Virus record (IMG/VR): IMGVR_UViG_3300047274_000273 | Span: 55,217-119,216 of that record | Origin: a virus | Lineage: Duplodnaviria > Heunggongvirae > Uroviricota > Caudoviricetes | Reading direction: 5' to 3' (one strand) | Length of the DNA stretch: 64,000 nucleotides | Shown here: positions 1-64,000 of the stretch, piece after piece | Position numbering within the stretch: the first letter of the stretch is position 1 | Layout of the letters: each line of letters opens with the position of its first letter | Position numbers and translations under genes: made by a program | The notes under the pieces: generated by a model | Told to the model about the DNA's origin: nothing | Databases searched by the model: none | What the model saw: the letters and a program-made list of their open reading frames with translations, nothing else

Positions 1-345
1 TTTATCAAGCCCGATGTGGCTACCTACGTCATGGGACAGGCCTGCTCTATGGGATCATTCTTAGCTAATGCAGGAGCAGCAGGTAAGCGATTCATGCTGC
101 CTAATGCCCGTCACATGATCCATCAGCCATCGGGAGGCGCAAGAGGAATGGCATCAGATATCGAGATTTCCTATAAAGAGATCATGCATGTTAAAAAGCG
201 CCTTACGGAGTTGTATGTTAAACACAATACCAAAGGCAAGACCTACGAAGAGTTCGAAAGAGACATGGACCGTGACAAGTTCATGAGCGCAGAAGAAGCT
301 CTTGAATACGGACTCATTGACAAAATTATTGAGAAGCGACCATGA
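1..345 (+). CDS. clpP: ATP-dependent Clp protease proteolytic subunit ClpP, C-terminal part (5' end lies upstream of window)
   Basis: Frame-1 translation from nt 1 reads [21 protein letters not shown]...[17 protein letters not shown]...[13 protein letters not shown]. This matches the bacterial ClpP C-terminal half nearly residue for residue. Confidence 0.9.
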
Positions 346-743
346 CACAGAGATTAGAAGGTAAAGTAGACAAGGGTTGGGGATACGAGATCATTTGGGC
401 TACCAATGACAAATATGCAGGTAAGATCCTAGTATTTGAAAAGGTAGGTGCCAAGTTCAGTATGCATTTTCACAAAGAAAAAGACGAAACATGGTTCGTA
501 AATGCCGGCAGTTTCAAATTAATATATTGTGATACAAAAACAGCGACCTATCATGAAAAGATACTAAATGAAGGAGATGTTTGGAGAAATCCTCCTATGA
601 TGCCACATCAACTTATAGCTTTACAACCTAACTCAATGGTCTTTGAAGTTAGTACGCCCGATTCGGTAGAAGATAATTATCGAATTATTCCAGGAGATAG
701 TCAAAGTGCAACCAGCTCGCCAGAACAATCAACCAACACTTAG
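342..743 (+). CDS. cupin-fold protein (possible sugar-phosphate isomerase or epimerase)
   Basis: ATGA overlap with the clpP stop. Cupin motif G-x5-HxH-x3-E ([18 protein letters not shown]) and a second motif ([13 protein letters not shown]). Confidence 0.5.
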
Positions 744-1320
744 TTGGATAGGGGGAGAATTCCGAACTAAGTGTGTTATAGGTTTAGATCGGGACGGAGT
801 GATCAACAAAGACCTTGGTACATACTGTTATAAACCTGAAGACTTTGAAGCCATAGAAGGCAGTATGGAAGCTGTTGCTACTCTGCGCAGGAAAGGTTAC
901 AAGATAGTTGTGATAACAGATCAGGGCGGTATTGAGAAAGGACTGTATACGATGGAAGATGTAGACAAAGTCCACGAGAAGATGTTTGAGATGCTGGGTC
1001 AGGCCGGTTGCTCTAGTATTGATGCTCTTTACTATTCTGCTAGTAGTCGCAAGGAAGATCCTTTTGCCAAACCTAACACGGGCATGTTCAAACGCTGCGA
1101 AAAAGAAAATCCCGATATCAAATTCAAAGAAGGGTACTATGTAGGCGACAAGATCAAAGATCTTAAAGCCGCAGTCAACATGGGAGCAAAACCTATCCTT
1201 GTTCGAACTGGCTACGGACTAGAAACAGAAAAAGAATTGAATAAGTTTACCTACAGAGATCTTAAGAGACGCACAAAGATCTATGATAATCTTGCGGCCT
1301 TTGTTGAAAGCCTACCATGA
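706..1320 (+). CDS. HAD-superfamily phosphatase, GmhB-like (D,D-heptose 1,7-bisphosphate phosphatase family)
   Basis: N-terminal HAD motif VIGLDRDGVINKD; family IIIA layout (VVITDQGGI, GDKIKDL). The only ATG is at 706, so it overlaps the cupin ORF by 38 nt in another frame. Confidence 0.6.
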   Translation: MQPARQNNQPTLSWIGGEFRTKCVIGLDRDGVINKDLGTYCYKPEDFEAIEGSMEAVATLRRKGYKIVVITDQGGIEKGLYTMEDVDKVHEKMFEMLGQAGCSSIDALYYSASSRKEDPFAKPNTGMFKRCEKENPDIKFKEGYYVGDKIKDLKAAVNMGAKPILVRTGYGLETEKELNKFTYRDLKRRTKIYDNLAAFVESLP

Positions 1321-1721
1321 AGAAAGTAATTGTAAATGGAACTTTTGATATCTTCCACCTCGGGCACCTTAGATTATTGCAATACGCAAGGTCAGTACCT
1401 GACTCTTATGTATATGTTCTCATAGACAGTGACCGTCGAGTTAAACAACTCAAAGGTAATGACAGGCCTATACACAGCGAATACGAACGTGCAAGTTTCT
1501 TAGCAGCATTAAGAGCAGTCGATAGGGTAGATATATTTGACACCGATGACGAACTAATAAACTACATTAAAAACTTTGCTCCAGATATCATGGTCAAGGG
1601 CAGCGACTATAAAGATAAACCTATCATTGGAGCAGAATACTGCAAGAAGATTATATTCTATGACAGACTGGAAAAATACTCAACCACAAACAAAATACAA
1701 GATATTATTAATAGGAGATAA
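1317..1721 (+). CDS. heptose 1-phosphate adenylyltransferase (HldE domain II / HldC-like cytidylyltransferase fold)
   Basis: NGTFDIFHLGHLRLLQYAR (HxGH nucleotidyltransferase motif); RVKQLKGNDRP, VKGSDYK, STTNKIQDI. These align with the RfaE/HldE C-terminal domain. Confidence 0.75.
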   Translation: MKKVIVNGTFDIFHLGHLRLLQYARSVPDSYVYVLIDSDRRVKQLKGNDRPIHSEYERASFLAALRAVDRVDIFDTDDELINYIKNFAPDIMVKGSDYKDKPIIGAEYCKKIIFYDRLEKYSTTNKIQDIINRR

Positions 1722-2421
1722 CTGCGAAGATGTGTACCAATACGGCACTGTAGATCGCATATCACCCGAAGCACCTGTGCCGGTGTTTAAGTTTAGTCAC
1801 GAAGAACGTCGACCCGGTATGGCCGGTAACGTGGCTCGTAATCTAGAAGCACTAGGCTGTGAAGTTAATTACCTCCACGGCGAAACTTCGATCAAAACTA
1901 GATTAATTGATCGACGAAGCAAACAACATATTGTTAGAATCGACAATGATGTTACATCGAAGCCGATCGTCTTTGAAACAGAGATACCTAAAGCCTACGA
2001 CGCTATTGTCATCAGCGACTACAACAAAGGCACAGTTTCCTACGATATCATCGAGGAAGCCATCGCTACTAGAATTCCGGTATTCATAGATACTAAGAAG
2101 CCTGACCTCGAACACATGCAGGGTGCGTGGGTGAAGATCAACGAATTAGAATATAGTAAGATTAAATCAGAATGTTCTGGATTGATCGTTACACAGGGAT
2201 CGAAAGGTGCTCGTGCTGTACATCATGACCTTGAATTGCCTGCACCCAAGGTAGAAGTAGCGGATGTCACAGGTGCAGGTGATACATTTCTCGCAGCATT
2301 TGCCGTAGAGTTCATTAGACATAAAGATCTACGATCTGCCATGGAGTATGCTATACGAGCAGCTAGTATCACGGTACAGCACTTTGGTGTATACGCACCC
2401 ACAACTGAGGAACTTAAATGA
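1660..2421 (+). CDS. D-glycero-beta-D-manno-heptose 7-phosphate kinase (HldE domain I / HldA-like, PfkB family)
   Basis: KILLIGDNCEDVYQYGTVDRISPEAPVPV matches the HldE kinase N-terminus. C-terminal DVTGAGDTFLAAFA is the ribokinase-family anion-hole motif. Start taken at ATG 1660, giving a 62-nt overlap with the upstream gene. Confidence 0.75.
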   Translation: MTDWKNTQPQTKYKILLIGDNCEDVYQYGTVDRISPEAPVPVFKFSHEERRPGMAGNVARNLEALGCEVNYLHGETSIKTRLIDRRSKQHIVRIDNDVTSKPIVFETEIPKAYDAIVISDYNKGTVSYDIIEEAIATRIPVFIDTKKPDLEHMQGAWVKINELEYSKIKSECSGLIVTQGSKGARAVHHDLELPAPKVEVADVTGAGDTFLAAFAVEFIRHKDLRSAMEYAIRAASITVQHFGVYAPTTEELK

Positions 2422-3281
2422 TAGTCTTAACTGGAGCAGGTGGTTTTATTGGTAGTGTGATGTTGGGCTACCTCAACAAACAGGGCCGAGATGACGTTGT
2501 AATTTTCGATGATCTACCGCAGTCCAATCAATTTCAAAATCTAGTTGGCAAGAAGTACACTAACCTCTATAGGACACAGGATACCCCTGATCTAGATAAC
2601 ATAGAATGTGTGATACATCTAGGAGCCAACAGCAATACCCTAGAAAAAGATTGGAGTAGTATCTATAAGACCAACGTAGAATCTACTAGACTTTGGAATG
2701 CATTTTGTCTAGAACGTAACATTCCACTGATCTTTGCATCGTCTGCGGCGGTCTATGGTAATGGTCACGGTCCGATGAACCAATATGCATTTTCTAAACA
2801 TGTCAGTGAAAACGAAATCACTGCGGTGCGTCTTAGGCTGTTCAACGTCTACGGTCCAAACGAGCATCACAAAGGAGTCATGGCCAGTACAATCTACCAT
2901 TGGTATCAGCAGTTACAGTCGTCATCTAATATCAGGATCTTCCAAAATAGTAGACAGTACTTTAGAGATTTTATCTGGGTCGAAGATGTCTGTAAAACTA
3001 TCTATTATTTCATGACTAATTATCAGCCAGGCATCTACGATCTAGGCACAGGGAAACCCCGAGACTTTGAGTCTGTGGCTGATTTGGTCTTAAAGACAGT
3101 TGGACGTGGCGGAAAAACGTTTGTAGACATGTCTGAAGATCTCAAGGCACAGTACCAGACCTACACACGGGCTAACACAGATAGACTAGTTGAAGCAGGC
3201 GTACAGGTTCAAGAGTTCTTGGGCATAGAAGATGGTATTCCTCTATATATAGATTATCTCAAGAATGATTCTTACTATTAA
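2418..3281 (+). CDS. hldD: ADP-L-glycero-D-manno-heptose 6-epimerase-like NAD-dependent epimerase (HldD/RfaD family)
   Basis: [13 protein letters not shown] Rossmann start, short-chain epimerase layout, length 287 aa. Follows the HldE-like genes. Confidence 0.65.
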
Positions 3282-4465
3282 AATATCTGCTTGAGTGCAG
3301 ATACTAGGTCGCTCATCATGGCATCGTCATGATAGGGAGTAGGAGCGAATCTTAGTCTTTCGGTGCCTACCGCCACAGTTGGATAATTTATAGGCTGTAC
3401 ATAGATATTATAATCTGCCAGTAGTTGATCGCTCATGGCCTTGCATTTTTTAGCTTCCCCTACTAGTACAGGAACGATATGAGTAGTGCTGTCCATGACA
3501 GGTAGATCATTCTCTTTCAGCAGTTGTTTGAGCTTGGTAGCCCGCTCTTGATGGCGAACACGTATCTCGTTGTGATCTTTCAGCCATTTGACCGCAGCCA
3601 ATGCTCCTGCACAGGCCACAGGACTCATTGAAGTGGTAAAGATAAAACCAGCAGCTACCGAACGGATAGCATCAACGACATCTGCATCGGCAGCAATATA
3701 GCCACCTTGGACTCCAAAGGCCTTGCCTAGGGTACCATTGATTATATCAATCCTAGACTCTAGTCCGAGTTCTTCTACTTTTCCACCTCCGTGGGTTCCA
3801 TAGAGCCCTACCGCATGTACTTCGTCGATATAGGTAATGGCCTGATACTTGTCTGCGAGATCGCAGATATCTCGTATAGGTGATACATCACCGTCCATTG
3901 AGTAAACTGATTCAAATACTATACAGGGTGTATAGCCTGCGAGCTTTGAGGCTGCGAGTTTATCTTCTAGATCGTTTAGGTCATTGTGTTTGAAAACCTG
4001 TTTGGGGGCCTTAGAATGTTGTATGCCAACGATAAGGCTGTTGTGATTCTTACTGTCGCTGATAAATTGGATGTTATCAATGATCTTGCTCAGGGCAATG
4101 ATAGTCCACTCATTGGCCACATACGCAGAGCTGAACAGTAGAGCCTTGCTCTTATTGTGCAGCATGGCCAGTTCGTGTTCTAGGGCCACATGATAATGGC
4201 TGGTCCCCCCAATGTTACGAGTACCGCCCGAACCCGCGCCTGTTTGATCTAAGGCAGTGTGCATGGCATCTAGAACCACTTTGTGCTGCCCCATGCCTAG
4301 ATAGTCGTTGGAGCACCAATTAACTATAGTTTTAATGTTATAGGGACCGTACCAAATAGCACGAGGAAACTTGCCCGCTTCGCGAACGATGTCGTTAAAC
4401 ACGCGATATTTGCCCGTGTCTTTGAGATCTAGTATGAGTTTTTTAAAGGGTTCTTTGTTTATCAT
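3278..4465 (-). CDS. hemA: 5-aminolevulinate synthase (alpha-oxoamine synthase family, PLP-dependent)
   Basis: [63 protein letters not shown]. Alignable almost end to end with Rhodobacter-type ALAS. Confidence 0.8.
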
Positions 4466-4506
4466 AATCGTATTTAAGCCGATAAATATAGGATAAGGAA
4501 AGAGCC

Positions 4507-4746
4507 ATGGCAGATATTGTTAAATTAGATGTTCCCCTTTTTATTAGGTTACTCGAGCTTGCTAGAGAAGAAATCAAGGACGATGCAGACATCCACGATG
4601 TGGCAGAAATCGTTATCAAGATGAGCAAGGCAGGCCCGGTAACTATGGCCAACTACGATGCCATAGTTGAATTTATGAAAAAACAGGGCAGCGATTCCTC
4701 AGACAACGAATTGTCTAGGATTAAAAAATTAGGCGGTGTAGAATGA
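4507..4746 (+). CDS. hypothetical small acidic protein
   Basis: ORF with SD aaggaaagag upstream; no recognisable motif. Confidence 0.35.
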
Positions 4747-5033
4747 GAGTCACTGAGATCATACGGGGAATACTGGATATCATCGATGGAAAAAATATTC
4801 CACGTCCCGACCAAGAAGTTCCCAACGAACAGTTCTACGATGACGATGTTCGCAGGTTTCGTCAGATCGTAGATCTAAAAGATCAAGGTAATGCCACAGA
4901 ATATTCAAATACTCCCAAAGAAGAATATGCAGGTATTGAAGCAGTTACTACAGCAGCCGGCGGTGGCCCTAACAAACCTAAGCACATAGACGATATTCGA
5001 GGCGACAGTATTAGAGTACACGGAGGTAATTGA
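4743..5033 (+). CDS. hypothetical protein
   Basis: ATGA overlap with the upstream ORF. Confidence 0.35.
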   Translation: MRVTEIIRGILDIIDGKNIPRPDQEVPNEQFYDDDVRRFRQIVDLKDQGNATEYSNTPKEEYAGIEAVTTAAGGGPNKPKHIDDIRGDSIRVHGGN

Positions 5034-5034
5034 A

Positions 5035-5259
5035 ATGTCAGCAAACGGGATTTCAACTTTAGCAAATAAAAAATTAAGACAGGAAGCTAAACTTGCCTTA
5101 GCAGGACAAGATCGTGCAGATCAGAATGTTATCGAACCTGGAAGATACGCAGATACTACGGCAGACATTTCTCAGTTACCTACAAAATACAAAGCAGACA
5201 ACACTGTAGAAGACAATCCAAATGTAGGCGGACTACTACAAAGTCGGCCTTGGGCTTAA
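5035..5259 (+). CDS. hypothetical protein
   Basis: Tightly packed in the same operon. Confidence 0.3.
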   Translation: MSANGISTLANKKLRQEAKLALAGQDRADQNVIEPGRYADTTADISQLPTKYKADNTVEDNPNVGGLLQSRPWA

Positions 5260-5262
5260 TAT

Positions 5263-6597
5263 ATGGCTGAACGTAATCAAAGCAATACCACAAACTACGA
5301 GCATCCTCAGGAGAGTAATCTTCTAAACGTCCATAAGGCTATGGAGTACAATGCTTTAGGGCAACCTGTGCTTCGTACCACACTTAAGGTAGGACAGACA
5401 GATGCGTTTGGTCGTATTCGTATGTCTAGTCCGTTTACCTTAGGTGACTACAAACACTTATATGGATTAGATCCAAACTTTATTGACTATGCAGTTAACG
5501 GTGGTACAGTAGCATTTCAACCTAACAAAGCCTGTGCTAGACTAACAACCTCAAACGATCCTAGCAGTCGAGTAGTGCATCAGACTAAATTCTATCATCA
5601 CTACATGCCAGGCAAGAGTCAACAGATATTAAGTAGTTTTAACTTTTATGCGGCTACACCTAACGTAACTAAGCGTACAGGTTACTTTGACGACAACAAT
5701 GGTATCTACTTTGAACAAGCAGGCGACGGCACTCTATCGTGGGTTATACGCAGTTATACAACTGGAGCACCACAAGAAGTTCGCAAAACACAATCGCAGT
5801 GGAATATTGATCAGTGTAACGGACAAGGCGGCAGTCTGTTTAACTTAGACATAACTAAAACACAACTATCATTTATAGAGTTTCAATGGTTAGGTGTGGG
5901 TTCAGTTACTGTAGGATTTGTACACGAAGGTGCATTTATTCCCTGTCACATATTCCATCACTCTAATGATTTGTCTACTGTGTATATGAGTACACCTAAC
6001 TTGCCTGTACGCTGTGAAATTGTAAACACAGGCGAAACCACAGGTGCTTACTTTGATCAGATATGTTCAACTGTGGCTAGTGAAGGGGGATATGTAGAAG
6101 CAGGTATTGATTGGGCCGTAACTAGTCCTACATTAAAAACGATTGCCTCTGGCGCTACTTTGCCTATCATAGCTATTAGATTGAAAACAGCATTTAGAAC
6201 CTATGCCAATCGTATGATTGTACGCATGGGTAATCTTAAGATGTTTAGTGATGGCGACAGTATCAAGTGGCGTTTGCTAAAACTACCAGACAGTACCTAT
6301 CTCAACGATACCAATTGGGTTGATGTAGATGATGACAGTGGTGTTCAGTATAACGTAGATGCTACTACCTGGACCGACGGTGATGAACTGGACAACGGAT
6401 GGGTTGGTGCTAGTACACAAGGTAGTCAAAAAGCAGGCGGTGCGCCAGCATCTAACCTGCCCAGTGAAGCTAAGAAAAACTACATTGTACAAAACTATGA
6501 CAGTACTAATAGTGAAATCTATTTGGTAGTAGCAACTAATATTGGAGCACAGAGCACCAACGTAGGTGCGGGACTACAGTGGCGGGAGATTTATTAA
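5263..6597 (+). CDS. hypothetical beta-rich 444-aa protein (possibly virion-associated)
   Basis: Long ORF, Gly/Thr/Asn-rich beta-strand-like composition; no catalytic motifs recognised. Confidence 0.4.
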   Translation: MAERNQSNTTNYEHPQESNLLNVHKAMEYNALGQPVLRTTLKVGQTDAFGRIRMSSPFTLGDYKHLYGLDPNFIDYAVNGGTVAFQPNKACARLTTSNDPSSRVVHQTKFYHHYMPGKSQQILSSFNFYAATPNVTKRTGYFDDNNGIYFEQAGDGTLSWVIRSYTTGAPQEVRKTQSQWNIDQCNGQGGSLFNLDITKTQLSFIEFQWLGVGSVTVGFVHEGAFIPCHIFHHSNDLSTVYMSTPNLPVRCEIVNTGETTGAYFDQICSTVASEGGYVEAGIDWAVTSPTLKTIASGATLPIIAIRLKTAFRTYANRMIVRMGNLKMFSDGDSIKWRLLKLPDSTYLNDTNWVDVDDDSGVQYNVDATTWTDGDELDNGWVGASTQGSQKAGGAPASNLPSEAKKNYIVQNYDSTNSEIYLVVATNIGAQSTNVGAGLQWREIY

Positions 6598-7019
6598 TGT
6601 ATCGAAAGTATATCAAAATAGTAGAAGCAGCCAACAAAGGCTGTCCTATAGCGACCTATGACATCGATGTTAATCTAAAGAATCGTCAAAAAGCCATAGA
6701 TGAATATCACTACGGTCCTGCCAATCCCGAAGCACCAGAAAGTTATTGGAAAGATGCTGCCCGCCGTTGGGGTATTACAGAAAAGACTGCTAAGACTATG
6801 AAGTGCGGTAATTGTGCGGCCTTTGATGTTTCAGATAAGATGTGGTCTTGTATCGAGGACGGTATCAAAGGCGACAGCAAAGAAACAGATGCTATGGCCA
6901 CAATATACAAGGCAGATTTGGGCTATTGTAACTTTTTACATTTCAAATGCGCAGGCGATCGAAGTTGTACAGCGTGGGTCACAGGCGGCGCCATAGATAA
7001 CAAAGACCGAACACAATAA
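6579..7019 (+). CDS. hypothetical Cys-containing protein
   Basis: ORF only (KCGNCAAFD, CNFLHFKCAGDRSC). Confidence 0.35.
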   Translation: MAGDLLMYRKYIKIVEAANKGCPIATYDIDVNLKNRQKAIDEYHYGPANPEAPESYWKDAARRWGITEKTAKTMKCGNCAAFDVSDKMWSCIEDGIKGDSKETDAMATIYKADLGYCNFLHFKCAGDRSCTAWVTGGAIDNKDRTQ

Positions 7020-7029
7020 GGAGCGTATT

Positions 7030-7185
7030 ATGGAAAATTTTATAGACGGCGACGATACATATAAAAGATTAAAACTAGAATGCCAGTGCTGGCATACGCA
7101 ACACTGCGGGCATTCTTGTACAGATTCAGAATGCGATTGTAATGAATGTGTCTGTCCGGCATGTATAACTGAAACAGAGAAATAA
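7030..7185 (+). CDS. small Cys-rich protein (51 aa)
   Basis: MENFIDGDDTYKRLKLECQCWHTQHCGHSCTDSECDCNECVCPACITETEK: 10 Cys in 51 aa, below the ORF-track cutoff. Confidence 0.3.
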   Translation: MENFIDGDDTYKRLKLECQCWHTQHCGHSCTDSECDCNECVCPACITETEK

Positions 7186-7187
7186 AA

Positions 7188-7811
7188 ATGTTTCGTAGAC
7201 ATGATGTAACTCTCATGTCAAATCCTAGTTGTAGCAGAGCTGTTGATAATCTAGAAGATCGAGATTTTCGGTATTACGACAAAGACGGATTTGAGCTCAA
7301 TCAAGCAGAGCAGAAGTTTTACTCTGCTATGAGTTATCCTATCCAGTATCCCTGTCTCAATCATACCTGTTGGCAGGAGCCCTGGTTCGAACTAGAAAAG
7401 GGAGTTGATAACTTAATACTAGATCATTCTCTGTTCTTGTGTAGATGTGACTATGATAAAGAAGCCTTAGATCAATTACAGCAGATAAAAAATACTTTCC
7501 CCTTGGCTGACCTATTAATGCGTACAAAACGCAAGTGGGGATTTGATTTTTCATTAGATGCTGTGTCGAGAGAAGGCACAGTCTACGAAGTACTACATAT
7601 AGAGTACGATAACTATGACTACGAAAATTTTAAAAATCGTATGATTAATTTTGAGTGGATCGTCCGCCACACAGATTGGTCAGATGCTGCTCGACGTATA
7701 TGGGCAGAAAGAGAATCTTGGCAGCATCTGCACGGTTTTGATCAGAATAATTGGAAAGCTGAATATCTCTTAGGTTGGAAAAAGGCCGAGTATACTGAAA
7801 AGACCGTATAA
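7188..7811 (+). CDS. hypothetical protein
   Basis: ORF only. Confidence 0.35.
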   Translation: MFRRHDVTLMSNPSCSRAVDNLEDRDFRYYDKDGFELNQAEQKFYSAMSYPIQYPCLNHTCWQEPWFELEKGVDNLILDHSLFLCRCDYDKEALDQLQQIKNTFPLADLLMRTKRKWGFDFSLDAVSREGTVYEVLHIEYDNYDYENFKNRMINFEWIVRHTDWSDAARRIWAERESWQHLHGFDQNNWKAEYLLGWKKAEYTEKTV

Positions 7812-7838
7812 ATATAGTATCTTATTTGGATTCCTTAC

Positions 7839-8273
7839 ATGAAAAAACTGCTACTATTATTACTTGCTGTGCCTGCACTAGTATTCGCACAGAAAGCCCC
7901 ACAGGGTGTGACCTACGATGCTAAAATTCTTCGCGTGAGCGATGGCGATACGGTGGTGATCGCAGCTCCCTTTCTACCCGCACCCCTTAAGCCAGAACTC
8001 GCGATCAGAATTTATGGAGTTGACACTCCAGAAAAAGGACACAGAGCCCAATGTCCGAGTGAAAATCAACGAGGACAAGCTGCTTCTGCCTTTACCAAAA
8101 ACGCAGTCGCCACTACTCAAAAACATCAGGTCACGTTATACGGATGGGATAAGTTCGGTGGTCGTGTATTGGGAGATATCATTTTAAATGGTGTCAGTTT
8201 AAGAGCCGAGTTGATACGCAACGGATTCGCCCGCGAGTATTTCGGCGAAGCAAAGCAATCTTGGTGTAATTAA
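7839..8273 (+). CDS. secreted thermonuclease (staphylococcal nuclease / SNase-like)
   Basis: Signal peptide MKKLLLLLLAVPALVFA; LRVSDGDTVV...IRIYGVDTPEK...WDKFGGRVLGDI, the SNase-fold motifs. Confidence 0.7.
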   Translation: MKKLLLLLLAVPALVFAQKAPQGVTYDAKILRVSDGDTVVIAAPFLPAPLKPELAIRIYGVDTPEKGHRAQCPSENQRGQAASAFTKNAVATTQKHQVTLYGWDKFGGRVLGDIILNGVSLRAELIRNGFAREYFGEAKQSWCN

Positions 8274-8274
8274 A

Positions 8275-9141
8275 ATGCAGACAAAGAACTATCAAATCTT
8301 TGCACAACTTCTAGAAGGGTATGTTGACGAAGCGTCAACCTCCTTGAATCTAATCACAGATAGTCCTGGAGGCAAAGAAGTGGTTATGGCTCTGCACAAA
8401 GACATGCAGTTAGCGCACGATCAAGATTATCGTCAAGTAGATAAGATATCTTGGTCGGAACTCAAAGGCAGCTACAGAGGTGCATGGGTTATTATCAAAG
8501 GCAGCAAAGGTACAGGCGCTATCAAATCTAGAAACGATAACTACGACGCTGTGGCCAGCTCCGGCGGTCCTATACAAACTACCACTGATAGTAGAGGTGG
8601 TAATATTTTAGATTTTCTTAAAGGCGAGATTGGTAAACTACAAAAGTTTTATGTAGGAAAGAATACCACCGCAGTGGCTGACAAGCGTAAGAAACGCAGT
8701 GATAATGCAGCCGGTGCTAGTAACGAAGTCACTGTGGATACACTGACTAAAAAATTCAAACCTCTATGGGTACGAGCCATCACTGCCGCCATAGCAGATA
8801 TCAAAGGACATATCGCTAATCAGATCAAGAACGATGCCTTTGATAAAGCAGAAAAGAAACTTAGCCAAGTTAGAAATCTGCAGAATGCCATAGAAAGCCT
8901 AGAAGCAGGTTCTTCAGATGTACCAGGGTCTGTTGCCACAGCTATCAATACCGCGGTACTGATGGCAGCAAGTCACCATTATCCTGAACAGACAGGGAAT
9001 ATCACACGCGGTTATAATCGAGGCTTCACAGCACAGTTTCCGGAAGGAGCCAGGCAACTGTTACAAGACATTGCCGGTGGCGATCAAAAGAAACTAGGTA
9101 CAGTTCTTGGATTCTTCAAAAGGACTTTGATATCAGGATGA
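8275..9141 (+). CDS. hypothetical protein
   Basis: ORF only. Confidence 0.35.
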   Translation: MQTKNYQIFAQLLEGYVDEASTSLNLITDSPGGKEVVMALHKDMQLAHDQDYRQVDKISWSELKGSYRGAWVIIKGSKGTGAIKSRNDNYDAVASSGGPIQTTTDSRGGNILDFLKGEIGKLQKFYVGKNTTAVADKRKKRSDNAAGASNEVTVDTLTKKFKPLWVRAITAAIADIKGHIANQIKNDAFDKAEKKLSQVRNLQNAIESLEAGSSDVPGSVATAINTAVLMAASHHYPEQTGNITRGYNRGFTAQFPEGARQLLQDIAGGDQKKLGTVLGFFKRTLISG

Positions 9142-10268
9142 AATTAACTCAAATCGTATTAGAGGCCAATATCGCGGCCAAACTCAAAGATCCCAAGACT
9201 ATCAAGATGCTGGCCATCGCCATGCGTCACGATGGTACTTTGCCTAAGAACAGAGTAGCTAAACTAGGAACTAAACCTTCAGACGAGGAAGTGATTAAAC
9301 TATGGAGTGAGTTGTTAGATGACAGTCTTCGCAGCACAGACTACGGCGACCTAAGTGCCGATGGTAAGTTTGATGATTGGCTCACACGTCTTTATACCAA
9401 CGGTGTTGTTGACTACGAAGATATCAACGGAGAAGGCGGTGATGCACTTGGTGCTTGGAAGGCCCTGAGCACACGAGGTAAACTCAAAGAACCTCATCAA
9501 GATTTCAACAGGTTTAAGAGCCTAAAACAGATCCAGCAGATCGTACAAGACAGAGAATATCGAGAAGAACTGCGCAAGATCAAAGATGCAGAAACTATTG
9601 AAAAACACAAGCGTGAAAAGAAAGAAACCACACTGATCGATGATGATCGTTTCCTAGTAACATTGCCTTATAACTACGGCGCATGCTATACTTTCAATAA
9701 TAGCCACGGCTTCAATGCCAGCTTCTGTACAGGATCTAGCTCAGGCATGCGTTGGTTTGAAAGATATGCTCCAGAAGGTCCTATCATCAGTATTTTCGAC
9801 AAACAGAATCCAGACGAGAAGAATGGTAAGTGGCAGATGCATGGTCCAACAGGACAGATGAACAACGGAGATCAAAGTCTTAGTTACAGTAGAGGTGACA
9901 AGGAGTTTGCCGATCTATTCCCGGGACTATTGAAAAAGATTATCGCAGCTCTCAAATCTAAAGCAGAAGAAATCAAGACTAATTCTACAGAGATCGTCAA
10001 AGGGGGCTATGATATTAACAAGGCCATCGCCGATATCAAAGACAAGCTGCCTTATTCCTATGCATCAGAAGCAGCAGCTGAAGAACCAGAAGCTGAAGAG
10101 GATCCCAATGACGGCCCAGGAACTTATTTGGTAACACAGATAGCATCTGGTAGAACTGCACGTATCGAGGGCGAAAGCCGCCAAGACATCGTCACTAAGT
10201 TAACCACACGCTATCCCGATAGTACAGAAGCTGATTATACTATCGAGAAGCAACCTAACACACCTTAG
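9138..10268 (+). CDS. hypothetical protein with acidic C-terminus
   Basis: ATGA overlap with the upstream ORF. Confidence 0.35.
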   Translation: MKLTQIVLEANIAAKLKDPKTIKMLAIAMRHDGTLPKNRVAKLGTKPSDEEVIKLWSELLDDSLRSTDYGDLSADGKFDDWLTRLYTNGVVDYEDINGEGGDALGAWKALSTRGKLKEPHQDFNRFKSLKQIQQIVQDREYREELRKIKDAETIEKHKREKKETTLIDDDRFLVTLPYNYGACYTFNNSHGFNASFCTGSSSGMRWFERYAPEGPIISIFDKQNPDEKNGKWQMHGPTGQMNNGDQSLSYSRGDKEFADLFPGLLKKIIAALKSKAEEIKTNSTEIVKGGYDINKAIADIKDKLPYSYASEAAAEEPEAEEDPNDGPGTYLVTQIASGRTARIEGESRQDIVTKLTTRYPDSTEADYTIEKQPNTP

Positions 10269-10357
10269 GACCCGTTTAATTACGGTGTGTGTGCCCGGCT
10301 GCTGGGCGAGGATGATAGTAGGAGTCGTGCCCGAGGGCATCCTCAAGTGAGCTTTAT

Positions 10358-11005
10358 TTGGGATTTATGAAAACCATTGCTATTTTTGCACACCATCCTT
10401 TGTGTTCGGTGCAATCAGTAAACGGGATTATAGAATCCTTAACTCCCCATTACAAATTTAAAATTTTCACTAGACACGAAATCGAAGATGATTTCTTAGA
10501 TGATGTAGACTGTGTATGCTTTCCAGGCGGTGTCGGTGATTCTGATAGATACGATAATCTTTTAGTAAAACACAGGTCATCGATAAGGAAATTTGTCACC
10601 GGCGGTGGACATTATCTAGGAATTTGCCTAGGTGCTTATTGGGCGGGACATCACTACTTTGATATCCTAGATCCAGGTACACAGGTAATGCAGTATATCA
10701 AACGACCCAATGCCTGCACCAAAAGACCACATGCCAAGGGCATGCAGATCAATTGGCGGGGTACTGAACAGAGGATGTATTTCTATGACGGCTGTGCTAT
10801 TGTTGGTGATAATATGGACGTTGTGGCTACCTACAGCAACCATGATCCTATGGCTATTATACAAGGGAAAGTTGGGTTGATAGGATGCCACCCAGAAAGC
10901 CAAAAAAATTGGTACTCTTACCACTCTTGGATGCCCAAACATTGGCATCATAATACACATCACAAACTACTGTTAGATTTCACAGATTCTCTACTGTCTA
11001 GGTAG
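10358..11005 (+). CDS. hypothetical protein (class I glutamine amidotransferase-like / BPL_N-like fold?)
   Basis: CFPGGVGDSDRY...GGGHYLGICLGAY: weak resemblance only. Confidence 0.3.
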   Translation: MGFMKTIAIFAHHPLCSVQSVNGIIESLTPHYKFKIFTRHEIEDDFLDDVDCVCFPGGVGDSDRYDNLLVKHRSSIRKFVTGGGHYLGICLGAYWAGHHYFDILDPGTQVMQYIKRPNACTKRPHAKGMQINWRGTEQRMYFYDGCAIVGDNMDVVATYSNHDPMAIIQGKVGLIGCHPESQKNWYSYHSWMPKHWHHNTHHKLLLDFTDSLLSR

Positions 11006-11041
11006 TCCCGTATAAATATCTGTACAAGGAGGGGCAAGACC

Positions 11042-11194
11042 ATGAGACAGAAAAAGCTCGTAATGGAACTGTACAAGGCTTGCTTCGACCACGACGCCAA
11101 GAAGATGGCAGAACTCAAAAAGATCGAGTTCCAAAAAATCTTGAAACGCAAGGCCGAAGGTAAGCATTTTACACACCGCTGGACCGTTGTTCAG
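11042..11194 (+). CDS. small basic protein (50 aa)
   Basis: Strong SD (aaggagg) 7 nt upstream; below the ORF-track cutoff. Confidence 0.25.
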
Positions 11195-11244
11195 ATATAA
11201 TCGATCTGTAACATCTTAAAACTGATGCTGCGGTAAATACTGCT

Positions 11245-12075
11245 ATGCAGCGAACTTACCGCAGTATCTTCATCTCGGATGTACACCTTGGCACCAAGGA
11301 CTGTAAGGCCGAGGCGCTGAACAATTTTCTCAAACATCACACCTGCGATACGCTATATCTCGTAGGCGACATTATCGATGCCTGGAAAATACAACAGAAC
11401 AAGTGGCGTTGGAAACAAACACATACAAATGTTGTAAGAAGAATACTAGGACATGCCAAGAGAGGAACTCGTGTGGTCTATGTCGCGGGAAATCACGATG
11501 AGTTTTTAAGACCTATGATCCCATATGATTTCTCATTTGGGCTGGTTGAAATCCACAATCAGATAGAACACATAGGTGCAGATGGTAAACACTATCTAGT
11601 AGTACATGGCGATCTGTTTGACGGTATTACCAGATTGGCACCTTGGTTGAGTTTCTTAGGTGACAAGGCCTACGACTTCGTTCTATATCTAAACAGCAGA
11701 TTTAATTGGATAAGGCATAAGCTAGGTTTTGGATACTGGAGTCTCAGTAAGTATCTTAAACACAAGGTCAAGAAAGCAGTTGATTTTATATTTCAGTTCG
11801 AAATAAATTTAGCTGCCTACTGCAAGAAAAGAGGGTTTGACGGTGTGATCTGCGGACACATACATCACGCAGAGATCAAAGAAGTAGACGGTATTATATA
11901 TATGAATGACGGAGATTGGGTTGAGTCAATGACGGCCTTAGTAGAACACTGGGATGGTCGTTGGGAGATAGTAACTTGGACCAAGGAGCGAGACGATGTG
12001 GTTGCTGATAATACTAGCGGTACACGCAAACAATCCGCAAGACGTGCCGGGAAGAATAGTTCTAAACTTCGATAG
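11245..12075 (+). CDS. LpxH-family calcineurin-like phosphoesterase (UDP-2,3-diacylglucosamine pyrophosphatase-like)
   Basis: IFISDVHLG, LYLVGDIIDAW, VYVAGNHDE, VVHGDLFDG, ICGHIHH. This is the LpxH-type metal-ligand pattern. Confidence 0.6.
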   Translation: MQRTYRSIFISDVHLGTKDCKAEALNNFLKHHTCDTLYLVGDIIDAWKIQQNKWRWKQTHTNVVRRILGHAKRGTRVVYVAGNHDEFLRPMIPYDFSFGLVEIHNQIEHIGADGKHYLVVHGDLFDGITRLAPWLSFLGDKAYDFVLYLNSRFNWIRHKLGFGYWSLSKYLKHKVKKAVDFIFQFEINLAAYCKKRGFDGVICGHIHHAEIKEVDGIIYMNDGDWVESMTALVEHWDGRWEIVTWTKERDDVVADNTSGTRKQSARRAGKNSSKLR

Positions 12076-12150
12076 CCAGGAACAATGCGAAAAGACATTA
12101 TCAACTATGACATATTGGCTTAAATTTGACAGCTTCAGGATCAAGGGTGA

Positions 12151-13161
12151 ATGCATAAAAAAATCTTAATCATAACAGATAACCTACCGGATCAGATAAA
12201 TGGCGTGGTTACGACCTTTAAGAATATTGAGGCACGTGCTTTTCTGGACGGGCATAGCATTCTATACCTTGATCCCAGGCAGTTCTTACATTTTAGTAGC
12301 CCAGGCTACCCTGAAGTTAAACTTAGCCTTCCTTGGAAGATCGGCAAGAAGATTGAGGCGATGGCTCCGGATTATATACACATCGCCACCGAAGGTCCTA
12401 TTGGTCTGTGTGCTAGACTTTATCTTGACCAACGCGGCTATCGTTACAATACTAGTTACCATACTAAGTTCCCTGAATTTCTAAACAAAATCTACAACAT
12501 TCCTGTGGCATGGACCTACGCATATATGAGATGGTTCCATAAACACAGCGGTAGAGTATTGACCACAACGCAGTCTATGGTCGATGAACTTAGAGAACAC
12601 GGATTCAAGGGAGACATACGGCCCTGGACACGCGGAGTAGATCGAGCTAACCTCAAACCTACTAAGATATATTCTCACAGCGCATACCTACACCTGAAGC
12701 CTATAGTTCTTTATGTGGGCAGAGTCAGCAAAGAAAAAGGTCTAGATGATCTGTGTAGATTGCAAGATGAGTTCTCTATAGAAGTCGTGGGTGACGGACC
12801 TTATAGAGAAGAATTGATGAAAATGTATCCCGGGGTAAAGTTTCTAGGATATCAAACAGGTGCAGAATTGGCCAACAGCTATTCTCGAGCAGATGTATTC
12901 TGCTTTCCTAGCCAGACTGATACATTTGGTATCGTTATCATCGAAGCTCTTAGCCTTGGAACCCCAGTGGCTGCTTATCCCGTGCAAGGTCCTATAGATA
13001 TCTTAGAAACAGGTATCACAGGACACATGAGTTGGGATTTGAAGCAGAGTATAGAGATAGCCAAGCTATACCCTAGAGAGCGAGTAGCAGAAGCCAGCAA
13101 GAAATGGTCTTGGGATGCCTGCTGGCAGATCTTCAAAGAAAATCTTATTCCGCTACGATAG
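12151..13161 (+). CDS. glycosyltransferase, GT-B fold (GT4 family)
   Basis: N-terminal ITDNLPDQINGVVTT and C-terminal EALSLGTPVAAYP motifs typical of GT4. Confidence 0.65.
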   Translation: MHKKILIITDNLPDQINGVVTTFKNIEARAFLDGHSILYLDPRQFLHFSSPGYPEVKLSLPWKIGKKIEAMAPDYIHIATEGPIGLCARLYLDQRGYRYNTSYHTKFPEFLNKIYNIPVAWTYAYMRWFHKHSGRVLTTTQSMVDELREHGFKGDIRPWTRGVDRANLKPTKIYSHSAYLHLKPIVLYVGRVSKEKGLDDLCRLQDEFSIEVVGDGPYREELMKMYPGVKFLGYQTGAELANSYSRADVFCFPSQTDTFGIVIIEALSLGTPVAAYPVQGPIDILETGITGHMSWDLKQSIEIAKLYPRERVAEASKKWSWDACWQIFKENLIPLR

Positions 13162-13732
13162 TATCGTAGATTTCTTTCCAGTTCTTGACTTTACGGATAC
13201 CTTCTTGATCGAAGTCCATGTTATGTCCGTGTTCTACGAGCAAGGGTCTAAGACCTACATTTAGACCTGCGACACAATTGGTAAACTTATCTTCAATCCA
13301 CCAATAGTTTTTGCCTCGATACTGCTCAAGAACTTCATCTTTGTCTGCACCTGTTTCTAGGATGATAAATTTGGTAAATGCTGTCTTACCAAATAGCTTA
13401 CAGAGATTCATCTTGCGTAGAGCCTGGGCATTTTCATCTGAACTCATTGATGTGATACAATGGAACACATACCCATGCTCTTCGTGTAGTCTTTTTACAT
13501 AGTACATGGCATCACGCAGAGGGGGCAAGAAACCCATGTGCGCAGATTCATTGAAGATTTTGATTAGTTTTTTTGACTGCTCTTTTTCGATTCCATAGCG
13601 TTTGGCTATGTCATATTTGAACTGCCAATCATCTTGTTTTTGGAAGCCGTGTTGTTCCATCCAAACTGAGAATGCGAACTCCCAATCAAGGAGAACACCG
13701 TCTGCATCGGTTAAAATAATTTTATTTTTCAT
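13145..13732 (-). CDS. HAD hydrolase, 5'(3')-deoxyribonucleotidase-like
   Basis: N-terminal ILTDADGVLLDW (DxDG motif). Served by a consensus promoter that places the TSS on the start codon. Confidence 0.55.
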   Translation of the reverse strand: MKNKIILTDADGVLLDWEFAFSVWMEQHGFQKQDDWQFKYDIAKRYGIEKEQSKKLIKIFNESAHMGFLPPLRDAMYYVKRLHEEHGYVFHCITSMSSDENAQALRKMNLCKLFGKTAFTKFIILETGADKDEVLEQYRGKNYWWIEDKFTNCVAGLNVGLRPLLVEHGHNMDFDQEGIRKVKNWKEIYDTIVAE

Positions 13733-13738
13733 ACTGCT

Positions 13739-13767
13739 ATTATATACTCAGTTAATGATTATGTCAA
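13739..13767 (-). promoter_or_regulatory. consensus sigma70 promoter (TTGACA-17-TATAAT) giving a leaderless transcript for the HAD gene
   Basis: Minus-strand reading: TTGACA (13767-13762), 17-nt spacer, TATAAT (13744-13739). The predicted +1 falls on the ATG at 13732. Confidence 0.6.
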
Positions 13768-13813
13768 CCACTAGGACATTGCCATAAATATTGAACACAG
13801 TAAGGACAGACCA

Positions 13814-14434
13814 ATGTTAGAAACAATATGTGATATACTAGTAGAATCTTATAAACGAAATTGGATTACCAGCAGAGACGGTAATATCAGCATCCGCCAT
13901 CATGATCGAGACCATTTTTACGTAACGCCCAGTGGTGTTCGTAAGCAGACCATGCAGCCCGATCAGTTTAAAAAGATAGCCATAATTAATAGCAAAGATT
14001 GGACTGAATTGCCCTATAGCGATATCAGCATAGGGCTTAGGCCCACAGGAGAAATGCCTCTACATTTTGGCCTCCAGAGAAAAATTCATACGGACGAAGT
14101 TCGTGTCGTAACTCATATCCACCCTACCTATATCGTAGCTGCCATGCATGCTGGTATCGAACTCTGTGAATTAGTCAAAGACTTCCCTGAACTTAGTCGG
14201 TATACTAGAGTAGCACCTAATGTAGGTGATGTACCTCCTATTTCACAAGAACTAGGCGATCAGTGTCACAAAAACCTGGGTTTAAATGAAGAAACTGGAG
14301 AGATTAAGTATGATATCGTAGGAATAAAAGGTCACGGGGTCGTGGCCATAGATTCTACGCCGTGGCGTAGTTTCGAACATATAGAGCGTCTAGAACATAT
14401 CTGTAAGATAGTTTTAGCCTCTGGGAATTATTAA
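13814..14434 (+). CDS. class II aldolase/adducin-family protein
   Basis: SRDGNISIRH, YVTPSGV, VVTHIHPTY. Class II aldolase/epimerase signature. Confidence 0.55.
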   Translation: MLETICDILVESYKRNWITSRDGNISIRHHDRDHFYVTPSGVRKQTMQPDQFKKIAIINSKDWTELPYSDISIGLRPTGEMPLHFGLQRKIHTDEVRVVTHIHPTYIVAAMHAGIELCELVKDFPELSRYTRVAPNVGDVPPISQELGDQCHKNLGLNEETGEIKYDIVGIKGHGVVAIDSTPWRSFEHIERLEHICKIVLASGNY

Positions 14435-15138
14435 TGCTAACAATCTTATATACCCTAGTGATGGTACAAATCACTATTGCTTGTGTTACACTTTATCTAC
14501 ATCGTAGCCAAGCCCATAGATCAGTTCACTTTCATCCAGCGGTCGCACACTTCATGAGATTCTGGTTATGGCTGACCACAGGCATGAATACTCGAGAATG
14601 GGTAGCAGTCCATCGCAAACATCATCAGGCTGCTGATACAAGCGCAGATCCGCACAGCCCAAAAATATACGGTATTTGGCGTGTGTTATTTGGTGGTGCT
14701 CTGTTATATGTCAAGGCCAAGAGAAACAAGATACTTGTCAACGAATTGGGTCATGGCACACCCAGTGATTGGATTGAAGAAAAAGTTTATACTCCCCATC
14801 CTTACTTCGGGATTCTATTGATGTTGGTCATAGACCTTATTCTTTTTGGCCCGGTAGGAATAGTGGTATGGGGAGTTCAAATGCTATGGATACCTTTCTG
14901 GGCTGCAGGTGTAATCAACGGGCTTAGTCATTGGTGGGGTTACAGAGTATCAAATACTAACGATACTTCGAGGAATCTGTGGCCGCTGGCTATATGGATC
15001 GGCGGTGAAGAACTACATAACGGACATCACAGTGACGGAGCGAATGCAAAATTTAGTCAACGATGGTATGAAGTTGACATTGGATGGATATACATTTGTA
15101 TCCTGAGATTTTTTAAGCTAGCTAAAGTTAGGGCATAA
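14434..15138 (+). CDS. membrane fatty-acid desaturase (acyl-CoA/acyl-lipid delta-9 desaturase family)
   Basis: Three His boxes (HRSQAHRS, HRKHH, HNGHH) and hydrophobic spans. Confidence 0.75.
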   Translation: MLTILYTLVMVQITIACVTLYLHRSQAHRSVHFHPAVAHFMRFWLWLTTGMNTREWVAVHRKHHQAADTSADPHSPKIYGIWRVLFGGALLYVKAKRNKILVNELGHGTPSDWIEEKVYTPHPYFGILLMLVIDLILFGPVGIVVWGVQMLWIPFWAAGVINGLSHWWGYRVSNTNDTSRNLWPLAIWIGGEELHNGHHSDGANAKFSQRWYEVDIGWIYICILRFFKLAKVRA

Positions 15139-15140
15139 AG

Positions 15141-15168
15141 AAAGGGCTCCGAAGAGCCCTTTCTTTTA
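15141..15168. terminator. bidirectional rho-independent terminator between convergent genes
   Basis: aagggctc-cgaa-gagccctt: perfect 8-bp stem, flanked by an A-tract upstream and a T-tract downstream. Confidence 0.7.
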
Positions 15169-15217
15169 CCACACTAATATGTATACTTCCGCTATGCGGG
15201 ATATTTGAATAATATAA

Positions 15218-15499
15218 TTATTTCTTTGTACCGTTATTTACAAAAGCGTACATCTTTTCAGCGGTTTCAAGAACCTTGTCTAATCCTGGAAACTCAGGCA
15301 TAGAAACCTTGTTAACGATCTGACCGGTCTTCTCATCACGCTCTGCAGTCATTTCCCAACCTTGGAACTTGACATGGAAATCTTGGGCGACCAGGTCTTT
15401 GGCCATACCAAGGATTTCTGTACGGATTTCATAACCGTTCTTATTAAACTTAACTTCGGGTAATTTCATTTCTGGTAGGTTTAGTCCATTGTTTGACAT
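15218..15499 (-). CDS. hypothetical protein
   Basis: ORF with SD; last gene of a minus-strand operon. Confidence 0.4.
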   Translation of the reverse strand: MSNNGLNLPEMKLPEVKFNKNGYEIRTEILGMAKDLVAQDFHVKFQGWEMTAERDEKTGQIVNKVSMPEFPGLDKVLETAEKMYAFVNNGTKK

Positions 15500-15525
15500 A
15501 ATATTCTCCTTTGTGTGTGTATGTC

Positions 15526-15849
15526 TTATTCGGCTGCTTTGTCTACTTTGTAGGGAGCGGTTGCAGCCTGCTCCTTCTGCGGAAACAGCATCTTAGATAC
15601 TGAATCGACGGAATACTTAGCTAATGCAACAGTATTGTCTGCTAACATTAGAGCGAATTTGGTCTGTGCATCGATGTAGGCATGTGCTGCCTTGTTGAGT
15701 GTGGCGTCCTTAAAAATCTGATTAGCCACTACCTTTTTGGTGTTTTGAAAAGACTCAATATAGAAACTTGGTGAAAACATAACTCCTCCTTGTGTGTTTG
15801 TGTATGTAGTATTATATATCCCTAAGGGAAAGAAATCAAGACCCAACAT
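15526..15849 (-). CDS. hypothetical protein
   Basis: ORF only. Confidence 0.4.
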   Translation of the reverse strand: MLGLDFFPLGIYNTTYTNTQGGVMFSPSFYIESFQNTKKVVANQIFKDATLNKAAHAYIDAQTKFALMLADNTVALAKYSVDSVSKMLFPQKEQAATAPYKVDKAAE

Positions 15850-15852
15850 GAA

Positions 15853-16059
15853 TTAAAATCTCCTATCTGCCTCTAACAGCTCTACTTCCTGCTGACAATC
15901 TTCCCAATCACTGAACCGTTTCACGATCTTAGTTTTGTATGGGGTGATGCTCTTAAGGATTATATCATCATCAGCAAACTGAGCGATGGTAGTTATATAA
16001 CCCCATTGATTTCTCCAAGGACCCCATTGACTAAAAGGAATTTCCTTGAAATTTTGCAT
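15853..16059 (-). CDS. hypothetical protein
   Basis: ORF only. Confidence 0.35.
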   Translation of the reverse strand: MQNFKEIPFSQWGPWRNQWGYITTIAQFADDDIILKSITPYKTKIVKRFSDWEDCQQEVELLEADRRF

Positions 16060-16061
16060 GT

Positions 16062-16184
16062 TCAGTCTCTAAGAATGATATCCCTGGCCAGGTCGTGTCT
16101 GCCCATACGGCTGTAATATGCGGCTGCTCTGGCCTTACCGAAGCTTTCGCAAACTGCGAAGAATGATTTGATGATTTCTTTCAT
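16062..16184 (-). CDS. small protein (40 aa)
   Basis: MKEIIKSFFAVCESFGKARAAAYYSRMGRHDLARDIILRD; below the ORF-track cutoff. Confidence 0.25.
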   Translation of the reverse strand: MKEIIKSFFAVCESFGKARAAAYYSRMGRHDLARDIILRD

Positions 16185-16480
16185 ATGATTTTTCCCTGTA
16201 AGGTTCTGTGCTCGAACTCTTTAGTATAATGTTCGACATCTGCGGCGTTTTGGGGGTATTTTGATGCGATGTAGCGTTCTAGATCGCTGTGATATTGCTG
16301 CTTGGGGAACATTTCGGATAATCGTTCCAGGATACCAAGCATTTTGGCTGATAGTTGTTTCATTGTGGTCCTCTGTAAGTGTGTGTAGACTCTGTATATC
16401 AGTGTTTCTACTGATTTATTTATGTCACGATGCTGATGTGCAAAAGTATATAGAAAATCGTTAAATTTAATATCGAACAC
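16181..16480 (-). CDS. hypothetical protein
   Basis: ORF only. Confidence 0.35.
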   Translation of the reverse strand: MFDIKFNDFLYTFAHQHRDINKSVETLIYRVYTHLQRTTMKQLSAKMLGILERLSEMFPKQQYHSDLERYIASKYPQNAADVEHYTKEFEHRTLQGKII

Positions 16481-16515
16481 ATTTGAGTTAAATATACTCA
16501 GTACACGGGTAAATT

Positions 16516-16794
16516 ATGAAATTACGCACAAGATCTATCCTACAGGAACTTAATGAAATCGCAGAAGTCCGTAACAAGGACTCGCTGTTTGAAAGCCGCG
16601 CCACTAATATTATCAACTCGGCTATAAATCTACTAGAAAGTCTGCACAAGAACTACACGCCCGAGCAGGCAGATGAACTAGAGCGCAGATTTGTAAATGC
16701 TATCAGAGGACAGGATCCTGCCAAGTTCGTACGAGGTATACGCAAGATAGCAGAATCTCGTAGACAGAAGAGACCGTTAAATGAATCAGAGTAA
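16516..16794 (+). CDS. hypothetical protein
   Basis: ORF only. Confidence 0.35.
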   Translation: MKLRTRSILQELNEIAEVRNKDSLFESRATNIINSAINLLESLHKNYTPEQADELERRFVNAIRGQDPAKFVRGIRKIAESRRQKRPLNESE

Positions 16795-17572
16795 GCTATT
16801 AGAGGGCGGTAATGTATTCAAAGGCCCAGATAAAGAACCGTTGACACGCAGAATTAAGCGTGAGGAAATACCTACCACTATAGGATTCTTAGAGAAAGAA
16901 ACTGGCGTAGACTTTACGATGGACAAGGACGAAGAAGGTGTACCTATTAAGTGGCTAGGTACCACCGGACGTAAAGCTGATTCTGGCGACCTTGATCTTT
17001 CTGTTGATGCCAATGAAGTTGATAAAAAAGAATTTGCAGCCAAACTGATTTCCGTATTCGGCAAAGAATCAGTTAAACTCAGCGGAGACAGTGTTCACCT
17101 AAAAACTCCCATCAACGGAGATCCCAGTAACGGATTCGCTCAAACAGATTTTATGTTCAGCACTAATCCCAAGTTCCAACAGGGAAGCATGCTAGGAGGC
17201 GGCGCCGACAGCCCCTATAGAGGAGAGCATAGACACATCTTATTGAGCAGTATAGCTCGTGCTAGAGGTCTTAAATACTCCCCTAAGTTCGGACTTGTTG
17301 ATCCAGAAACCAACGAGCCAGTACCCGGCGGTGATGATTGGAATACCATAGCCAAACAACTGCTAGGACAGACCGCCACAGTCAAAGACATTCGTTCTGT
17401 AGAAAGCATCACGAACTACATCAAGAAGCTGCCTAACTATGAAGAGCTGATCGCAGCCGCTCAAGAAACACTTGGCAAGTCGGGCATCGAACTTCCTAAA
17501 AAAGAAGCACTAGAACATTATACACCTAATAGTCCGTCCTGGATGCGTAGGATTATTGACATCGTAAAATGA
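16781..17572 (+). CDS. Pol-beta-superfamily nucleotidyltransferase
   Basis: WLGTTGRKADSGDLDLSVD fits the G[ST]...SDLDL minimal NTase signature. Confidence 0.5.
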   Translation: MNQSKLLEGGNVFKGPDKEPLTRRIKREEIPTTIGFLEKETGVDFTMDKDEEGVPIKWLGTTGRKADSGDLDLSVDANEVDKKEFAAKLISVFGKESVKLSGDSVHLKTPINGDPSNGFAQTDFMFSTNPKFQQGSMLGGGADSPYRGEHRHILLSSIARARGLKYSPKFGLVDPETNEPVPGGDDWNTIAKQLLGQTATVKDIRSVESITNYIKKLPNYEELIAAAQETLGKSGIELPKKEALEHYTPNSPSWMRRIIDIVK

Positions 17573-18783
17573 GAGCATTTGAATTTTTAACAGAAGAATG
17601 GAGCCAGAAGTACAAACGCTCTATAAACTGCTCAAACCCCAAGGGTTTCAGCCAGAAGGCTCATTGTGCAGGCCGCAAGAAAAACGAAAGTGTTAATGAA
17701 GCAGAAGCTCCTGCTCCTAAAAAAGTAGGTCGTGAATTTAACCATCTAGAAGATCTAGTGTTCACAGAACCCAAAGGTGCTTTAAAAGCAGTATCTGTTC
17801 TAAAATCAATGAGCCAGGATTCGTCAGATGTTGCTATCAAATGGGACGGTAACCCCACAGTGTATTGGGGTCGCGACGAGGACGGTACCTTCCGTATGGT
17901 AGGTAAGAACAATTGGGGTCGTGAAGAAGGCAAGAGTTCTAGTCCAGAAGAGCTAAAACAGTTTATCAACAGTCGTGGCAAGGGCGAAGAGTGGCGTGCC
18001 AAGTTTGCTGGAGACATGGCAGCGATGTGGTCTGTGTTTGAAAAGGCGACCCCTGCAGATTTCCGTGGTTATGTCTACGGTGATATCTTGTTCCATCCAG
18101 GTAAGCCCTATGAAGGTGCCGATGGACGCATGACCTTCACGCCAAATCAAACCACATATTCAGTAAACGGAAATTCTCAGGTAGGTAGAAAGATAGCCAA
18201 GGCCAAGATAGCTGTGGCTGCACATCAACAGTACAGTTACTTCGGAGATAAGAGTGGAGAGCCGTTCGAGAATCCAGAAATATTTGCAGGCAATCCAGAG
18301 CTGATAGTCTTTGGACAGACCTATGTTAGCCATGTGCCTGCGGTCAATGCAGATAATCTTGGAGCCATAGAAAAAGTAGCTAACAAGAGCAGTTCTAAAA
18401 TCGATCAGTTCCTTGCTCCTATAGCAGGACTCAGCGATCTACAGAACATCATATACACTTATGTAAATGCCAGAGCCAAGGATAAAGCACTAGACAGCAT
18501 AGACAGCAAGGACTTTTTCAATTGGTTAAAGACCAGCAAAGTAAGTCCGGGCAAACAACAGAAAATAATAGATCATCCTCATGCAGAAGCCATGGCTGAT
18601 CTTTTCTACCTAGTCAAAGAGTTAATGAAAGCCAAAAACGAAGTCATCGCTGAGCTCGATCAAGCAGAAGGTGACATCACAGCTACCACGGGCGGTAAGC
18701 CTGGCGGAGAAGGCTATGTCAAGGGCAAAGACAGCGTAAAACTAGTGCCCAGAGATCGTTGGACACCATATCGAGCCGATTAA
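17569..18783 (+). CDS. hypothetical protein with MRAFEF N-terminus (possible nucleotidyltransferase/ligase-like KxDG motif)
   Basis: AIKWDGNP motif; N-terminal MRAFEFL shared with the ORFs at 21901 and 51051. Confidence 0.35.
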   Translation: MRAFEFLTEEWSQKYKRSINCSNPKGFSQKAHCAGRKKNESVNEAEAPAPKKVGREFNHLEDLVFTEPKGALKAVSVLKSMSQDSSDVAIKWDGNPTVYWGRDEDGTFRMVGKNNWGREEGKSSSPEELKQFINSRGKGEEWRAKFAGDMAAMWSVFEKATPADFRGYVYGDILFHPGKPYEGADGRMTFTPNQTTYSVNGNSQVGRKIAKAKIAVAAHQQYSYFGDKSGEPFENPEIFAGNPELIVFGQTYVSHVPAVNADNLGAIEKVANKSSSKIDQFLAPIAGLSDLQNIIYTYVNARAKDKALDSIDSKDFFNWLKTSKVSPGKQQKIIDHPHAEAMADLFYLVKELMKAKNEVIAELDQAEGDITATTGGKPGGEGYVKGKDSVKLVPRDRWTPYRAD

Positions 18784-18870
18784 GGCACCTATAACCATAT
18801 TTTTCTCCAAAATCAATAAATAAGATTGCCAGTCCCGGAGCGGGACTATAGATAAAGAGGAGAAAATATC

Positions 18871-19293
18871 ATGGCAGCATTTACAAGAGTAAATCCGAAC
18901 CCAACTACTACAGTTGACGTTCTATACGATACACTACAAATCCGTGCATTCAGAGTAGAAGCCCCTGGTGTAGACCTAGAGTCTGGTGTTATTGGTGGTA
19001 AGATGGAGCGTCTAGCTCAGGAGTTTGGTACAACCGGTGCGATCATCGAGTTCGATGCAGACGCCTTCGTTGTTATTGGCGATAGCCACGCCCTAAGCAG
19101 CAATATCATTGCTCGTCGTGCAGACAAAGTTCTAGGCGGTACAGGCGCATTGGTTAACTACGTTGCTGAAAACGGTAACCTAGGCACAGTAGGTTCAGGC
19201 TCCGCAGTAGCAGGTACAGTTGCAGCTCCAGTTACAACAGCTATCGTTGAAGTTGGTTCTGTAACATCACTATTTGGTCTAAGCTCAACCTAA
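18871..19293 (+). CDS. hypothetical small protein, probably highly expressed
   Basis: Strong SD (aaagaggag) and a strong terminator directly downstream. Confidence 0.45.
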   Translation: MAAFTRVNPNPTTTVDVLYDTLQIRAFRVEAPGVDLESGVIGGKMERLAQEFGTTGAIIEFDADAFVVIGDSHALSSNIIARRADKVLGGTGALVNYVAENGNLGTVGSGSAVAGTVAAPVTTAIVEVGSVTSLFGLSST

Positions 19294-19323
19294 TAGCGTA
19301 TTTTCCTAGGGATGGGAAGATGA

Positions 19324-19349
19324 GGGCGGATTTATTCCGCCCTTTTTTT
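19324..19349 (+). terminator. rho-independent terminator
   Basis: gggcgga-tttat-tccgccc followed by ttttttt. Confidence 0.8.
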
Positions 19350-19372
19350 ATCTGCGTAAATAGTAGCATATT

Positions 19373-19768
19373 ATGCCAAGATACCAGATAATTACCTTAG
19401 TTGACATCACACGCAGTCAAGCCCATCGATCTGAGACCGATCGGATCAAAGTTGGTCAGCAGGCGAATTTCAATTCTCTAATACAGGCCATCGGTATACG
19501 AGCCAATCCTTCTTGGTATCAAGATCCTAAGATGCATACCGGCAGATTACCCTTACCTCTTACCGGCAAATGCAATCATTGGACCTGGGAGTTTGACATT
19601 GAGCGAGATGATATATACAAAAAAGACGACGATCCAGTAGCATTGCTCAAAGAAGATCTCCATGGCGTACCGATAATAGATCAACTAAATAATTCAGCAG
19701 ACATACATCCTTCGGCGTTTCAAACAGAAGGTAAAAATCCTAATACCTGGATATGTATTTTGGAATAA
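19373..19768 (+). CDS. hypothetical protein
   Basis: ORF only. Confidence 0.35.
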   Translation: MPRYQIITLVDITRSQAHRSETDRIKVGQQANFNSLIQAIGIRANPSWYQDPKMHTGRLPLPLTGKCNHWTWEFDIERDDIYKKDDDPVALLKEDLHGVPIIDQLNNSADIHPSAFQTEGKNPNTWICILE

Positions 19769-19864
19769 CTCTGCTAAATACGATATCAAAGGCAAATCAC
19801 TAGGCATTCTTCATTAGGCACATGTCCTTAACGGGAACTTGACTTAACCAAGGAGACGGCTTAG

Positions 19865-20185
19865 ATGGCCACAGTAGCAGAACGAGTCAGTGTAGTAGAA
19901 GTAAAAGTCACTAACCTAGACGAAAAACTCGACGACCTAAAAGTAGATGTAAAAGAACTGCACGATTGTTTAGATCGTACAGGCGATAATCTATCTAGAA
20001 CTCTATCAGATATGAGAGCAGAAGCTACCAGTCAGCACGATCAGCTAGCCGGAAAGATCCAAGAATTAGAAAAATCCAAAGACAAGTTAATGATGTATGG
20101 AATGATTGGATTAGCATTCATAGCAGGTCTAGGCTGGACAGGACAGGTTAATATACAGACGATCTTCAGGTTTTTTGGTATTTAA
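19865..20185 (+). CDS. hypothetical coiled-coil protein with C-terminal TM helix
   Basis: SD aaggagacgg; C-terminal MMYGMIGLAFIAGLGW hydrophobic span. Confidence 0.4.
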   Translation: MATVAERVSVVEVKVTNLDEKLDDLKVDVKELHDCLDRTGDNLSRTLSDMRAEATSQHDQLAGKIQELEKSKDKLMMYGMIGLAFIAGLGWTGQVNIQTIFRFFGI

Positions 20186-20202
20186 AATATACCCACTTAA
20201 AT

Positions 20203-20224
20203 AAGGACCATAGGTCCTTTTTTT
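20203..20224 (+). terminator. rho-independent terminator
   Basis: aaggacc-ata-ggtcctt followed by ttttt. Confidence 0.75.
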
Positions 20225-20644
20225 ATGACACAACTTTCTAAGAAATTAGAATCACTGATCAAGAATTCCAAAGAGATTTTGCCTGTAAAAACAGAGCAGG
20301 GAATTCTGGTAGGCAGTATTTTAATTGTCAGCAAAGGACCTTTGAAAGATTTATATCATGATCAGAACTGTATCTACAGTGATGTTAGTCTAAACAAGAT
20401 AGCTATTAGGTTAGCCAACATGCTGGCCAGAAGCGGACAAACATATCAGACTGATAAAATTTACAGGGCCGATCAAGAATATGGACGATGGTTTGCCGAC
20501 AGCCAGATGCTGAGGAATCAGTATCAGCGAGCTGTAAATATTGGTAACTTTGAAAAATCAGATACACTATGGGCTAGATACTGTGAAAGCAGGAGCAAAA
20601 CCGTAGCAGCTAAAAACCTAGCTGAATTTTTGGCCAACGTTTGA
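20225..20644 (+). CDS. hypothetical protein
   Basis: ORF only. Confidence 0.35.
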   Translation: MTQLSKKLESLIKNSKEILPVKTEQGILVGSILIVSKGPLKDLYHDQNCIYSDVSLNKIAIRLANMLARSGQTYQTDKIYRADQEYGRWFADSQMLRNQYQRAVNIGNFEKSDTLWARYCESRSKTVAAKNLAEFLANV

Positions 20645-20675
20645 ATAAATATAGTATCAATCTGGACCCTTTATT

Positions 20676-21626
20676 ATGAAAACCACTGACTTATTTGCAA
20701 ATAACAGATCTTCTAAGAAACTTAACGAATCCCTACAAAAGGCCTTCGGAAAAAGTATTGATCTAGAAAAGTTCACCACTGAGCAGCTAGAAGATGCTAG
20801 GAATAAACTACGCACCCAGATACACGATGTGCGTTCTAACAGCAACTTCAACGAAACTGTAGAAAACGAAACTCTAACACAAGCCCAGTGGATGTTGGAT
20901 GCTATCGTTTCTGAACTAGCAGAACGTCAAGAATTTATCGTAGATAAGACCGGTGAACAAGTTGATGAAGTAAGTCCTCCGGGATTTGCAGGCACAGTGA
21001 AAGCTATGAAGAAACACAAGGAAGTTGATAATCCTTTTGCACTAGCATGGCACATGAAAAACAAAGGTTACAAGAGTCATAAAAAAGCAGATGGCTCTGA
21101 CAAGAAAGAATCAGTCGAAACAGGAGAAGAAATGACTAAAGTCACAGAAGGTGAGATCCAGCAAGCGTCTGCGATCGTTACCGCAAAAACAATGGTTGAC
21201 AGAGTAGGTCGTTGGATTGAAGAACTAAGTGGCATGGAGAACGACACACTCCTACAGTTAGGCGATTCTATCCGTGATGAGATGGGCTCAGAGCAGGCAA
21301 AGAATTTTATCTCTGCTGTAGCTCCAGCGATCCAGCAAGCTCTAGAAAATCTAAAGACCACACGCGAAACTCTAGCCACAGGTGTTCGCACACTCACAGG
21401 TGAAGAACAGGGTGCTGAGATGTTGGGTTCGGAACCCGGAGCCGAAGAAGGCGGTGATGATATGGCCGCAGCAGCTCCCGATGAAATGAACATGCCTGCT
21501 GAAGAGCCAGCAGCAGACGATTTTGCCGCAGCGGAACCGGCAGCAGGCGGAATGGGCGATGCTGGCAGAGAACAGCGTGAAAGCATTCAATTTGAAAATC
21601 GTCTACTGAAAGTTCTAGCAGGATGA
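20676..21626 (+). CDS. hypothetical acidic helical protein (scaffold-like composition)
   Basis: Highly acidic, low-complexity A/E/G-rich C-terminus. Confidence 0.35.
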   Translation: MKTTDLFANNRSSKKLNESLQKAFGKSIDLEKFTTEQLEDARNKLRTQIHDVRSNSNFNETVENETLTQAQWMLDAIVSELAERQEFIVDKTGEQVDEVSPPGFAGTVKAMKKHKEVDNPFALAWHMKNKGYKSHKKADGSDKKESVETGEEMTKVTEGEIQQASAIVTAKTMVDRVGRWIEELSGMENDTLLQLGDSIRDEMGSEQAKNFISAVAPAIQQALENLKTTRETLATGVRTLTGEEQGAEMLGSEPGAEEGGDDMAAAAPDEMNMPAEEPAADDFAAAEPAAGGMGDAGREQRESIQFENRLLKVLAG

Positions 21627-21904
21627 GATTCCAAGACGTTGCATACGAGGGCGACTTTTTAAAGATTAAAGAGCTTGCCCCGACTGTCGGAGCACCTGCA
21701 CCCGGTGCAGCACCTGCTCCCGGACAGCCAGCTCCACAGCAGGCTAAACCCGCAGCAGGATTACCTGGAGGACAGATGGATCCGGCCCAGGCTGCACAGG
21801 CGGTTAAAGATCGTGCTGAACAGAAAAAGCAACTACAAGATCAGATCAAACAATTAGAGCAGCAGATAGCTGACGCAAGAAAAAGATTAGCGAGCCTAGG
21901 ATGA
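21623..21904 (+). CDS. hypothetical Pro/Ala/Gln-rich protein (MRFQDV N-terminus)
   Basis: ATGA overlap with the upstream gene; low-complexity PAPGAAPAPGQPAP followed by a coiled coil. Confidence 0.35.
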   Translation: MRFQDVAYEGDFLKIKELAPTVGAPAPGAAPAPGQPAPQQAKPAAGLPGGQMDPAQAAQAVKDRAEQKKQLQDQIKQLEQQIADARKRLASLG

Positions 21905-22275
21905 GATTTTTTGAATTTGCCGGCGACGGCGACACTGGCGATAAGTTTGTAATGGTTCTTAGGAACTATATTGGTCGTGCTGCCAGCAAAAAATCTCCAG
22001 CCAAACTGAATTGGAACGGACTAAATCAAGTCCTTAAAACCAACGGCTTTGAATTAACCGCTGACTATGAAACTTTCAAGGCTATCTACGATTCAAATCC
22101 TGCCATACAATCAATGGTCAAAAATTTCAATGACGACGGAATAGAACTCAATGTTCCGGGCGCACCAGAAGAACAGCCCAAGGGTGACGGAACACAGACA
22201 CCCCAGGACAGTCAAGCAGCCGTAGATAAAATAGCCGCTTCAGCTGCTCCCCAACAATTAGCCACTCAGGCTTGA
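21901..22275 (+). CDS. hypothetical protein with MRFFEF N-terminus
   Basis: ATGA overlap with the upstream gene; N-terminal 18 nt identical to the ORF at 51051. Confidence 0.4.
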   Translation: MRFFEFAGDGDTGDKFVMVLRNYIGRAASKKSPAKLNWNGLNQVLKTNGFELTADYETFKAIYDSNPAIQSMVKNFNDDGIELNVPGAPEEQPKGDGTQTPQDSQAAVDKIAASAAPQQLATQA

Positions 22276-22307
22276 CACGATGAAAATTCTGTAGTAATAT
22301 ATACAGA

Positions 22308-23009
22308 ATGACTAATCAATTTACACCGCCTCCATTCGTTGAACGGTTCCAATATAAGAACTGTACTCAGATCAACGACCCTGTAACCAAAAAACGAGTT
22401 TACCTTACTCCCGACGGAGAAAGTCTTCCTTCAGTGACCACTATCCTTTCGGCTACAAAGGATATGACACACCTAAACGAATGGAAGAAGCGTATAGGTG
22501 AAGAAAAAGCCAAACAGATTACCACAGAAGCCGCAGGAGTGGGCACAGCCATGCACAGTAATCTAGAAAGGTTTATCGCAGGCATGCAGAGACAACCAGG
22601 CAATAATCCTGTACATGTGCAGGCCAATGCCATGGCTGATCAAATAATAATTAATGGACTTGTCCATGTTAACGAAGTTTGGGCCATGGAACAGAGTTTA
22701 TATTTTCCTGGACTGTACTCGGGAACCACCGACCTAGTAGCAGTGTATAAAGATAATCCTAGCGTCTGCGACTACAAGCAGACCAATAAGCCTAAGAAAG
22801 AAGAGTGGGTCGAAGATTATAAAATTCAGCTGATCGCTTATATATTAGCACATAATGAAGTCTACAGCACAGACATCCGTGAAGGCCACGTGTTTATGTG
22901 CAGTCGTAACTGTGAATATCAGCAGTTTGATTTATGGCCCTCAGACTTCAACAAATATCAAGATCTGTGGCTGGGCAAAGTAGAAGAATACTACAACAGT
23001 TTAAGATAA
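22308..23009 (+). CDS. PD-(D/E)XK family nuclease (phage recombination-exonuclease-like)
   Basis: GTAMH...E, GTTDLV, CDYK. D..E.K catalytic triad arrangement. Confidence 0.5.
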   Translation: MTNQFTPPPFVERFQYKNCTQINDPVTKKRVYLTPDGESLPSVTTILSATKDMTHLNEWKKRIGEEKAKQITTEAAGVGTAMHSNLERFIAGMQRQPGNNPVHVQANAMADQIIINGLVHVNEVWAMEQSLYFPGLYSGTTDLVAVYKDNPSVCDYKQTNKPKKEEWVEDYKIQLIAYILAHNEVYSTDIREGHVFMCSRNCEYQQFDLWPSDFNKYQDLWLGKVEEYYNSLR

Positions 23010-23034
23010 ATACCCTATAACGGGAAATTTATCT

Positions 23035-24624
23035 ATGGCTGTCGTACAGATCTCTAAAATACAAGTCCGCAGAGGACAGAAATTATCAGGTATAGGCATA
23101 CCTCAATTAAGTTCGGCCGAATTTGCATGGGCTGTTGACACGCAGGAATTATACATCGGCAACGGCAGTGTTGCTGAGGGCGCACCTTATGTGGGCAACA
23201 CCAAGGTCCTAACCGAACACGACAATATTCTAGAACTAGCATCTAGCTATAGATTCGCTAGTGTAGATCCTAGCATTTCTCTCAGCATTTCTCGTACCCT
23301 ACAGAGTAAACTAGATGAGTATGTGAGTATATTAGATTTCGGAGCAGTACCAGACGGCTCTACAGATTGTTTGGCCAGCTTCCAGAATGCGCTAAATCAG
23401 CTGTTTAGAAATCCCGATGACAAGTTTAAGAAAACACTGTTGATACCAAACGGTGTATATCTACTCACAGGAAACCTAAATGTTCCTAGCACCGCTAAGA
23501 TCGCAGGAGAAACCAGAGATGGTGCTGTATTAGAAATAGGTGACAACAACATTCTTTTTGTGACCGAAGACGGCGAAGGTGTGGCAAATTTCAACAGCAG
23601 CAACAGACCAAGAAATGTTTCTATTTCAAACCTAACCATCAGCCATAATCTAGGCGAGCTAGTACTCACTGGCTTGGCCGATAGTTCTGTTACCGGAGTT
23701 AGATTTAAATCTAGCTATGTGCTTGGCGACTCCATTGGAGCAGTTGAATCTCATCCTGCTTCTATATTCTGGGAAAATTCTTTACCGGGAACTAAAGTAA
23801 CAGACATTCGCATCGACGATTGTTTATTCGAAAGCACAGCATTGGCTATTAGGAGTGATCAGATCACTGTTGACTCTAGTTCTCCTCCTAATTTTGAAAC
23901 ACATATAGATATTACCAACTGTAAGTTCTACGTCTGTGATTCTGCTATCGTGATCAACGGCATAGCATCACAGGGCAATAAGTGGCATGTTGATCATTGC
24001 CATTTCGAAGAGATATCTCAATACGCTTTTAGAGCATCAAACGGTCGAGGAACGTTGATCAGATACTGTACACTGACCAACTGCGGCAACTTAACCAACA
24101 CAGCAGCATACCCAGTCAGCGAAATGATCTACTTTGGCGAAAGCGAAGGTAACAGAGTCATAGAGTGTTCGACTAACAGACACCAGTCGGGCGGTATCGT
24201 GTCTGTGAGCACTGTTGATGCTAAAGTAGAAGTATATAACTCTAGTCTAACATCACTGAATGATCAATACTATTCTGATATCTTTTTATCAGACAGTTTT
24301 AGACCGTTGGCCGTATTATCAGCTTTCAATAGGTTTACATATGTAGACTATACTCTTAGATTGAACAATCATGTTAGAGCCGGTAGACTTACTATCATGG
24401 TTGATGCTACACTAGGAGAATATAGTTTCGCAGATAATTATACCTATTCAACACCTTTCGCAACATCCCCAGGAGGAGTTCTAATGACAAACTTTGAATT
24501 TCAAGCAGAATTAAAAGACAATGACCTAGACAGCGGTATAGAAACCCTATTATTGTCATACCAGAACCCTATTAGTACTGGCGCTATCGGAACGATTTCC
24601 TACTCTGTGACCTACGGTGTTTGA
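23035..24624 (+). CDS. right-handed beta-helix (pectate-lyase-like) fiber or tailspike protein
   Basis: N-terminal IQVRRG...ELYIGNG motif seen in phage fiber proteins; repetitive N/S/T-rich beta-helix-like body. Confidence 0.45.
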   Translation: MAVVQISKIQVRRGQKLSGIGIPQLSSAEFAWAVDTQELYIGNGSVAEGAPYVGNTKVLTEHDNILELASSYRFASVDPSISLSISRTLQSKLDEYVSILDFGAVPDGSTDCLASFQNALNQLFRNPDDKFKKTLLIPNGVYLLTGNLNVPSTAKIAGETRDGAVLEIGDNNILFVTEDGEGVANFNSSNRPRNVSISNLTISHNLGELVLTGLADSSVTGVRFKSSYVLGDSIGAVESHPASIFWENSLPGTKVTDIRIDDCLFESTALAIRSDQITVDSSSPPNFETHIDITNCKFYVCDSAIVINGIASQGNKWHVDHCHFEEISQYAFRASNGRGTLIRYCTLTNCGNLTNTAAYPVSEMIYFGESEGNRVIECSTNRHQSGGIVSVSTVDAKVEVYNSSLTSLNDQYYSDIFLSDSFRPLAVLSAFNRFTYVDYTLRLNNHVRAGRLTIMVDATLGEYSFADNYTYSTPFATSPGGVLMTNFEFQAELKDNDLDSGIETLLLSYQNPISTGAIGTISYSVTYGV

Positions 24625-25039
24625 TCTATTTGGTAATAATAGATTAACCAAATGGAAAGAAATACGCGATGAGATCGAAACAGCCACTGACCCTTTGACG
24701 TTGGTAGCTGAACTCTGGGCGAGAGCGCCTTTGGTTAATCCTTTTCTAGAACCTACGAATCCAGATTCATGGCCGGACCCATGGCATTTGGTATTAGATG
24801 ATAGGTATGATGACCTTGCAATCGTAATAGGGATGCTGTATACTATAAAGTTAACACAGCGGTTTATGGACAGCGATTGCGAGATACATATGTCTGTACG
24901 TGACGAAAAGTTAGATCCAGAATTCTTTTTGATCGTAGATGGCAGGCTAGTATTGAACATAGAGCCAAGAAAAGTCGTTGATAAGAGCCAATTAAACTAC
25001 GATTCAAAGATAATTTGGTCCGGGAAAGCTATACAATAA
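24617..25039 (+). CDS. hypothetical protein
   Basis: ORF only. Confidence 0.35.
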   Translation: MFDLFGNNRLTKWKEIRDEIETATDPLTLVAELWARAPLVNPFLEPTNPDSWPDPWHLVLDDRYDDLAIVIGMLYTIKLTQRFMDSDCEIHMSVRDEKLDPEFFLIVDGRLVLNIEPRKVVDKSQLNYDSKIIWSGKAIQ

Positions 25040-25061
25040 ATATCAGACCAAGGTAAAAAAA

Positions 25062-27395
25062 ATGAGCATAACAGTAATTAAAAGAAACGGAACGAAAGAA
25101 CTATTAACGATTGAAAAATGGCAGGCTCAGGTAAACAAGGTCTGTAAAGGTATAGCTGACGTAAGTCAGTCAATGATTGAAATCAAAGCGCAGGTAAATT
25201 TTTACGATGGTATCACTACAAAAGAAATCGATGAGATAACTCTTCGAGCCATCGTCGATCTCATCGATGTAGAACATAATCCAGATGTTGGTCATACCAA
25301 CTATCAATACGTGGCAGGCAAGCAAAGACTCAGCATGCTACGAAAAGATGTATATGGTTCCTACGAACCGCCCCATCTATACGAACTAGTCAAAAAAAAT
25401 GTAGCCGTGGGACTGTACACTCCTGAACTACTAGAGTGGTACAGTGAAGATGATTGGAATCGCATGAACGACATCATCGACCACAGCAAAGACGAAGACT
25501 ATTCTTATGCAGCCATTGAGCAGTTAATTGAAAAATATCTAGTACGTAATCGCGCTACTAAAGAAATTTATGAAACACCCCAGGTCAGATACATGATAGC
25601 GGCTGCTACGGTATTTCACAAAGAAGAGCCCAACACAGCTCGTATGCGTTACATCAAGGAGTATTATAATGCAGCTTCAGACGGTCTATTTACTCTCGCT
25701 ACTCCTGTTCTTGCTGGCCTTGGCACTCCCACTAAGCAGTTCAGTAGTTGTGTGCTCATTCGCAGTGATGATGATCTTGACTCCATTTTTGCTAGTGGCG
25801 AAATGATGGCCAAATATGCCAGCAAACGTGCTGGTATTGGTCTGGAGATTGGACGTCTAAGATCGCTAGGTAGCCCCATCAGAGGCGGCGAAATCATGCA
25901 CACCGGCATGATTCCCTTTTTGAAGAAATGGTTTGGTGATTTAAGGAGTTGCAGTCAAGGTGGTATTAGAAACGCATCTGCTACAGTTTTTTATCCTATT
26001 TGGCATCATCAGTTTGACGACCTCATCGTTCTTAAGAACAATCAAGGAACTGAAGAAACTCGCGTTCGACACATGGACTACGGAGTTGTACTATCAGCGT
26101 TCTTTTGGCGTAGGTTTAAAAATAAAGAAAATATTACTTTCTTTGATCCTAATGAAGTGCCTGATCTCTACGAAGCATTTTACAAAGACACAAAATTATT
26201 TGAAGAATTATATGTAAAATATGAAAAGCGCCGCGACCTACGTAAGAAAGTCATGGGTGCTGAAGAAGTTTTCAAGGGTGGTATACTGAAAGAACGCACA
26301 GACACGGGTCGCATCTATTTGGTGTTTATTGATAATGTAATGAATCAAGGACCATTCGATCCTGAATATCATACGATATATCAGAGTAACCTGTGCTGTG
26401 AGATCCTATTACCCACACGTCCATTCAAACGACTCGACGACGACAGTGGTCGCATAGCGTTATGTACACTGGGATCTATCAACTGGGGTGCGTTCCGAAA
26501 TCCAGAGGATATGCGTAGAGCCTGTAGGATTCTACAGCGTAGCCTGTGTAACATCCTTGATTACCAGGATTTCTTATCGATACAGAGCAAGCTGTCAAAC
26601 GATGAAATCCAACCGCTGGGCATCGGTGTTACTAACCTAGCCTATTGGCATGCGAAGAGGAGTATCAAATATGGCGACAAGGACGCATTGGCAGAAGTTA
26701 AAAGTTGGATGGAGCATCAGGCCTTTTACCTTACGGAAGCGACCGTTGAACTCGCAAAAGAAAGAGGCAGATGCAAAGACTCAGACAAAATCTGGTACGG
26801 AAGAGGAATCTTCCCCTGGGAAAGAAGATCGCAAGGTGTTAACGAGCTCGCTGATTTTTCGCCCGAACTCGATTGGGAATCACTGAGACAGGAGATGAAA
26901 ACTCATGGTGTACGAAATGCTACTCTTATGGCTATTGCTCCAGTTGAGTCTAGCTCTGTTGTTATTAATAGCACAAATGGAATAGAAATGCCCATGAGTC
27001 TGATCTCAACTAAAGAAAGCAAAGCAGGATCGTTTACACAGGTCGTGCCTGAGTACCACAAGTTGAAGAACAAATATCAGTTGATGTGGGATCAAAAAGA
27101 CTGTTCAGGATATCTCAAGACTGCGGCAGTATTAGCGGCCTATGTTGATCAGAGCATTTCAACAAATACATTTTATAATCCGGCACACTTCCCGGATCGC
27201 AAAGTACCAACTACATTGATCGCTAAAAATCTAATGCAGGCTCAACTATGGGGTATTAAAACGTTCTACTATAGTTTAATTAACAAAGCAGGTAGTAAGA
27301 GTCAAGATCTTACACCCGAAGTACACTACAATGGTTTTCATAATGAAAGAGAACTAATCGAAGACGATGCCGACTGCGAATCTTGCAAGTTGTAA
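25062..27395 (+). CDS. nrdA: ribonucleoside-diphosphate reductase large subunit (class Ia, with ATP cone)
   Basis: N-terminal ATP-cone (VIKRNGTKE); active-site NLCCEI and C-terminal CESCKL thiol pair. Confidence 0.9.
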   Translation: MSITVIKRNGTKELLTIEKWQAQVNKVCKGIADVSQSMIEIKAQVNFYDGITTKEIDEITLRAIVDLIDVEHNPDVGHTNYQYVAGKQRLSMLRKDVYGSYEPPHLYELVKKNVAVGLYTPELLEWYSEDDWNRMNDIIDHSKDEDYSYAAIEQLIEKYLVRNRATKEIYETPQVRYMIAAATVFHKEEPNTARMRYIKEYYNAASDGLFTLATPVLAGLGTPTKQFSSCVLIRSDDDLDSIFASGEMMAKYASKRAGIGLEIGRLRSLGSPIRGGEIMHTGMIPFLKKWFGDLRSCSQGGIRNASATVFYPIWHHQFDDLIVLKNNQGTEETRVRHMDYGVVLSAFFWRRFKNKENITFFDPNEVPDLYEAFYKDTKLFEELYVKYEKRRDLRKKVMGAEEVFKGGILKERTDTGRIYLVFIDNVMNQGPFDPEYHTIYQSNLCCEILLPTRPFKRLDDDSGRIALCTLGSINWGAFRNPEDMRRACRILQRSLCNILDYQDFLSIQSKLSNDEIQPLGIGVTNLAYWHAKRSIKYGDKDALAEVKSWMEHQAFYLTEATVELAKERGRCKDSDKIWYGRGIFPWERRSQGVNELADFSPELDWESLRQEMKTHGVRNATLMAIAPVESSSVVINSTNGIEMPMSLISTKESKAGSFTQVVPEYHKLKNKYQLMWDQKDCSGYLKTAAVLAAYVDQSISTNTFYNPAHFPDRKVPTTLIAKNLMQAQLWGIKTFYYSLINKAGSKSQDLTPEVHYNGFHNERELIEDDADCESCKL

Positions 27396-27457
27396 ACTAT
27401 AAGTTTTCTGTAAAAATGGATGGATCCCAACACAAGATATCGAATGGAAAAATATAA

Positions 27458-28567
27458 ATGAGCAAACAACAATATAATTTACAAACAAAGACAGATTATC
27501 TTAACCGTAAGATGTTCCTAGATCCAGCGGGTCCAGTTACCATCCAACGATTCGAAGAAGTCAAGTATAACAAGATTGCAGACTTTGAAAAAACTGCACG
27601 TGGTTTCTTTTGGGTTCCTGAAGAAATTTCGTTAACCAAAGACGCACAAGATTTCAAGGATGCATCAGATGCGGTCAAACATATCTTCACTAGCAATCTG
27701 CTTAGGCAAACTGCTCTTGACAGTCTGCAAGGTCGCGGCCCAAGTCAAATCTTTACTCCGGTCGTAAGCCTCCCTGAGTTAGAAAGTCTTGTCTACAATT
27801 GGACATTCTTTGAAACTAATATTCATAGTCGTTCATACAGCCACATCATTCGTAACATCTACAACGTGCCTAAGGAAGTGTTTAACACTATCCATGACAC
27901 TAAAGAAATTGTTGACATGGCAAGTAGTGTTGGCAAGTACTATGATTATCTACATAGATTAAACTGCCGGAAAGAACTCAATGACAATGGTATCGCAGTC
28001 AGCGAAGAAGAACATATCAAATCTATTTGGCTGGCATTGAACGCTAGTTATGCCTTAGAAGCGTTCCGTTTTATGGTATCATTCGCTACAAGCCTAGCCA
28101 TGGTAGAGAATAAGATCTTTATTGGTAACGGTAATATCATCAGCCTAATCCTACAAGACGAGCTACTACACAAAGGCTGGACTGCCTGGTTGATCAATCA
28201 AGTAGTTAAGGAAGACCCGCGTTTTGCTCGAGCTAAACAAGAGTGTGAAGCTGAAGTCTATGAACTGTACATGGATGTGATCCGTGAGGAAAAACAGTGG
28301 GCAGATTATCTGTTCAAGAAAGGTCCTGTGATCGGTCTGAACGCTAACATCCTAAAAGATTTTGTCGACTATACCGCAGCCACCGGATTAAAAGAAATTG
28401 GTATTCGTTATCAACAGGCTGCTCCAAAATCAACTCCGATTCCTTGGTTTAACAAGCATAGCGACACCAGCAAAAAGCAGACCGCTCTACAGGAAAGCGA
28501 AAGTACCAATTATGTAATCGGTGTGATGAGTGAAAAAATCGACTACGAAGAATTACCGGCTATATAA
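27458..28567 (+). CDS. nrdB: ribonucleoside-diphosphate reductase small subunit
   Basis: Di-iron / tyrosyl-radical ligand pattern (E..H...E, ESxxxNYV C-terminus). Confidence 0.85.
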   Translation: MSKQQYNLQTKTDYLNRKMFLDPAGPVTIQRFEEVKYNKIADFEKTARGFFWVPEEISLTKDAQDFKDASDAVKHIFTSNLLRQTALDSLQGRGPSQIFTPVVSLPELESLVYNWTFFETNIHSRSYSHIIRNIYNVPKEVFNTIHDTKEIVDMASSVGKYYDYLHRLNCRKELNDNGIAVSEEEHIKSIWLALNASYALEAFRFMVSFATSLAMVENKIFIGNGNIISLILQDELLHKGWTAWLINQVVKEDPRFARAKQECEAEVYELYMDVIREEKQWADYLFKKGPVIGLNANILKDFVDYTAATGLKEIGIRYQQAAPKSTPIPWFNKHSDTSKKQTALQESESTNYVIGVMSEKIDYEELPAI

Positions 28568-28584
28568 GAAGAAAGGAAACAGAC

Positions 28585-28815
28585 ATGAAGGCAATAGTAT
28601 GGAGCAAGTACAACTGCCCATTTTGTGATCAGGCCAAGATGCTATTGAACCAAAAGGGTATCGCATTTGAAGAGCGTAAAATTGGTGATGGTTATACCAA
28701 AGAAGATTTACTAGAAGCAGTACCAACAGCAAGAACAGTGCCACAGATTTTTCTAGGAGAAGAATTAATTGGTGGATTCACAGAATTAAAGAAAAGGTTA
28801 GAAAATGTTAATTGA
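28585..28815 (+). CDS. glutaredoxin (NrdC/GrxC-like)
   Basis: CPFC active site, TVPQIF, GGF(T)E. Placed directly after nrdAB, as in T4-like phages. Confidence 0.8.
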   Translation: MKAIVWSKYNCPFCDQAKMLLNQKGIAFEERKIGDGYTKEDLLEAVPTARTVPQIFLGEELIGGFTELKKRLENVN

Positions 28816-29098
28816 TAAAGGTGTGGCAGCAGGAGAAGTAATCACGTTGAAATTGACCAGCGGCGAAGAATTAATCGGCAAGCTAGTAGAAGACAGCCCT
28901 ATGCACTATAAGATTTCAAAGCCAATGGTGTTGACAGCTGGACAACAGGGCCTAGGCATGGCTCCTTATCTGTTTACGGTCAATCCAGACAAAGACATCA
29001 AGATTTCTAAGAGTAATGTTACGGTTTGTGAAGCCACAGACAAACAGTTCGCTGATTCTTATATTTCAGGTACTACAGGTATCGCGATGGCGAGATAA
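28805..29098 (+). CDS. hypothetical protein
   Basis: ORF only. Confidence 0.35.
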   Translation: MLIDKGVAAGEVITLKLTSGEELIGKLVEDSPMHYKISKPMVLTAGQQGLGMAPYLFTVNPDKDIKISKSNVTVCEATDKQFADSYISGTTGIAMAR

Positions 29099-29101
29099 TA
29101 G

Positions 29102-29542
29102 ATGGCTCTGCAAGATAGAATACAATCAAGCACTGTTGTCGGGGAAGATTCGTCGAACCCCGTGACAGTGATCTATGATGATGTATCCGGCCACTTACAA
29201 ATAGATTATTCTTCTTATTATAATAGAATCGCAGCATCGTTAGAAACACTAGCAGCTAATTCTGCAGGTATTAAATCATCATTGCAGACCATAGAAGAAA
29301 AACAAACTGCGATGGAGTCCTATCAAAAGAAAATAAAAGAGTTGGCAGAGGGTGAAGGAATACACTTTTTGAGTCCTCTAGAGTACGTTGGATTCATAAC
29401 CACATATCGACTTTTGATCGAAGAAGGTAAGATTCTAAGTTGGAGAGATCTCCAGCCCACAGATAAAGAATTAAGTAAATCTCTCAATGATCTTGGCAAG
29501 TACATAGACAAGATCAGACAGAACATTCCAAAGGCCTTTTAA
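29102..29542 (+). CDS. hypothetical protein
   Basis: ORF only. Confidence 0.35.
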   Translation: MALQDRIQSSTVVGEDSSNPVTVIYDDVSGHLQIDYSSYYNRIAASLETLAANSAGIKSSLQTIEEKQTAMESYQKKIKELAEGEGIHFLSPLEYVGFITTYRLLIEEGKILSWRDLQPTDKELSKSLNDLGKYIDKIRQNIPKAF

Positions 29543-29543
29543 T

Positions 29544-29804
29544 ATGCCAGGCGCAGCGAGACAAGGACAAGATACAGCAGGCGGAGTTATAATCGGCGGA
29601 TCACCGAACGTATTTGTTAACCTCTCTCCTGTAGCAAGAATTGGCGACCCAGTTGTGCCTCACGGCAAAGGTCCTCATGCCGGACCAGTGATGGCGGCAG
29701 GCAGCGGAAATGTCTTTGCTAACAATATTCCTGTGTGCAGAGCAGGTGACACAGCTACCTGTGGTCATGCAGCTTCCGGTTCAGGAAATGTAATCGTAAA
29801 TTAA
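29544..29804 (+). CDS. PAAR-repeat protein (spike-tip, gp5.4-like)
   Basis: Repeated GDxxxCGH/PAAR-like segments: IGDPVVPHGKGPHAGP and RAGDTATCGHAASG. Confidence 0.7.
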   Translation: MPGAARQGQDTAGGVIIGGSPNVFVNLSPVARIGDPVVPHGKGPHAGPVMAAGSGNVFANNIPVCRAGDTATCGHAASGSGNVIVN

Positions 29805-29805
29805 T

Positions 29806-30216
29806 ATGAAAAAATTATTTTGGAACATCTTAGGATTTTTAAGTCTAGGTCTAGCCTATATAGGTTTGATCACCCCGGGTATCCCATACAGTCCGTTTAT
29901 CGTATTCTCTGCTTACTGCTTCAGCAAAGGCAGCGAACGTATGCATCGATGGATCTATAATCACAAGATCTTTGGGCCTTTCCTCACTAACTGGAACGAA
30001 AAGCGTGTATTCCCAACCAAACTAAGATATCTGATGTTGTTTATGATGAGCCTAAGTTTGGTACTAATGTACACAGGGGGAGTCAAACCCATAGGTATCG
30101 CCAGCACTGCTGTATTCATGGCCTTGGTTGCAGTCTGGGCATGGAGATATCCTGCTACCCCCGAAGAGCATGACCAACGTAAACTAGAAGGCAAGAAAAT
30201 TGGCTGGTGGAAATGA
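29806..30216 (+). CDS. inner-membrane protein, YbaN/DUF454-like
   Basis: Two TM pairs and the GIPYSPF motif. Confidence 0.5.
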   Translation: MKKLFWNILGFLSLGLAYIGLITPGIPYSPFIVFSAYCFSKGSERMHRWIYNHKIFGPFLTNWNEKRVFPTKLRYLMLFMMSLSLVLMYTGGVKPIGIASTAVFMALVAVWAWRYPATPEEHDQRKLEGKKIGWWK

Positions 30217-30953
30217 ACCTAGGCTTCTACGGTCACAGTGCCTGTAGATCAAAAAAAGAAAACAGTCACACTAGTTTATTAGCTGATAGATTATCGGCCA
30301 ATATAGTCAATATTGGTGTATCACACGGCAGCGAAGAGCGTATACTCCACGAACTAAAAAAGACCAAAAAGATCGACTTTGCTGTCATATTCCATTCGTA
30401 TCCCTGGTACGTTTACATACTGGATGTAGATCGTGATATCGACATTACGAAAAATATAGAGGAAAAAGCCGAATATTTGTATCCAAGACATTATCGAGAT
30501 TTCGAGAATCCCGAACTCATAGATAAAGACAAACATCCAAAATTTTACAAAAAATATTCAACTGCTATTGAGTTCCAGAATGTAATACAAAACTATAAAC
30601 AAAATTTTTACGATCCAGACCTTTTCAAATATAGATTCGAAGGTGCTGTAATCTCTATAGATTATTATCTCAAATTTAAAAATCTTCCCTGTTATCATAT
30701 TGTCGATCCGGATAAAAATTTCCTACCTTCGTGGTATAAGATACAATCCGGCCCGGTTGACTACGAATTAATGACCTACATCAAATCCAAACAATCTCGG
30801 GGCCCTAATCTAATAAGCAAAGAAGCCAATCAATATGTAGCAGACTATCTTTATGATAAAATTGCGGCCAGTGGTAGAGTGGTGCATACGCCAAATGTCC
30901 AATTTGGAGACGGAGGTTCGAATCCCCCGGCCGCTCCAGCTAACAATGTTTGA
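30207..30953 (+). CDS. hypothetical protein (3' end overlaps a tRNA-Gly-like element)
   Basis: ORF only. Confidence 0.35.
   Translation: MEMNLGFYGHSACRSKKENSHTSLLADRLSANIVNIGVSHGSEERILHELKKTKKIDFAVIFHSYPWYVYILDVDRDIDITKNIEEKAEYLYPRHYRDFENPELIDKDKHPKFYKKYSTAIEFQNVIQNYKQNFYDPDLFKYRFEGAVISIDYYLKFKNLPCYHIVDPDKNFLPSWYKIQSGPVDYELMTYIKSKQSRGPNLISKEANQYVADYLYDKIAASGRVVHTPNVQFGDGGSNPPAAPANNV
30864..30938 (+). pseudogene. degenerate tRNA-Gly(UCC)-like element embedded in a CDS 3' end
   Basis: Canonical T-arm GGAGGTTCGAATCCCCC; acceptor GCGGCC/GGCCGC with discriminator U and CCA; perfect 5-bp anticodon stem around tgTCCaa. The 5' D-stem strand is missing, position 33 is G, and there are A-C mismatches. 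Confidence 0.4.
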
Positions 30954-31377
30954 ATATCTTGATCATTTGCCTAAAATACCCGAACATCTAATAGCGCAGG
31001 TCTATGAATGTTTAGAATCGGATAATCTTTTTTCGAATAAAAAAATACACGGCAAATATGGAACCTATGCTATCACTAACGATCTAGCAGATTGGTTGTC
31101 TACTTTCTTTTCTCGTGAATACATGTTTAAGGTACAGAGAGTGGAAAATGGACTACATGCACACATAGACAAATCTAGACTAGAAGCCTTCAATTATCTA
31201 ATCGATACGGGTGGCCCTGAAGCTGCTCTGTGTTACTATGACAATCTCGGAAATATCACAGCCCAATTTCAAATCGAAGCACACCGCTGGCACAGAATCG
31301 ATGTCACACATCTGCATACTGTAAAACATATCAAAACAACTAGGATAGCCATAACTGTATTCAAACCTCTTGACTAA
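30946..31377 (+). CDS. hypothetical protein
   Basis: ATGTTTGA overlap with the upstream stop. Confidence 0.35.
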   Translation: MFEYLDHLPKIPEHLIAQVYECLESDNLFSNKKIHGKYGTYAITNDLADWLSTFFSREYMFKVQRVENGLHAHIDKSRLEAFNYLIDTGGPEAALCYYDNLGNITAQFQIEAHRWHRIDVTHLHTVKHIKTTRIAITVFKPLD

Positions 31378-31613
31378 TTTCTAAAAAGATTGTATAGTTA
31401 TCTATATCACTTTTGGAAGGTAACCTATGGCCAAGATCTTTTTGACATTTTTTCTTTTAGTAGTAATCTTTTATTTTTCCATTAATGCCGTACGGACATT
31501 GAATAAAAAGGAAAAATGGGCATTGACCAAGACCGTAGGCTATGCTATACTATGCGCATCGCTGGCTGTTCTAGCGATGATTTCTATCGTAATTCTCTTT
31601 TAAGGACACAGAC

Positions 31614-32411
31614 ATGAAACGTATTTTCACTCTCTCTATTCTCGCCGCCGCCGTCCTGGCCACTGGCTGCACTCGTATCGAAACCGGTGAGGTCGGTGTT
31701 CGAGTTGGTTTCGACAAGCAGGTCAAGCCCGGCGAACTCTTGCCCGGCTCATTCAACCAAACTATCATCGGTGATGTGCTTACATTTCCGATCAAGGATG
31801 TTAATGTTGTTCTTGAGAACATGACTCCTGTGGCCAAAGACAACAGCACTATGAAAGACTTTGATGCTGTGGTAGTCTACAACATCAATCCACAGAGCGT
31901 AGCTGAACTCTACAGCACCAAGAACAAGGCATTCCACGCAGAGTTCAAAGGTGACACCTACGTGATGTATAACTATGTTGTACAGAATGCTCGTAACGCT
32001 ATCTACAAGGCAGCACGTAAGTATGAAGCCTTGGACATGGCAGACAATCGCGAGCCTATGGAAAAGTACATCCAGGAAGAAATCACTCGTAATCTTGCCG
32101 AAGAAAAACTAGACGGCACTATCATCATTAGCCAAGTTCTAATCCGTAATGTAGTGCCTGCTGATTCAGTTGTTGAATCCGCTAATGCTCTTGTTCGTGC
32201 CAAGAACGAATACAAGCAGAAGGAAGTCGAAGTGCAAACTGCCAAGAAAGAAGCAGAACGTATGGCCGCATTGGCTAACAATTCAGCAAGTTCTATCGCA
32301 TTCATGAACGCACAGGCCGCACTTAATATTTCCGAAGGTATTAAGAACGGTAAAGTCCAGACTATCGTTGTTCCTGCTAACTTTAATGCTTTGATGTTAC
32401 CTAAGCAGTAA
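31614..32411 (+). CDS. SPFH/Band-7 domain lipoprotein
   Basis: Lipobox LATGC; ETGEVGVRVGF...FDAVVVYNINP SPFH core; C-terminal coiled coil. Confidence 0.65.
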   Translation: MKRIFTLSILAAAVLATGCTRIETGEVGVRVGFDKQVKPGELLPGSFNQTIIGDVLTFPIKDVNVVLENMTPVAKDNSTMKDFDAVVVYNINPQSVAELYSTKNKAFHAEFKGDTYVMYNYVVQNARNAIYKAARKYEALDMADNREPMEKYIQEEITRNLAEEKLDGTIIISQVLIRNVVPADSVVESANALVRAKNEYKQKEVEVQTAKKEAERMAALANNSASSIAFMNAQAALNISEGIKNGKVQTIVVPANFNALMLPKQ

Positions 32412-32412
32412 T

Positions 32413-32604
32413 ATGGCTCTGAGAATGATCAAGAAACTTTTCAGACCTCATCCTAATAATAGATATCCCGTGACACGGGATCCCAAACGGAATCCTAGGT
32501 GCTATGAACTCACTGATAAAGAGCGTGAAGAAGCTATTCAACGAGTGGATCGAATCTTACGAGAACGAACTGCTGAACACGAACACGGATACTACGGAGC
32601 CTAA
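32413..32604 (+). CDS. small basic protein
   Basis: ORF only. Confidence 0.3.
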   Translation: MALRMIKKLFRPHPNNRYPVTRDPKRNPRCYELTDKEREEAIQRVDRILRERTAEHEHGYYGA

Positions 32605-32720
32605 ATGACCAGGATTAGGATAGCCCTCGCTCGCTGGATTTTGGGTCGCCATTGTCCCTGCTACAAGATGGGCTATCATAATCTCTGCGATTTTCGTAAT
32701 CATAAGATCGGAAACAAAAA

Positions 32721-33065
32721 ATGAGTTTTCTAAGTTTTTTAGGATTTGGTAAAATGGTCAAAGATGGTGCAGAAGTTTTAGAGTTTCCAAAACCCAAGGC
32801 AGTTCCTAAGATGCCCGAAGTTCCACCACCTCCACCAAAAGAAGAGCCTGCTAAAATCTTTTATCGACTAGGAATAACCGATAACAACCGTGTTGCTTTT
32901 AGTATGGGCTACAGTGAAATACTAATGAATAAAGCGGGTTGTCAGCAAATGATTGATCAGATCGCCTTCTTTCAAAGTCAGTTACATGACGAAGGCGGCC
33001 CCTCTGATGATCCCGATGGTGGTTTGCCATTACCGGAAGAAGTTGAACAAGCAAAGGCAGCATGA
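32721..33065 (+). CDS. hypothetical Pro-rich protein
   Basis: ORF only. Confidence 0.35.
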   Translation: MSFLSFLGFGKMVKDGAEVLEFPKPKAVPKMPEVPPPPPKEEPAKIFYRLGITDNNRVAFSMGYSEILMNKAGCQQMIDQIAFFQSQLHDEGGPSDDPDGGLPLPEEVEQAKAA

Positions 33066-33736
33066 TGGGATCTATACTCAGTGACATCTTCGAAAGGATC
33101 GGAGATCTTGAAACGAAACCCCTACATAAGAATCACGGCAAGGCCGTAGATGTTGTAGAGTTTCCTTGTGTACATCGAGATGACAGCGAACCCCTGAGTA
33201 TAATTTGGCCTGATCTTAAACAAGGTCCTTGGCTCGCTGGCGGCGCCTGCCTGCGTTGGTATCAAGGACAGCCTGTGGGAGAAAATGACATTGATATATT
33301 CTGCTCCAGTGCAGAACAGGCACAGAACATCATCGATGATATCAAGAGCTATGGTAGATATTCTATAAAGTATGAAAGCGAAAATGCTACGACGTTGAGT
33401 TACTACAGTAAAGATTCTAATAAGACTTGGACATTACAGATCATCAAGCGTAGATATTTTACCAGCCTAAAAGACATCATCGATAACTTTGATATCTCTG
33501 TCTGCCAAATCGGAACTGCGGGCAATGATTGGTTATTAGGAAAGAATACCGCTCGCGATATTCGTGAGAGAAATCTGCGTATGAACATGCCTTTGCAGCC
33601 TGATGCTGTGAAAAGATTAGCGAAATACTGGACTTATGGTTATCGTCCAGTAGACGGGCTGTTAGATGCTGTTAGGGTGAATCCCATAGGAAAGAAAATG
33701 TTCCAAAGTAACGAGGACTATGAAAATGCGTTCTGA
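33062..33736 (+). CDS. nucleotidyltransferase with CCA-adding/poly(A)-polymerase-type head motif
   Basis: WLAGGACLRWYQGQPVGENDIDIF matches the GGxxR...G...DxDh head motif of class II tRNA nucleotidyltransferases and PAP. Confidence 0.45.
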   Translation: MMGSILSDIFERIGDLETKPLHKNHGKAVDVVEFPCVHRDDSEPLSIIWPDLKQGPWLAGGACLRWYQGQPVGENDIDIFCSSAEQAQNIIDDIKSYGRYSIKYESENATTLSYYSKDSNKTWTLQIIKRRYFTSLKDIIDNFDISVCQIGTAGNDWLLGKNTARDIRERNLRMNMPLQPDAVKRLAKYWTYGYRPVDGLLDAVRVNPIGKKMFQSNEDYENAF

Positions 33737-34115
33737 ACAATCATGGAGCCTTCTAGATCCGAAACCAGTGATGCTGTATCTTTCCAATCTAGATGAATAC
33801 ATCGTATATTGGAACGGTATCGCCACTACACATCTAATGGCTTTAAATTTAGCCATGGAGTATTATGGTATCTTTCCTACCCCTGAAATGAAATCAGCTA
33901 TGGAGCAAAACTACAGCAAGATTTACTATGCGAATGGTTTCAATACAAGAGCATGGGATCTTAAAGTATCCAGTTCGCCAATTTATCCCTATGTGAAAAG
34001 GCTGTTGGCAGAACACTGTAAAAAAGTGATTGACGAATCGGGTCGAGATATTTCTGAAGTTTTAGGCTGGTTCGATTACAGTCGAGCAAGAAAAGAACAA
34101 TGCGCTGATAGCTAA
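33720..34115 (+). CDS. hypothetical protein (3' end overlaps the tRNA by 14 nt)
   Basis: ORF only. Confidence 0.35.
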   Translation: MKMRSEQSWSLLDPKPVMLYLSNLDEYIVYWNGIATTHLMALNLAMEYYGIFPTPEMKSAMEQNYSKIYYANGFNTRAWDLKVSSSPIYPYVKRLLAEHCKKVIDESGRDISEVLGWFDYSRARKEQCADS

Positions 34116-34177
34116 ATGGAACAGCAGGAGCCTCTAAAACTCCAGATGCGTGGGTTCGATTCCCACTCAGCGCACCA
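34102..34177 (+). tRNA. tRNA with anticodon CUA (candidate amber suppressor), CCA encoded
   Basis: 76 nt. 7-bp acceptor stem GCGCUGA/UCAGCGC; U8; A14, G18, G19, A21; anticodon loop cuCUAaa with U33 and A37; T-arm GTGGG-TTCGATT-CCCAC; discriminator A; 3' CCA. One mismatch each in the D and anticodon stems; 6-nt variable loop. Confidence 0.6.
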
Positions 34178-34298
34178 GAGCAGCGAGACTATCACAACCT
34201 CAGTATGAGTCGCTAAGGTAGGCGCCTAATCCTTAGGGCAAGCAACAGTACGAAATTGTGAGTGGCACCTCGGAACTAGACGGGGCATAGGATTTAAA

Positions 34299-34550
34299 AT
34301 GGCAGCATTAATGTTTAAAACTAAAGAAGAAGCGCAGGCCTGGATCCGTTCAATTATGGGTCCTCCTAAGCGTATTCTCCATGGCGAAGAACACGATCGG
34401 GTTTGGTTGATGTTGCAGATGACAGAACCTGTTAGAGAAACTAACAATCAGCATAGTTGGTGTGCTGAATACAACGTTGGCGGAATTATGTATGATGTAC
34501 ATTATTTCCCAAACGAAGAACCTTTTATTGAGCAGTATCTAAATGATTGA
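34299..34550 (+). CDS. hypothetical protein
   Basis: ORF only. Confidence 0.35.
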   Translation: MAALMFKTKEEAQAWIRSIMGPPKRILHGEEHDRVWLMLQMTEPVRETNNQHSWCAEYNVGGIMYDVHYFPNEEPFIEQYLND

Positions 34551-34848
34551 TTATCACGAAGCACTTAAAGAAATGCATCAGGGCAAAGTAGTCAAATATG
34601 TTGGCACTGTGAATGGCAATGTAATGACTAACAAAGGTGCTAGTTTCTGTATGTGTCGCGGGTGTATCTTTCTTTTTGATAGTGGTGTAATCAAATGGAA
34701 CAAATTAGGCTATATGGTCTATGACCCAGACTTTCGTTATGAGCCAACAGGCGAAACAGTTGACCCTAGGGCTTGGAAACCAGAAAAGAAAAGTAAAGAA
34801 ATCAAATCAAAGTTAGGATACAGTCGTATTGGATTAAGCAATGTATAA
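34543..34848 (+). CDS. hypothetical protein
   Basis: ORF only. Confidence 0.35.
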   Translation: MIDYHEALKEMHQGKVVKYVGTVNGNVMTNKGASFCMCRGCIFLFDSGVIKWNKLGYMVYDPDFRYEPTGETVDPRAWKPEKKSKEIKSKLGYSRIGLSNV

Positions 34849-35026
34849 CGAACATTTTAAAAATCAAATAGAGCAAGGTGCTAGAGAAATGTTTTTCTAC
34901 GCACTTGAAAATGCAGATCAATCTAGGGTAGAAATAAAAAGTCACAAAGGTACAATTGATACTTTTCCTGAACTAGAATACATCCGCCATTTAAGCGATG
35001 GCGTTCCTTTATTCAAGAATAAATAG
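34841..35026 (+). CDS. hypothetical protein
   Basis: ORF only. Confidence 0.3.
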   Translation: MYNEHFKNQIEQGAREMFFYALENADQSRVEIKSHKGTIDTFPELEYIRHLSDGVPLFKNK

Positions 35027-35104
35027 AATTTGTAGGGTGGTCCTACAAACCAACACTCTTTAAACACTAGGTACTTAGAGTGTGTACCGTAACAAGGAGA
35101 AATC

Positions 35105-35839
35105 ATGATGTATGAATCAAAGCTCGCCGCGGCAATCAAAGTAGACGGTAAAGTCCTAAGAGAATTCAAGGACACAGTACATATCCCATTTGGCAGTGAA
35201 TATACAATCCTACTTAAGAACCTTAATACGACCCGTGCTGTCGTTAATGTTTTTATCGATGGTAACGATATGGTCCCTGGTGGACTTGTACTGGATCCTG
35301 GCAGAGAAGTCGACCTCGAACGATCGGTCAAGAACGGCAATCTCACAGAAGGCAATCGATTCAAGTTTATCGAACGCACAGGGAGTGTGGAAAAGCACAG
35401 GGGAATCGGTATTGAGGACGGACTGGTAAGAATCGAGTTCCAGTTCGAACAACCACCACGTCCTATCCTTTGGAATACTTCTAATATCAACAGTATCTAT
35501 CCGCAGGGCGGAATCCTTCGCGGTGTGAACGATGTTCATTACGGTGTGACTTGTTCTACAGCCAGCTATGATGCTACTTCTGTGAACAGCAGCCACTCGT
35601 TGTTAAACGATGTTGGTATCACTGTTCCCGGTAGTCACAGCACACAGAAGTTTTCAACTGCCTATGTTGGCGTACTAGAAAGTGTCAAACACTCAATGGT
35701 GTTCAAACTTTTCGGTGGTACTATGCCAAAACCGATTACAGTTAAGCACAAACCAAAATGTGTGACCTGCGGCAAGCAGAACAAAGCTACCAGCAAGTTT
35801 TGCCAAGAGTGCGGTACTGCTCTTGAAATATTCGCATAA
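35105..35839 (+). CDS. hypothetical protein with C-terminal zinc-ribbon
   Basis: SD aaggag; C-terminal CVTCG...CQECG double Cys pair. Confidence 0.4.
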   Translation: MMYESKLAAAIKVDGKVLREFKDTVHIPFGSEYTILLKNLNTTRAVVNVFIDGNDMVPGGLVLDPGREVDLERSVKNGNLTEGNRFKFIERTGSVEKHRGIGIEDGLVRIEFQFEQPPRPILWNTSNINSIYPQGGILRGVNDVHYGVTCSTASYDATSVNSSHSLLNDVGITVPGSHSTQKFSTAYVGVLESVKHSMVFKLFGGTMPKPITVKHKPKCVTCGKQNKATSKFCQECGTALEIFA

Positions 35840-36030
35840 GTAGTATATAATGAAAAGCATACGACACGGCACAGCAGCAGCCAACTCAAAGTTGCGTGGT
35901 CGTAAGACCGCGATGCTAACCTGCCGTTGTTGTATGCTGATTAATTTCAAACACGAAGAACGTGTAAAAGAAGCCAAAACTGACATAAGGAGATATCAAA
36001 ATGGCCTAGATTGAATATGCTTGTAAGGAC

Positions 36031-36561
36031 GTGGTGTTCCATTTCAACAAAAAACACCTAGAGGACCAAACCATACCTATGTGGGTCCTAAAAACACATG
36101 GGGAATCATTTTACGTCAATCACGTGACCTGCGAGATACCTTGGACTACCAAGGAAACGCCAGACAACTCGCATACCAAAGGCAGTATCAAAGTCAAAGA
36201 TTGTCTATTGACAATTGACGAAGAAAACTCTGCTACTATCAGTAATCTTTCAGTATTTGATAAAATCCGCTTACGCAACCAAAAGTTGGGTATCACTAGG
36301 ATAATCTTCTCTTGGGGATCCAAGATGCATACAGCTCTAGCCGGAAACGAGTTCAAACACAGTCCTTTCAAGAATGTTGAAGGAGGCTGTGGAACTAGTT
36401 TCGTTATCTGCGATCTACTAAAGAAAGAAGAAGCTACATTAGCAGCGTTGAAATATCCAAACTGTTGGCGTGTTCTCAAACCAAATGAGGCCTACTATCA
36501 GCGATACGATCAGAAAGGCACGATTTGGGAAGATGAAGATCTTGACGAGGATGACGAATGA
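36031..36561 (+). CDS. hypothetical protein
   Basis: ORF only. Confidence 0.35.
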   Translation: MVFHFNKKHLEDQTIPMWVLKTHGESFYVNHVTCEIPWTTKETPDNSHTKGSIKVKDCLLTIDEENSATISNLSVFDKIRLRNQKLGITRIIFSWGSKMHTALAGNEFKHSPFKNVEGGCGTSFVICDLLKKEEATLAALKYPNCWRVLKPNEAYYQRYDQKGTIWEDEDLDEDDE

Positions 36562-36587
36562 GTGTTAAATAACTGTATTGCTGTATG

Positions 36588-36899
36588 AAGCAAAGAGAAA
36601 AGTGTTCTGGACGCGGGTTCGATTCCCGCCCGGTCCACCAGAAAGAATTCTTCACCCTGTATAGAGACAGACAAGTGCTATAGACTATACTAAAGAGTTC
36701 TTTCTAATGGGCCGGACCTGGTTTCGACAGGGCAAAGAGTAACAGAGTGGACAGCAGGGTAGGCGATGACCCTAAATCAAGCAAAACTATAACTGCAAAC
36801 GCAGCTAATGACGAGGTTTACGCTCTAGCAGCCTAAACTTCCGGGGCAGGTATGCCTTGTAACCAAAAATACCAAAGCGGCTCTTGTGGCCGCTTTTTC
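36588..36899 (+). ncRNA. ssrA: two-piece (circularly permuted) tmRNA: acceptor piece upstream, coding piece with tag ORF downstream, intrinsic terminator
   Basis: 36607-36640 GGACGCGGGTTCGATTCCCGCCCGGTCCACCA is nearly identical to the E. coli tmRNA 3' end (T-arm, 3' acceptor, CCA). 36709 GGGCCGGACCTGGTTTCGACAGGG is the tmRNA 5' end-like, forming G3:U70 with the upstream acceptor strand. Tag reading frame 36795-36836 reads GCAAACGCAGCUAAUGACGAGGUUUACGCUCUAGCAGCCUAA (..ANDEVYALAA stop). Terminator at 36876-36899. Confidence 0.8.
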
Positions 36900-36927
36900 T
36901 TGACTTTTACTGATAGTTTGTTATATA
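36900..36927 (+). promoter_or_regulatory. sigma70-like promoter TTGACT-16-TATATA
   Basis: Sits directly after the tmRNA terminator in a 200-nt AT-rich region upstream of ahpC. Confidence 0.45.
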
Positions 36928-37020
36928 CTTGTCCTAGATAAAGGTTATTTTTGTACGACCGTTATTAATTTTTTATATTATCCTCATTGAAAAATACAAT
37001 AAAAAATCTATTAAAATTAG

Positions 37021-37049
37021 TTGATTAATAGGATAATTAAATGTATAGT
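37021..37049 (+). promoter_or_regulatory. sigma70-like promoter TTGATT-17-TATAGT upstream of ahpC
   Basis: Near-consensus hexamers with a 17-nt spacer, about 58 nt upstream of the ahpC ATG. Confidence 0.55.
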
Positions 37050-37106
37050 AATTACATAGGACATGGAGTTCTAAAGTTTTTCAAACACACACAAAGGAGA
37101 TTGTAA

Positions 37107-37658
37107 ATGAAAACAGTTGGTAATAAATTAGAAAAATTTGCAGTAACAGGAGTTAACCCAGGTAAGGATGATTTCTTTACTATCGATGAAAATAGTTTTT
37201 CAGGCAAGTGGAAGGTAATCGTTTACTATCCTAAGGACTTTACATTTGTTTGTCCCACAGAAATCGTTGCCTATGACAAATTGTTTCAAGACTTTGCTGA
37301 TCGTGACGCAGTATTGCTCACTGGTAGCACAGACAACGAATTCTGCAAACTAGCATGGCAGGCCGCACACGAAGATCTCAAGAAAATCAAGCACATCCAA
37401 TTTGCCGATACACAGCGTTGGAATGATGAGACTATGGAAGATTTAAGCCTAATTAATCAGTTAGGTGTGTTCTATGCTCCAGCAGGTGCCGCACTCCGTG
37501 CGACATTCATCGTCGATCCGGATAATGTTATCCAACACGTCACTGTCAACAACTTGAATGTTGGTCGCTCACCAGAAGAAACACTTCGTGTTCTTGATGC
37601 ATTACAGACTGGCGAACTTTGTGCTTGTAACCGCACAGTAGGCGGAGAAACACTATAA
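37107..37658 (+). CDS. ahpC: peroxiredoxin AhpC (typical 2-Cys, mycobacterial type)
   Basis: FTFVCPTEI peroxidatic Cys motif; C-terminal ELCACN; close alignment to actinobacterial-type AhpC. Confidence 0.85.
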   Translation: MKTVGNKLEKFAVTGVNPGKDDFFTIDENSFSGKWKVIVYYPKDFTFVCPTEIVAYDKLFQDFADRDAVLLTGSTDNEFCKLAWQAAHEDLKKIKHIQFADTQRWNDETMEDLSLINQLGVFYAPAGAALRATFIVDPDNVIQHVTVNNLNVGRSPEETLRVLDALQTGELCACNRTVGGETL

Positions 37659-38164
37659 TGGCATTCATTGACGCAATTAAAACTGCGTTGCCAGAATACG
37701 CAAAGGACACCAAGTTAAACTTGGACGCTGTCCTTTTGCGTTCAACATTAGATGCTGATGTGGCTATGGGATGTGCTGTGGCCGCCTTGGCCGCAACTGG
37801 TAACGGTAAGGTACTTGCTGTTATGCTGGCCGATGCACCTGTTCACGCAGAGTCGGCGATGACTGCTGCCAGCATCATGGCACAGAACAACGTTTGGTAC
37901 CCATATGTTGAAATGGCAGACGATGAAAGCCTAAAAGGATTGCCAGCACAGTTACGCATGAACGCTATTGCAAGTCATGGCGGAACTACAAAGGCAAACT
38001 TTGAAGCGTTTAGTCTTGCCGCAAGCATTGTGGGCAAATGTCATTTCTGTGTTAAGGCACACTACGACACATTGAAGAAGGAAGGCTACACAGTAGAACA
38101 ACTTCGTGACATTGGACGTATCGCCGCAGTAATGAACTCAGTGGCAAAGGTATTGAACTCTTAA
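37658..38164 (+). CDS. ahpD: alkylhydroperoxidase AhpD (CMD family)
   Basis: ALPEYAKDTKLNL N-terminus; GKCHFCVKAH (CxxCxxxH) catalytic motif; overall alignment to M. tuberculosis AhpD. TAATG overlap with ahpC. Confidence 0.75.
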   Translation: MAFIDAIKTALPEYAKDTKLNLDAVLLRSTLDADVAMGCAVAALAATGNGKVLAVMLADAPVHAESAMTAASIMAQNNVWYPYVEMADDESLKGLPAQLRMNAIASHGGTTKANFEAFSLAASIVGKCHFCVKAHYDTLKKEGYTVEQLRDIGRIAAVMNSVAKVLNS

Positions 38165-38167
38165 GAA

Positions 38168-38190
38168 AAACCCACCATTGGTGGGTTTTT
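38168..38190 (+). terminator. rho-independent terminator
   Basis: aaacccacc-att-ggtgggttt followed by tt. Confidence 0.8.
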
Positions 38191-38216
38191 AAATTATCTA
38201 TTAAAGAGAGAATAAA

Positions 38217-38630
38217 ATGTTAGAGTGTTTGATCTTAGGTGATAGTCTTGCAGTGGGCATAGGACAGATCCGCAAAGAATGTACGACCTATGCCGTCAGT
38301 GGTATCAGTAGCTATAACTATGTTAATAGACATATCTTATACACTGGTTCTAATAACAAAGAAGCCAAGACAGTGATAATCAGCTTAGGATCAAACGATC
38401 TCAAGAACATCAATACCTACGAAGAATTAGACACTTTGAGACAACTAGTCAAAGCAGATCGAGTTTATTGGATCTTGCCTGCTATCAAAGAAAATAAACG
38501 GGAAGCAGTCCAAAAAATTTCTCAAAAATACAATGATGTTGTCATTGACGCAAGACAGCATTCTATGAGTCCTGATGGGGTACATCCTACCTACAAAGGC
38601 TACAAAGAAATTTCTGCCAAAACCAAATAA
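38217..38630 (+). CDS. SGNH/GDSL-family hydrolase
   Basis: ILGDSLAVG (GDS block), GSND, DGVHP (DxxH block). Confidence 0.55.
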   Translation: MLECLILGDSLAVGIGQIRKECTTYAVSGISSYNYVNRHILYTGSNNKEAKTVIISLGSNDLKNINTYEELDTLRQLVKADRVYWILPAIKENKREAVQKISQKYNDVVIDARQHSMSPDGVHPTYKGYKEISAKTK

Positions 38631-38650
38631 ACTATAAAGTGCAGTAATAT

Positions 38651-38854
38651 ATGCAAGAATCATCACTACGCAGTCTGGCCAAAACACTTAGTTGGCGGGT
38701 CACAGGTAGTGCTTCTACATTCATTATCGTTTATCTTGTCACGGGTAGTGCAGGTGTAAGTTCGGGAGTGGCTGTTATACAGATGATCGTCAATACTTTC
38801 TTGTATTGGTTTCACGAACGAGTATGGAATCGTATCAAGTGGGGCAAAGACTAA
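38651..38854 (+). CDS. small membrane protein (DUF2061-like)
   Basis: Two TM spans. Confidence 0.35.
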   Translation: MQESSLRSLAKTLSWRVTGSASTFIIVYLVTGSAGVSSGVAVIQMIVNTFLYWFHERVWNRIKWGKD

Positions 38855-39711
38855 TTTTTGAGAAATAGTTTTTTTTCTACGATTTCTTTAAGAGGTATTC
38901 CGTGTAGTTTCGATTTTGTGTAACAGTCAGCATAGGGATCATAATCGATCCATGTGCCTAGACCTAAGACAATATGGATTCTATCTTCTGGAAATTCGCA
39001 GCGCCTGTTAACAGTGACCTTATGCGGAATCCTAGTATTCCAGATATAAGCCTTCCCTAATTCAAGATGTTTTCTTATAGATAATTCGTTTCCGTATTCA
39101 TCGCGACCATCGATTTCTATTATATATTCTCGAGATGTCTGCAATGGAATATTGATCCTCAGTAAGTGTGTAGGCGGCTCGTCTACGTGAGGATCACTGT
39201 CGTTACGAGATTTTCCGAACATATTTAAAAAAGCCACTCGACTGCGAAATATAGGCATACTCAATTTTGAAAATAAACTACCAAACGATCGTTCTATTAT
39301 GGGATCGATTTTTCTAAATGCAAATGTATCATAATAGGTATTTCTAATCTTATCATGCTCGCCCATGCCCGCAGACCTTCCATAGTTCTGGAGCAAATTA
39401 CCAGAACCCCAGGTCTGATGAAATTTAGAAGAGCCAGTATCTTTATAGTCAGGATTATAGGTGAGAGAAAATCCCGAATATTTTCTGCTCTTACCAAATT
39501 TAGTAGTCCATGGCTGTAGTCCTATTTGATTCTTAACAGCCATAGTTGACTCTAGTAGCTCGGTATGGCTAGGCAAGCCTAGCTCTCTCAAATCGAACTC
39601 ATAAAATAAAAAGTTCTGCAATGAATCCGAAATCATCTGCTCGGAGTAAAAACCGGCACTGGTTAGGTGTGCGATAATTTCTTTAGAATCATCGAGATCG
39701 GATATGTTCAT
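38851..39711 (-). CDS. hypothetical protein, possible 2OG-Fe(II) oxygenase / cupin-type HxD...H fold
   Basis: PHVDEPP...IPHKV, a possible facial-triad arrangement. Weak call. Confidence 0.3.
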   Translation of the reverse strand: MNISDLDDSKEIIAHLTSAGFYSEQMISDSLQNFLFYEFDLRELGLPSHTELLESTMAVKNQIGLQPWTTKFGKSRKYSGFSLTYNPDYKDTGSSKFHQTWGSGNLLQNYGRSAGMGEHDKIRNTYYDTFAFRKIDPIIERSFGSLFSKLSMPIFRSRVAFLNMFGKSRNDSDPHVDEPPTHLLRINIPLQTSREYIIEIDGRDEYGNELSIRKHLELGKAYIWNTRIPHKVTVNRRCEFPEDRIHIVLGLGTWIDYDPYADCYTKSKLHGIPLKEIVEKKLFLKN

Positions 39712-39843
39712 TAGTGTATTTATGGGCCGTATTCATTAGTCATCTTTAATGATTTAACGTATGTTTTTTCCGGTGATTTTACCGTATTATAATGATACAT
39801 ACTGATGCAATAGAAGTATGTTTTTATAAAAAGGAGACACATT

Positions 39844-39915
39844 ATGTGGACCAAACCTGAAGCAACCGAAATGCGTTTTGGCTTTGAAGTAACAATGTAC
39901 GTAGCTAATCGCTAA
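39844..39915 (+). CDS. pqqA: PqqA-like peptide (coenzyme PQQ precursor peptide, 23 aa)
   Basis: [23 protein letters not shown] versus Klebsiella PqqA [23 protein letters not shown]: same length, and the conserved MW.KP, G.EVT.Y..NR residues are kept, including the Glu and Tyr that become PQQ. Strong SD aaggag; terminator directly downstream. Confidence 0.6.
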
Positions 39916-39924
39916 TCCAAAAGA

Positions 39925-39945
39925 GCCCACTTCGGTGGGCTTTTT
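39925..39945 (+). terminator. rho-independent terminator
   Basis: gcccac-ttcg-gtgggc followed by ttttt. Confidence 0.8.
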
Positions 39946-40005
39946 CTTGACTTTTTTTCCTACCGGTGTTATAATAATATCAACAGTAACGACTGGAGAA
40001 CAATT

Positions 40006-40401
40006 TTGAGTATGCATTTGGAAGGCCCGTGGCTCAGCACCACAGGCAAAAAGAAAGGCAAACGCAAATTTCGAAACGCTGATGAAGCGAGAAAGGCTAG
40101 ACAGTTGAAAGAAGAATGGGAAGATCTTCTCAAACGTCACGGTATTGAGCAAGAACAGCGCCGTAAGAATCGAGCTCTAGCTGTCCCTACTTATACGCCA
40201 ATTAAGGCCGAACCTTATAGGCGAGATACAGGTCCAAGGATTCCTAGTTTGAATCCCACCGATATGGCTCCTTGCCTTAAGACTCCAGACAAGGTCTATA
40301 CAGGAACTGCTATCAAAGGTATTGGTACTATGCATAAATCTAACGCTGTACCTATCTTTTCGGACGAAGAAGCGATAGATATCGCCAAAATGCGTCGATA
40401 A
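40006..40401 (+). CDS. hypothetical basic protein
   Basis: ORF only; Lys/Arg-rich N-terminus. Confidence 0.35.
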   Translation: MSMHLEGPWLSTTGKKKGKRKFRNADEARKARQLKEEWEDLLKRHGIEQEQRRKNRALAVPTYTPIKAEPYRRDTGPRIPSLNPTDMAPCLKTPDKVYTGTAIKGIGTMHKSNAVPIFSDEEAIDIAKMRR

Positions 40402-40667
40402 TCACCGGTTTACAACTAGAATATTTGATGTTATGCTATATATAACTACGTTTCGCAAAGAAACTGAGATAGTAGAACCGAAGTATGTCAAAAGCTGAAA
40501 AGGTTCCGCGAGTCTTGGCCTATGAGAAACCCGTGAGATTCGGGCGGTCAAGGCTCCAAAGGCACATGAGTTATGAGATCATGCGTCCAATGGAGACAAC
40601 TACACGAACCCAGGGTTCTTTCAAGAGCCTCGTGAAGTTTACTCCCTTAATGTAATGTCGTGAAGTA

Positions 40668-41252
40668 TTGCGACACCAAGTGAAAGGAGGACTTATGGAA
40701 AAGTCAATTCGTTTTATCTGTTGCCTTCTCGGCTTTTTGGCCGTGGTAACTGTTATCCAATCTTTGGTTAACAAAAAGTTTGAAAATCTCAAACAAGTCA
40801 ATGGCTACTATAGCCAAGATGTAATTTCTATCAAAACCCGTGAAACTCAACTAGACTGTCTGGCCATGAATATCTATCGTGAAGCCGGATATGAAAATTT
40901 TGAGGGCAAGGTCGCAGTCGCACAAGTGACTATGAATCGTGTCAAGGACGGTAGGTTTGGAGAAGATGTCTGTGGAGTGATCTACAAGAAAAATGTCGTG
41001 ATGGACAAGGTCGTTTGCCAATTCTCATGGGCTTGCGATCATGCAGCCAGAACTAGACCTGTGAATCCCACAGCCTACAAAGAAAGTTACGAAGTAGCTA
41101 AGAAAGTTCTTTTGGAAGGTTTCCAATTGAGTGTTCTCAAAGATGCATTATACTATCATGCAAACTATGTGAACCCTCGTTGGCCCTTAGAAAAGATTGG
41201 ATCAATCGGTAATCACATTTTCTACAGAGGAAAGAAAGGCAACAATGTTTAA
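40668..41252 (+). CDS. SleB-type cell-wall hydrolase (endolysin candidate) with N-terminal signal-anchor
   Basis: LDCLAMNIYREAGYE...GKVAVAQVTMNRV...VCQFSWACD: the Hydrolase_2/SleB signature. SD aaaggagg. Confidence 0.65.
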   Translation: MRHQVKGGLMEKSIRFICCLLGFLAVVTVIQSLVNKKFENLKQVNGYYSQDVISIKTRETQLDCLAMNIYREAGYENFEGKVAVAQVTMNRVKDGRFGEDVCGVIYKKNVVMDKVVCQFSWACDHAARTRPVNPTAYKESYEVAKKVLLEGFQLSVLKDALYYHANYVNPRWPLEKIGSIGNHIFYRGKKGNNV

Positions 41253-41574
41253 TAAATTTAACATCCTACCACATTTTGAATCCATGGAAGAATTTAAATC
41301 TTGGGCAGTGGCCAAGGTTAGTTCGATTTCTTCTGAAACATTCGGATGGCTAGCTGTTATCGTTCTTCACGCAGCCACTATTCCTAGTATGCTAGCAGTA
41401 ATGAGCGGTCTAACCGATCGACTACCTGCGGTAGACCTAGTCTTATTGGTTTGGGGAGGACTCGGACTGTTGTTCGTCAAGGCCGCGGTGCAGAAAGACA
41501 TGCTGAACGTTGTCACGATTGGTTTGGGATTCATCCTACAGGCTGTATTAATGGCTCTGATATTTTTCAAGTAA
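41245..41574 (+). CDS. three-TM small membrane protein (holin candidate)
   Basis: ATGTTTAATAA overlap with the lysin stop; three hydrophobic helices. Confidence 0.45.
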   Translation: MFNKFNILPHFESMEEFKSWAVAKVSSISSETFGWLAVIVLHAATIPSMLAVMSGLTDRLPAVDLVLLVWGGLGLLFVKAAVQKDMLNVVTIGLGFILQAVLMALIFFK

Positions 41575-41653
41575 TTTGGTAAACGCCATAGTTGACTTTT
41601 GTCGGCTATGGTGTTACTATATGTAAGTCGTAACTACTCATAGAGAGGCACAC

Positions 41654-42253
41654 ATGAAAAAGGCATTTGTTGTTGTACCGTTGGTAATTGCTCTTACCGC
41701 CTGCGGTTCGATGACCACACTTCAAACTGAAAATCTAGAAAAGAAAACAGTCCCCACTTGGTATCTTGATCATGCAGATAAAGGCAGTGAATCAAAATCA
41801 TGGTACAAGCCCTGGGACCGTGATGGCATGTATTATGCTGTCGCAGAAGATGTTAGCCCTTCGATGGAAATGGCGCTGAAAAAGGCCACACTCAAAGCCA
41901 AGGCCAAGATCGCTGATAGGGTCAACGGTGAGATGAACAACCGTACTACTATCAAATATGACGAATCTGGTCCTCCGTCCAATCCGATCGGAACAGGTGG
42001 CGCACAGGATGTGATCGTTAATCTTATCGCCGAAAGCGTACTTCGTACCTACGGTGTTGAAAAGAAAATGATCATCTATAATCCAGAACTTCGAAATTAT
42101 AGAGCATTCGTGATGTTGAAGATCAGCCAGCAAGATGTGCAGGCATTGGCTGCAACTTTCGATCAAAACAAACAGGTCAAGCTTCAAGGCAGAGTCGCTG
42201 GCAAGACTCTAGATGAAACAGCCAAAGAAGTTCTTGAGCAATCACGTCGATGA
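41654..42253 (+). CDS. lipoprotein, hypothetical
   Basis: Lipobox LTAC. Confidence 0.45.
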   Translation: MKKAFVVVPLVIALTACGSMTTLQTENLEKKTVPTWYLDHADKGSESKSWYKPWDRDGMYYAVAEDVSPSMEMALKKATLKAKAKIADRVNGEMNNRTTIKYDESGPPSNPIGTGGAQDVIVNLIAESVLRTYGVEKKMIIYNPELRNYRAFVMLKISQQDVQALAATFDQNKQVKLQGRVAGKTLDETAKEVLEQSRR

Positions 42254-42609
42254 AAACACTATATCCAAAAACAGCACGGATCTTAACCTGCTCCGTGTTG
42301 ATTTTGGCCTTGTCGGCCTGTGCATCTAAGCCCGCGATCAAGGCCAAGTCAGAACAGTACTGCGATCTCAAATCAACGACTGTTGTGGTGAAAAATCAAC
42401 ACGGTGTTTTGGAAGAGCAAACAGTTGAGATTTTAAAGTGCAACGACAACGAAATTGACAGACTATTCTTGGCTCAATCCGGAATGGCTGCTAACTGCGG
42501 TGAATTCACTTATTGGATGAAGATTGGAGACAGGGATGTTAGACGTAAGGGCGTCAGCTGCCAAAAGTTGGATGGTAATTGGGAAATTGTTAATACTGGT
42601 CGCAACTAG
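42250..42609 (+). CDS. lipoprotein, hypothetical
   Basis: Lipobox LSAC. Confidence 0.4.
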   Translation: MKTLYPKTARILTCSVLILALSACASKPAIKAKSEQYCDLKSTTVVVKNQHGVLEEQTVEILKCNDNEIDRLFLAQSGMAANCGEFTYWMKIGDRDVRRKGVSCQKLDGNWEIVNTGRN

Positions 42610-42967
42610 TCCTGCACTGGCCAACGATATTAATAATCCTAGATTTTTTAATTATAGAGGTGAGTCTTTCGTTAACGATCTAGTCATTGGCGGGTTTGGT
42701 TGGTTTCGAACACTTAATGACGATCAGAAAGATGCTTACACACAGGCCGTGACTCATGCGGTAATGTACGCAGAAAATGGGCAAGCAGTTGAATGGTTTA
42801 AGGGCACAGCCAGCGGTATGGCAGTGCCTGTTATGACCTGGCCCACGGGTTCTGGCTACTGTAGAAGAATACATGCACAGGCCATTGCCTACGGTGTAGA
42901 AAAAACAATGAGTAAGACTGCCTGCTATTCAAATGCTAGCAGTAATTGGAGATGGATGGATAACTAA
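42572..42967 (+). CDS. secreted hypothetical protein
   Basis: Signal peptide MVIGKLLILVATSPALA; the start is uncertain and could be 42536. Confidence 0.35.
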   Translation: MVIGKLLILVATSPALANDINNPRFFNYRGESFVNDLVIGGFGWFRTLNDDQKDAYTQAVTHAVMYAENGQAVEWFKGTASGMAVPVMTWPTGSGYCRRIHAQAIAYGVEKTMSKTACYSNASSNWRWMDN

Positions 42968-42977
42968 ATAATTTTTC

Positions 42978-44438
42978 ATGAAAATCAATATTAGCGATCG
43001 TATCATTGCCTATTTGGCCCTAGTCAGCGGTTTATCAATATCCGCAGTGGCTATCTATTACTCTGTTGCAGGCCTAGTGTCTATCTTTGCCGCGGCAGTG
43101 ATTCCTATCACGGTTATGGGTGTGGTCTTAGAAGTAGGCAAGCTATCGGCCACTGTTTGGTTGAAGCAAAATTGGTCTGTGGCACCTAGGTTCCTTAAGG
43201 CCTACCTAATGATCGCTATCACGGTGCTGATGTTGATTACCAGCATGGGTATATTTGGTTATCTTTCTAAGGCGCATTTAGATCAAGCAGTACCTACAGG
43301 AGATGTAGCTGCCAAGGTCGCTCTCCTAGACGAAAAGATAAAAACAGAAAGAGACAATATCGAAACAGCCCGTGCCGCTATAAAACAAATGGATGCACAG
43401 GTCGAAGCGAGATTAAGTCGCAGTGATGACGAAAAAGGTGCAGAACGTGCTGTGCAAATACGTCGTCAACAACAGACAGAGCGCGGCCGCTTACAAAAAG
43501 AAATTGGCGATGCTCAGGCACGTATCGCAAAGCTAAATGAAGAACGAGCTCCAATCGCCAGCGAGCTTCGTAAAGTAGAAGCCGAAGTTGGACCTATCAA
43601 ATATATCGCTGCATTGATGTACGGTGATAATCCAGATCAAAATCTTTTAGAAGCTGCGGTAAGATGGGTCATCATTATCATAGTTTTTGTATTTGATCCG
43701 TTAGCAGTGATTCTGTTATTGGCCAGTCAGTATAGTTTCTCTTGGTTCCGCAAGCAGGAAGAAGAAAACCAATTACCTCCAGAGAACGTCGAAGAGGCAC
43801 CAATCGAAGAAGCAGTAGTCGAAGAAGAAAAAGAGGACGACTTTAAATTCTTGGCCGAAGATGAGGATCTTTATCCAGAAGGAAAACCTTGGGAAGAAAA
43901 AGAAAAAGAAAACGAATACAAGATCACTCCCGAAACTCACTCTTATCTTTTCAAACCATGGGTAAGCCGTGTGCCGGGAGTTGAACCTGTAGGCCCATTG
44001 GTTTATAAACCAGAAACTGATACAGTGATCACTCCTGAATCTGCGGTTGAAGAAGAACTAGACACAGACGACGAGGATGAATTAAATCATCCTGACGATT
44101 CGGCAGAAATGAAAGCAGCCAAATCTTCATGGAAACATGATCATCCTAATGACTCGTTGAAGCGTCATCGAAAGCTATTCGAAAAAGGCATCATCTCAAA
44201 ATTACCTTGGGAAAGTTATCTAAAACCTCAGGCAGATTTCAGCGACGACGAAGCAGCCGAGGAAGCAGCCAAGTGGGCCGCTGAACAACTCGAAGCCAAA
44301 AAAAAAGGCAGTGACTTGGATAGAGAGAGTGGGCAAGGAACAGATAACCAAAACCAAAGATTGATAGAAAACTACGAACAGAATGCTGAACAAAGTGAAT
44401 CCACTCTTTGGAAAAAGATAAAAGATGCTAAAAGATGA
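42978..44438 (+). CDS. membrane protein with coiled-coil and acidic C-terminal region
   Basis: Three N-terminal TM helices, a long coiled coil, a further TM helix and an E/D-rich tail. Confidence 0.4.
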   Translation: MKINISDRIIAYLALVSGLSISAVAIYYSVAGLVSIFAAAVIPITVMGVVLEVGKLSATVWLKQNWSVAPRFLKAYLMIAITVLMLITSMGIFGYLSKAHLDQAVPTGDVAAKVALLDEKIKTERDNIETARAAIKQMDAQVEARLSRSDDEKGAERAVQIRRQQQTERGRLQKEIGDAQARIAKLNEERAPIASELRKVEAEVGPIKYIAALMYGDNPDQNLLEAAVRWVIIIIVFVFDPLAVILLLASQYSFSWFRKQEEENQLPPENVEEAPIEEAVVEEEKEDDFKFLAEDEDLYPEGKPWEEKEKENEYKITPETHSYLFKPWVSRVPGVEPVGPLVYKPETDTVITPESAVEEELDTDDEDELNHPDDSAEMKAAKSSWKHDHPNDSLKRHRKLFEKGIISKLPWESYLKPQADFSDDEAAEEAAKWAAEQLEAKKKGSDLDRESGQGTDNQNQRLIENYEQNAEQSESTLWKKIKDAKR

Positions 44439-44812
44439 CTGATAAGATCATTATAGCAACACCGCCCGACGACTGCTATCTGGATGCTGTAAGAATCCTA
44501 ACAGTAAATCTCACACACGATCAGTCTAATACGATCTCCCAAGCACTGATGAATCTAGACACAGATGTCAACGTCGTCTGCTATGTCTGGAAAACAGGTG
44601 ATCCCATACAATGGTTACTAGATAAAAAGGTCAAAGCCGACTGCACGTTTTTTAATGCAGACACTGTGATATCGGAATTAGTCACAGGTTATATAGCAGC
44701 CCAATCTAGATCTTATTATTTTGGTAATCTCAGAGATTTACAAGAAGCTAATAGAAATGTTATATATACTAAAGATGATGTTTTATCAATTCTAGGAAAG
44801 ATCACAATTTAA
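44435..44812 (+). CDS. hypothetical protein
   Basis: ORF only. Confidence 0.35.
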   Translation: MTDKIIIATPPDDCYLDAVRILTVNLTHDQSNTISQALMNLDTDVNVVCYVWKTGDPIQWLLDKKVKADCTFFNADTVISELVTGYIAAQSRSYYFGNLRDLQEANRNVIYTKDDVLSILGKITI

Positions 44813-44813
44813 T

Positions 44814-45053
44814 ATGAAAAAACTCTACGAAGACAGAAAAGGTACAGGTGTTACTGTAAAAGAACACGAGAATATCAATCAAGCTCTACGCCGTTTTAAG
44901 AAGAAAGTAGAAGAGTCTGGCACACTAGAAGCTCTTAGAAAAAAAGAGTTTTATGAAAAGCCTACGACTGTAAAAAAGAGAAAAGCGGGTGCTGCTAAGG
45001 CTCGTTGGCAAAAGAAACTCAGAGATCAACAACTACCTCCCAAACTATTCTAA
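44814..45053 (+). CDS. rpsU: ribosomal protein bS21
   Basis: ALRRFKKKVEESGTLEALRKKEFYEKPTTVKKRK aligns with bacterial S21 (ALRRFKR...EFYEKPT..RKR). Confidence 0.85.
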   Translation: MKKLYEDRKGTGVTVKEHENINQALRRFKKKVEESGTLEALRKKEFYEKPTTVKKRKAGAAKARWQKKLRDQQLPPKLF

Positions 45054-45065
45054 GAAAGGTATTCT

Positions 45066-46100
45066 ATGCGTATCGAAGACGAAGTCAAGCTAGACTTCCG
45101 TGATGTGCTGATCCGTCCTAAGCGTTCTACGCTGTCAAGTCGCAAAGAAGTAGATCTCAATCGTACTTATAAGTTTAAGCATAGCGGTGCAGAATGGACC
45201 GGTGTTCCAATCATGGCCTCTAACATGGATGGAGTTGGTACACTTTCCATGGCATCAACTTTATACGATCATCGTATGTTTACCTGTTTGGTCAAATCAT
45301 ATGAGGAAGACGATCTCTTCGAAATCACAGGAAAGATTGGTGGAAATTATTTTGCGGTCAGTACCGGCACCAGCGAAAATGATTTTAGAAGATTAAGTCG
45401 GATCATCAATTCTTACCCCGAAATCCATTTTATCTGCATCGATGTGGCCAACGGGTATTCGGAAAGATTCGGAGATTATGTAGCGGATGTTAGAGATGCA
45501 TTTCCGCATTGTACAATTATCGCTGGTAACGTTGTTACCGCAGACATGACACAGGAGTTAATTTTACGTGGCGCGGACATTATTAAAGTGGGTATTGGCC
45601 CTGGTAGCGTTTGTACTACTCGTATCCAAACTGGTGTGGGCTACCCACAGCTTAGTGCTATTATTGAGTGTGCCGATGCCGCTCATGGTCTTGGCGCTCA
45701 TATTATTGCTGATGGTGGATGTGTTTGCCCTGGTGATGTTGCTAAGGCTTTCGGCGCTGGTGCGGACTTTGTGATGCTGGGCGGTATGCTGGCCGGACAT
45801 GATGAAGGTGGTGGTACCATTGTTTCTGAAGACGGATACAATCCTAGGGTAATCTTCTATGGAATGAGTTCAGATACCGCTATGAACAAACATCATGGTG
45901 GTGTCGCGGAATATCGATCATCTGAAGGTAGGACAGTAGAAGTAAAATACAAGGGTTCAGTTAATGGCACAGTGTTAGATCTCCTGGGAGGTTTGAGATC
46001 TGCATGTACCTATGTCGGAGCTCCGACTCTAAAGCAGCTATCTAAGTGTACTACATTTATTAGAGTGAATAGACAAATCAACGATGTGTTTTTAAAATAA
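45066..46100 (+). CDS. guaC: GMP reductase
   Basis: [23 protein letters not shown]...[11 protein letters not shown]...GGMLAG...[12 protein letters not shown]. Near co-linear with E. coli GuaC. Confidence 0.9.
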
Positions 46101-46723
46101 TGCTTGACTTTTATAACAAAAAACAATATAATAATACTATGAACACTGACGTAATGATTGATTTAGAAACACTAGATGTACGACCCTCAGCAACAGTATT
46201 GACTATCGGCGCTGTAAAATTTGATCCTTTTGGTTCTGATATTGAAGAACCCTCAATGGAAAAATTTTATGTTAGAGTCGATGTTGATAGCTGTGATCGA
46301 CTAGGCTGCACAGTTAGCCAATCTACTCTAGATTGGTGGGCCGGCCAAGATAAGGCTGCACAGGACGAAGCATTTGATCCTAATGGTAGGATTGACATTG
46401 TTGATGCAATGAATCAACTTTACAAATTCTGCTGGGGAGCCAAGCGTGTATGGAGTCATGGCGCAGGTTTTGATATTATTATCTGCGAAACATTATTCCA
46501 TAAAATTGGAAAAGCAGTTCCTTGGAGTTTTTGGGAAGTACGAGATACACGTACTTTGTTTGATTTAGGTATCGACTCTCATCGTCCGCCTGTACTAAAG
46601 CATCATGCCCTAGAAGATGCTTGGAACCAGGCTGTGGGAGTTCAAAATGTTTTTAAAATTTTAAGGACATCGAGCTCTAGTCTTAACGGAAAATTGATTA
46701 TGCCCTTGGCTAATCAGAGATAA
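46100..46723 (+). CDS. DEDD-family 3'-5' exonuclease (DnaQ-like)
   Basis: IDLETLD (Exo I) and HGAGFD (Exo III-like). The start could be 46139. Confidence 0.5.
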   Translation: MLDFYNKKQYNNTMNTDVMIDLETLDVRPSATVLTIGAVKFDPFGSDIEEPSMEKFYVRVDVDSCDRLGCTVSQSTLDWWAGQDKAAQDEAFDPNGRIDIVDAMNQLYKFCWGAKRVWSHGAGFDIIICETLFHKIGKAVPWSFWEVRDTRTLFDLGIDSHRPPVLKHHALEDAWNQAVGVQNVFKILRTSSSSLNGKLIMPLANQR

Positions 46724-46755
46724 ATAAAATTTATAAACTGTACCAATATGTGGGC

Positions 46756-46801
46756 AGTTTATAGGGCATAGTGCCCAAATAGATCTTACTTTACAAGGAG
46801 A
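46756..46801 (+). promoter_or_regulatory. conserved heat-shock-type promoter/leader cassette upstream of dnaK
   Basis: AGTTTA-N11-GCCCAAAT-N4-CTTACTTTACAAGGAGA; the same cassette precedes hsp20. Confidence 0.45.
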
Positions 46802-46805
46802 TATT

Positions 46806-48695
46806 ATGTCTAAGATCATCGGTATTGACCTCGGCACCACCAACTCATGCGTGGCTATCGTCGAGAACGGAACTTCCAAAGTTATTGAAAATTCAGAAGG
46901 TGCAAGAACTACACCTAGTATCGTTGCCTATGCTAATGATGAAATCCTCGTAGGCGCATCAGCCAAGCGTCAAGCAGTAACTAATCCTAAAAATACAATC
47001 TATGCGGCCAAGCGACTAATTGGTCGTAAGTTCAAAGAACAGGCTGTACAAAAAGATATCGATCTCATGCCATATGAAATCATGGAAGCCAAGAATGGCG
47101 ATGCATGGGTTAGAGCACAGGGCAAAGAACTAGCCCCTCCACAGATTTCCGCAGAAGTCCTTCGCAAGATGAAGAAGACCGCAGAAGATTATCTTGGTAC
47201 TACAGTTACTCAAGCAGTCATTACTGTTCCTGCGTACTTTAATGATCAACAACGTCAGGCGACCAAAGATGCAGGACAGATCGCAGGATTAGAAGTACTG
47301 CGTATCATCAACGAGCCAACCGCGGCCGCTCTAGCTTACGGTGTTGATAAGGAATCAAAAGGCGATCGCAAGATCGCAGTCTATGACCTAGGTGGTGGTA
47401 CATTTGACGTTTCGATTATTGAAATCGCGAATGTTGATGGTGATAAGCAAATCGAAGTATTGTCTACAAACGGTGACACTTTCCTGGGCGGTGAAGACTT
47501 TGACCAACGTATCATGGACTACTTGGTCGACGAATTCCGTAAAGAGCAGGGAGTGGATCTAACCAAGGACATGTTAGCTTTACAACGACTCAAAGATGCT
47601 GCTGAAAAAGCTAAGATTGAATTATCTAGCAGCACACAAACAGAAGTTAATCTTCCATATATCACAGCAGATGCCAACGGTCCTAAGCACTTAGTAGTCA
47701 AGTTGTCCAAAGCTAAACTAGAAAGCCTAGTTGACGATCTAATCCAACGCTCATTAGAGCCTTGCCGCATCGCTATGAAAGATGCAGGTGTTACTGCCGC
47801 TGACATCGACGAAGTTATTCTTGTTGGCGGTCAGACACGTATGCCTAAGGTACAAGAAGAAGTTGAGAAGTTATTTGGTAAAGCACCACGTAAAGATGTG
47901 AATCCAGACGAAGCAGTGGCTGCGGGCGCTGCTATCCAAGGTGCTGTTCTTGGCGGTGACCGCAATGATGTTCTATTACTAGATGTTACACCATTGAGCC
48001 TAGGTATTGAAACACTGGGCGGTGTAATGGCTAAGATCATCCAGAAGAATACAACTATTCCTACTAAGGGACAACAAACATTTTCTACAGCAGAAGATAA
48101 TCAACCTGCGGTAACTATCAAGGTTTTCCAGGGTGAACGTGAACTCTGTCAGCACAATAAGCTCTTGGGCGAATTTAATCTAGAAGGCATCGCTCCGGCA
48201 CGTCGCGGCCAGCCTCAGATCGAGGTTGCTTTTGATATCGATGCCAATGGTATCATGAATATCAGTGCCAAGGACAAGAGCACAGGTAAAGAAAATAAGA
48301 TCACTATCAAGAGCGACAGCGGTCTGAGCAAAGAACAGATCGAGCAGATGATTCGCGATGCTGAAGCTAATGCAGAAGCAGATAAGAAATCCAGAGAGCT
48401 TATTGAAGCTAAAAATCAAGCAGAGTCTACAGTTCACGAAGTGAAGCGTGATATGGAAGAACTCAAGGATGATCTCAGTGATGCCGAAAAGGCTGAAATT
48501 GAATCTGCGATCGCAGCCGTTCAAGAAGCAGCCAAGACAGACGACACAGACAAGATCAAATCCGAGCTTGAAAAAGTTTATCCGGCAATGAAAACATTGT
48601 TGGAAAAAAAGCAGGCCAAAGAGCAATCACAGGCTCAACCTGCTGGTACAGATGATAATGTAGTCGATGCTACCTTTACGGAGAAAAAAGACTAA
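46806..48695 (+). CDS. dnaK: chaperone DnaK (Hsp70)
   Basis: [21 protein letters not shown], full-length 629 aa with C-terminal lid. Confidence 0.95.
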
Positions 48696-48701
48696 TTATC
48701 A

Positions 48702-48750
48702 TGTTTAGGGGTACCTACGGGGCCCTAATTGTTCTTACTTTATAAGGAGA
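48702..48750 (+). promoter_or_regulatory. conserved heat-shock-type promoter/leader cassette upstream of hsp20
   Basis: TGTTTA-N14-GCCCTAAT-N4-CTTACTTTATAAGGAGA. Confidence 0.45.
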
Positions 48751-48755
48751 CTATT

Positions 48756-49190
48756 ATGAACAATCAACTCGCAAGACTAGATGCTCTGAACAGAGCTCTT
48801 ATTGGTTTCGACACCATGTTCGACCAAATGGAACGCCGTTTCGCTAACAGCGTTAATAATAACTATCCCCCACACAACATCCTACGTTTGGCTGACAATG
48901 AATATGCCATTCAACTGGCTGTCACGGGCTTTGATAAAAGCGAAATTTCAGTGACTATTGAAAACAACGTTCTAGTTGTCAAGGGTGAAAGCATGACCAC
49001 TGATTATGCTGCTGAACAATATCTACACCGTGGACTAGCTACCCGAGACTTTGTCAAGGAATTTTCTCTTGCAGAGCACATCGAAGTAGCAGGCGCAGAA
49101 ACTAAGAACGGTATGCTAACCATTAAGTTGATTAGAAACATTCCAGAATCTGCCAAACCGCGTGTCGTTGATATCGTAGAGGTTAAGTAA
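48756..49190 (+). CDS. small heat-shock protein (Hsp20/IbpA family)
   Basis: Alpha-crystallin domain (YAIQLAVTGFDKSEISV...LLVVKGE). Start moved to 48756 to sit behind the SD. Confidence 0.8.
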   Translation: MNNQLARLDALNRALIGFDTMFDQMERRFANSVNNNYPPHNILRLADNEYAIQLAVTGFDKSEISVTIENNVLVVKGESMTTDYAAEQYLHRGLATRDFVKEFSLAEHIEVAGAETKNGMLTIKLIRNIPESAKPRVVDIVEVK

Positions 49191-49194
49191 ATAT

Positions 49195-49216
49195 ATATGG
49201 GGGCAAAGCCCCCATA
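49195..49216 (+). terminator. GC-rich hairpin between hsp20 and clpS (possible attenuator or weak terminator)
   Basis: atgggggc-aaa-gcccccat, but with a poor U-tract. Confidence 0.35.
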
Positions 49217-49233
49217 TCATCGAAGGAGAACTT

Positions 49234-49536
49234 ATGAGCACTGAAATCCAATTTGATGAAAAGGTAAAGGTTGGTCTTCAACCGCCTAAGATGTGGAAGG
49301 TCATTTTTCTTAATGACGATCACACTCCCATGGAATTTGTCATGGAATTGCTAACTTCTATTTTCAGACACAGTGAAGAAGAAGCTAGGACGATAACTCT
49401 AGAAATCCACAATTCGGGCAGCGCAGTTGTTGGAGTTTATACTCACGAGATTGCTGAGCAGCGAGGTCTTGAATCTACACAATTAGCTAGAAGTAATGGA
49501 TTTCCGTTGAGAATCACTCTTGAACAAGAGCAATGA
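49234..49536 (+). CDS. clpS: ATP-dependent Clp protease adaptor ClpS
   Basis: PKMWKVIFLNDDHTPMEFVMELL...AEQ aligns with ClpS (P.MYKV.L.NDD.TPM.FV). Confidence 0.85.
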   Translation: MSTEIQFDEKVKVGLQPPKMWKVIFLNDDHTPMEFVMELLTSIFRHSEEEARTITLEIHNSGSAVVGVYTHEIAEQRGLESTQLARSNGFPLRITLEQEQ

Positions 49537-49793
49537 CCTTTGACGATGTAAAACTTATTAAACATCAAAGCACAGGCGCAAGAAAATTTGGTTACTGGGT
49601 TCATTTTAGAGACCAACGCCCGCATCATCTATCTGTGGGTGTAGCCGGAAAAAAATCAATCAGAAAATTTTTAGAGACAAGCCTTGGTCCTATGGGACAA
49701 AAATGGCAGTATGAAAAGTTCAATCAATTTGATTATTTTATCAAATTAGACAACGAAAAAGATCTCTTATTTCTCATCCTCAAGTTTAAGTGA
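49533..49793 (+). CDS. hypothetical protein
   Basis: ATGA overlap with the upstream gene. Confidence 0.35.
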   Translation: MTFDDVKLIKHQSTGARKFGYWVHFRDQRPHHLSVGVAGKKSIRKFLETSLGPMGQKWQYEKFNQFDYFIKLDNEKDLLFLILKFK

Positions 49794-49809
49794 TAGTAAA
49801 TAACTCACT

Positions 49810-50367
49810 ATGAATCTAAAAGAACTCACTCACGAACAACACAGAAGGGCCGAAACTCGTCCTTTTGTCAAGGTACTATTTTCAGGTAATGTAAATCCTA
49901 AGATTTATGCGACCTATCTAAAAAATCAGCATCCTATGTACGAAATCTTAGAAGTCTGTGCCATGCCGCATGGACTACTAAATGGACTATCCGAAATACG
50001 CAGAGCACCGGCGATACTCGAGGATTTCTCCGAACTATGGGGAGATTCAGATGAAAAGCCATATATGTGTCCTGTAGTAGATGATTATATCAAATACATT
50101 CTCGGTATCAAGGATAACCCAGAAAAATTAATGGCACATATCTATGTTCGTCATATGGGAGATCTCAGCGGCGGACAGATGATAGCTAAACGTGTTCCCG
50201 GTACCGGTAAGTATTATCAATTCGGCGATTCTCCGGAAAAGATCAAAGAAGCTATCAGATCAAAACTAGATGATAGTATGGCTGAAGAAGCCAAAGTCTG
50301 CTTTGATTTTGCCGCTAGATTTTTCGACGAAATGATGGAAGTGGTAAAATTATATGACACAGAGTAA
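49810..50367 (+). CDS. heme oxygenase
   Basis: LKELTHEQHRRAETRPFVK...NPKIYATYL: the heme-oxygenase N-terminal proximal helix with conserved His. Confidence 0.7.
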   Translation: MNLKELTHEQHRRAETRPFVKVLFSGNVNPKIYATYLKNQHPMYEILEVCAMPHGLLNGLSEIRRAPAILEDFSELWGDSDEKPYMCPVVDDYIKYILGIKDNPEKLMAHIYVRHMGDLSGGQMIAKRVPGTGKYYQFGDSPEKIKEAIRSKLDDSMAEEAKVCFDFAARFFDEMMEVVKLYDTE

Positions 50368-51040
50368 GGTCTGGGATACACTGATAGAAATACAAACTCT
50401 ATTAGAAGATTCTTTTAACCGCACAGGTAAAGAAGTATTCGAGCCAGGAATGGATCGTTTCAATCAGCCGGGTTGGGTAAATCGTGTCTGGACCAGTGAC
50501 AGTTATCGTAGAGCTCATATCGATGTAGTCGATGCCCGATCCACAAAGGGCCTTTGGATGATGCACTGCTGTATCTTCCCACATATCCATAACCCGGCAC
50601 CCATATTTGGTTTTGATGTTATCGCAGGTAAGAACAAAATCACAGGTTGTTTTCATGATTTTAGTCCCGCAGGTGATAGCGAGCATCACCTAATCGATTG
50701 GTTCGCAGATGAAGCCAGTAGATTAGAGTGGAATAAAACCCGTAAACTTCCCGAGTGGGCGGAGCGTATTTTTACAGGTAGTATGATAGCTGCCGGTAAT
50801 GTACAAGATGAAGCTGAACTAGAACAGCTCACAGATCTTGTAAAATTAACCACTAAAGTCTATCTACAGCACGTGGGCGATACGAATCATACTGCAAAGA
50901 ATACTACCTTTAATCAAAATTTCTACGCCCAAAATCAAAAAATGAATCCTCATACTCCTAAAGTAATGGCTAGCCTAGGCCTGAACGAAGAGGATGTACA
51001 GGTGTTTATACAGGATTGTCTGTTCCCAGAGATCCGATAA
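50354..51040 (+). CDS. ferredoxin-dependent bilin reductase (PcyA/PebS/PcyX family)
   Basis: FDBR family layout with central GFDVIAG and conserved His/Asp positions (HIDVVDA, HDFSPAGD). Overlaps the ho gene by 14 nt. Confidence 0.7.
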   Translation: MTQSKVWDTLIEIQTLLEDSFNRTGKEVFEPGMDRFNQPGWVNRVWTSDSYRRAHIDVVDARSTKGLWMMHCCIFPHIHNPAPIFGFDVIAGKNKITGCFHDFSPAGDSEHHLIDWFADEASRLEWNKTRKLPEWAERIFTGSMIAAGNVQDEAELEQLTDLVKLTTKVYLQHVGDTNHTAKNTTFNQNFYAQNQKMNPHTPKVMASLGLNEEDVQVFIQDCLFPEIR

Positions 51041-51050
51041 ATACTCTGTT

Positions 51051-52427
51051 ATGAGATTTTTTGAATTTAATCTACACGAGTCATCTAGAGGAATCCTATT
51101 TCGTACAGTAGGAGATCCCTTTAAATCCACTGCGGACCCTAATAAAACACTGACCTATGCAGGATCGCAGACATTTCCCGCCCCAGTTCCGGGCCAAGGT
51201 GCAGCTCAATTTCCCGATCCTGAAACATTTAATCAAGAAGTCGCTGCTGCTGAAAAAAAGTTTCCGGGGATCACATGGACTAATAAATCAAATGCTTCGA
51301 TGCGAGCATTTGCTGTGGTTACCTTAGACGATCCTGTCGCAAAGAAGAAGGTACATTTTGGTAGATTTTTCAAAGAAATATCACCGGACATGGCAGGTAA
51401 ATGGAAAAATGACGGTATACCCGGATATAGTCTAGAAATTAAATCTTCAAAGAAATCTAGATCGGGTCTTAAGCCCAACGATCTAATTCCATTAGGGCAG
51501 CAATTTCCAAACCCACAGGCACTTATAGAAGCTCTAAAACCAGATTTAGATCCTGCTATCAAAGCAGGATTGACAATGATAGTTGAAAAGAAACTACCAG
51601 TGTTTAATGTTGATGCTAGCATGGAAGCAGCTATTAGAGATGACCTAGGGGAAATAATCGCTCCCATGGCACTATGGCAAGGCATGATATCTGCAGAAGC
51701 AGAGTCAGCTAGAAAGTTTTTGTTGAAAACAACACCATGGAGTGCCTGTGCTATAACATTTTCATCAACTAAGAATGCAGGCTTGATTGATAGCTATGTT
51801 AAACCTCCAAAAGGCGTAGCTGTTGGTATTTCTAGTAAGGGTGCAGAAGGAGCTAAGGCATCTGCATCGAACATATGGGCAGGTGTTGAATTGCTACGTT
51901 CTACAGGACAACAAGATGTTGTCGATCAATACCCAGAAGCTGTTCATGTATTAGAAATGATCAAGCGAGAATCTCAATACCGAGGACCTATGGTACTAGG
52001 TACAGAATATGGTTTTCTTACTGGTCAAGACGAAACATTGATCAACCAGGCAATCAAGCAGGGAATGCAAAAACTACCTCCAGGACCAGAATGGGAAAAC
52101 ATAGGTGCATTAATGAAAAAATTTGCTCCTAGAGACATGTCTAAATCTAACTATAACATAGGGTATCATGCTCTTGCCGGATTGGCAAAAATGGTACAAG
52201 AAAAAGTCAACAGTAGTGTTCCAAAGTTTAGTGAAGCGTGTATAACATTCCTAAATAGTTCTCCATTATTACAGATACATCTGTATACCAAAGCATCCGG
52301 TAATACTGTTTCAGTAACCGGTTTCAAAACAATATGGCCTCCACAGTTCAAAGGATCCGTATCTCTCAATGCCGGCAAGAGTTATTATGCTACCGGTGTC
52401 ATAAACAAGTTCGCGTTTAGTTGGTAG
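51051..52427 (+). CDS. hypothetical protein with MRFFEF N-terminus
   Basis: Start chosen at ATGAGATTTTTTGAATTT, identical to the start of the ORF at 21901. Confidence 0.4.
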   Translation: MRFFEFNLHESSRGILFRTVGDPFKSTADPNKTLTYAGSQTFPAPVPGQGAAQFPDPETFNQEVAAAEKKFPGITWTNKSNASMRAFAVVTLDDPVAKKKVHFGRFFKEISPDMAGKWKNDGIPGYSLEIKSSKKSRSGLKPNDLIPLGQQFPNPQALIEALKPDLDPAIKAGLTMIVEKKLPVFNVDASMEAAIRDDLGEIIAPMALWQGMISAEAESARKFLLKTTPWSACAITFSSTKNAGLIDSYVKPPKGVAVGISSKGAEGAKASASNIWAGVELLRSTGQQDVVDQYPEAVHVLEMIKRESQYRGPMVLGTEYGFLTGQDETLINQAIKQGMQKLPPGPEWENIGALMKKFAPRDMSKSNYNIGYHALAGLAKMVQEKVNSSVPKFSEACITFLNSSPLLQIHLYTKASGNTVSVTGFKTIWPPQFKGSVSLNAGKSYYATGVINKFAFSW

Positions 52428-52497
52428 TCTATATCTAGTGTTATAATTTTTTCAACCCGCTCAGTAAATACTAATACCGTTTACCGGGAGCGAAAAG

Positions 52498-52953
52498 ATG
52501 AAAAAATTGATAGCTGTGGCCATGGTTGCCTCTATGGCCGTTTCTGCACACGGAGCAGAAATAGTACATCAGTTCAATAGCCCTTCTTTTTCTGGAATAG
52601 GCTTCTCTAGTCATACGTTGACAATCTATTCCCAGGAACTAAGTAGAAAATTAGCTATTGCCGCTGAAAAAAAGGCAGAAGAGTTAAAAGCAGAGCAAGA
52701 TGCTAAAAATACCACACAGGCCAAGTTTATTGCGAACTTAGAAAGTAGGGTATACAACGAACTTGCACGTCAAATCACAGAAAAACTGTTCGAAGGAACA
52801 GGCACACAAGTCACTGGAACCTTCGCGTTCAACGGTGGCACCATTCGTTATACAAAAACAGGTAACGAAATAACCATAACAATAACAGGTGCAGACGGAA
52901 GTGTAACTACCATGACTGTGCCAGTAGGAGACTTCGGATGGCTAGCACCTTAA
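52498..52953 (+). CDS. csgF: CsgF-like curli assembly protein
   Basis: Signal peptide; mature N-terminus IVHQFNSPSFSG versus E. coli CsgF TMTFQFRNPNFGG; similar length. Confidence 0.55.
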   Translation: MKKLIAVAMVASMAVSAHGAEIVHQFNSPSFSGIGFSSHTLTIYSQELSRKLAIAAEKKAEELKAEQDAKNTTQAKFIANLESRVYNELARQITEKLFEGTGTQVTGTFAFNGGTIRYTKTGNEITITITGADGSVTTMTVPVGDFGWLAP

Positions 52954-54149
52954 TGAAACTTACACCGATAGCACTGGCTATCACACTAACTGGCTGTGGA
53001 ACAATAGGCAATGCTGTCCGATCATTTGACGAGCCTACTGTAACTAAACCTACACTAAAAGTAGAATCAACCTTAAAAGAACCGGCTGCTGGGGCTATCG
53101 CCATAGCTGTCTACAACTTCCGTGATATGACTGGCCAGCGTAAGGCCAGCCAAAACATTGCCAGCCTTAGTTCGGCTGTAACACAAGGTGCAGATGCTTA
53201 CCTTGTTAAGAGCCTACAAGAAGTAGGTGGCGGTCGTTGGTTCAAAGTATTAGAAAGAGGTGGATTAGATAATCTGGTCAAAGAACGTCAGCTTATCCGT
53301 CAAATGCGCGAACTGTATCAAGGTAAAGATGCACAGCCTTTACCTCCTATGCTGTTCGCTGGAATCATATTAGAAGGCGGTATTATCGGCTATGATTCTA
53401 ACACAATGAGCGGCGGATCCGGTGCTAGATTCCTAGGCATTGGCGCTTCTACAGAATATCGACAGGACGAAGTTACTATCAGCCTACGAGCAGTTTCAGT
53501 AGCCACTGGAGAAGTTCTAGTGACTGTGAACACAAACAAAAAAGTCTACAGTTTTCAAGACAAGCTAGGAGTTTTGCGTTTTGTAGATGCCGGAACACAA
53601 GCACTGGAGTTAGAAACAGGTTCTGCTACTAACGAATCTATGAACAAAGCGGTACAATTAGCCATACATGCTGCGGTCATAGAACTTATTAACTCTGGAG
53701 CAGGAAAAGGTCATTGGGCATTTAAATCCGATGTTGCTGCGGCACCTCAGCCAAGACCAGAACCTGTGGTTGTAAAAGAGGAGGAGGTAAAGAAAGATGA
53801 GTTGGTTCAAAAGGACTCCGCACCTAAAGAAGAAAAAATTGAAGCACCTGCGACACCCGCAGTACCACAACCCGATGACAGAAAAACTGTTACAGAAGAG
53901 CCAGCAAGAACAGAATCAAAAAACACAGACACAAACACAGTAATAACCGTGCAGCCTAAAGTTACTTTAGGAAATGTCACAGATTGGGTAAACGTAAGAA
54001 AAGAACGCGATATAAACAGCGAAAAGTTAGCCAATCTTAGGCCTGGAACGCAAGTAGAAGTACTTGATACTAAAGGCGATCACTACGTTGTTAGAGTCAA
54101 CGGAAAGGAAGGTTATGTAGTAAGAAAATTTATTAAGGTACAAAAATAA
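52938..54149 (+). CDS. csgG: CsgG-like curli secretion channel lipoprotein with C-terminal SH3b domain
   Basis: Lipobox LTGCG. IAVYNFRDMTGQ, LERGGLDNLVKERQLIR, GGIIGYDSNTMSGGSGARFLGIGAS and ISLRAVSVATGEVL align with E. coli CsgG. C-terminal VNVRKERD...GTQVEVL...YVVR is SH3_3-like. Confidence 0.8.
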   Translation: MASTLMKLTPIALAITLTGCGTIGNAVRSFDEPTVTKPTLKVESTLKEPAAGAIAIAVYNFRDMTGQRKASQNIASLSSAVTQGADAYLVKSLQEVGGGRWFKVLERGGLDNLVKERQLIRQMRELYQGKDAQPLPPMLFAGIILEGGIIGYDSNTMSGGSGARFLGIGASTEYRQDEVTISLRAVSVATGEVLVTVNTNKKVYSFQDKLGVLRFVDAGTQALELETGSATNESMNKAVQLAIHAAVIELINSGAGKGHWAFKSDVAAAPQPRPEPVVVKEEEVKKDELVQKDSAPKEEKIEAPATPAVPQPDDRKTVTEEPARTESKNTDTNTVITVQPKVTLGNVTDWVNVRKERDINSEKLANLRPGTQVEVLDTKGDHYVVRVNGKEGYVVRKFIKVQK

Positions 54150-54176
54150 CAATAACAGTACCACGGAGCGAAGAAA

Positions 54177-54860
54177 ATGATCAAAAATAATTATAAAATG
54201 GCTTTCATTATGGCGGCCATATTTGCCGGTTCAGGATCAGTTCAGGCAAACAACGGAGTCTATATTGAACAAGTAGGTTCCACAAACACAGTTACTATCA
54301 CTCAAATAGGCGCTAATAATAGAGTGGGTAACAGCGGTTTAAATCAACAGAGTAAAATTACAGGCAGCAACAACACATTGACTGCTAGCCAAACAGGCGA
54401 CGGAAATATCATAGACTACACAGTAATAGGCAGCGGCAACACTATTACTAAAACTGTAGCAGGAGATACCAATCAAATCACCTTTATCTGCGGCGATGGA
54501 ACAACCAGCTGTAGTAATGTGACCAGCACCATGACACTCACTGGTAATCAAAATACTGTTACTAGTACGATCAAAGGTTCTTCGATCACTAACATGTTGT
54601 CTATCACCGGTGACAGCAATACTGTAACACAGACTATCACTACCAACAATAGCACTAGTTCTATTACTATCCTAGGCGACAGTAATACCTTTACTAGTTC
54701 GATGACTGGTGCCAGCGCAGGCGCAGGACATCATTTGCTGGCGTCTGTTACAGGTACCAGCAATACCCATACTATTACACAGAGCGGTACCGTGAATACC
54801 ACGGTTAATGTTACCACCAATGGTAACAGCAATAATGTAACTGTAAGTACTGGAAACTAA
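54177..54860 (+). CDS. curlin-repeat protein (CsgA/CsgB-like amyloid subunit candidate)
   Basis: Signal peptide, then repeats of T-x-T-Q-x-G-x-x-N type (VTITQIGANN, LTASQTGDGN, HTITQSGTVN). Confidence 0.55.
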   Translation: MIKNNYKMAFIMAAIFAGSGSVQANNGVYIEQVGSTNTVTITQIGANNRVGNSGLNQQSKITGSNNTLTASQTGDGNIIDYTVIGSGNTITKTVAGDTNQITFICGDGTTSCSNVTSTMTLTGNQNTVTSTIKGSSITNMLSITGDSNTVTQTITTNNSTSSITILGDSNTFTSSMTGASAGAGHHLLASVTGTSNTHTITQSGTVNTTVNVTTNGNSNNVTVSTGN

Positions 54861-55939
54861 TGAAATATGCATGGCTACTATTGACCGTATTTGCCCTGGA
54901 CGCTAATGCCGCAATTGGCACGATGAGCGAAGTCCAGGGCACAGCCATTGAAATCAAAAGAAACAAATCTGCCATCGTAGGCAAAACAAATTCAGAAGTA
55001 GAATCTATGGATGCAGTAACCGTAGGTTCAAAATCACAGGTCGGAATTATTTTCAAAGATAGTACCAAAGTAAAGATCACAGAAAATTCTAGACTGGTCA
55101 TAGACGATTTCGTCTTCGACCCTAAGAAATCAGATGCTGGTAAACTAGGCATGAAAGTGGCTCTAGGCACCGTACGTTACGCATCTGGGCAGGTAGCTAA
55201 AAATAATCCTCAAAATGTAAACATAAAAACCCCTACAGCTTCTATCGCTGTACGTGGAACAGACTTTGCCATGACTGTAGATGAAGTTGGACGTAGTCTT
55301 GTTGTATTGTTACCTAGCTGCGATGATCCCACCAAACTAAACAACTACCAGATACAAGGTAACTGCGTGGTAGGGGCTATCGATGTTATTACAGATGCAG
55401 GTCTAGTCAGCCTCAATCAAGCCTATACAGCGACTTATGTAACTGATGCACAACAGCCTCCACTGCCCCCAGTAAAGGTCGATCCTGTGGCTGTTAGCAA
55501 TGACAGCAATCTTAAAAAACCGGAAAACATCGCTCGGGCAGAAACTGATAGAGAAGAGAAGAAAGACGCAGCAAGAGATAAATCAAAGTTCGGTGATGAC
55601 GAACGTAAAAAGGCCGGCGAATCTAATGAAAGATCTCTGTCGGAAAAGAAAGCTCAAGAAGAAGAAGGTACGAAACTCATAGGATTGAATGGTAATAATA
55701 ATGGTGCATTAGGTAATCCTGCATCTAATCCCTGTTGGCCTTTCAATGACTGTGGTAATGAAAAAGGACTGAACTGGTACTATCGCAAAGATGACGATCG
55801 CGGCAATACTATCTTTATTAGGTCCGGAGAAAAGTTCGATAATACTACCTATAATATTTCTATCAACAGCAACGACATAGAAACTCGCGTCAACGGAGAT
55901 GGCAGTAATAAAGTTACAGTAAGGATATGGAACAAATGA
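54860..55939 (+). CDS. secreted FecR-domain protein
   Basis: Signal peptide; IAVRGTDFAMTV FecR-like core. Confidence 0.45.
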   Translation: MKYAWLLLTVFALDANAAIGTMSEVQGTAIEIKRNKSAIVGKTNSEVESMDAVTVGSKSQVGIIFKDSTKVKITENSRLVIDDFVFDPKKSDAGKLGMKVALGTVRYASGQVAKNNPQNVNIKTPTASIAVRGTDFAMTVDEVGRSLVVLLPSCDDPTKLNNYQIQGNCVVGAIDVITDAGLVSLNQAYTATYVTDAQQPPLPPVKVDPVAVSNDSNLKKPENIARAETDREEKKDAARDKSKFGDDERKKAGESNERSLSEKKAQEEEGTKLIGLNGNNNGALGNPASNPCWPFNDCGNEKGLNWYYRKDDDRGNTIFIRSGEKFDNTTYNISINSNDIETRVNGDGSNKVTVRIWNK

Positions 55940-57858
55940 GAAATCTGTTGATTTTTTTGTTCGGTGTTATGTCTGTATTGAATTCTGCGATAGCTAATGC
56001 TAACTACGGATTTGAAGGCGGCCTAGGAGCTGAATGGCAGATCGGAGGTACTACCGGCACACAATCTGCAACTGCCTGGAATGATACAGGAGTTGGTGTA
56101 AGTATAGTTACTGGTGTTACAAACTACAGTCCTGGCGGTGGTAATACTTGGAACATAACTCCCTATGGTACTAAAATGGCCAGTATACAAGGCGGTGGTT
56201 TAGCCTTTGATCAGATCACTTCGGGACTAGGGCTGTCGGGAGTAGAGAACACTGCGATCAAAAATATGTTGACCTATCAGTCACAGAATGGTGGCGGTGG
56301 CAATCCAACACCTACCACAGGTTCCTATATGAAACGGGAAGTCACACTGCAAGCAGGTCAGACCTATACCATGGCCTGGCAGTATCTTTCCACAGACTAT
56401 ACTCCGTTCAATGATGGTTCTATCATGACTTTGGTTCATAGCAGTGACGGAAACATTACTCCTACACTAAACAATAAACAACAGAGATATTCTTTACTAG
56501 GTTTTACCAATCCCGGAACGGGTAACTATGCCACAGGCAGCTACGGTGCCACAGGTTGGCAGGTAGCTACATTTACTGTGCCGGTGTCGGGCACATATGT
56601 TCTAGGTTTTACATCATTTAACCTAGGTGATACAGCATTGAGTCCTATCCTACTAGTTGACGAAGTACAGGGAACAACTACACTAAACGGACAGACATTT
56701 ACTCCAGTTAATCCTAATCCGGGATCAGATGCACCTCCACCTCCTACACCGTCTGTGCCCACAGCCGTGTATAACTCGGGCATCAGTCAAAATGTTTGGA
56801 TAACTAATCACTATCCTACATCAAATAATTCACCTGCAGGAGAAGGTGCTGCTAATGCCTTTGACAATAATCCCGATACCAAATATTTGAACTTTGATAA
56901 GAAGAATGCAGGTGTTACGGTCAAACTAAACGTTGGTAAAGTCATAACAGGATTTACATTGACCACTGCCAACGACTTTCCGGGACGAGATCCAACCAGT
57001 TACAAACTATATGCGTCTAACGACGGCGTCACTTGGACACTGATCAGTGAAGGTAGTCTTTCATTGACTGACAGTAGAAAAACAACCAGCAGTATGATCT
57101 CAGTGACCAATACCAACCCTTATGTCTACTACTACATTTTCTTTCCTACAACCAAAGCAGGTGAGGGTTGCGGATTAAACTGTGACAGTATGCAGATCGC
57201 TGAAATCACTTTTTATTACGAATCTGGTAATACAGCAACTTCAACTGCCACAGGATCGGGATCGGTGTCAAACCCTAGTGATCTTTGTTGCGGCGGAGTT
57301 AGCACTCCATTCAATGCTAACACAGGATTCGCTACTAGAGCAGGAGTATTTTCTGCCGCAGGAGACAGCCGTGTTATCATAGAACAGATAGGTAACTATA
57401 ACACAGCTAACATTACACAGTCAGGCAGCAAAAACTATCTCGAAGCTAATTTCACAGGCAACAATAACTCATTGACTGCTAATCAAACTACTGCTAACTC
57501 GTCTACAAACTACACAGAGTTAAACGTTACAGGAAACAGTAATACTCTTAACATCACACAGAATAATACAGGTGGTTCCAAAGGCATAATGGCTACTGTG
57601 GATAATTCTTCTAACTCTGTAACTGTTAATCAATCTGGTACGGGCAATCATTATTCAGAAATAAACCTCACTGGTGGTAACAAGACCGTGAATGTAACAC
57701 AGAGTGGATCAGCAGCACACATGGCCAAGATTGAACTCAGCGGTGGTGCTACATCGATCACTACCACACAGACTGGTGCTACACAGCAGCACTATTCAAT
57801 CACTCATAACTGCGCTCAAGCTAGTTGTGCAGCAATCACTGTAACACAAGGGCAATAA
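55927..57858 (+). CDS. large secreted protein: F5/8-type-C (discoidin) domain fused to C-terminal curlin repeats
   Basis: Signal peptide; AFDNNPDTKYLNF...YKLYASNDGVTWTLI discoidin-like segment; C-terminal approximately 200 aa of ITQSGSKN / VNQSGTGN / VTQSGSAA repeats. Confidence 0.55.
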   Translation: MEQMRNLLIFLFGVMSVLNSAIANANYGFEGGLGAEWQIGGTTGTQSATAWNDTGVGVSIVTGVTNYSPGGGNTWNITPYGTKMASIQGGGLAFDQITSGLGLSGVENTAIKNMLTYQSQNGGGGNPTPTTGSYMKREVTLQAGQTYTMAWQYLSTDYTPFNDGSIMTLVHSSDGNITPTLNNKQQRYSLLGFTNPGTGNYATGSYGATGWQVATFTVPVSGTYVLGFTSFNLGDTALSPILLVDEVQGTTTLNGQTFTPVNPNPGSDAPPPPTPSVPTAVYNSGISQNVWITNHYPTSNNSPAGEGAANAFDNNPDTKYLNFDKKNAGVTVKLNVGKVITGFTLTTANDFPGRDPTSYKLYASNDGVTWTLISEGSLSLTDSRKTTSSMISVTNTNPYVYYYIFFPTTKAGEGCGLNCDSMQIAEITFYYESGNTATSTATGSGSVSNPSDLCCGGVSTPFNANTGFATRAGVFSAAGDSRVIIEQIGNYNTANITQSGSKNYLEANFTGNNNSLTANQTTANSSTNYTELNVTGNSNTLNITQNNTGGSKGIMATVDNSSNSVTVNQSGTGNHYSEINLTGGNKTVNVTQSGSAAHMAKIELSGGATSITTTQTGATQQHYSITHNCAQASCAAITVTQGQ

Positions 57859-57974
57859 TCCTCTAACTAAATAGCTGTGTTTTTTTAAGGACAAGCTATG
57901 ATTTTAGAAATAATGATGTGGGGATTTTTCTCTGCGTGGGGCTGGTTTGGTGCTAGTTATATCAAAGATAAAGT

Positions 57975-58283
57975 TTGGCCCGAAACTCCCCCGGCACAGT
58001 CACAGCCCGAAACGCAACACAGAAAAGACAGCTGATGTTAACATATCTTATAACTTTTATTGCGATTTTTGTAACAGATATAATTTATGTTTGTTTTGTA
58101 AATTCTATACAACAAAATCAACCAATGACTGCTAGCTTCTGGTCGGCGTTCGTTACCTTCACCGCCAGTATCGCAGTGATTAATTATACCCAGGATAACT
58201 GGGCATTGATACCTGCGTTACTGGGCGCATTCTGCGGAACCTATGCAGGCATGCTTATAAAGGATAGGATTAAAACTAAATAG
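57975..58283 (+). CDS. small membrane protein
   Basis: Three hydrophobic spans. Confidence 0.35.
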   Translation: MARNSPGTVTARNATQKRQLMLTYLITFIAIFVTDIIYVCFVNSIQQNQPMTASFWSAFVTFTASIAVINYTQDNWALIPALLGAFCGTYAGMLIKDRIKTK

Positions 58284-58301
58284 TGTTTTAAGGAGTGAGC
58301 C

Positions 58302-58598
58302 ATGCGTTTTTTAACCGTGGCGTTCCTATTCTGCCTATCCGGCACCGTAGCCAACGCCCAGCCATTTGAGAGCCGTAAACCTGTGCTCTGCGATGATACC
58401 AAAACTCTAATCAAGAGCCTTACGGAAAACTATAACGAAAAACCCATTTGGACAGCTCGCAATCCCGTAGACCATACAAGATTTGGGTTATTCGTTAATT
58501 CTAAAACCGGATCTTGGACACTTTTACAAATGACTCCGGACATAGCCTGTATTCTCGGCGTTGGCGAAGAATCTAGTTCGATTGGCGATTCGACCTAA
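58302..58598 (+). CDS. small secreted protein
   Basis: Signal peptide MRFLTVAFLFCLSGTVANA. Confidence 0.4.
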   Translation: MRFLTVAFLFCLSGTVANAQPFESRKPVLCDDTKTLIKSLTENYNEKPIWTARNPVDHTRFGLFVNSKTGSWTLLQMTPDIACILGVGEESSSIGDST

Positions 58599-58733
58599 AA
58601 AGAAATTTCTTATGTAGGTGTAGTCTTGTCTTGTTGTATTGAACAGCAATAACGACTAATGCATCTAATCAAGGTAGTGTTTTTGCTACCAATAGTGCCA
58701 TACCTGCCCACTATGCATTTAGTTAAATATAAA

Positions 58734-60788
58734 ATGATGAAAAAAATACTTTTAAGTCCTTGGACTGCCTTGATCACATTAGTACTTGTTACAAGTATAA
58801 GAATAGCCGATCCTGTACTTGTAGAAAGTATAAGATTACGTTATTTCGACACGCTGATCACTAGTAAAGCACCTACAGAAAATAACATCGTTACTGTAAA
58901 CATAGATGAGTCGGCCTTAGAGAAATACGGCCAGTGGCCATTTAAGCGAGACATTTATGCCGATCTAATCGAAGATCTTTATAAAAGAAAAGCAGGTCTA
59001 GTAGTTTTCAACGTGCTGATGACCGAACCAGATCGACAAGGTGGTGACGGAGCTCTAGCAGCCACACTTAATGAGTTTCCTGTGGTGTTGCCTAACATGC
59101 CCGCAGATCGAAATAAAAATATGCCTCGACAACCAGGTACGGCTGTGATAGGTGCAGACTTCCAGGATATGATAGTGCAGTATCCCGGTATCATAGCTAA
59201 TGTTCCGGATTTAGAAAGCAGAGCAGTAGGAGTAGGTACGGTCAACACACTACCAGAAGTAGATGGAGTTAATCGTCGCATGCCACTGATAGTGTCTGTC
59301 GACGGCAAAGTATATCCTAGCCTATCTATGGAGATACTAAGAGTGGCATCTGGGGATACTACTACACAGATCAAACTGTTTGAAGGTGGTGTTGAAAAGA
59401 TGCGTATACCTGCCTACGGTCCTGTGTCTACAGATCCTCTAGGCCGTGTGTGGATTGATTGGAGCCAGAAGAGTCGCTCAGTGTCTATGACAGATCTTCC
59501 TAAAGACTTAAATGGTGCTGTAGTTATCGTAGGAGTAGCCGCAGCCGGTCTAGGTAATCCTGTGCCCACAGCAGTCGGCAGCATATGGCCGCACGAAGCA
59601 CAGGCTGCGGTAGTTGGAACGATGTTCAACAATGTCACTATTCAACGCCCTGATTATGCCGACGGTGCTGAAATCTTAACACTGGCTCTAGCAGGTATAT
59701 TATTGATATTTTTAACGAGGTATGTATATGCAGGTTTGGCAACGACGATTATTCTTATCTCTGGCACTGCTGTTGGCAGTTGGATTGTGTTCGATCTCTA
59801 TCTATGGTTATTTGACGCTACTGCCCCTGGAGTTGGCCTACTCATGGTCGCTCTGCATGCCTATGGCGTCAAGTTTGTAAGTGAGTTCTTACAGAAGCAG
59901 GCAATCAAGAAACAGTTCGCTGGCTACTGCTCACCTGAAGTTGTTAGACTTCTACAAGAAAATCCAGACTTAATCAAGAAAGGTGTTAAGAAAGATGTGT
60001 CAGTTATGTTCAGTGACCTGCGTGGATTTACTCCTATCGGTGAACACTTTGACAAGCCAGGCAATGGCGGGCCTGAAGGTCTGGCCAAGTATATGAACGG
60101 ATATATGGATGCTATTACTATTCCTATCATTGATGCCAACGGTATGGTGCTCAAGTATGTAGGTGATGCATCAATGCACATACATGGTGCTCCTTTAGAA
60201 GATCCTAACCATGCACATACTATTGTAAGGGTAGGACTAGAGATGTTAGATCGAGTAGACGCTTATACAAAAGAAATGGAAGCAAAAGGTCTACCACCTG
60301 CCGCAATGGGGTGGGGTTGCAATACAGGAGACGGATATATCGGTGAGATGGGATCAACTGCAAGACACGGCTACGACATCCTAGGTGATATGGTTTCAAC
60401 TGCGGCTCGTCTAGAAGCACGTTGTAAGGCCTACGGTGTGTTGTGTATCATTGGTGCTGAAACTTATAAGCGTACCAAGGATGATTTCTTTTATTTGCTA
60501 CTAGACAACCTACAACCAAAAGGTAAGAGTGTAGCAGATCTGATCTATACTGTGTTGCGCACTCATGGTGAAGATTATACAAAAGATCGAGAACAACATG
60601 ATAGGATGCATGCCTTGTACAAGGCCAAGAAGTTTGACGAAGCAGCCGCTATGTGCGAAAAACTAAAGGGTAACTTCGGTGGACAAATGGACAAGTACTA
60701 CGATATCTGGATTGACCGTTGTAGTTTTATGAAACAGCAAGATCTAGGCGATAATTGGAATGGCGAATTTATCGCCCACGAAAAATGA
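58734..60788 (+). CDS. CHASE2-sensor membrane class III adenylate/guanylate cyclase
   Basis: CHASE2 segment (IVTVNIDESALEKYGQWPFKRDIYADLIEDL...VVFNVLMTEPD), TM cluster, then CYCc domain (VSVMFSDLRGFTP, KYVGDASM, MVSTAARLE). Confidence 0.7.
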   Translation: MMKKILLSPWTALITLVLVTSIRIADPVLVESIRLRYFDTLITSKAPTENNIVTVNIDESALEKYGQWPFKRDIYADLIEDLYKRKAGLVVFNVLMTEPDRQGGDGALAATLNEFPVVLPNMPADRNKNMPRQPGTAVIGADFQDMIVQYPGIIANVPDLESRAVGVGTVNTLPEVDGVNRRMPLIVSVDGKVYPSLSMEILRVASGDTTTQIKLFEGGVEKMRIPAYGPVSTDPLGRVWIDWSQKSRSVSMTDLPKDLNGAVVIVGVAAAGLGNPVPTAVGSIWPHEAQAAVVGTMFNNVTIQRPDYADGAEILTLALAGILLIFLTRYVYAGLATTIILISGTAVGSWIVFDLYLWLFDATAPGVGLLMVALHAYGVKFVSEFLQKQAIKKQFAGYCSPEVVRLLQENPDLIKKGVKKDVSVMFSDLRGFTPIGEHFDKPGNGGPEGLAKYMNGYMDAITIPIIDANGMVLKYVGDASMHIHGAPLEDPNHAHTIVRVGLEMLDRVDAYTKEMEAKGLPPAAMGWGCNTGDGYIGEMGSTARHGYDILGDMVSTAARLEARCKAYGVLCIIGAETYKRTKDDFFYLLLDNLQPKGKSVADLIYTVLRTHGEDYTKDREQHDRMHALYKAKKFDEAAAMCEKLKGNFGGQMDKYYDIWIDRCSFMKQQDLGDNWNGEFIAHEK

Positions 60789-60939
60789 TGTATACTCCAC
60801 TGGATTGGTGGTTTGACTATTCTGTATGGTTGATGCTACAATATAAGTTTATATATCCAGCTAAGTTGATCAGTGTCAACGAAGACATGGAAAACTTCTT
60901 AAAACAATTTAGTCTTAACGGAATCAAAACCGTTAACAT

Positions 60940-61659
60940 TTGCAGACCATGGTAAAAATAACTTTATTTCTATTTACGATATTGTTATCAGTACAGAGCT
61001 ATGCTAAAGATATCACTGCTACAGCTTGGTTAGTAGCCAACGGTGATGGGGATATCATTCAGAGTGAAAACATGCATGAACGCAGAAGCATAGCCAGTAT
61101 TACAAAACTGATGACTGTCATGGTGGTACTTGATGCTCATCAAGATCTAGATCAATACTTCCGACCCTATACTAGAAAAGAACTGATACAACTGGCTATC
61201 GTTCATTCTGATAATAGAGCTTCGGAAAAACTGTGCAATCATTATCCGGGAGGAAGACCCGCCTGTGTCTCGGCTATGAATGCTAAGGCCAGATATCTGG
61301 GCATGATTGATACCAACTTTGTCGACCCCACTGGTCTGGGAGTAATGAATTCTAGCACAGCCTACGATCTAATTAAATTGGTCAGAGCAGCAGAGCATTA
61401 TAGTGAAATCGTAGAAGCCAGCAATATGTCTGCGGTTAAGATACAGAACAAGAAAAAATTCCTAGTGTTTAAGAATACTAATCCGTTAGTCGCTCAAAAT
61501 GATTTTATCATTAGCAAAACTGGTTATATCAGAGCATCAGGGGGCTGTATAGTTATGATGCTAGATACAAAAATAGGACGACGCATAGTCGTCCTATTGA
61601 ATTCAAAGAATACTAGAACTCGTATTCCTGAAGCCTATAAGCTAGCCAGTAGCTATTAA
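60940..61659 (+). CDS. secreted D-alanyl-D-alanine carboxypeptidase/endopeptidase (peptidase S11, PBP7-like)
   Basis: Signal peptide; SIASITK (SxxK), HSDN (SxN), SKTGY (KTG). Confidence 0.65.
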   Translation: MQTMVKITLFLFTILLSVQSYAKDITATAWLVANGDGDIIQSENMHERRSIASITKLMTVMVVLDAHQDLDQYFRPYTRKELIQLAIVHSDNRASEKLCNHYPGGRPACVSAMNAKARYLGMIDTNFVDPTGLGVMNSSTAYDLIKLVRAAEHYSEIVEASNMSAVKIQNKKKFLVFKNTNPLVAQNDFIISKTGYIRASGGCIVMMLDTKIGRRIVVLLNSKNTRTRIPEAYKLASSY

Positions 61660-62000
61660 CCTTCTCCGCTGGCCGCTGACTTTTTATCATCTATGTGAGC
61701 AGCTTCGTCAAATTTTTGATTGGCTTCTTTGTCTACCTTGACCTGTTCAAGCACACGTTCGCTTTCAATAATCTTGCCTCTTAGATGCAGAGTAGTATTA
61801 ACCTTCTGTTGAAGCCTTATAAGATCATTATCAAGCATACGAATACGATCAATAAGCGCGATTAAGGTAGTATTAGCTTCGCTGAGCACAGGTTTGATTT
61901 CAGTAGTGGCCCACTTCCATACGTAGAAAATAAGATATCCCATACCGCCGGCAGCGACGATAGGAAAACCGTATTTGTTAACTAATTCTACTGGATCCAT
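61656..62000 (-). CDS. single-TM coiled-coil protein, paralog of the ORF at 62761..63042
   Basis: YGFPIVAAGGMGYLIFYV TM, then a coiled coil. Confidence 0.4.
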   Translation of the reverse strand: MDPVELVNKYGFPIVAAGGMGYLIFYVWKWATTEIKPVLSEANTTLIALIDRIRMLDNDLIRLQQKVNTTLHLRGKIIESERVLEQVKVDKEANQKFDEAAHIDDKKSAASGEG

Positions 62001-62009
62001 TTATTTCTC

Positions 62010-62225
62010 CTAGATATTGTTGAATGGTGTATTTGGATTTTTTTTCACGGGTTTTTCTTTGGCTTTGTCGTGATAATAATTCCATGCACTCATTGACTGC
62101 CTTTTTTTAGTATCATTAAGTTCTTTTTCTATCTCTTTATAAGACATACAGGCATAGACGGCAAATACCAGAGCGATCGTAGCCAAAATGTAAGTTATTC
62201 CGAATAATATGATCGTCGAGTCCAT
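62010..62225 (-). CDS. small N-terminal-TM protein
   Basis: ORF only. Confidence 0.3.
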   Translation of the reverse strand: MDSTIILFGITYILATIALVFAVYACMSYKEIEKELNDTKKRQSMSAWNYYHDKAKEKPVKKNPNTPFNNI

Positions 62226-62461
62226 TATCCGATCAAAGGTCTAAAAGATTGTTCAACTGGTCTCCATGCCCATTCATAGCCTACTACGAGACCAACTAAA
62301 AATCCTATGACCACTCCTATGGCTAGAGATTTATACAAATCTTTGTCGCGCCAAACCGGTTGCTCCTTGATATACTTCTGCATCTGTGGAGATAAAGAAT
62401 CCCACCATACTTCATACTTGTTCATTTTTTTCCGCTCCTTTGAGTATGAACTGCTGTACAT
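62225..62461 (-). CDS. small C-terminal-TM protein
   Basis: ORF only. Confidence 0.3.
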   Translation of the reverse strand: MYSSSYSKERKKMNKYEVWWDSLSPQMQKYIKEQPVWRDKDLYKSLAIGVVIGFLVGLVVGYEWAWRPVEQSFRPLIG

Positions 62462-62642
62462 CTCCTACCTTTCTTAAAATTTGCCTTCCGTTAATATTGA
62501 TGAGTTGGAAATAATCACCGCCTTTCCAACCTAGTCTATCACTGTTAAATTCCTCGTCTAGGATGATGCCTCTTTCGCTACAATCCCAGGTATAATCAAT
62601 GTATAACATTTTTATTCCTTCCAAAATCCCCACGGATCCCAA
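62412..62642 (-). CDS. hypothetical protein
   Basis: ORF only. Confidence 0.25.
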   Translation of the reverse strand: MGSVGILEGIKMLYIDYTWDCSERGIILDEEFNSDRLGWKGGDYFQLININGRQILRKVGDVQQFILKGAEKNEQV

Positions 62643-62760
62643 ATTTTCCTAGGTTGCATTTTGGGTTCGTGATAATAGTATAATGCTGCTCCAACCAATA
62701 CCAAGCATTCGAGGAGATAAAAAACCAAAAAGGATTCGAACAGCAGGCTAAGTTCCATGC

Positions 62761-63042
62761 TTAATCTCTTCTAGCATCATTCTTTCCATCTGCACGAGCG
62801 ATACGTTCTACATCGGGTCTAAGACCCAATGCATTCGAAACCACTGTGTCGATTCGAATCACATCGTGATTCATGGTTTTGACTCTGTTATCCAATGCAC
62901 CAATGATACCTTTGATACCATTAACACTAGATGTAACACCAGCCAAAATAAATTTGAGCGTTAGGAATACGAAGTATCCTGCTCCCATTGCAGCCGCGAT
63001 TGGAAATCCCAATTCCGCGACCAGTTTGAAAAAATCTCCCAT
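62761..63042 (-). CDS. single-TM coiled-coil protein, paralog of the ORF at 61656..62000
   Basis: LGFPIAAAMGAGYFVF TM; ALDNRVKTMNHDVIRI parallels LIDRIRMLDNDLIRL in the paralog. Confidence 0.4.
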   Translation of the reverse strand: MGDFFKLVAELGFPIAAAMGAGYFVFLTLKFILAGVTSSVNGIKGIIGALDNRVKTMNHDVIRIDTVVSNALGLRPDVERIARADGKNDARRD

Positions 63043-63079
63043 CGTTTCGCTCCCGGGTTATGTACGTGTATTTAACTGA

Positions 63080-63108
63080 TTGACAGGATCTTTAACTGGT
63101 GCTATAAT
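63080..63108 (+). promoter_or_regulatory. perfect consensus sigma70 promoter TTGACA-17-TATAAT
   Basis: Exact consensus hexamers and a 17-nt spacer, about 30 nt upstream of the phosphoesterase ATG. Confidence 0.7.
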
Positions 63109-63137
63109 ATACACATATTTCTAACAAAGTGAGCAAA

Positions 63138-63983
63138 ATGCGTATCCAAATCGTATCAGATCTGCATCTAGAATTCGCAGATATCAACATCCAAAATGCA
63201 GGCGACACTGATGTGTTGATCCTGTCCGGAGACATCATGGTCGCTCAAGATCTCCATGATCATCCTACGGTTGATAGCCTTTGGGATCCACCAAATGCCC
63301 AGGGCATAGGACGTCGACAAGAAACTGCTCTTCGCTTTCGCGACTTCCTCAAGCGTTGTAGTTTTCAGTTCCCTCACGTTATCTATGTTGCCGGCAACCA
63401 CGAATTTTATCATGGTAAGTTTTTTGCCAGTCTTGATTATCTACGTGAAGAATGTGCCAAGTTCGATAATGTGTATTTTCTAGAACAAGATGTTAAGACC
63501 ATAGATGGTATTATGTTTATGGGTGCTACTCTGTGGACTGACTGTAACAAACATGATCCGTTTACACTTCATGCTCTAGCAGATATGATGAACGATTTTA
63601 GAATCATTCGACATGACTATGCCGGATTCCGTAAACTTAAACCTGCTGATATCGCAGAACGACATCGCAAGACTCTAGACTACTTTAAGACTGTTCTAGA
63701 TACACAGGCTCCTGAACAAAAGTTTGTGGTGGTGGGACATCACACCCCGAGTCACTTGAGCTGTCATCCGCAGTATGCACATGATTATATCATGAACGGT
63801 GGTTATCACAGCGATCTAAGTGAGTTCATACTAGATCATCCTAACATCGTTCTTTGGACTCATGGTCATACACATCATCCTTTTGACTATGTCATAGGCA
63901 GTACTAGGATCGTGTGTAATCCCAGAGGCTATGATGGCTATGAGGATACTGGTTGGGACATGATGAAAGTCATAGAAATATGA
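63138..63983 (+). CDS. calcineurin-like metallophosphoesterase
   Basis: IVSDLHLEF, LSGDI, VAGNHE, GHHTP, THGHTH. Start taken at ATG 63138 rather than the GTG at 63129. Confidence 0.6.
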   Translation: MRIQIVSDLHLEFADINIQNAGDTDVLILSGDIMVAQDLHDHPTVDSLWDPPNAQGIGRRQETALRFRDFLKRCSFQFPHVIYVAGNHEFYHGKFFASLDYLREECAKFDNVYFLEQDVKTIDGIMFMGATLWTDCNKHDPFTLHALADMMNDFRIIRHDYAGFRKLKPADIAERHRKTLDYFKTVLDTQAPEQKFVVVGHHTPSHLSCHPQYAHDYIMNGGYHSDLSEFILDHPNIVLWTHGHTHHPFDYVIGSTRIVCNPRGYDGYEDTGWDMMKVIEI

Positions 63984-64000
63984 TCGATGTGTATCTAAAT

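Follow-up and report, generated by a model that had tools for sequence, protein, structure and literature searches.

Suppressor tRNAs of phages are usually explained by code switching. Lone suppressor tRNAs for which no target was identified have been described in large phages that use the standard code, including a UCA tRNA in Atu_ph07 (PMC6102473) and a UUA tRNA in phiKp24 (PMC8386662). The Xanthomonas jumbo phage XacN1 carries two CUA suppressor tRNAs, and in silico readthrough of its 18 TAG stops gave nothing and uncovered no hidden homology, a puzzle that was reported by its authors in 2018 (PMC5852040). The tRNA gene described here represents a further instance of this known phenomenon: it belongs to a suppressor lineage that has been kept where no signal of recoding was found, and of which XacN1 and Xoo-sp13 are two cultured carriers.

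In the window (the whole 64-kb stretch of phage DNA that was analysed), ARAGORN called a tRNA gene with anticodon cta at 34102-34177 on the + strand, and the Rfam model RF00005 matched 34102-34174 over the full model (positions 1-71) with 59.0 bits (gathering score, 29 bits; E=3.3e-10 for the whole window). The gene is 76 nt long and encodes its CCA. Its anticodon CTA (34134-34136, + strand), which reads UAG, lies in a 7-nt loop, C-U-CUA-A-A, at 34132-34138, and the RF00005 alignment likewise puts CUCUAAA in the 7-nt anticodon loop, confirming the register proposed before. The 7-bp acceptor stem (GCGCUGA/UCAGCGC) is separated by two nucleotides, U8 and A9, from a D stem of GCU/AGC with an A13.C22 mismatch, which closes a 7-nt D loop (AAUGGAA) containing G18 and G19. 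The anticodon arm (34127-34143, + strand), GGAGC-CUCUAAA-ACUCC, comprises the stem GGAG/CUCC with a C31.A39 mismatch (34131 and 34139) and the loop C32-U33-C34-U35-A36-A37-A38, with U33 present and a purine at position 37. These are followed by a variable loop of 6 nt, a T arm of GUGGG-UUCGAUU-CCCAC, the discriminator A73 and the encoded CCA. The 76-nt CUA cloverleaf described in the earlier note is therefore borne out by ARAGORN, by RF00005 and by direct reading of the sequence, with the correction that the D stem has only three Watson-Crick pairs and the anticodon stem four pairs plus a mismatch. The reported overlap with the upstream gene also holds, as the TAA (34113-34115) of the listed 131-aa ORF at 33720-34115 (+ strand) lies within the first 14 nt of the tRNA. 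The window gene is thus a real tRNA gene with an anticodon reading UAG.

We collected 50 distinct CUA tRNAs of the same lineage from contigs of uncultured T4-like phages and from the Xanthomonas jumbo phages XacN1 and Xoo-sp13, and the anticodon CUA is invariant in all of them. Among related contigs, IMGVR_UViG_3300027804_000039 (191 kb) has a tRNA that departs from the window tRNA at a single base. The combined pattern of anticodon arm and T arm was matched by 35 IMG/VR contigs, and the anticodon arm with a loosened T arm, searched with a 15-nt solid block, had no match in 185,579 bacterial and archaeal species genomes. In a search made without the anticodon, through the neighbouring protein encoded at 36031-36561 (loci fetched at 43-95% identity), a CUA tRNA was present at 35 of 37 syntenic loci, and a tRNA with another anticodon at none. 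Among 31 aligned homologues, 91.9% of stem cells were paired, compared with 78% in shuffles and 32-43% in slid controls, and 16 of the 21 pairs varied on both sides; these measures exceeded those of all 500 shuffles and of all slid controls. The acceptor stem was 99.5% paired with both sides varying in all seven pairs, compensatory changes were present in all four stems, and U33-C-U-A-A37 and the T loop were invariant. Pair 31:39 was non-standard in 28 of these homologues and never G:C or C:G, while the other anticodon-stem pairs were kept. Some family members have strongly reduced D arms and were missed by ARAGORN. Judged from these alignments, the family has been kept by purifying selection in a large clade of T4-like aquatic phages with the standard code, and by its sequence the window tRNA is a member of a phage-only lineage kept across many large aquatic phages. 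The previous description of the gene as a candidate amber suppressor that reads UAG has gained strength from the invariant CUA of the 50 homologues and from their covarying stems.

The CUA lineage probably descends from a phage tRNA-Lys. In a comparison with 211 phage tRNAs, 24 of 47 family members were closest to tRNA-Lys, and the mean identity of the family to tRNA-Lys was 0.72, compared with at most 0.69 for other types; the top matches of the window tRNA itself (Gly, Met and Lys at 0.73-0.74) do not discriminate among types. The XacN1 suppressor is 82% identical to the tRNA-Lys(UUU) of Xoo-sp13, and the Xoo-sp13 suppressor has the D arm, anticodon stem, variable loop and T stem in common with that same tRNA-Lys(UUU). 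In E. coli, CUA tRNAs are charged by LysRS or GlnRS, with A31-U39 favouring Lys and C31-G39 lowering Lys acceptance approximately 100-fold (PMC1483225). The window tRNA has lost U34 and U36, but carries the LysRS determinants U35 and A73; since these two are the main determinants and a weak 31:39 pair favours LysRS, LysRS is the likeliest synthetase. However, G1:C72 and C2:G71 of the window tRNA are unlike the typical acceptor stems of tRNA-Lys, which start with GGG. Charging with lysine by a synthetase of the host is probable on the grounds of similarity and of the E. coli rules. In addition, contig L020, which carries a CUA tRNA, has a DNA ligase gene that is intact over 442 codons save for one in-frame TAG, at a position encoded as AAG or occupied by Lys in relatives, which may serve as an anecdote for Lys insertion.

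Under code 11, 93% of the window is coding; its GC content is 42%, and its 101 ORFs end in TAA (60), TGA (30) or TAG (11). TAG is indeed the stop of the ORFs that end at 743, 11005, 12075 and 13161, in agreement with the observation in the earlier note that TAG is used as an ordinary stop, and TAG accounts for 10.9% of stops in the clade and 8.6% in late regions. Across the 64-kb window, no sizeable pair of ORFs is joined by an in-frame TAG, and the endolysin-like ORF has no interruption. In 1.2 Mb of related loci, in-frame stops inside conserved alignments comprised one credible TAG, compared with one TGA and three TAA. Because the gp23 bait of Melnitz gave marine Melnitz-like contigs only, late regions were taken with the clade's own capsid gene; stringent matches in 0.88 Mb around this major capsid gene comprised five TAG, four TGA and two TAA, all five TAG cases having weak flanking identity. 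These head-gene regions are 87% coding under code 11 when only ORFs of at least 80 aa are counted, and in tRNA-bearing relatives both the capsid protein and the prohead protease can be aligned to those of Melnitz without a break (396 and 161 residues, respectively). No domain of RF2, another release factor or a synthetase was found in the approximately 50 of about 100 window ORFs that were scanned with Pfam or PHROGs. Accessory code-change genes of this kind (RF2 or a dedicated synthetase) are not universal in recoded phages. The sequence covered for this phage itself amounts to 64 kb plus about 10 kb, of which approximately 9.6 kb to the left of the window, found by exact-protein look-up, contains DNA ligase and ClpP-like genes and lacks late genes; the same kind of look-up gave no record that extends the right end. 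The earlier suggestion that the suppressor is dedicated to late TAG-containing genes as part of a stop-recoding strategy is not supported, as no TAG-split gene was present in the window, in the 1.2 Mb of relatives or in the 0.88 Mb of head regions. The alternative offered in that note, a tuning of readthrough, may apply, although orthologues do not conserve the TAG stops of window genes. The phage uses the standard code, with no sign of recoding in the sequence covered. In redundant data, a second stop follows within three codons in 17% of TAG genes, compared with 27-32% of TAA and TGA genes, and this paucity of backup stops fits weak suppression or harmless extensions without revealing a purpose.

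Given that the phage keeps the standard code, we favour, with moderate confidence, the explanation that the CUA tRNA is a functional elongator-type tRNA pairing with UAG, specific to phages and probably derived from tRNA-Lys, which would suppress UAG in general, and probably only in part, and would not be needed to unlock a recoded set of genes. As no convincing promoter was found immediately 5' of the tRNA, it is probably processed from a longer + strand transcript, and it would be transcribed along with the surrounding early or middle genes of that strand. The transcript would then be trimmed by host RNase P and 3' nucleases, with the CCA already encoded, and charged by a host synthetase, most likely LysRS. 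The charged tRNA would compete with release factor 1 at UAG in the infected cell, which may place short C-terminal extensions on UAG-terminated phage and host ORFs and allow amber mutations in phage genes to be tolerated. Against this explanation, activity might be reduced by the C31.A39 mismatch and the 3-bp D stem, and general suppression offers no obvious benefit strong enough for strict conservation over deep divergence.

It is unlikely that the tRNA instead serves programmed readthrough, yielding C-terminally extended isoforms or fusions of one or a few specific UAG-ended phage genes. About 10% of genes end in TAG, and in-frame extensions are somewhat longer after TAG genes than after TAA and TGA genes. 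However, the TAG stops of window genes are not conserved, as the stop switches freely among TAG, TAA and TGA in every TAG-terminated window gene with orthologues, and nothing was found beyond the 18 TAG stops of XacN1 (PMC5852040). Several related loci have a conserved TAG-ATG junction at which a 206-212 aa ORF is in frame with a 457 aa late-promoter gene; a readthrough fusion was rejected here because a separate start codon, a ribosome-binding site and a TATAAATA late promoter are present at the junction, which therefore looks like ordinary adjacent genes. The only long post-TAG extension in the window, of 64 codons, follows the TAG at 11003 (ORF end 11005) and fills a 240-nt gap. Programmed readthrough was rejected here as well, because the 52-aa ORF at 11043-11201 is an independent gene, with a ribosome-binding site (AAGGAGG), a TATAAATA motif and homology to separate ORFs in other frames in relatives, and because the stop of the upstream gene varies among orthologues (TAA 31, TAG 14 and TGA 11). 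The four consecutive TAG-ended genes at 9138-13161, a run of host-like metabolic genes (GATase-like, metallophosphoesterase and GT4), do not form a readthrough cluster, since their orthologues use other stops. Similarly, the fragmented-looking ORFs with TTG starts at 39.8-43 kb are separate small genes in different frames, and no TAG-split gene was found among them.

The neighbourhood of the tRNA bears on a role in termination bypass or ribosome rescue, to which we assign a low probability, whereby the tRNA and a tmRNA, perhaps with a neighbouring protein, would keep ribosomes moving when RF1 termination or mRNA integrity fails through host defence, a toxin or phage takeover. A permuted two-piece tmRNA with the tag ANAANDEVYALAA was identified by ARAGORN and Rfam at 36528-36898 (+ strand), 2.4 kb downstream of the tRNA (tmRNA_permuted, 138 bits; beta_tmRNA, 134 bits), and a CUA tRNA is likewise found within a few kb of a permuted tmRNA in XacN1 and many related contigs (approximately 16 of 42 syntenic loci). 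The ORF at 36031-36561 (+ strand) encodes a conserved 176-aa protein, connected to the CUA tRNA by association only as its usual neighbour in related phages; the two stay adjacent despite other rearrangements, and a sigma-70-like promoter at 35823-35851 precedes both this ORF and the tmRNA. However, tmRNA is common in this phage group in the absence of a suppressor: Melnitz carries a tmRNA but lacks a suppressor tRNA, and a tmRNA is present in 17 of 47 related contigs (PMC9004378). A cassette common to XacN1 and the window was considered and rejected, as the tmRNAs match in their conserved cores only and the flanking proteins are unrelated. Moreover, Atu_ph07 encodes the N-terminal domain of the neighbouring protein at a site near which no tRNA is annotated, the fold of the protein does not point to any function, and linkage within one clade may be inherited gene order. 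On the other side of the tRNA, the ORF at 33720-34115 had no family or solved-structure match, and neither this ORF nor that at 33062-33736 gave an informative match or evidence for a CCA-adding enzyme. Rfam gave no match in the spacer at 34178-34300, which has a folding z-score of +0.42 and therefore contains no ribozyme or second RNA.

A more elaborate form of this idea, which we consider quite improbable, is that the CUA tRNA, the 176-aa protein and the permuted tmRNA constitute a conserved module overriding host control of termination. The tRNA would bypass RF1-dependent termination at UAG, and the tmRNA would clear the stalled ribosomes that result from this bypass or are induced by nucleases, either countering a host defence that acts on termination or serving a takeover step that does so. 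In that case, the conserved non-Watson-Crick pair 31:39 would have evolved to fix charging (Lys rather than Gln) or decoding strength.

That the gene does not decode at all is very unlikely. It would then be a decaying paralogue of tRNA-Lys or a tRNA-like RNA, for example a decoy for an anticodon nuclease directed at tRNA-Lys, which is a known target of such nucleases; the C31.A39 mismatch, the 3-bp D stem, the reduced D arms of some members and the resemblance of the body to tRNA-Lys agree with this. However, decay is incompatible with the invariance of CUA, U33, A37 and the T loop and with the compensatory changes in all four stems, and the family has retained the acceptor stem, discriminator and CCA, as would be expected if the tRNA is charged. 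From a decoy, moreover, one would expect retention of the UUU anticodon loop recognised by these nucleases.

A switch of TAG to sense, in which the tRNA would let TAG-interrupted late or lysis genes elsewhere in the genome be translated as in code-15 phages, has only a faint chance of being correct. There is a strong association between suppressor tRNAs and recoded phages, and some relatives of these phages that use the standard code carry suppressors as presumed intermediates (bioRxiv 10.1101/2021.08.26.457843); in addition, the sequence seen is part of this genome, and the ligase gene of one relative contains an in-frame TAG. Against this stand the high code-11 coding density of the window and head-gene regions, the use of TAG as a normal stop in the window, the clade and late regions, and the finding that in-frame TAG is no commoner than TGA or TAA in 2 Mb of clade sequence including capsid neighbourhoods. 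The endolysin-like gene is whole, the ORFs scanned lack RF2 and synthetases, and the GC content is not the low GC linked to recoding.

A pyrrolysine tRNA, which has virtually no likelihood and to which only the CUA anticodon and the compact D arms of a subset of relatives point, is refuted on structural criteria, because tRNA-Pyl is characterised by a 6-bp anticodon stem, a 3-nt variable loop, a small D loop that lacks G18-G19, the absence of a T-psi-C loop, a single nucleotide separating the acceptor stem from the D stem, and PylRS as its partner, whereas the window tRNA has a 5-position anticodon stem, a 6-nt variable loop, G18 and G19, a canonical UUCGAUU T loop, two nucleotides between these stems and A73, with no PylRS-like or other synthetase domain in the ORFs scanned. 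The label 'Pyl' arose because ARAGORN names every CTA anticodon so, and 'tRNA-Pyl' in its output should be read as a naming default only. By the same token, a CTA tRNA alone should not trigger gene calling under code 15.

Collectively, these results sharpen the question of what benefit a stop-reading tRNA confers on a phage that still uses that stop. The family alignment, the conserved 31:39 mismatch, the testable prediction of Lys and the two cultured carriers provide handles for experimenters.

Among known systems, the suppressors of Atu_ph07 and phiKp24 read other stop codons (opal and ochre, respectively) and belong to tRNA lineages unrelated to the window tRNA. The laboratory suppressors of E. 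coli and T4, including supE, supF, tRNA-Lys(CUA) constructs and T4 psu1+, act by the mechanism proposed here, competing with RF1 at UAG, and the anticodon loop CUCUAAA of the window tRNA is that of supF-type suppressors. These are recent single-step mutants of sense tRNAs, whereas the window lineage is old, conserved and phage-specific, with a fixed CUA and a non-Watson-Crick 31:39 pair. A73-bearing CUA tRNAs of E. coli tend to be charged by LysRS or GlnRS (PMC1483225), and the window tRNA has A73. The code-15 phages (crAss-like, Lak and others) likewise combine a phage-encoded CUA tRNA, a host synthetase and competition with RF1, but in those phages alone many late and lysis genes contain in-frame TAG, code-11 density is low, Gln insertion is predicted and RF2 is sometimes present (bioRxiv 10.1101/2021.08.26.457843); the window tRNA appears to be of the Lys and not of the Gln type (G1:C72, A73 and A38). 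The closest known relatives are the tRNA-Sup(CUA) genes of XacN1 (AP018399, two tandem copies) and Xoo-sp13 (MN047793), which belong to the same lineage as the window tRNA according to blastn matches, the sequences and the alignment. They differ in the acceptor stem, in an 8-nt D loop (AGCGGUCA) compared with the 7-nt AAUGGAA, and in C13:G22 in place of A13.C22. The window phage has a single copy in an auxiliary-gene region of a T4-like, Kyanoviridae-related backbone, compared with the two tandem copies of XacN1 and the terminal-repeat tRNA arrays of both Xanthomonas jumbo phages, and the permuted tmRNA lies about 1 kb from the CUA tRNA in XacN1 and 2.4 kb in the window. All share the identical arm core GAGC-CUCUAAA-ACUC, C31.A39, the T stem GUGGG/CCCAC and, save for one XacN1 copy with G73, A73. 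Like the window phage, XacN1 and Xoo-sp13 use the standard code, with TAG still a stop.

ARAGORN placed three RNA genes on the plus strand of the window. Two are tRNAs, one for Gly (tcc; 30864-30938) and one whose anticodon is cta (34102-34177); the third is a permuted tmRNA (36548-36927), also detected with Rfam. The Rfam tRNA model scores 59.0 bits over 34102-34174, well above its gathering score of 29 (E=3.3e-10 in a scan of all Rfam families), and its alignment, independent of ARAGORN, places CUCUAAA in the anticodon loop. The cloverleaf comprises an acceptor stem (GCGCUGA/UCAGCGC), U8, A9 and A26, a D stem GCU/AGC in which A13 and C22 are mismatched, a 7-nt D loop (AAUGGAA), an anticodon stem GGAG/CUCC with C31.A39, an anticodon loop C-U-CUA-A-A (anticodon at 34134-34136), a 6-nt variable loop (AGAUGC), a T arm (GUGGG-UUCGAUU-CCCAC), A73 and an encoded CCA. 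Caller, covariance model and cloverleaf agree on the CUA-tRNA described in the earlier note, as does the overlap reported there between its 5' end and ORF 33720-34115, whose TAA stop falls within the first 14 nt of the tRNA. It has the features of a tRNA, the anticodon loop of an amber suppressor and those of the lineage found in the Xanthomonas jumbo phage XacN1; it lacks those of tRNA-Pyl, a label that is merely the ARAGORN default name for CTA. The tRNA-Gly(UCC) scores just 33.4 bits against a cutoff of 29, with acceptor-stem mismatches. ORFs 30207-30953 and 30853-31377 both extend over it, which makes one or both of these ORF calls doubtful.

Among deposited phages, blastn with the window tRNA matched the tRNA-Sup of XacN1 and a site without annotation in Xoo-sp13, another cultured Xanthomonas jumbo phage. 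XacN1 carries two tandem CUA tRNAs, followed after about 1 kb by a permuted tmRNA; Xoo-sp13 carries a single CUA tRNA. In IMG/VR, 35 contigs, some of 140-340 kb, contain the exact anticodon-arm and T-arm pattern, a tRNA(cta) is called at nearly all of these sites, and one related tRNA (L019) differs from that of the window by a single base. Because this pattern fixes CUA in advance, the search was repeated with a neighbour protein as bait, encoded downstream of the tRNA by ORF 36031-36561 (+; 176 aa). Across loci in which this protein is 43% to 95% identical, a CUA tRNA lies upstream in 35 of the 37 having upstream flank, including two with reduced D arms missed by ARAGORN, and none of the 37 has another anticodon at the tRNA position. 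None of 185,579 species genomes of bacteria and archaea contains an exact match to the anticodon arm combined with a loosened T arm. In an alignment of 31 family sequences, 91.9% of cells are paired, 16 of 21 pairs show two-sided changes, all seven acceptor pairs covary, and neither the 500 shuffles nor the slid controls reach the observed value of any covariation measure. Pair 31:39 is non-standard in 28 of these sequences, mostly C.A; A.C, C.C and A.A occur in further members, and G:C or C:G never occurs in the family. The family-wide conservation, the covariation and the invariant CUA indicate a functional RNA under purifying selection, in which the UAG-reading anticodon itself is kept, and lead us to reject a decaying paralogue.

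Reduced D arms were observed in L003 (5652-5772), L004, L013, L017, L025, L101 and L133, and also in L012, L036, L132, L136 and L138, all related uncultured phage contigs; the reduced form is exemplified by a 5-bp stem, a 3-5 nt loop and a single nucleotide after the acceptor stem, giving a tRNA of 72-74 nt. Several such members escape ARAGORN, and the family will be undercounted by surveys based on tRNA finders.

The earlier note had proposed that the tRNA serves TAG-containing late genes elsewhere in the genome. No substantial ORF pairs are joined by TAG in the 64-kb window, and the sole long extension beyond a TAG turns out to be a small gene of its own. Stop codons there comprise 60 TAA, 30 TGA and 11 TAG, and the stop alternates among TAG, TAA and TGA in the orthologues of every TAG-terminated gene that has any. 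TAA accounts for 60%, TGA for 29% and TAG for 11% of the stops in related loci totalling 1.2 Mb, where stops inside well-conserved alignments amount to one credible TAG, one TGA and three TAA, leaving out one noisy query that yielded all three kinds. In one subclade, a gp23-like capsid protein and a prohead protease adjoin the tRNA, and they align uninterrupted over 396 and 161 residues to those of the Methylophilales phage Melnitz. In the surroundings of the clade's capsid gene (80 loci, 0.88 Mb), 87% is covered by code-11 ORFs of at least 80 aa, TAG makes up 8.6% of stops, and stringent in-frame stops number five TAG, four TGA and two TAA, with weak flanking identity at all five TAG. TAG usage, 10% here, is only modestly lower than the 14-16% of Melnitz-like phages, which have no suppressor. 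For XacN1, its authors found nothing beyond 18 TAG stops (PMC5852040). Neither the window tRNA nor its genome context has the properties of a code-15 system, and specific programmed readthrough found no positive evidence in the window or the relatives' loci. With TAG in normal use as a stop, genes intact, capsid proteins uninterrupted, and TAG inside relatives' genes weak or matched by TGA and TAA, recoding is not supported by the loci surveyed, namely those of the relatives and the window, a small part of the phage's own genome.

A conserved TAG-ATG junction places a 206-212 aa ORF in frame with a 457-aa gene in L009, L015, L027, L115, L121-L124 and L003. A ribosome-binding site and a TATAAATA late promoter serve the 457-aa gene itself; were an amber suppressor active, readthrough of the junction would give some fusion protein. 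At window 9138-13161, four consecutive TAG-ending genes with unusually wide spacers encode host-like metabolic proteins (an uncharacterised 376-aa protein, a GATase/BPL_N-like protein, a metallophosphoesterase and a GT4 glycosyltransferase); the orthologues end in other stop codons, and the segment is probably an acquired island. It contains an unlisted 52-aa ORF at 11043-11201 (+) with a ribosome-binding site (AAGGAGG), preceded at 11011-11018 by the T4 late-promoter-like motif TATAAATA and kept as a separate small gene in relatives.

As for amino acid identity, the short variable arm excludes the bacterial Ser, Leu and Tyr types, G3:C70 excludes Ala, and G1:C72, A73 and A38 do not match the published E. 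coli GlnRS identity rules. When 47 family members were compared, with the anticodon masked, with the sense tRNAs encoded on the same phage contigs (211 distinct sequences), 24 came closest to tRNA-Lys; the window tRNA alone gives a weak signal, with Gly, Met and Lys all at 0.73-0.74. The XacN1 suppressor is 82% identical to tRNA-Lys(UUU) of Xoo-sp13, which shares its D arm, anticodon stem GGAG, variable loop and T stem with the Xoo-sp13 suppressor. E. coli CUA suppressors are misacylated reciprocally by LysRS or GlnRS (Fukunaga et al., PMC1483225), A31-U39 favouring Lys and C31-G39 cutting Lys acceptance about 100-fold while slightly favouring Gln (PMC1483225); the family's avoidance of G:C pairs at 31:39 is compatible with a Lys-accepting tRNA. 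In one anecdotal case, the 9.4-kb contig L020, which carries a CUA tRNA, encodes a DNA ligase (6429-7751) with a single in-frame TAG at 6795, where relatives have AAG or Lys; nothing else interrupts the gene over 442 codons, and it is 74% identical to the ligase of this phage. A tolerated amber mutation, variation within the population or an assembly error could each account for the TAG. Lysine is tentatively predicted as the likeliest amino acid on the window tRNA, with confidence a little short of even.

With no convincing promoter or terminator flanking it and only two T4-type late-promoter motifs (TATAAATA) in the whole window, the tRNA probably matures from a polycistronic transcript of the early or middle class; the 121-nt spacer on its 3' side has neither an Rfam match nor unusual folding. 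A strong sigma-70-like promoter (11/12) at 35823-35851 precedes ORF 36031-36561 and the tmRNA, a permuted two-piece RNA (36528-36898, +) with tag ANAANDEVYALAA (Rfam tmRNA_permuted, 138 bits; beta_tmRNA, 134 bits) that overlaps the 3' end of this ORF, an arrangement resembling that described for Melnitz. The neighbour protein belongs to a family of 1306 members, has no Pfam or informative fold match, and remains adjacent to the tRNA across several rearrangements. That tRNA, neighbour protein and tmRNA act as a functional module is only a hypothesis, because Atu_ph07 also encodes the N-terminal domain of the protein, without an annotated tRNA close to it, and in this phage group a tmRNA is often present where there is no suppressor (PMC9004378).

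The GC content of the window is 42% throughout. Coding sequence, mostly on the plus strand, takes up 93% of it under the standard code, and none of 50,697 deposited phages matches it closely at the DNA level. Its gene content includes both ribonucleotide reductase subunits (large and small), AhpC and CMD peroxidases, GMP reductase, an endolysin-like protein, a DnaK-like chaperone (65-67% identical to bacterial DnaK), heme oxygenase with bilin reductase, a virion protein 50% identical to one of cyanophage S-RIM32, and a CsgG/FecR/F5-8-type-C/cyclase module shared with Melnitz and Pelagibacter phage HTVC008M (cyclase identity, 44% and 35%, respectively). Judged by these genes, the window belongs to a T4-like aquatic myophage and represents its auxiliary-gene region. 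Auxiliary genes are abundant at 46806-60788, and also at 1-4465 together with the overlapping contig L139; a heptose- or sugar-nucleotide-like set comprises HAD/PNK3P, cytidylyltransferase, PfkB, epimerase and aminotransferase genes. No aminoacyl-tRNA synthetase or release-factor domain was found in the about 50 of roughly 100 ORFs scanned, which included all of at least 250 aa but three, for which Pfam annotation was taken from L139.

Collectively, the new elements are how broadly and strictly the CUA tRNA is conserved among uncultured T4-like phages, the 31:39 mismatch that the family keeps and its probable Lys-like ancestry. The window tRNA bears on the open question of suppressor tRNAs in standard-code phages. 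In recoded phages, suppressor tRNAs go with in-frame stops (bioRxiv 10.1101/2021.08.26.457843). Lone suppressor tRNAs in standard-code large phages are already documented, each unexplained, namely the CUA suppressor of XacN1 (PMC5852040), the UCA suppressor of Atu_ph07 (PMC6102473) and the UUA suppressor of phiKp24 (PMC8386662), and the window tRNA is not unprecedented beside them.

What the first reader, a model, noticed from the sequence alone, without database searches (positions are those of the whole stretch)
36588..36899. Circularly permuted (two-piece) tmRNA gene carried by the phage
The 3' tRNA-like half (T-arm GCGGGTTCGATTCCCGC, acceptor strand, CCA; almost identical to the E. coli tmRNA 3' end) lies upstream of the 5' half. 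The 5' half carries GGGCCGG-ACCUGGUUUCGACAGGG, a tag reading frame encoding ...ANDEVYALAA-stop, and an intrinsic terminator. The two acceptor strands pair with a G3:U70 wobble, the AlaRS identity element. This is the permuted gene arrangement known from alphaproteobacteria and marine picocyanobacteria, so it points to the host lineage. A phage-encoded tmRNA implies manipulation of ribosome rescue and tagging. It sits in the same window as phage ClpP, ClpS, DnaK, Hsp20 and S21. It is also a classic integration-site sequence.
Basis: seen in the sequence. Interest (0 to 1): 0.75.

Follow-up and report, generated by a model that had tools for sequence, protein, structure and literature searches.

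The report
Phage-encoded two-piece (permuted) tmRNA gene
An aquatic T4-like phage carries its own complete, split-and-swapped tmRNA gene (the RNA that rescues stalled ribosomes and marks unfinished proteins for destruction); it is real and looks functional, but such genes are already documented in this group of phages.

Summary
ARAGORN calls a permuted tmRNA with tag ANAANDEVYALAA. Rfam RF04321 scores 138 bits (threshold 47) and RF01850 scores 134 bits (threshold 84).

The gene has a sigma-70-like promoter, a roughly 62-nt acceptor piece ending in CCA, a 68-nt intervening hairpin, a roughly 190-nt coding piece and a terminator.

Across 22 phage homologues, 92% of cells in the proposed pairs form standard base pairs, against 41-49% in slid controls. 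37 of 53 pairs show changes on both sides. Among 138 unique genes, 137 keep G3:U70. The gene is therefore under selection.

The genome resembles Methylophilales phage Melnitz and Pelagibacter phage HTVC008M, including the same curli module order as Melnitz. Permuted tmRNAs were already reported for that group, so this is a new member of a known kind.

tmRNA type does not reliably indicate the host. Melnitz carries an alpha type. Stenotrophomonas and Xanthomonas phages carry the beta type.

Side observation: in many relatives, but not in this window, the discarded intervening segment carries a small ORF with a ribosome-binding site. I found no published description of this.

The parts
36542..36570 (+). 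Sigma-70-like promoter: TTGACG (36542-36547), 17-nt spacer, TTAAAT (36565-36570). The -35 box lies inside the end of the upstream ORF, whose stop codon is at 36559-36561.
   Evidence: Read from the sequence. It aligns to the UUGAag...UAuAAU block at the start of the RF01850 model. A TTGAC box sits at this fixed distance in 40 of 134 family members, against 3.6% in shuffles, and 38 of those have a -10-like hexamer 16-18 nt downstream. The consensus scanner did not list it because the -10 has T at position 2. Promoter function is inferred.
36579..36640 (+). Acceptor piece (about 62 nt; the 5' end is uncertain by a few nt). It contains inter-piece helix strands 36579-36583 and 36603-36609, T-arm 36613-36629, acceptor 3' strand 36630-36636, discriminator A 36637 and CCA 36638-36640.
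   Evidence: RF04321 and RF01850 alignments; helix coordinates; covariation.
36641..36708 (+). Intervening segment, 68 nt. It is a hairpin whose basal stem (36641-36647 with 36698-36704) extends the acceptor stem. It has no ORF and is predicted to be excised and discarded.
   Evidence: The minimum-free-energy fold shows the hairpin; the whole precursor has z = -3.97 against shuffles. All 7 basal pairs covary among relatives and 92.9% of cells are paired. No ORF found. It is 100% identical to the segment of the otherwise unrelated contig L005.
36709..36898 (+). Coding piece (about 190 nt). It contains the 5' acceptor strand GGGCCGG (36709-36715), partner strands of the inter-piece helices (36728-36734 and 36752-36756), pseudoknot 1 (36757-36782), the tag frame, a second pseudoknot-like element (36845-36873) and the terminator hairpin.
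   Evidence: RF01850 alignment over model positions 1-331; coordinates; covariation per helix.
36795..36836 (+). Tag reading frame: resume codon GCA (36795-36797), 13 codons encoding ANAANDEVYALAA, then stop TAA (36834-36836).
   Evidence: ARAGORN and the sequence. The same tag occurs in L004, L013, L022, L196 and L105. 71 of 91 unique tags in the family end in LAA.
36874..36899 (+). Intrinsic terminator: stem AGCGGC (36876-36881) with GCCGCT (36889-36894), followed by a T-run.
   Evidence: Sequence. It aligns to the terminal hairpin of RF01850. All 6 pairs covary among relatives. The scanner lists the same hairpin only on the minus strand. On the plus strand the T-run follows directly if the A-T base pairs are left out of the stem; this is my reading of the sequence.

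Best explanation
This is a functional, phage-encoded, two-piece tmRNA (ssrA) gene of the betaproteobacterial structural type. It is carried by a Melnitz/pelagimyophage-like aquatic T4-like myophage.

Proposed mechanism:
1. A precursor of about 320 nt is transcribed from the gene's own sigma-70-like promoter and ends at the intrinsic terminator.
2. Host RNase P cuts between U36708 and G36709, making the 5' end of the coding piece.
3. Host tRNA 3'-end enzymes trim back to CCA36640, and the 68-nt intervening hairpin is lost.
4. The acceptor piece (about 62 nt) and the coding piece (about 190 nt) stay together through the 7-bp acceptor stem and two long-range helices.
5. Host AlaRS charges the RNA through G3:U70 and discriminator A.
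6. Host SmpB and EF-Tu bring it to ribosomes stalled on broken mRNAs.
7. Translation resumes at GCA36795 and appends (A)ANAANDEVYALAA. Its C-terminal LAA and AANDxxY motifs are the known ClpX and SspB determinants.

Likely benefit to the phage: it keeps ribosomes recycling and clears truncated proteins while host transcription is shut down and mRNAs are being degraded. It would act together with the phage's own ClpP, ClpS, DnaK, Hsp20 and S21.

Shown here: the gene's identity, its completeness, the structural and tag constraints, and its conservation in a phage family. Inferred: transcription, processing, charging, dependence on host SmpB, and the physiological benefit.
For: - Detection: ARAGORN calls a permuted tmRNA. 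RF04321 scores 138 bits and RF01850 scores 134 bits over the full model.
- Fold: the precursor shows the T-arm, acceptor stem and intervening hairpin, with z = -3.97 against shuffles.
- Covariation in 22 phage homologues: 92.2% of cells are paired against 41-49% in slid controls. 37 of 53 pairs change on both sides. This includes both inter-piece helices, pseudoknot 1 and the intervening basal stem.
- Functional determinants in 138 unique genes: G3:U70 in 137, discriminator A in 138, encoded CCA in 134. 71 of 91 unique tags end in LAA.
- Conserved position: the order ribonucleotide reductase, small ORFs, tmRNA, AhpC recurs in 10 or more related viral contigs at 70-80% nucleotide identity.
- The genome is a phage. 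It has a virion protein, phrog_1645, at E = 8.5e-108. CsgG homologues among cultured phages occur only in HTVC008M and the Melnitz phages. The curli module order matches Melnitz.
- A promoter box sits at a fixed position in 40 of 134 relatives.
- Proteostasis genes lie in the same window.
Against: - No expression, processing or charging data exist.
- No SmpB gene was found in the window or in 1.7 Mb of tmRNA-flanking phage DNA, using a single-bait tblastn of limited sensitivity. Function therefore depends on compatibility with an unknown host's SmpB and AlaRS.
- The RNA is divergent from bacterial members. It scores 134 bits, against 299 bits for a bacterial-like beta tmRNA, L090.
- One middle helix of the Rfam model is non-canonical in this sequence (marked 'v').
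- The promoter's -10 hexamer is weak (TTAAAT).
Confidence: 0.85

Rival explanations
1. It is a modulator or decoy of host trans-translation. The phage RNA would mainly compete with host tmRNA for SmpB, AlaRS or stalled ribosomes, or re-tag proteins with a phage-specific degron. Its role would be to redirect or damp host quality control rather than to support it.
For: A tRNA-like-domain-only tmRNA from mycobacteriophage DS6A is reported to inhibit host tmRNA (PMC4131195; PMC11915505). No phage SmpB was found. The RNA is divergent from bacterial beta tmRNAs, 134 against 299 bits. Tags vary widely among relatives, including 26-31-residue tags. The phage encodes ClpS, which in E. coli is known to inhibit ClpAP degradation of SsrA-tagged proteins (established knowledge, not tested here).
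Against: The complete tag frame, resume-codon context and pseudoknot 1 are conserved, and 71 of 91 tags keep the canonical LAA degron. A pure decoy would not need these. The window's tag matches the E. coli AANDENYALAA tag at 10 of 11 positions (the E. coli tag is from my own knowledge).
Confidence: 0.07
2. It is a non-functional passenger: a tmRNA gene captured from a bacterium and carried along or decaying.
For: tmRNA genes are frequent phage integration sites, so capture is plausible (PMC9004378). The Rfam score is moderate.
Against: Compensatory changes maintain every variable helix across a diverse phage family. Identity determinants are almost invariant in 138 genes. The position is conserved in relatives. 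The exact 3' half is absent from 185,579 bacterial species genomes but present in 83 viral or metagenome contigs. That pattern indicates long residence in phages under selection.
Confidence: 0.03
3. It is an attachment-site (attP) sequence, or a host tmRNA at a prophage border. On this reading the window would be, or would include, bacterial DNA.
For: tmRNA genes are classic integration targets (PMC4383910, abstract listed). A few high-GC loci in the viral collection (L090, L100, L170) look like host tmRNAs at prophage ends.
Against: The gene is full length with its own promoter and terminator. Both flanks are phage DNA syntenic with many viral contigs. 82 of 95 ORFs are on one strand and GC is 42%. 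Virion genes and a Melnitz-like module are present. No integrase was detected by tblastn baits, which is a weak test.
Confidence: 0.02

Closest known systems
ssrA of Methylophilales phage Melnitz and related pelagimyophage-like contigs (Buchholz et al. 2022, PMC9004378)
   Same: Both are permuted two-piece tmRNA genes on aquatic T4-like myophages. The genomes share Hsp20, ribonucleotide reductase and the module CsgF, CsgG, curlin repeat, FecR, adenylate cyclase. Both tags end in YALAA. 17 of 47 Melnitz-like contigs were already reported to carry permuted tmRNAs.
   Different: Melnitz's tmRNA is alpha type (RF01849, 106.7 bits) and is followed by a glutamine riboswitch (RF01739). The window's is beta type with no riboswitch. 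It also sits at a different genomic position, before AhpC and AhpD and after an inserted block downstream of the ribonucleotide reductase genes. The sequences are not alignable by blastn.
tmRNAs of Stenotrophomonas phages (Menderavirus: Marzo, Moby, Mendera, IME-SM1 and others) and Xanthomonas phages X1 and BUDD
   Same: The Stenotrophomonas genes are beta-type permuted: Marzo scores 94.6 bits with RF01850 and 119 bits with RF04321. X1 is called permuted by ARAGORN and RF04321 (76.6 bits) but does not reach the RF01850 threshold. In Marzo and X1 the gene lies close to the ribonucleotide reductase gene. These phages are also the closest cultured matches for the window's reductase, at 54-61% amino-acid identity. 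Mendera and Moby are listed as 'Permuted' in Buchholz Table S1.
   Different: Only the 3' half of the tRNA-like domain is alignable, at 80-85% identity over about 65 nt. The acceptor stem differs (CATCTCC/GGGGATG) and so do the tags (VAANDDSYTVRIAA, VAANDADYSVARYA). In Marzo the gene is embedded in a tRNA cluster rather than having its own promoter. It is unannotated in X1.
Betaproteobacterial two-piece tmRNA (Rfam RF01850; Sharkady and Williams 2004, cited in PMC9004378; I could not read the paper itself)
   Same: The secondary-structure plan is the same and matches the full length of the model, including the promoter block, both pieces, pseudoknot 1, the post-tag element and the terminal hairpin. 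The tag is of the AND..ALAA kind.
   Different: The score is less than half that of a bacterial-like member (134 against 299 bits for L090). The intervening segment is 68 nt, against 25-31 nt in bacterial-like loci L090 and L100. The acceptor stem differs (CCGGTCC against the consensus CAccUCC). One middle helix is non-canonical. The gene resides in a phage.
Caulobacter crescentus two-piece tmRNA (Keiler, Shapiro and Williams 2000; cited in PMC9004378)
   Same: This is the experimentally shown precedent that a permuted gene yields two base-paired RNAs that function in tagging. The statement comes from the literature as quoted.
   Different: It is alpha type, chromosomal and bacterial. No experiment exists for the window's RNA.
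One-piece phage tmRNAs (mycobacteriophage Bxz1 group, Bacillus phage G) and the tRNA-like-domain-only RNA of phage DS6A (PMC4131195)
   Same: These are phage-borne ssrA genes.
   Different: They have the standard, non-permuted gene order or lack a tag. Their hosts are Gram-positive or actinobacterial.

Membership tests
tmRNA, permuted (two-piece) gene form (Rfam RF04321) | Covariance-model score at or above the curated threshold | tested here: met
   138.1 bits against a gathering score of 47, E = 5.4e-27, model positions 1-213 of 213. ARAGORN also calls a permuted tmRNA.
tmRNA, permuted (two-piece) gene form (Rfam RF04321) | The 3' half of the tRNA-like domain (T-arm, acceptor 3' strand, discriminator, CCA) lies upstream of the 5' acceptor strand on the same DNA strand | tested here: met
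   The 3' half is at 36613-36640 and the 5' strand at 36709-36715, separated by 68 nt.
tmRNA, permuted (two-piece) gene form (Rfam RF04321) | A 7-bp acceptor stem with the G3:U70 alanine identity pair and discriminator A | tested here: met
   GGGCCGG pairs with CCGGTCC with G3:U70. G3:U70 is invariant in 22 of 22 aligned homologues and present in 137 of 138 unique genes; discriminator A is present in 138 of 138.
tmRNA, permuted (two-piece) gene form (Rfam RF04321) | A tag reading frame that starts at an alanine resume codon, ends in a stop codon and encodes a hydrophobic C-terminal degron | tested here: met
   GCA at 36795 through TAA at 36834-36836, encoding ANAANDEVYALAA.
tmRNA, permuted (two-piece) gene form (Rfam RF04321) | Inter-piece helices and pseudoknot 1 maintained by compensatory change | tested here: met
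   Helix 1: 4 of 5 pairs change on both sides. Helix 2: 4 of 7. Pseudoknot 1 stems: 3 of 4 each. Overall 92.2% of cells are paired, against 41-49% in slid controls.
tmRNA, permuted (two-piece) gene form (Rfam RF04321) | The precursor is processed into two RNAs, alanylated, and acts with SmpB in trans-translation | not testable with these tools
   This needs RNA-seq or Northern blots, charging assays and tagging assays. No SmpB gene was found in the window by tblastn with an E. coli bait.
Betaproteobacterial-type two-piece tmRNA (Rfam RF01850) | Score at or above threshold over the full model, and the best-scoring family in the clan | tested here: met
   134.1 bits against 84, E = 1e-40, model positions 1-331 of 331. 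It is the only clan CL00001 family reported at this place.
Betaproteobacterial-type two-piece tmRNA (Rfam RF01850) | Score and sequence typical of bacterial members | tested here: not met
   A bacterial-like locus (L090, 62% GC) scores 298.7 bits. The window's exact 32-nt 3' half is absent from 185,579 bacterial species genomes. It works like a beta tmRNA but belongs to a divergent, phage-borne branch.
   One search lists no such match and reports no suppressed lower-scoring clan matches for the window. As a positive control, the same search calls RF01849 for Melnitz.
Melnitz-type ssrA plus glutamine riboswitch unit | A glutamine riboswitch (RF01739) at the 3' end of ssrA | tested here: not met
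   There is no RF01739 match anywhere in the window at the gathering threshold. It is present in Melnitz at 52.8 bits.
attP-type tmRNA fragment of temperate phages | Only a 3' fragment of the host tmRNA, lying next to an integrase gene | tested here: not met
   The gene is full length. No integrase was detected by tblastn with lambda Int and XerC baits in the window or in 1.7 Mb of related loci; these are weak, memory-typed baits.

The most novel reading that the evidence does not exclude
The gene belongs to a phage-propagated branch of beta-type permuted tmRNAs in which the excised intervening segment serves as an exchangeable cargo slot.

- In 36 of 62 relatives with a segment of 83 nt or more, the segment is almost filled by a small ORF. 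30 of the 36 have a Shine-Dalgarno motif. The ORF starts 10-16 nt after the CCA and its stop codon lies 1 or 12-13 nt before the 5' end of the coding piece. 22 of 36 encode a membrane-helix-like peptide. If so, the tmRNA precursor would double as an mRNA.
- The window carries the 'empty' hairpin form. That segment is 100% identical to the one in an unrelated 31%-GC phage, while the mature-RNA parts match a syntenic relative. This implies that the slot is swapped by recombination.
Probability: 0.5. Interest if true: 0.6.

Novelty: new member of a known kind. Interest (0 to 1): 0.38.

Why it matters
- It adds a well-anatomised example to the known but experimentally untouched class of phage-borne two-piece tmRNAs.
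- Closely related aquatic myophages carry different permuted tmRNA lineages: alpha in Melnitz, beta here. tmRNA type should therefore not be used alone to predict hosts.
- The gene sits in a genome that also encodes ClpP, ClpS, DnaK, Hsp20 and S21. That makes this phage family a good system for asking whether phages rebuild translation quality control during infection.
- The side observation could matter more. If small genes in the excised spacer are confirmed, they would be a new way of packing a protein gene inside a structural RNA gene.

Tried and rejected
- Megablast of 22 kb around the gene against GenBank phages found nothing. The window has no close sequenced relative there.
- My second bacterial-genome scan used a mis-specified pattern, with 8 N instead of 7 between GGTTCGATTCC and TCCACC. 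As a result I could not retrieve bacterial beta-type tmRNAs for a direct phylogeny, and the nearest bacterial relative and the host remain undetermined.
- A viral scan with the exact 5' half returned only loci I already had.
- The Sharkady and Williams 2004 paper is not held in the library.
- A DnaK search in the phage collection mostly returned host contamination or unannotated records. It only says that the window's DnaK is 64-69% identical to gammaproteobacterial-type DnaKs.
- The Comamonadaceae phage paper (P26059A/B) describes a siphovirus and a podovirus that are unrelated to this phage.
- Ralstonia phage RSP15, which has a related ribonucleotide reductase, has no tmRNA in the 22 kb around that gene.
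- TAG recoding was considered because of the CUA-anticodon tRNA. It was rejected: coding density is 92.8% under the standard code and TAG ends 10 of 95 ORFs.
- The ORF in Melnitz's intervening segment reads through into the coding piece. It is ambiguous and was not counted.
- A promoter-like match inside the intervening segment (GAGACA, 16 nt, TATACT, 36664-36691) is at chance level for this AT-rich region: 7 sites found against 3.0 +/- 1.6 expected.

Full report

Yes. The sequence at 36579-36898 contains, in this order:
- a T-arm (GCGGG/TTCGATT/CCCGC, 36613-36629);
- an acceptor 3' strand (CCGGTCC, 36630-36636), discriminator A and an encoded CCA (36637-36640);
- a 68-nt spacer;
- the 5' acceptor strand GGGCCGG (36709-36715), followed by ACCTGGTTTCGACAGGG.

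The two acceptor strands form seven standard pairs with G3:U70. ARAGORN reports a permuted tmRNA with tag ANAANDEVYALAA. Rfam reports RF04321 tmRNA_permuted at 138.1 bits (threshold 47, E = 5e-27). It also reports RF01850 beta_tmRNA at 134.1 bits (threshold 84, E = 1e-40) over the full model.

Identity to the E. coli ssrA 3' end is 87.5% over 32 nt.

**2. Anatomy**

- **Promoter.** TTGACG (36542-36547), a 17-nt spacer, then TTAAAT (36565-36570). It overlaps the end of the upstream ORF and aligns to the promoter-like block at the start of the RF01850 model. A TTGAC box at the same distance occurs in 40 of 134 family members, against 3.6% in shuffles. 38 of those have a -10-like hexamer at the right spacing.
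- **Acceptor piece.** About 36579-36640.
- **Intervening segment.** 36641-36708. It folds into a hairpin whose basal stem stacks on the acceptor stem.
- **Coding piece.** 36709 to about 36898. It carries the partner strands of two long-range helices, pseudoknot 1 (36757-36782), the tag frame (36795-36836), a second pseudoknot-like element (36845-36873) and a terminator hairpin with a T-run (36874-36899).

**3. Is it under selection?**

I aligned 22 distinct phage homologues and counted pairs for the structure defined on the window.
- 92.2% of cells are paired, against 41-49% when the partners are slid by 1-3 columns.
- 37 of 53 pairs show changes on both sides, and no shuffle out of 500 reached the observed values.
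- Both inter-piece helices, pseudoknot 1, the basal stem of the intervening hairpin and the terminator all covary. The T-arm is invariant.

In a wider set of 138 unique genes, G3:U70 is present in 137, discriminator A in 138 and an encoded CCA in 134. 71 of 91 unique tags end in LAA. A decaying passenger or an attachment-site remnant would not show this pattern.

**4. Which kind of tmRNA, and does it point to the host?**

Within the tRNA/tmRNA clan only the betaproteobacterial model reaches threshold in the window. As a positive control, the same search assigns the alpha model to phage Melnitz.

The RNA is a divergent member of the beta type. A bacterial-like locus (L090, 62% GC) scores 299 bits against the window's 134.

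The exact 32-nt 3' half occurs in 27 viral contigs and 56 metagenome contigs, but in none of 185,579 species-representative bacterial genomes. All of these viral contigs carry permuted tmRNAs by ARAGORN or RF04321, and most reach the beta_tmRNA threshold.

Beta-type permuted tmRNAs also occur in cultured Stenotrophomonas phages. Xanthomonas phage X1 has a permuted tmRNA that matches RF04321 but not RF01850. To my knowledge the hosts of these phages have one-piece tmRNAs; I did not test that here. Melnitz carries an alpha type in a methylophilalean host (PMC9004378). tmRNA type is thus a poor host marker, and the host of this phage remains unknown.

My attempt to fetch bacterial beta tmRNAs failed because I mis-specified the pattern.

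**5. What genome is this?**

It is a phage.
- GC is 42% and 82 of 95 ORFs lie on one strand.
- A virion structural protein matches phrog_1645 at E = 8.5e-108. Its closest cultured relative is the T4-like cyanophage S-RIM32, at 50% identity.
- The window encodes CsgF, CsgG, a curlin-repeat protein, a FecR-domain protein and a CHASE2 adenylate cyclase.
- Among cultured phages, CsgG homologues occur only in Pelagibacter phage HTVC008M and the four Melnitz isolates, plus a 1.5-kb unannotated fragment deposited as Salmonella phage S.Kent. Melnitz has the same module order.
- The ribonucleotide reductase is closest to those of Xanthomonas, Ralstonia and Stenotrophomonas phages.
- More than ten IMG/VR contigs are syntenic at 70-80% nucleotide identity, with the order reductase, small ORFs, tmRNA, AhpC.

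Buchholz et al. found 53 ARAGORN-predicted two-piece tmRNAs among public phage genomes, 50 of them from marine or aquatic samples. They also report that 17 of 47 Melnitz-like contigs carry permuted tmRNAs. The finding is therefore a new member of a documented kind.

**6. How it most likely works**

The mechanism rests on established tmRNA biology and the anatomy above.
1. The precursor is transcribed from the gene's own promoter.
2. RNase P cuts before G36709. The -1 base is U here and U or C in the aligned relatives.
3. The 3' end is trimmed to the encoded CCA and the spacer hairpin is lost.
4. The two pieces stay paired.
5. AlaRS charges the RNA through G3:U70.
6. Host SmpB and EF-Tu deliver it to stalled ribosomes.
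7. The tag (A)ANAANDEVYALAA is added.

By established E. coli knowledge, LAA is the ClpX determinant and AANDxxY the SspB determinant. The window's tag differs from AANDENYALAA at one position.

No SmpB gene was detected, so dependence on host SmpB is inferred. The phage's ClpP, ClpS, DnaK, Hsp20 and S21 fit a general takeover of translation and proteostasis, but no link between them and the tmRNA has been shown. A decoy or modulator role is the main rival explanation.

**7. Things seen on the way**

- **Small ORFs in the intervening segment.** Among 157 permuted loci with 127 distinct intervening segments, the length distribution splits in two. Only 1 of 59 segments of 40-82 nt carries an ORF filling at least 79% of the segment. 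36 of 62 segments of 83 nt or more do, against a shuffle mean of 0.96 (maximum 6) and none on the reverse complement.
  - 30 of the 36 have a Shine-Dalgarno-like motif.
  - The start lies 10-16 nt after the CCA in 33 of 36. The stop lies 1 or 12-13 nt before the 5' G of the coding piece.
  - 22 encode a stretch resembling a membrane helix.
  - Variable sites fall 56:31:82 over codon positions 1, 2 and 3, p about 1e-5.
  - One 73-residue ORF matches phrog_419 (E = 1e-11) and Pfam PGDYG.
  - The window's own segment has no ORF.
  - The tmRNA database paper mentions a tRNA gene or a repeat element in intervening sequences, but no ORFs. My literature searches found no description.
- **Mosaic gene.** The window shares its intervening segment at 100% identity with L005, an unrelated contig whose sampled locus is 31% GC. 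It shares its mature-RNA parts at about 98-100% with its syntenic relative L004.
- **Inserted block.** Window 30217-36565 is inserted relative to the syntenic relatives and carries two tRNA genes.

**8. Verdict**

The finding is a new member of a known kind and of moderate-to-low interest as given. The intervening-segment ORFs in relatives are the lead most worth following.

Noticed in passing
Relatives L006, L007, L009, L010, L012-L018, L030, L042, L057, L059, L060, L082, L092, L103, L116, L122, L125, L130, L132, L135, L143, L145, L152, L153, L160, L171, L173, L176-L178, L182, L183, L190, L192, L195, L196, L198, L199, between the CCA and the 5' GGG of the tmRNA. The window's equivalent, 36641-36708, has no ORF.: The intervening segment of permuted phage tmRNA genes often carries a small ORF. 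This holds for 36 of 62 segments of 83 nt or more, against about 1 expected from shuffles and 0 on the reverse strand. 30 of 36 have a Shine-Dalgarno motif, and variation follows a codon-position pattern (56:31:82). 22 of 36 are hydrophobic 23-37-residue peptides. One 73-residue ORF matches phrog_419 and Pfam PGDYG. I found no published description.
   Followed up: partly
window 36576-36849 compared with L005:488-762 and L004:13727-14049: The tmRNA gene is mosaic. The intervening segment is 100% identical to that of L005, a 156-kb contig whose sampled locus is 31% GC and has no other nucleotide similarity to the window. The mature-RNA parts are about 98-100% identical to the syntenic relative L004, whose intervening segment is unrelated. 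This suggests recombination within the gene between different phages.
   Followed up: partly
window 30217-36565: A block of about 6.3 kb is inserted here relative to the syntenic relatives (L004, L022, L023, L026, L015). In those, the DUF454 gene (homologue of 29806-30216) is followed directly by the tmRNA. The block carries tRNA-Gly(UCC), an SPFH/Band 7 protein, a nucleotidyltransferase-like ORF, a CUA-anticodon tRNA and a zinc-ribbon protein.
   Followed up: partly
window 34102-34177 (+): A tRNA with anticodon CUA, reading the amber stop codon. ARAGORN labels it 'Pyl', and Rfam's tRNA model scores it at 59 bits. TAG still ends 10 of 95 ORFs and coding density is 92.8% under the standard code, so there is no sign of genome-wide TAG recoding. 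Its role is unknown.
   Followed up: partly
window 52498-60788 (+): A curli-type module: CsgF, CsgG with a C-terminal SH3 domain, a curlin-repeat protein, a FecR-domain protein, an F5/8 type C-domain protein and a CHASE2 adenylate cyclase. The order matches phage Melnitz. Among cultured phages, CsgG homologues occur only in HTVC008M and the Melnitz isolates, plus one 1.5-kb unannotated fragment.
   Followed up: yes
window 44814-51040 (+) and 1-345 (+): A dense run of host-like translation, proteostasis and pigment genes: S21, an IMPDH/GMP-reductase family protein, an Rv2179c-like 3'-5' exoribonuclease, DnaK, Hsp20, ClpS, heme oxygenase and a ferredoxin-dependent bilin reductase. ClpP lies at the window start. 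A full-length DnaK is rare in cultured phages; most matches in the phage collection look like host contamination or huge uncultured phages.
   Followed up: partly
window 37107-38164 (+): An AhpC-type peroxiredoxin and an AhpD/CMD-family protein lie directly downstream of the tmRNA terminator, behind their own promoter-like site (TTGACT, 18 nt, TATACT, 36900-36929). The tmRNA-AhpC adjacency recurs in relatives L003, L004, L013, L014, L016, L017, L022 and L026.
   Followed up: partly
Relatives such as L015, L017, L023, L026, L057, L059, L082, L088, L093, L119, L130, L131, L133, L159, L177: Many phage beta-type tmRNAs encode unusually long tags of 26-31 residues. They share a conserved core, for example ANADTFDFSAMSFTGNTV...ALAA. 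This suggests a function beyond a simple degron.
   Followed up: no
L202 (Xanthomonas phage X1, OQ427096.1) 3966-4416: A permuted tmRNA with tag VAANDADYSVARYA lies about 2.6 kb upstream of the ribonucleotide reductase gene. It is not annotated in the GenBank record.
   Followed up: yes
L007:7618-7662, L012:12513-12557, L018:673-717, L025:3624-3668: A COG2908 RNA motif (Rfam RF02939, 60-72 bits) lies 0.5-2 kb from the tmRNA gene in several relatives. It is absent from the window.
   Followed up: no
L170 (JACZCU010099678.1), L123, L090, L100: Some permuted tmRNA genes have very short intervening segments of 5-31 nt. L090, L100 and L170 are high-GC (about 62%) and look like bacterial genes; L123 is 43% GC. 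L170 contains the window's exact 32-nt 3' half with only about 4 nt between the CCA and the 5' GGG.
   Followed up: no

Follow-up and report, generated by a model that had tools for sequence, protein, structure and literature searches.

The cofactor PQQ is completed by peptidases together with PqqB and PqqC, and one PqqA precursor peptide is consumed for every cofactor molecule made. The leader of PqqA is bound by the chaperone PqqD (PMC10906245), which delivers the peptide to the radical-SAM enzyme PqqE for the linking of a glutamate to a tyrosine (PMC10906245; references in PMC7678222). In canonical operons, such as those of Klebsiella, Pseudomonas, Acinetobacter and Pseudohongiella, pqqA directly precedes pqqB–E. 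The Methylophilaceae carry 3–12 pqqA copies and a single pqqBCDEFG (Beck et al. 2014, PMC4109929), and thus the pathway is present at family level and orphan pqqA genes are normal there. Among viruses, PqqA has been reported in T4-like phages of Lake Baikal that are predicted to infect Methylophilaceae, where it was proposed to act as an auxiliary metabolic gene for methanol oxidation by supplying precursor (VP_266; Coutinho et al. 2020, Microbiome 8:163, PMC7678222). The stretch of DNA analyzed here (the window, 64,000 nucleotides) resembles VP_266 in placing a PqqA gene in a T4-like phage with a probable Methylophilaceae host. The Baikal contigs have about 35% GC and encode methanol dehydrogenase, whereas the window has about 42% GC and no quinoprotein among 30 ORFs, a comparison of composition and gene content rather than of aligned sequences.

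The gene in the window is a 23-codon ORF with an ATG start and a TAA stop, read from the sequence and present in one copy only (Table 1). Its product matches both curated PqqA models, with 41.4 bits for PF08042 (gathering cutoff 21.1, E = 1.3e-10, model positions 1–19 of 19) and 42.5 bits for the NCBIfam equivalog TIGR02107 (cutoff 20, E = 4.1e-11, model positions 1–21 of 21). Both scores are about twice their cutoffs, and the match is far above chance. The length of the peptide fits the class of very short ribosomal peptides (about 20–40 aa), and the E-x-x-x-Y motif formed by Glu15 and Tyr19 lies within GFEVTMY. That this ORF is a genuine pqqA is, in our judgment, virtually certain.

When compared to the canonical copies, the window peptide is of the same family and length and has the same E-x-x-x-Y core, and its C-terminal 15 residues are exactly those of Pseudohongiella PqqA. 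The difference lies in the neighborhood, as the usual position directly upstream of pqqBCDE is not found in the window. Pfam searches of 30 window ORFs returned no pqqB, pqqC, pqqD or pqqE, and neither a radical-SAM enzyme nor a PQQ-dependent dehydrogenase or quinoprotein, while six-frame tblastn of the window with authentic PqqB–E gave at most 22 bits. The missing neighbors do not exclude membership in the PqqA family because stand-alone paralogues are the norm in Methylophilaceae (PMC4109929; MAG loci described below). The leader differs by one residue from the Methylophilaceae chromosomal copies. The phage peptide is predicted to be recognized by PqqD and converted to PQQ by PqqE/D, peptidases, PqqB and PqqC.

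Table 1. Features of the pqqA locus (positions are those of the window)
Feature	Position	Strand	Description
pqqA	39844..39915	+	23-aa PQQ precursor peptide; cross-link residues Glu15 and Tyr19; PF08042 and TIGR02107 matches
Shine–Dalgarno (SD) AGGAG	39832..39836	+	7 nt 5' of ATG; read directly
Candidate -10 hexamer TATAAT of pqqA promoter	39788..39793	+	in divergent intergenic region 39712–39843; conservation in contig L100
Intrinsic terminator	39920..39945	+	11-bp stem, UUCG loop, U-run (UUUUU); GAGCCCAC-UUCG-GUGGGCUUUUU
Sigma-70-type promoter of next gene (40006–40401)	39947..39975	+	TTGACT-17-TATAAT, with TG; 11/12 consensus matches

Because the upstream gene (38851–39711) lies on the minus strand, pqqA needs a promoter of its own. 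The candidate element for it, by inference, is the TATAAT hexamer, which is accompanied by GATACATAC; a consensus scan found no recognizable -35, and in a search for a recurrent promoter class, neither GGTGATT...TATAAT nor TATAATGATACATAC was repeated in the window beyond chance. A 61-kb IMG/VR contig (L100) is related to the window at several places and, with the genes next to pqqA rearranged, retains the cassette of -10 region, SD, ORF, terminator and downstream promoter at about 75% identity. There, the hexamer reads AATAAT, again with GATACATAC, the SD region AAAAGGAGA is kept, the 22-nt terminator core AGCCCACTTCGGTGGGCTTTTT is identical, and the changes within the ORF are mostly synonymous or conservative. 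The terminator of the window folds at -16.6 kcal/mol (z = -3.8; 0/200 shuffles fold as well), ranks first among the terminator-like sites of a 19-kb scan (28000–47000), and has no second occurrence in the window. The near-consensus promoter that follows it, whose -35 is identical in L100 and whose -10 is TATAGT there (one mismatch), divides pqqA and the next gene into separate transcription units. Within its divergent intergenic region, pqqA forms a monocistronic unit complete in itself, with its own promoter only partly visible. The preliminary description had read this locus as an orphan pqqA of 23 codons with a strong SD and its own terminator, and with no pqqBCDE in the window. All of this is borne out by the searches above, apart from the spacing of the terminator, in which the G+C-rich stem begins 7 nt past the stop codon (4 nt counting the A–U extension) and not 10 nt, a trivial correction.

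The divergent minus-strand ORF encodes 286 aa, and GC reaches its minimum for the window here (0.385). Neither Pfam nor PHROG gave a match, and the ORF does not occur in the other pqqA loci among the matches listed, including L100; it may be a recent insertion. For the same two reasons, it was rejected as a functional partner of pqqA.

The window represents a large T4-like myophage of the radiation comprising Melnitz, pelagimyophages and cyanomyophages. Nearly all of its ORFs lie on the plus strand. They include a virion structural protein (phrog_1645, E = 8.5e-108) for which the nearest homologues are those of T4-like cyanomyophages, an exonuclease, an endolysin, ribonucleotide reductase (RNR) subunits and a CsgG homologue, and the window also encodes two tRNAs and a two-piece tmRNA. 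On both sides, pqqA is flanked by genes for structure, lysis and replication. These flanking genes, together with the occurrence of the same gene in complete genomes of isolated lytic phages, place pqqA inside a bona fide phage genome, as the preliminary description had assumed. Megablast of the pqqA locus against INPHARED gave no match, the window phage being absent from that collection, and a search for records encoding the 131-aa neighbor protein found none.

The host is most likely a Methylophilaceae methylotroph (Betaproteobacteria in the older sense), in line with the methylotroph guessed in the preliminary description, because the type of tmRNA and the nearest cellular pqqA copies point to this group and the cultured carrier phages all belong to Methylophilales hosts. 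The tmRNA is permuted (36528–36898, plus strand) and betaproteobacterial, with 134 bits for RF01850, 138 bits for RF04321 and the tag peptide ANAANDEVYALAA. The related methylophage Melnitz has an alphaproteobacterial-like tmRNA; that of the window phage appears host-matched instead. For the cellular copies, we scanned bacterial genomes, one for each species, for an exact match to the last 15 residues of the phage peptide and recovered two groups, Pseudohongiella-like gammaproteobacteria and one Methylophilaceae MAG. The MAG, with a GC of 0.42–0.43 (0.42 in the window), contains four stand-alone pqqA copies, including a tandem pair, spread over three contigs. Residue 6 is the only one at which their peptides depart from that of the phage, and the DNA identity of 82–88% runs on for 3–26 nt ahead of the ATG, varying between copies. 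Some of these copies have their own terminators, as does the window copy, but they sit in ordinary chromosome with housekeeping flanks (polA, yihA, accC, prmA), whereas the window copy is in a phage genome. A Pseudohongiella-like host was considered on account of the shared C-terminal 15 residues, and was rejected on its GC (0.48–0.56 versus 0.42), its leader MWIKPAY, its canonical pqqA-then-pqqBCDE operon and the betaproteobacterial tmRNA of the phage.

To place the window gene among other viral copies, we searched 50,697 phage records with the peptide by tblastn. Twelve records matched, of which 10 were accepted as phage or viral: nine cultured Methylophilales phage genomes, namely Melnitz (four records), Venkman, MEP301, MEP401, MEP402 and P19250A, and one spring-water viral genome. 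Every cultured phage found with pqqA infects Methylophilales, and the orphan gene occurs in four morphologically different groups of these phages. Their peptides of 23–24 aa are 77–87% identical to that of the window with an identical 11-residue core, and all copies are orphans with an SD, like the window copy. The cultured phages differ in belonging to other lineages with genomes of 35–141 kb and in a tail that is mostly VMNK rather than VANR. The two remaining matches, both labeled "Acinetobacter phage MD-2021a", were excluded as phage evidence, the contig examined being bacterial chromosome. This 144-kb contig (CAKLQF020000010.1, our L007) carries entB, fur, ppk and pqqABCDE, and is mislabeled in the phage collection.

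In GenBank, phage pqqA mostly goes without annotation, with none in Venkman, MEP301, MEP401/402 or P19250A. A hypothetical CDS is called on the wrong strand over pqqA in Melnitz MZ577097 (5995–6069, MelnitzEXVC044M_152) and likewise in MW202481 (L004; 2119–2190, UOF77531.1). The Melnitz paper (PMC9004378) makes no mention of pqqA, nor does the paper on MEP401/402. Not one of the GenBank methylophage genomes examined has the gene annotated correctly. A simple pattern detects it easily.

In IMG/VR, two degenerate DNA-pattern scans, one anchored on the core (FGFEVTMY) and the other on the leader, gave at least 120 matches each and, when pooled, at least 158 distinct contigs with pqqA. All matches listed sit in PqqA-type ORFs, 150 of them exactly 23 codons long. 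No PqqB–E homologue was found in the first 120 of these viral pqqA loci (1.02 Mb; 66 loci with at least 1.5 kb on both sides). Among the matches listed, the flanking DNA sorts into about 20 clusters unrelated to one another once pqqA is masked, pqqA is antisense to both adjoining long ORFs in 53 loci, and most contigs have 35–37% GC, with the window at the high end. At least 28 viral loci (L138, L009, L045 and L151 among them) have a lysozyme/endolysin-like homologue of window 40668–41252 no more than a few kb away from pqqA. The Pseudomonas/Acinetobacter type of PqqA gave 0 matches in IMG/VR viral contigs, and the Methylobacterium type gave only one, again an orphan. This copy (core ...MKWSAPIVQEVCVGMEVTSYESAEIDTFN) lies at 2673–2804 of an 18-kb contig with 62% GC (L176, IMGVR_UViG_3300049988_000349), which could be a prophage or a host fragment.

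The window pqqA is a further example of an already reported viral gene, not a discovery. The novelty that the preliminary description had implied for a phage-borne pqqA gives way to the Baikal report (PMC7678222), the 10 GenBank phage records and the IMG/VR contigs. In the literature searched, we found no account of the scale seen here, which takes in essentially all lineages of cultured Methylophilales phages that were matched and, in IMG/VR, about 20 contexts among at least 158 contigs. Nor did we find the strongly purifying selection, the autonomous architecture of SD and terminator, or the systematic mis-annotation of viral pqqA.

The viral copies also allow the constraint on the peptide to be examined. 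Among the matches listed, 139 distinct 72-nt sequences encode 51 peptides, and the mean positional entropy of these sequences is 0.25, 0.18 and 0.85 at codon positions 1, 2 and 3, respectively. For codons 14–23 (core and tail), which are free of search-pattern constraint in the leader-anchored set, pN/pS (Nei–Gojobori) is 0.076 among the matches listed; for the leader and tail codons of the core-anchored set, it is 0.244, again among the matches listed. Viral pqqA is under strongly purifying selection (pN/pS 0.08–0.24). The G-x-E-x-x-x-Y motif, the 23-codon length and the stop position are kept in 120/120 leader-anchored copies listed, and no frameshifted or truncated copy was seen in these loci. 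An SD-like motif precedes the gene in all 157 evaluable viral loci listed, compared to 87/790 random positions (11%), and a terminator-like hairpin follows it in 66/155, compared to 19/790 (2.4%). As a close homologue of a host metabolic gene that is under purifying selection in phages, pqqA is a probable auxiliary metabolic gene, the SD, terminator and candidate -10 being the signals seen for its predicted expression during infection.

These patterns bear on two readings in which the peptide would be of no use to the phage. The first is that pqqA is a neutral passenger, acquired by recent capture of host DNA or produced by a chimeric assembly. The identity of 82–88% to the host copies, including the nucleotides upstream of the ATG, would fit such a capture, but the viral copies have diverged widely at synonymous sites with the peptide kept, and the gene recurs in at least 158 viral contigs and about 20 contexts as well as in independently isolated, completely sequenced phages. 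With the cassette kept between the window and L100 at about 75% identity, its terminator identical, and 0 broken copies among the 120 leader-anchored loci listed, this reading is close to refuted. The second is that the locus is mainly a small regulatory RNA in which the ORF is incidental, as a short monocistronic transcript with a strong terminator and a conserved 5' UTR might suggest. We consider this exceedingly improbable, since the variation among the 139 sequences clearly follows a period of three bases in the plus frame, an SD is present in all evaluable viral loci listed, and Rfam gave no match at the locus.

The reading that we favor, with a probability of roughly 0.7, is that pqqA is a functional monocistronic auxiliary metabolic gene that supplies precursor to the host PQQ enzymes during infection. 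We infer that the gene is expressed during infection, that its product is processed by host enzymes and that the phage benefits. In this scheme, the phage would make the 23-aa precursor, host PqqD/PqqE would join Glu15 to Tyr19 by a cross-link, and PQQ, the cofactor of periplasmic methanol dehydrogenases, would be finished by host peptidases together with PqqB and PqqC. The phage would thereby encode the consumable part only, leaving the catalytic enzymes to the host. Because one peptide is destroyed per PQQ while the enzymes are catalytic, a shortage is expected first in the peptide or its short mRNA, and would arise once host transcription declines. The phage copy would then keep methanol oxidation going and provide energy for phage production, extending the Methylophilaceae habit of keeping many orphan pqqA copies.

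The preliminary description had put forward this supply of precursor, which remains the best-supported reading, alongside the alternative of a decoy. As a decoy or inhibitor, the phage peptide would occupy host PqqD/PqqE without PQQ being made and so shut down the cofactor pathway. Its host-like leader is kept and could bind PqqD, and no downstream PQQ enzymes were found in the window or in the first 120 viral loci. A decoy needs the leader only, however, and yet Glu and Tyr are invariant in 120/120 copies listed that were collected by the leader alone, and core and tail are more constrained than the leader (pN/pS 0.076 versus 0.244, among the matches listed). Moreover, with one residue separating it from the host copies, the phage peptide would simply act as a substrate, and shutting off energy metabolism offers no obvious gain to a lytic phage. 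We therefore regard a decoy as very unlikely.

Two observations from the literature qualify the precursor-supply model. In Acetobacter pasteurianus, overexpression of pqqAB raised PQQ by only 29%, compared to eightfold with pqqABCDE (PMC7936290), which indicates that, without infection, PQQ is not in general limited mainly by the supply of precursor. The benefit of a phage pqqA may thus be confined to the infected state after host shut-off. In addition, the medium in which the hosts of OM43 phages were grown contained 1 nM PQQ (PMC9004378), a point against the model in that those hosts may not depend on PQQ made de novo. The pqqA promoter, for which no convincing -35 was found, also counts against it.

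The PQQ derived from the phage peptide might also serve something other than methanol dehydrogenase, such as redox or oxidative-stress protection or other quinoproteins. The AhpC/AhpD-like pair at 37107–38164 suggests a local cluster of redox-related auxiliary genes in the window, but AhpC is found together with pqqA at only 2 other loci among the matches listed. The viral gene is nearly confined to the Methylophilaceae-type peptide, which ties it to methylotrophs that are obligate or specialist and in which methanol dehydrogenases dominate among the PQQ enzymes (PMC4109929). On balance, such a use is unlikely, and supply of precursor for methanol oxidation is the reading that we carry forward.

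A comparable division of labor would be that of cyanophage psbA, which encodes the photosystem II D1 protein: the phage provides the fastest-turnover part of a host energy system and the host supplies the rest. The protein and pathway are unrelated to those of pqqA, and the likeness is at most a functional analogy. By extension, pqqA might be the signature auxiliary gene of methylotroph phages, psbA-like and repeatedly acquired by unrelated phage lineages, with the peptide being the first component to fail after shut-off and PQQ limiting the natural yield; we offer this fuller picture tentatively, at somewhat less than even odds. If phages do encode only the consumable part of this pathway, pqqA would be a very clean case of that strategy. 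In methylotrophs that are abundant in freshwater and coastal habitats (LD28, OM43, Methylotenera), carbon from methanol enters through PQQ-dependent methanol dehydrogenases, and a phage gene that sustains PQQ supply would tie C1 turnover directly to viral infection. As a marker independent of phage lineage, pqqA could also help to predict which uncultured viruses have Methylophilaceae hosts. Cultured phage–host pairs are available for functional tests.

Several other genes of the window phage deserve mention. The AhpC/TSA peroxiredoxin is directly followed by an AhpD-like protein of the carboxymuconolactone decarboxylase family, both on the plus strand, forming a phage-borne peroxide-detoxification pair 1.7–2.7 kb upstream of pqqA. 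A tRNA with a CUA anticodon (amber suppressor) lies at 34102–34177 on the plus strand (ARAGORN label Pyl; Rfam tRNA 59 bits). A full-length DnaK (Hsp70) homologue is encoded at 46806–48695 (plus strand); it is about 65% identical to DnaK of bacterial-looking contigs, with matches also in huge phages (Lak, LR75xxxx). Finally, positions 52938–60788 of the plus strand hold a run of envelope and signaling genes, which includes a FecR-like protein, an F5/8 type C domain protein, a CHASE2-sensor adenylate/guanylate cyclase, and a CsgG curli pore fused to an SH3 domain that is 47–48% identical to CsgG of Melnitz and of Pelagibacter phage HTVC008M.
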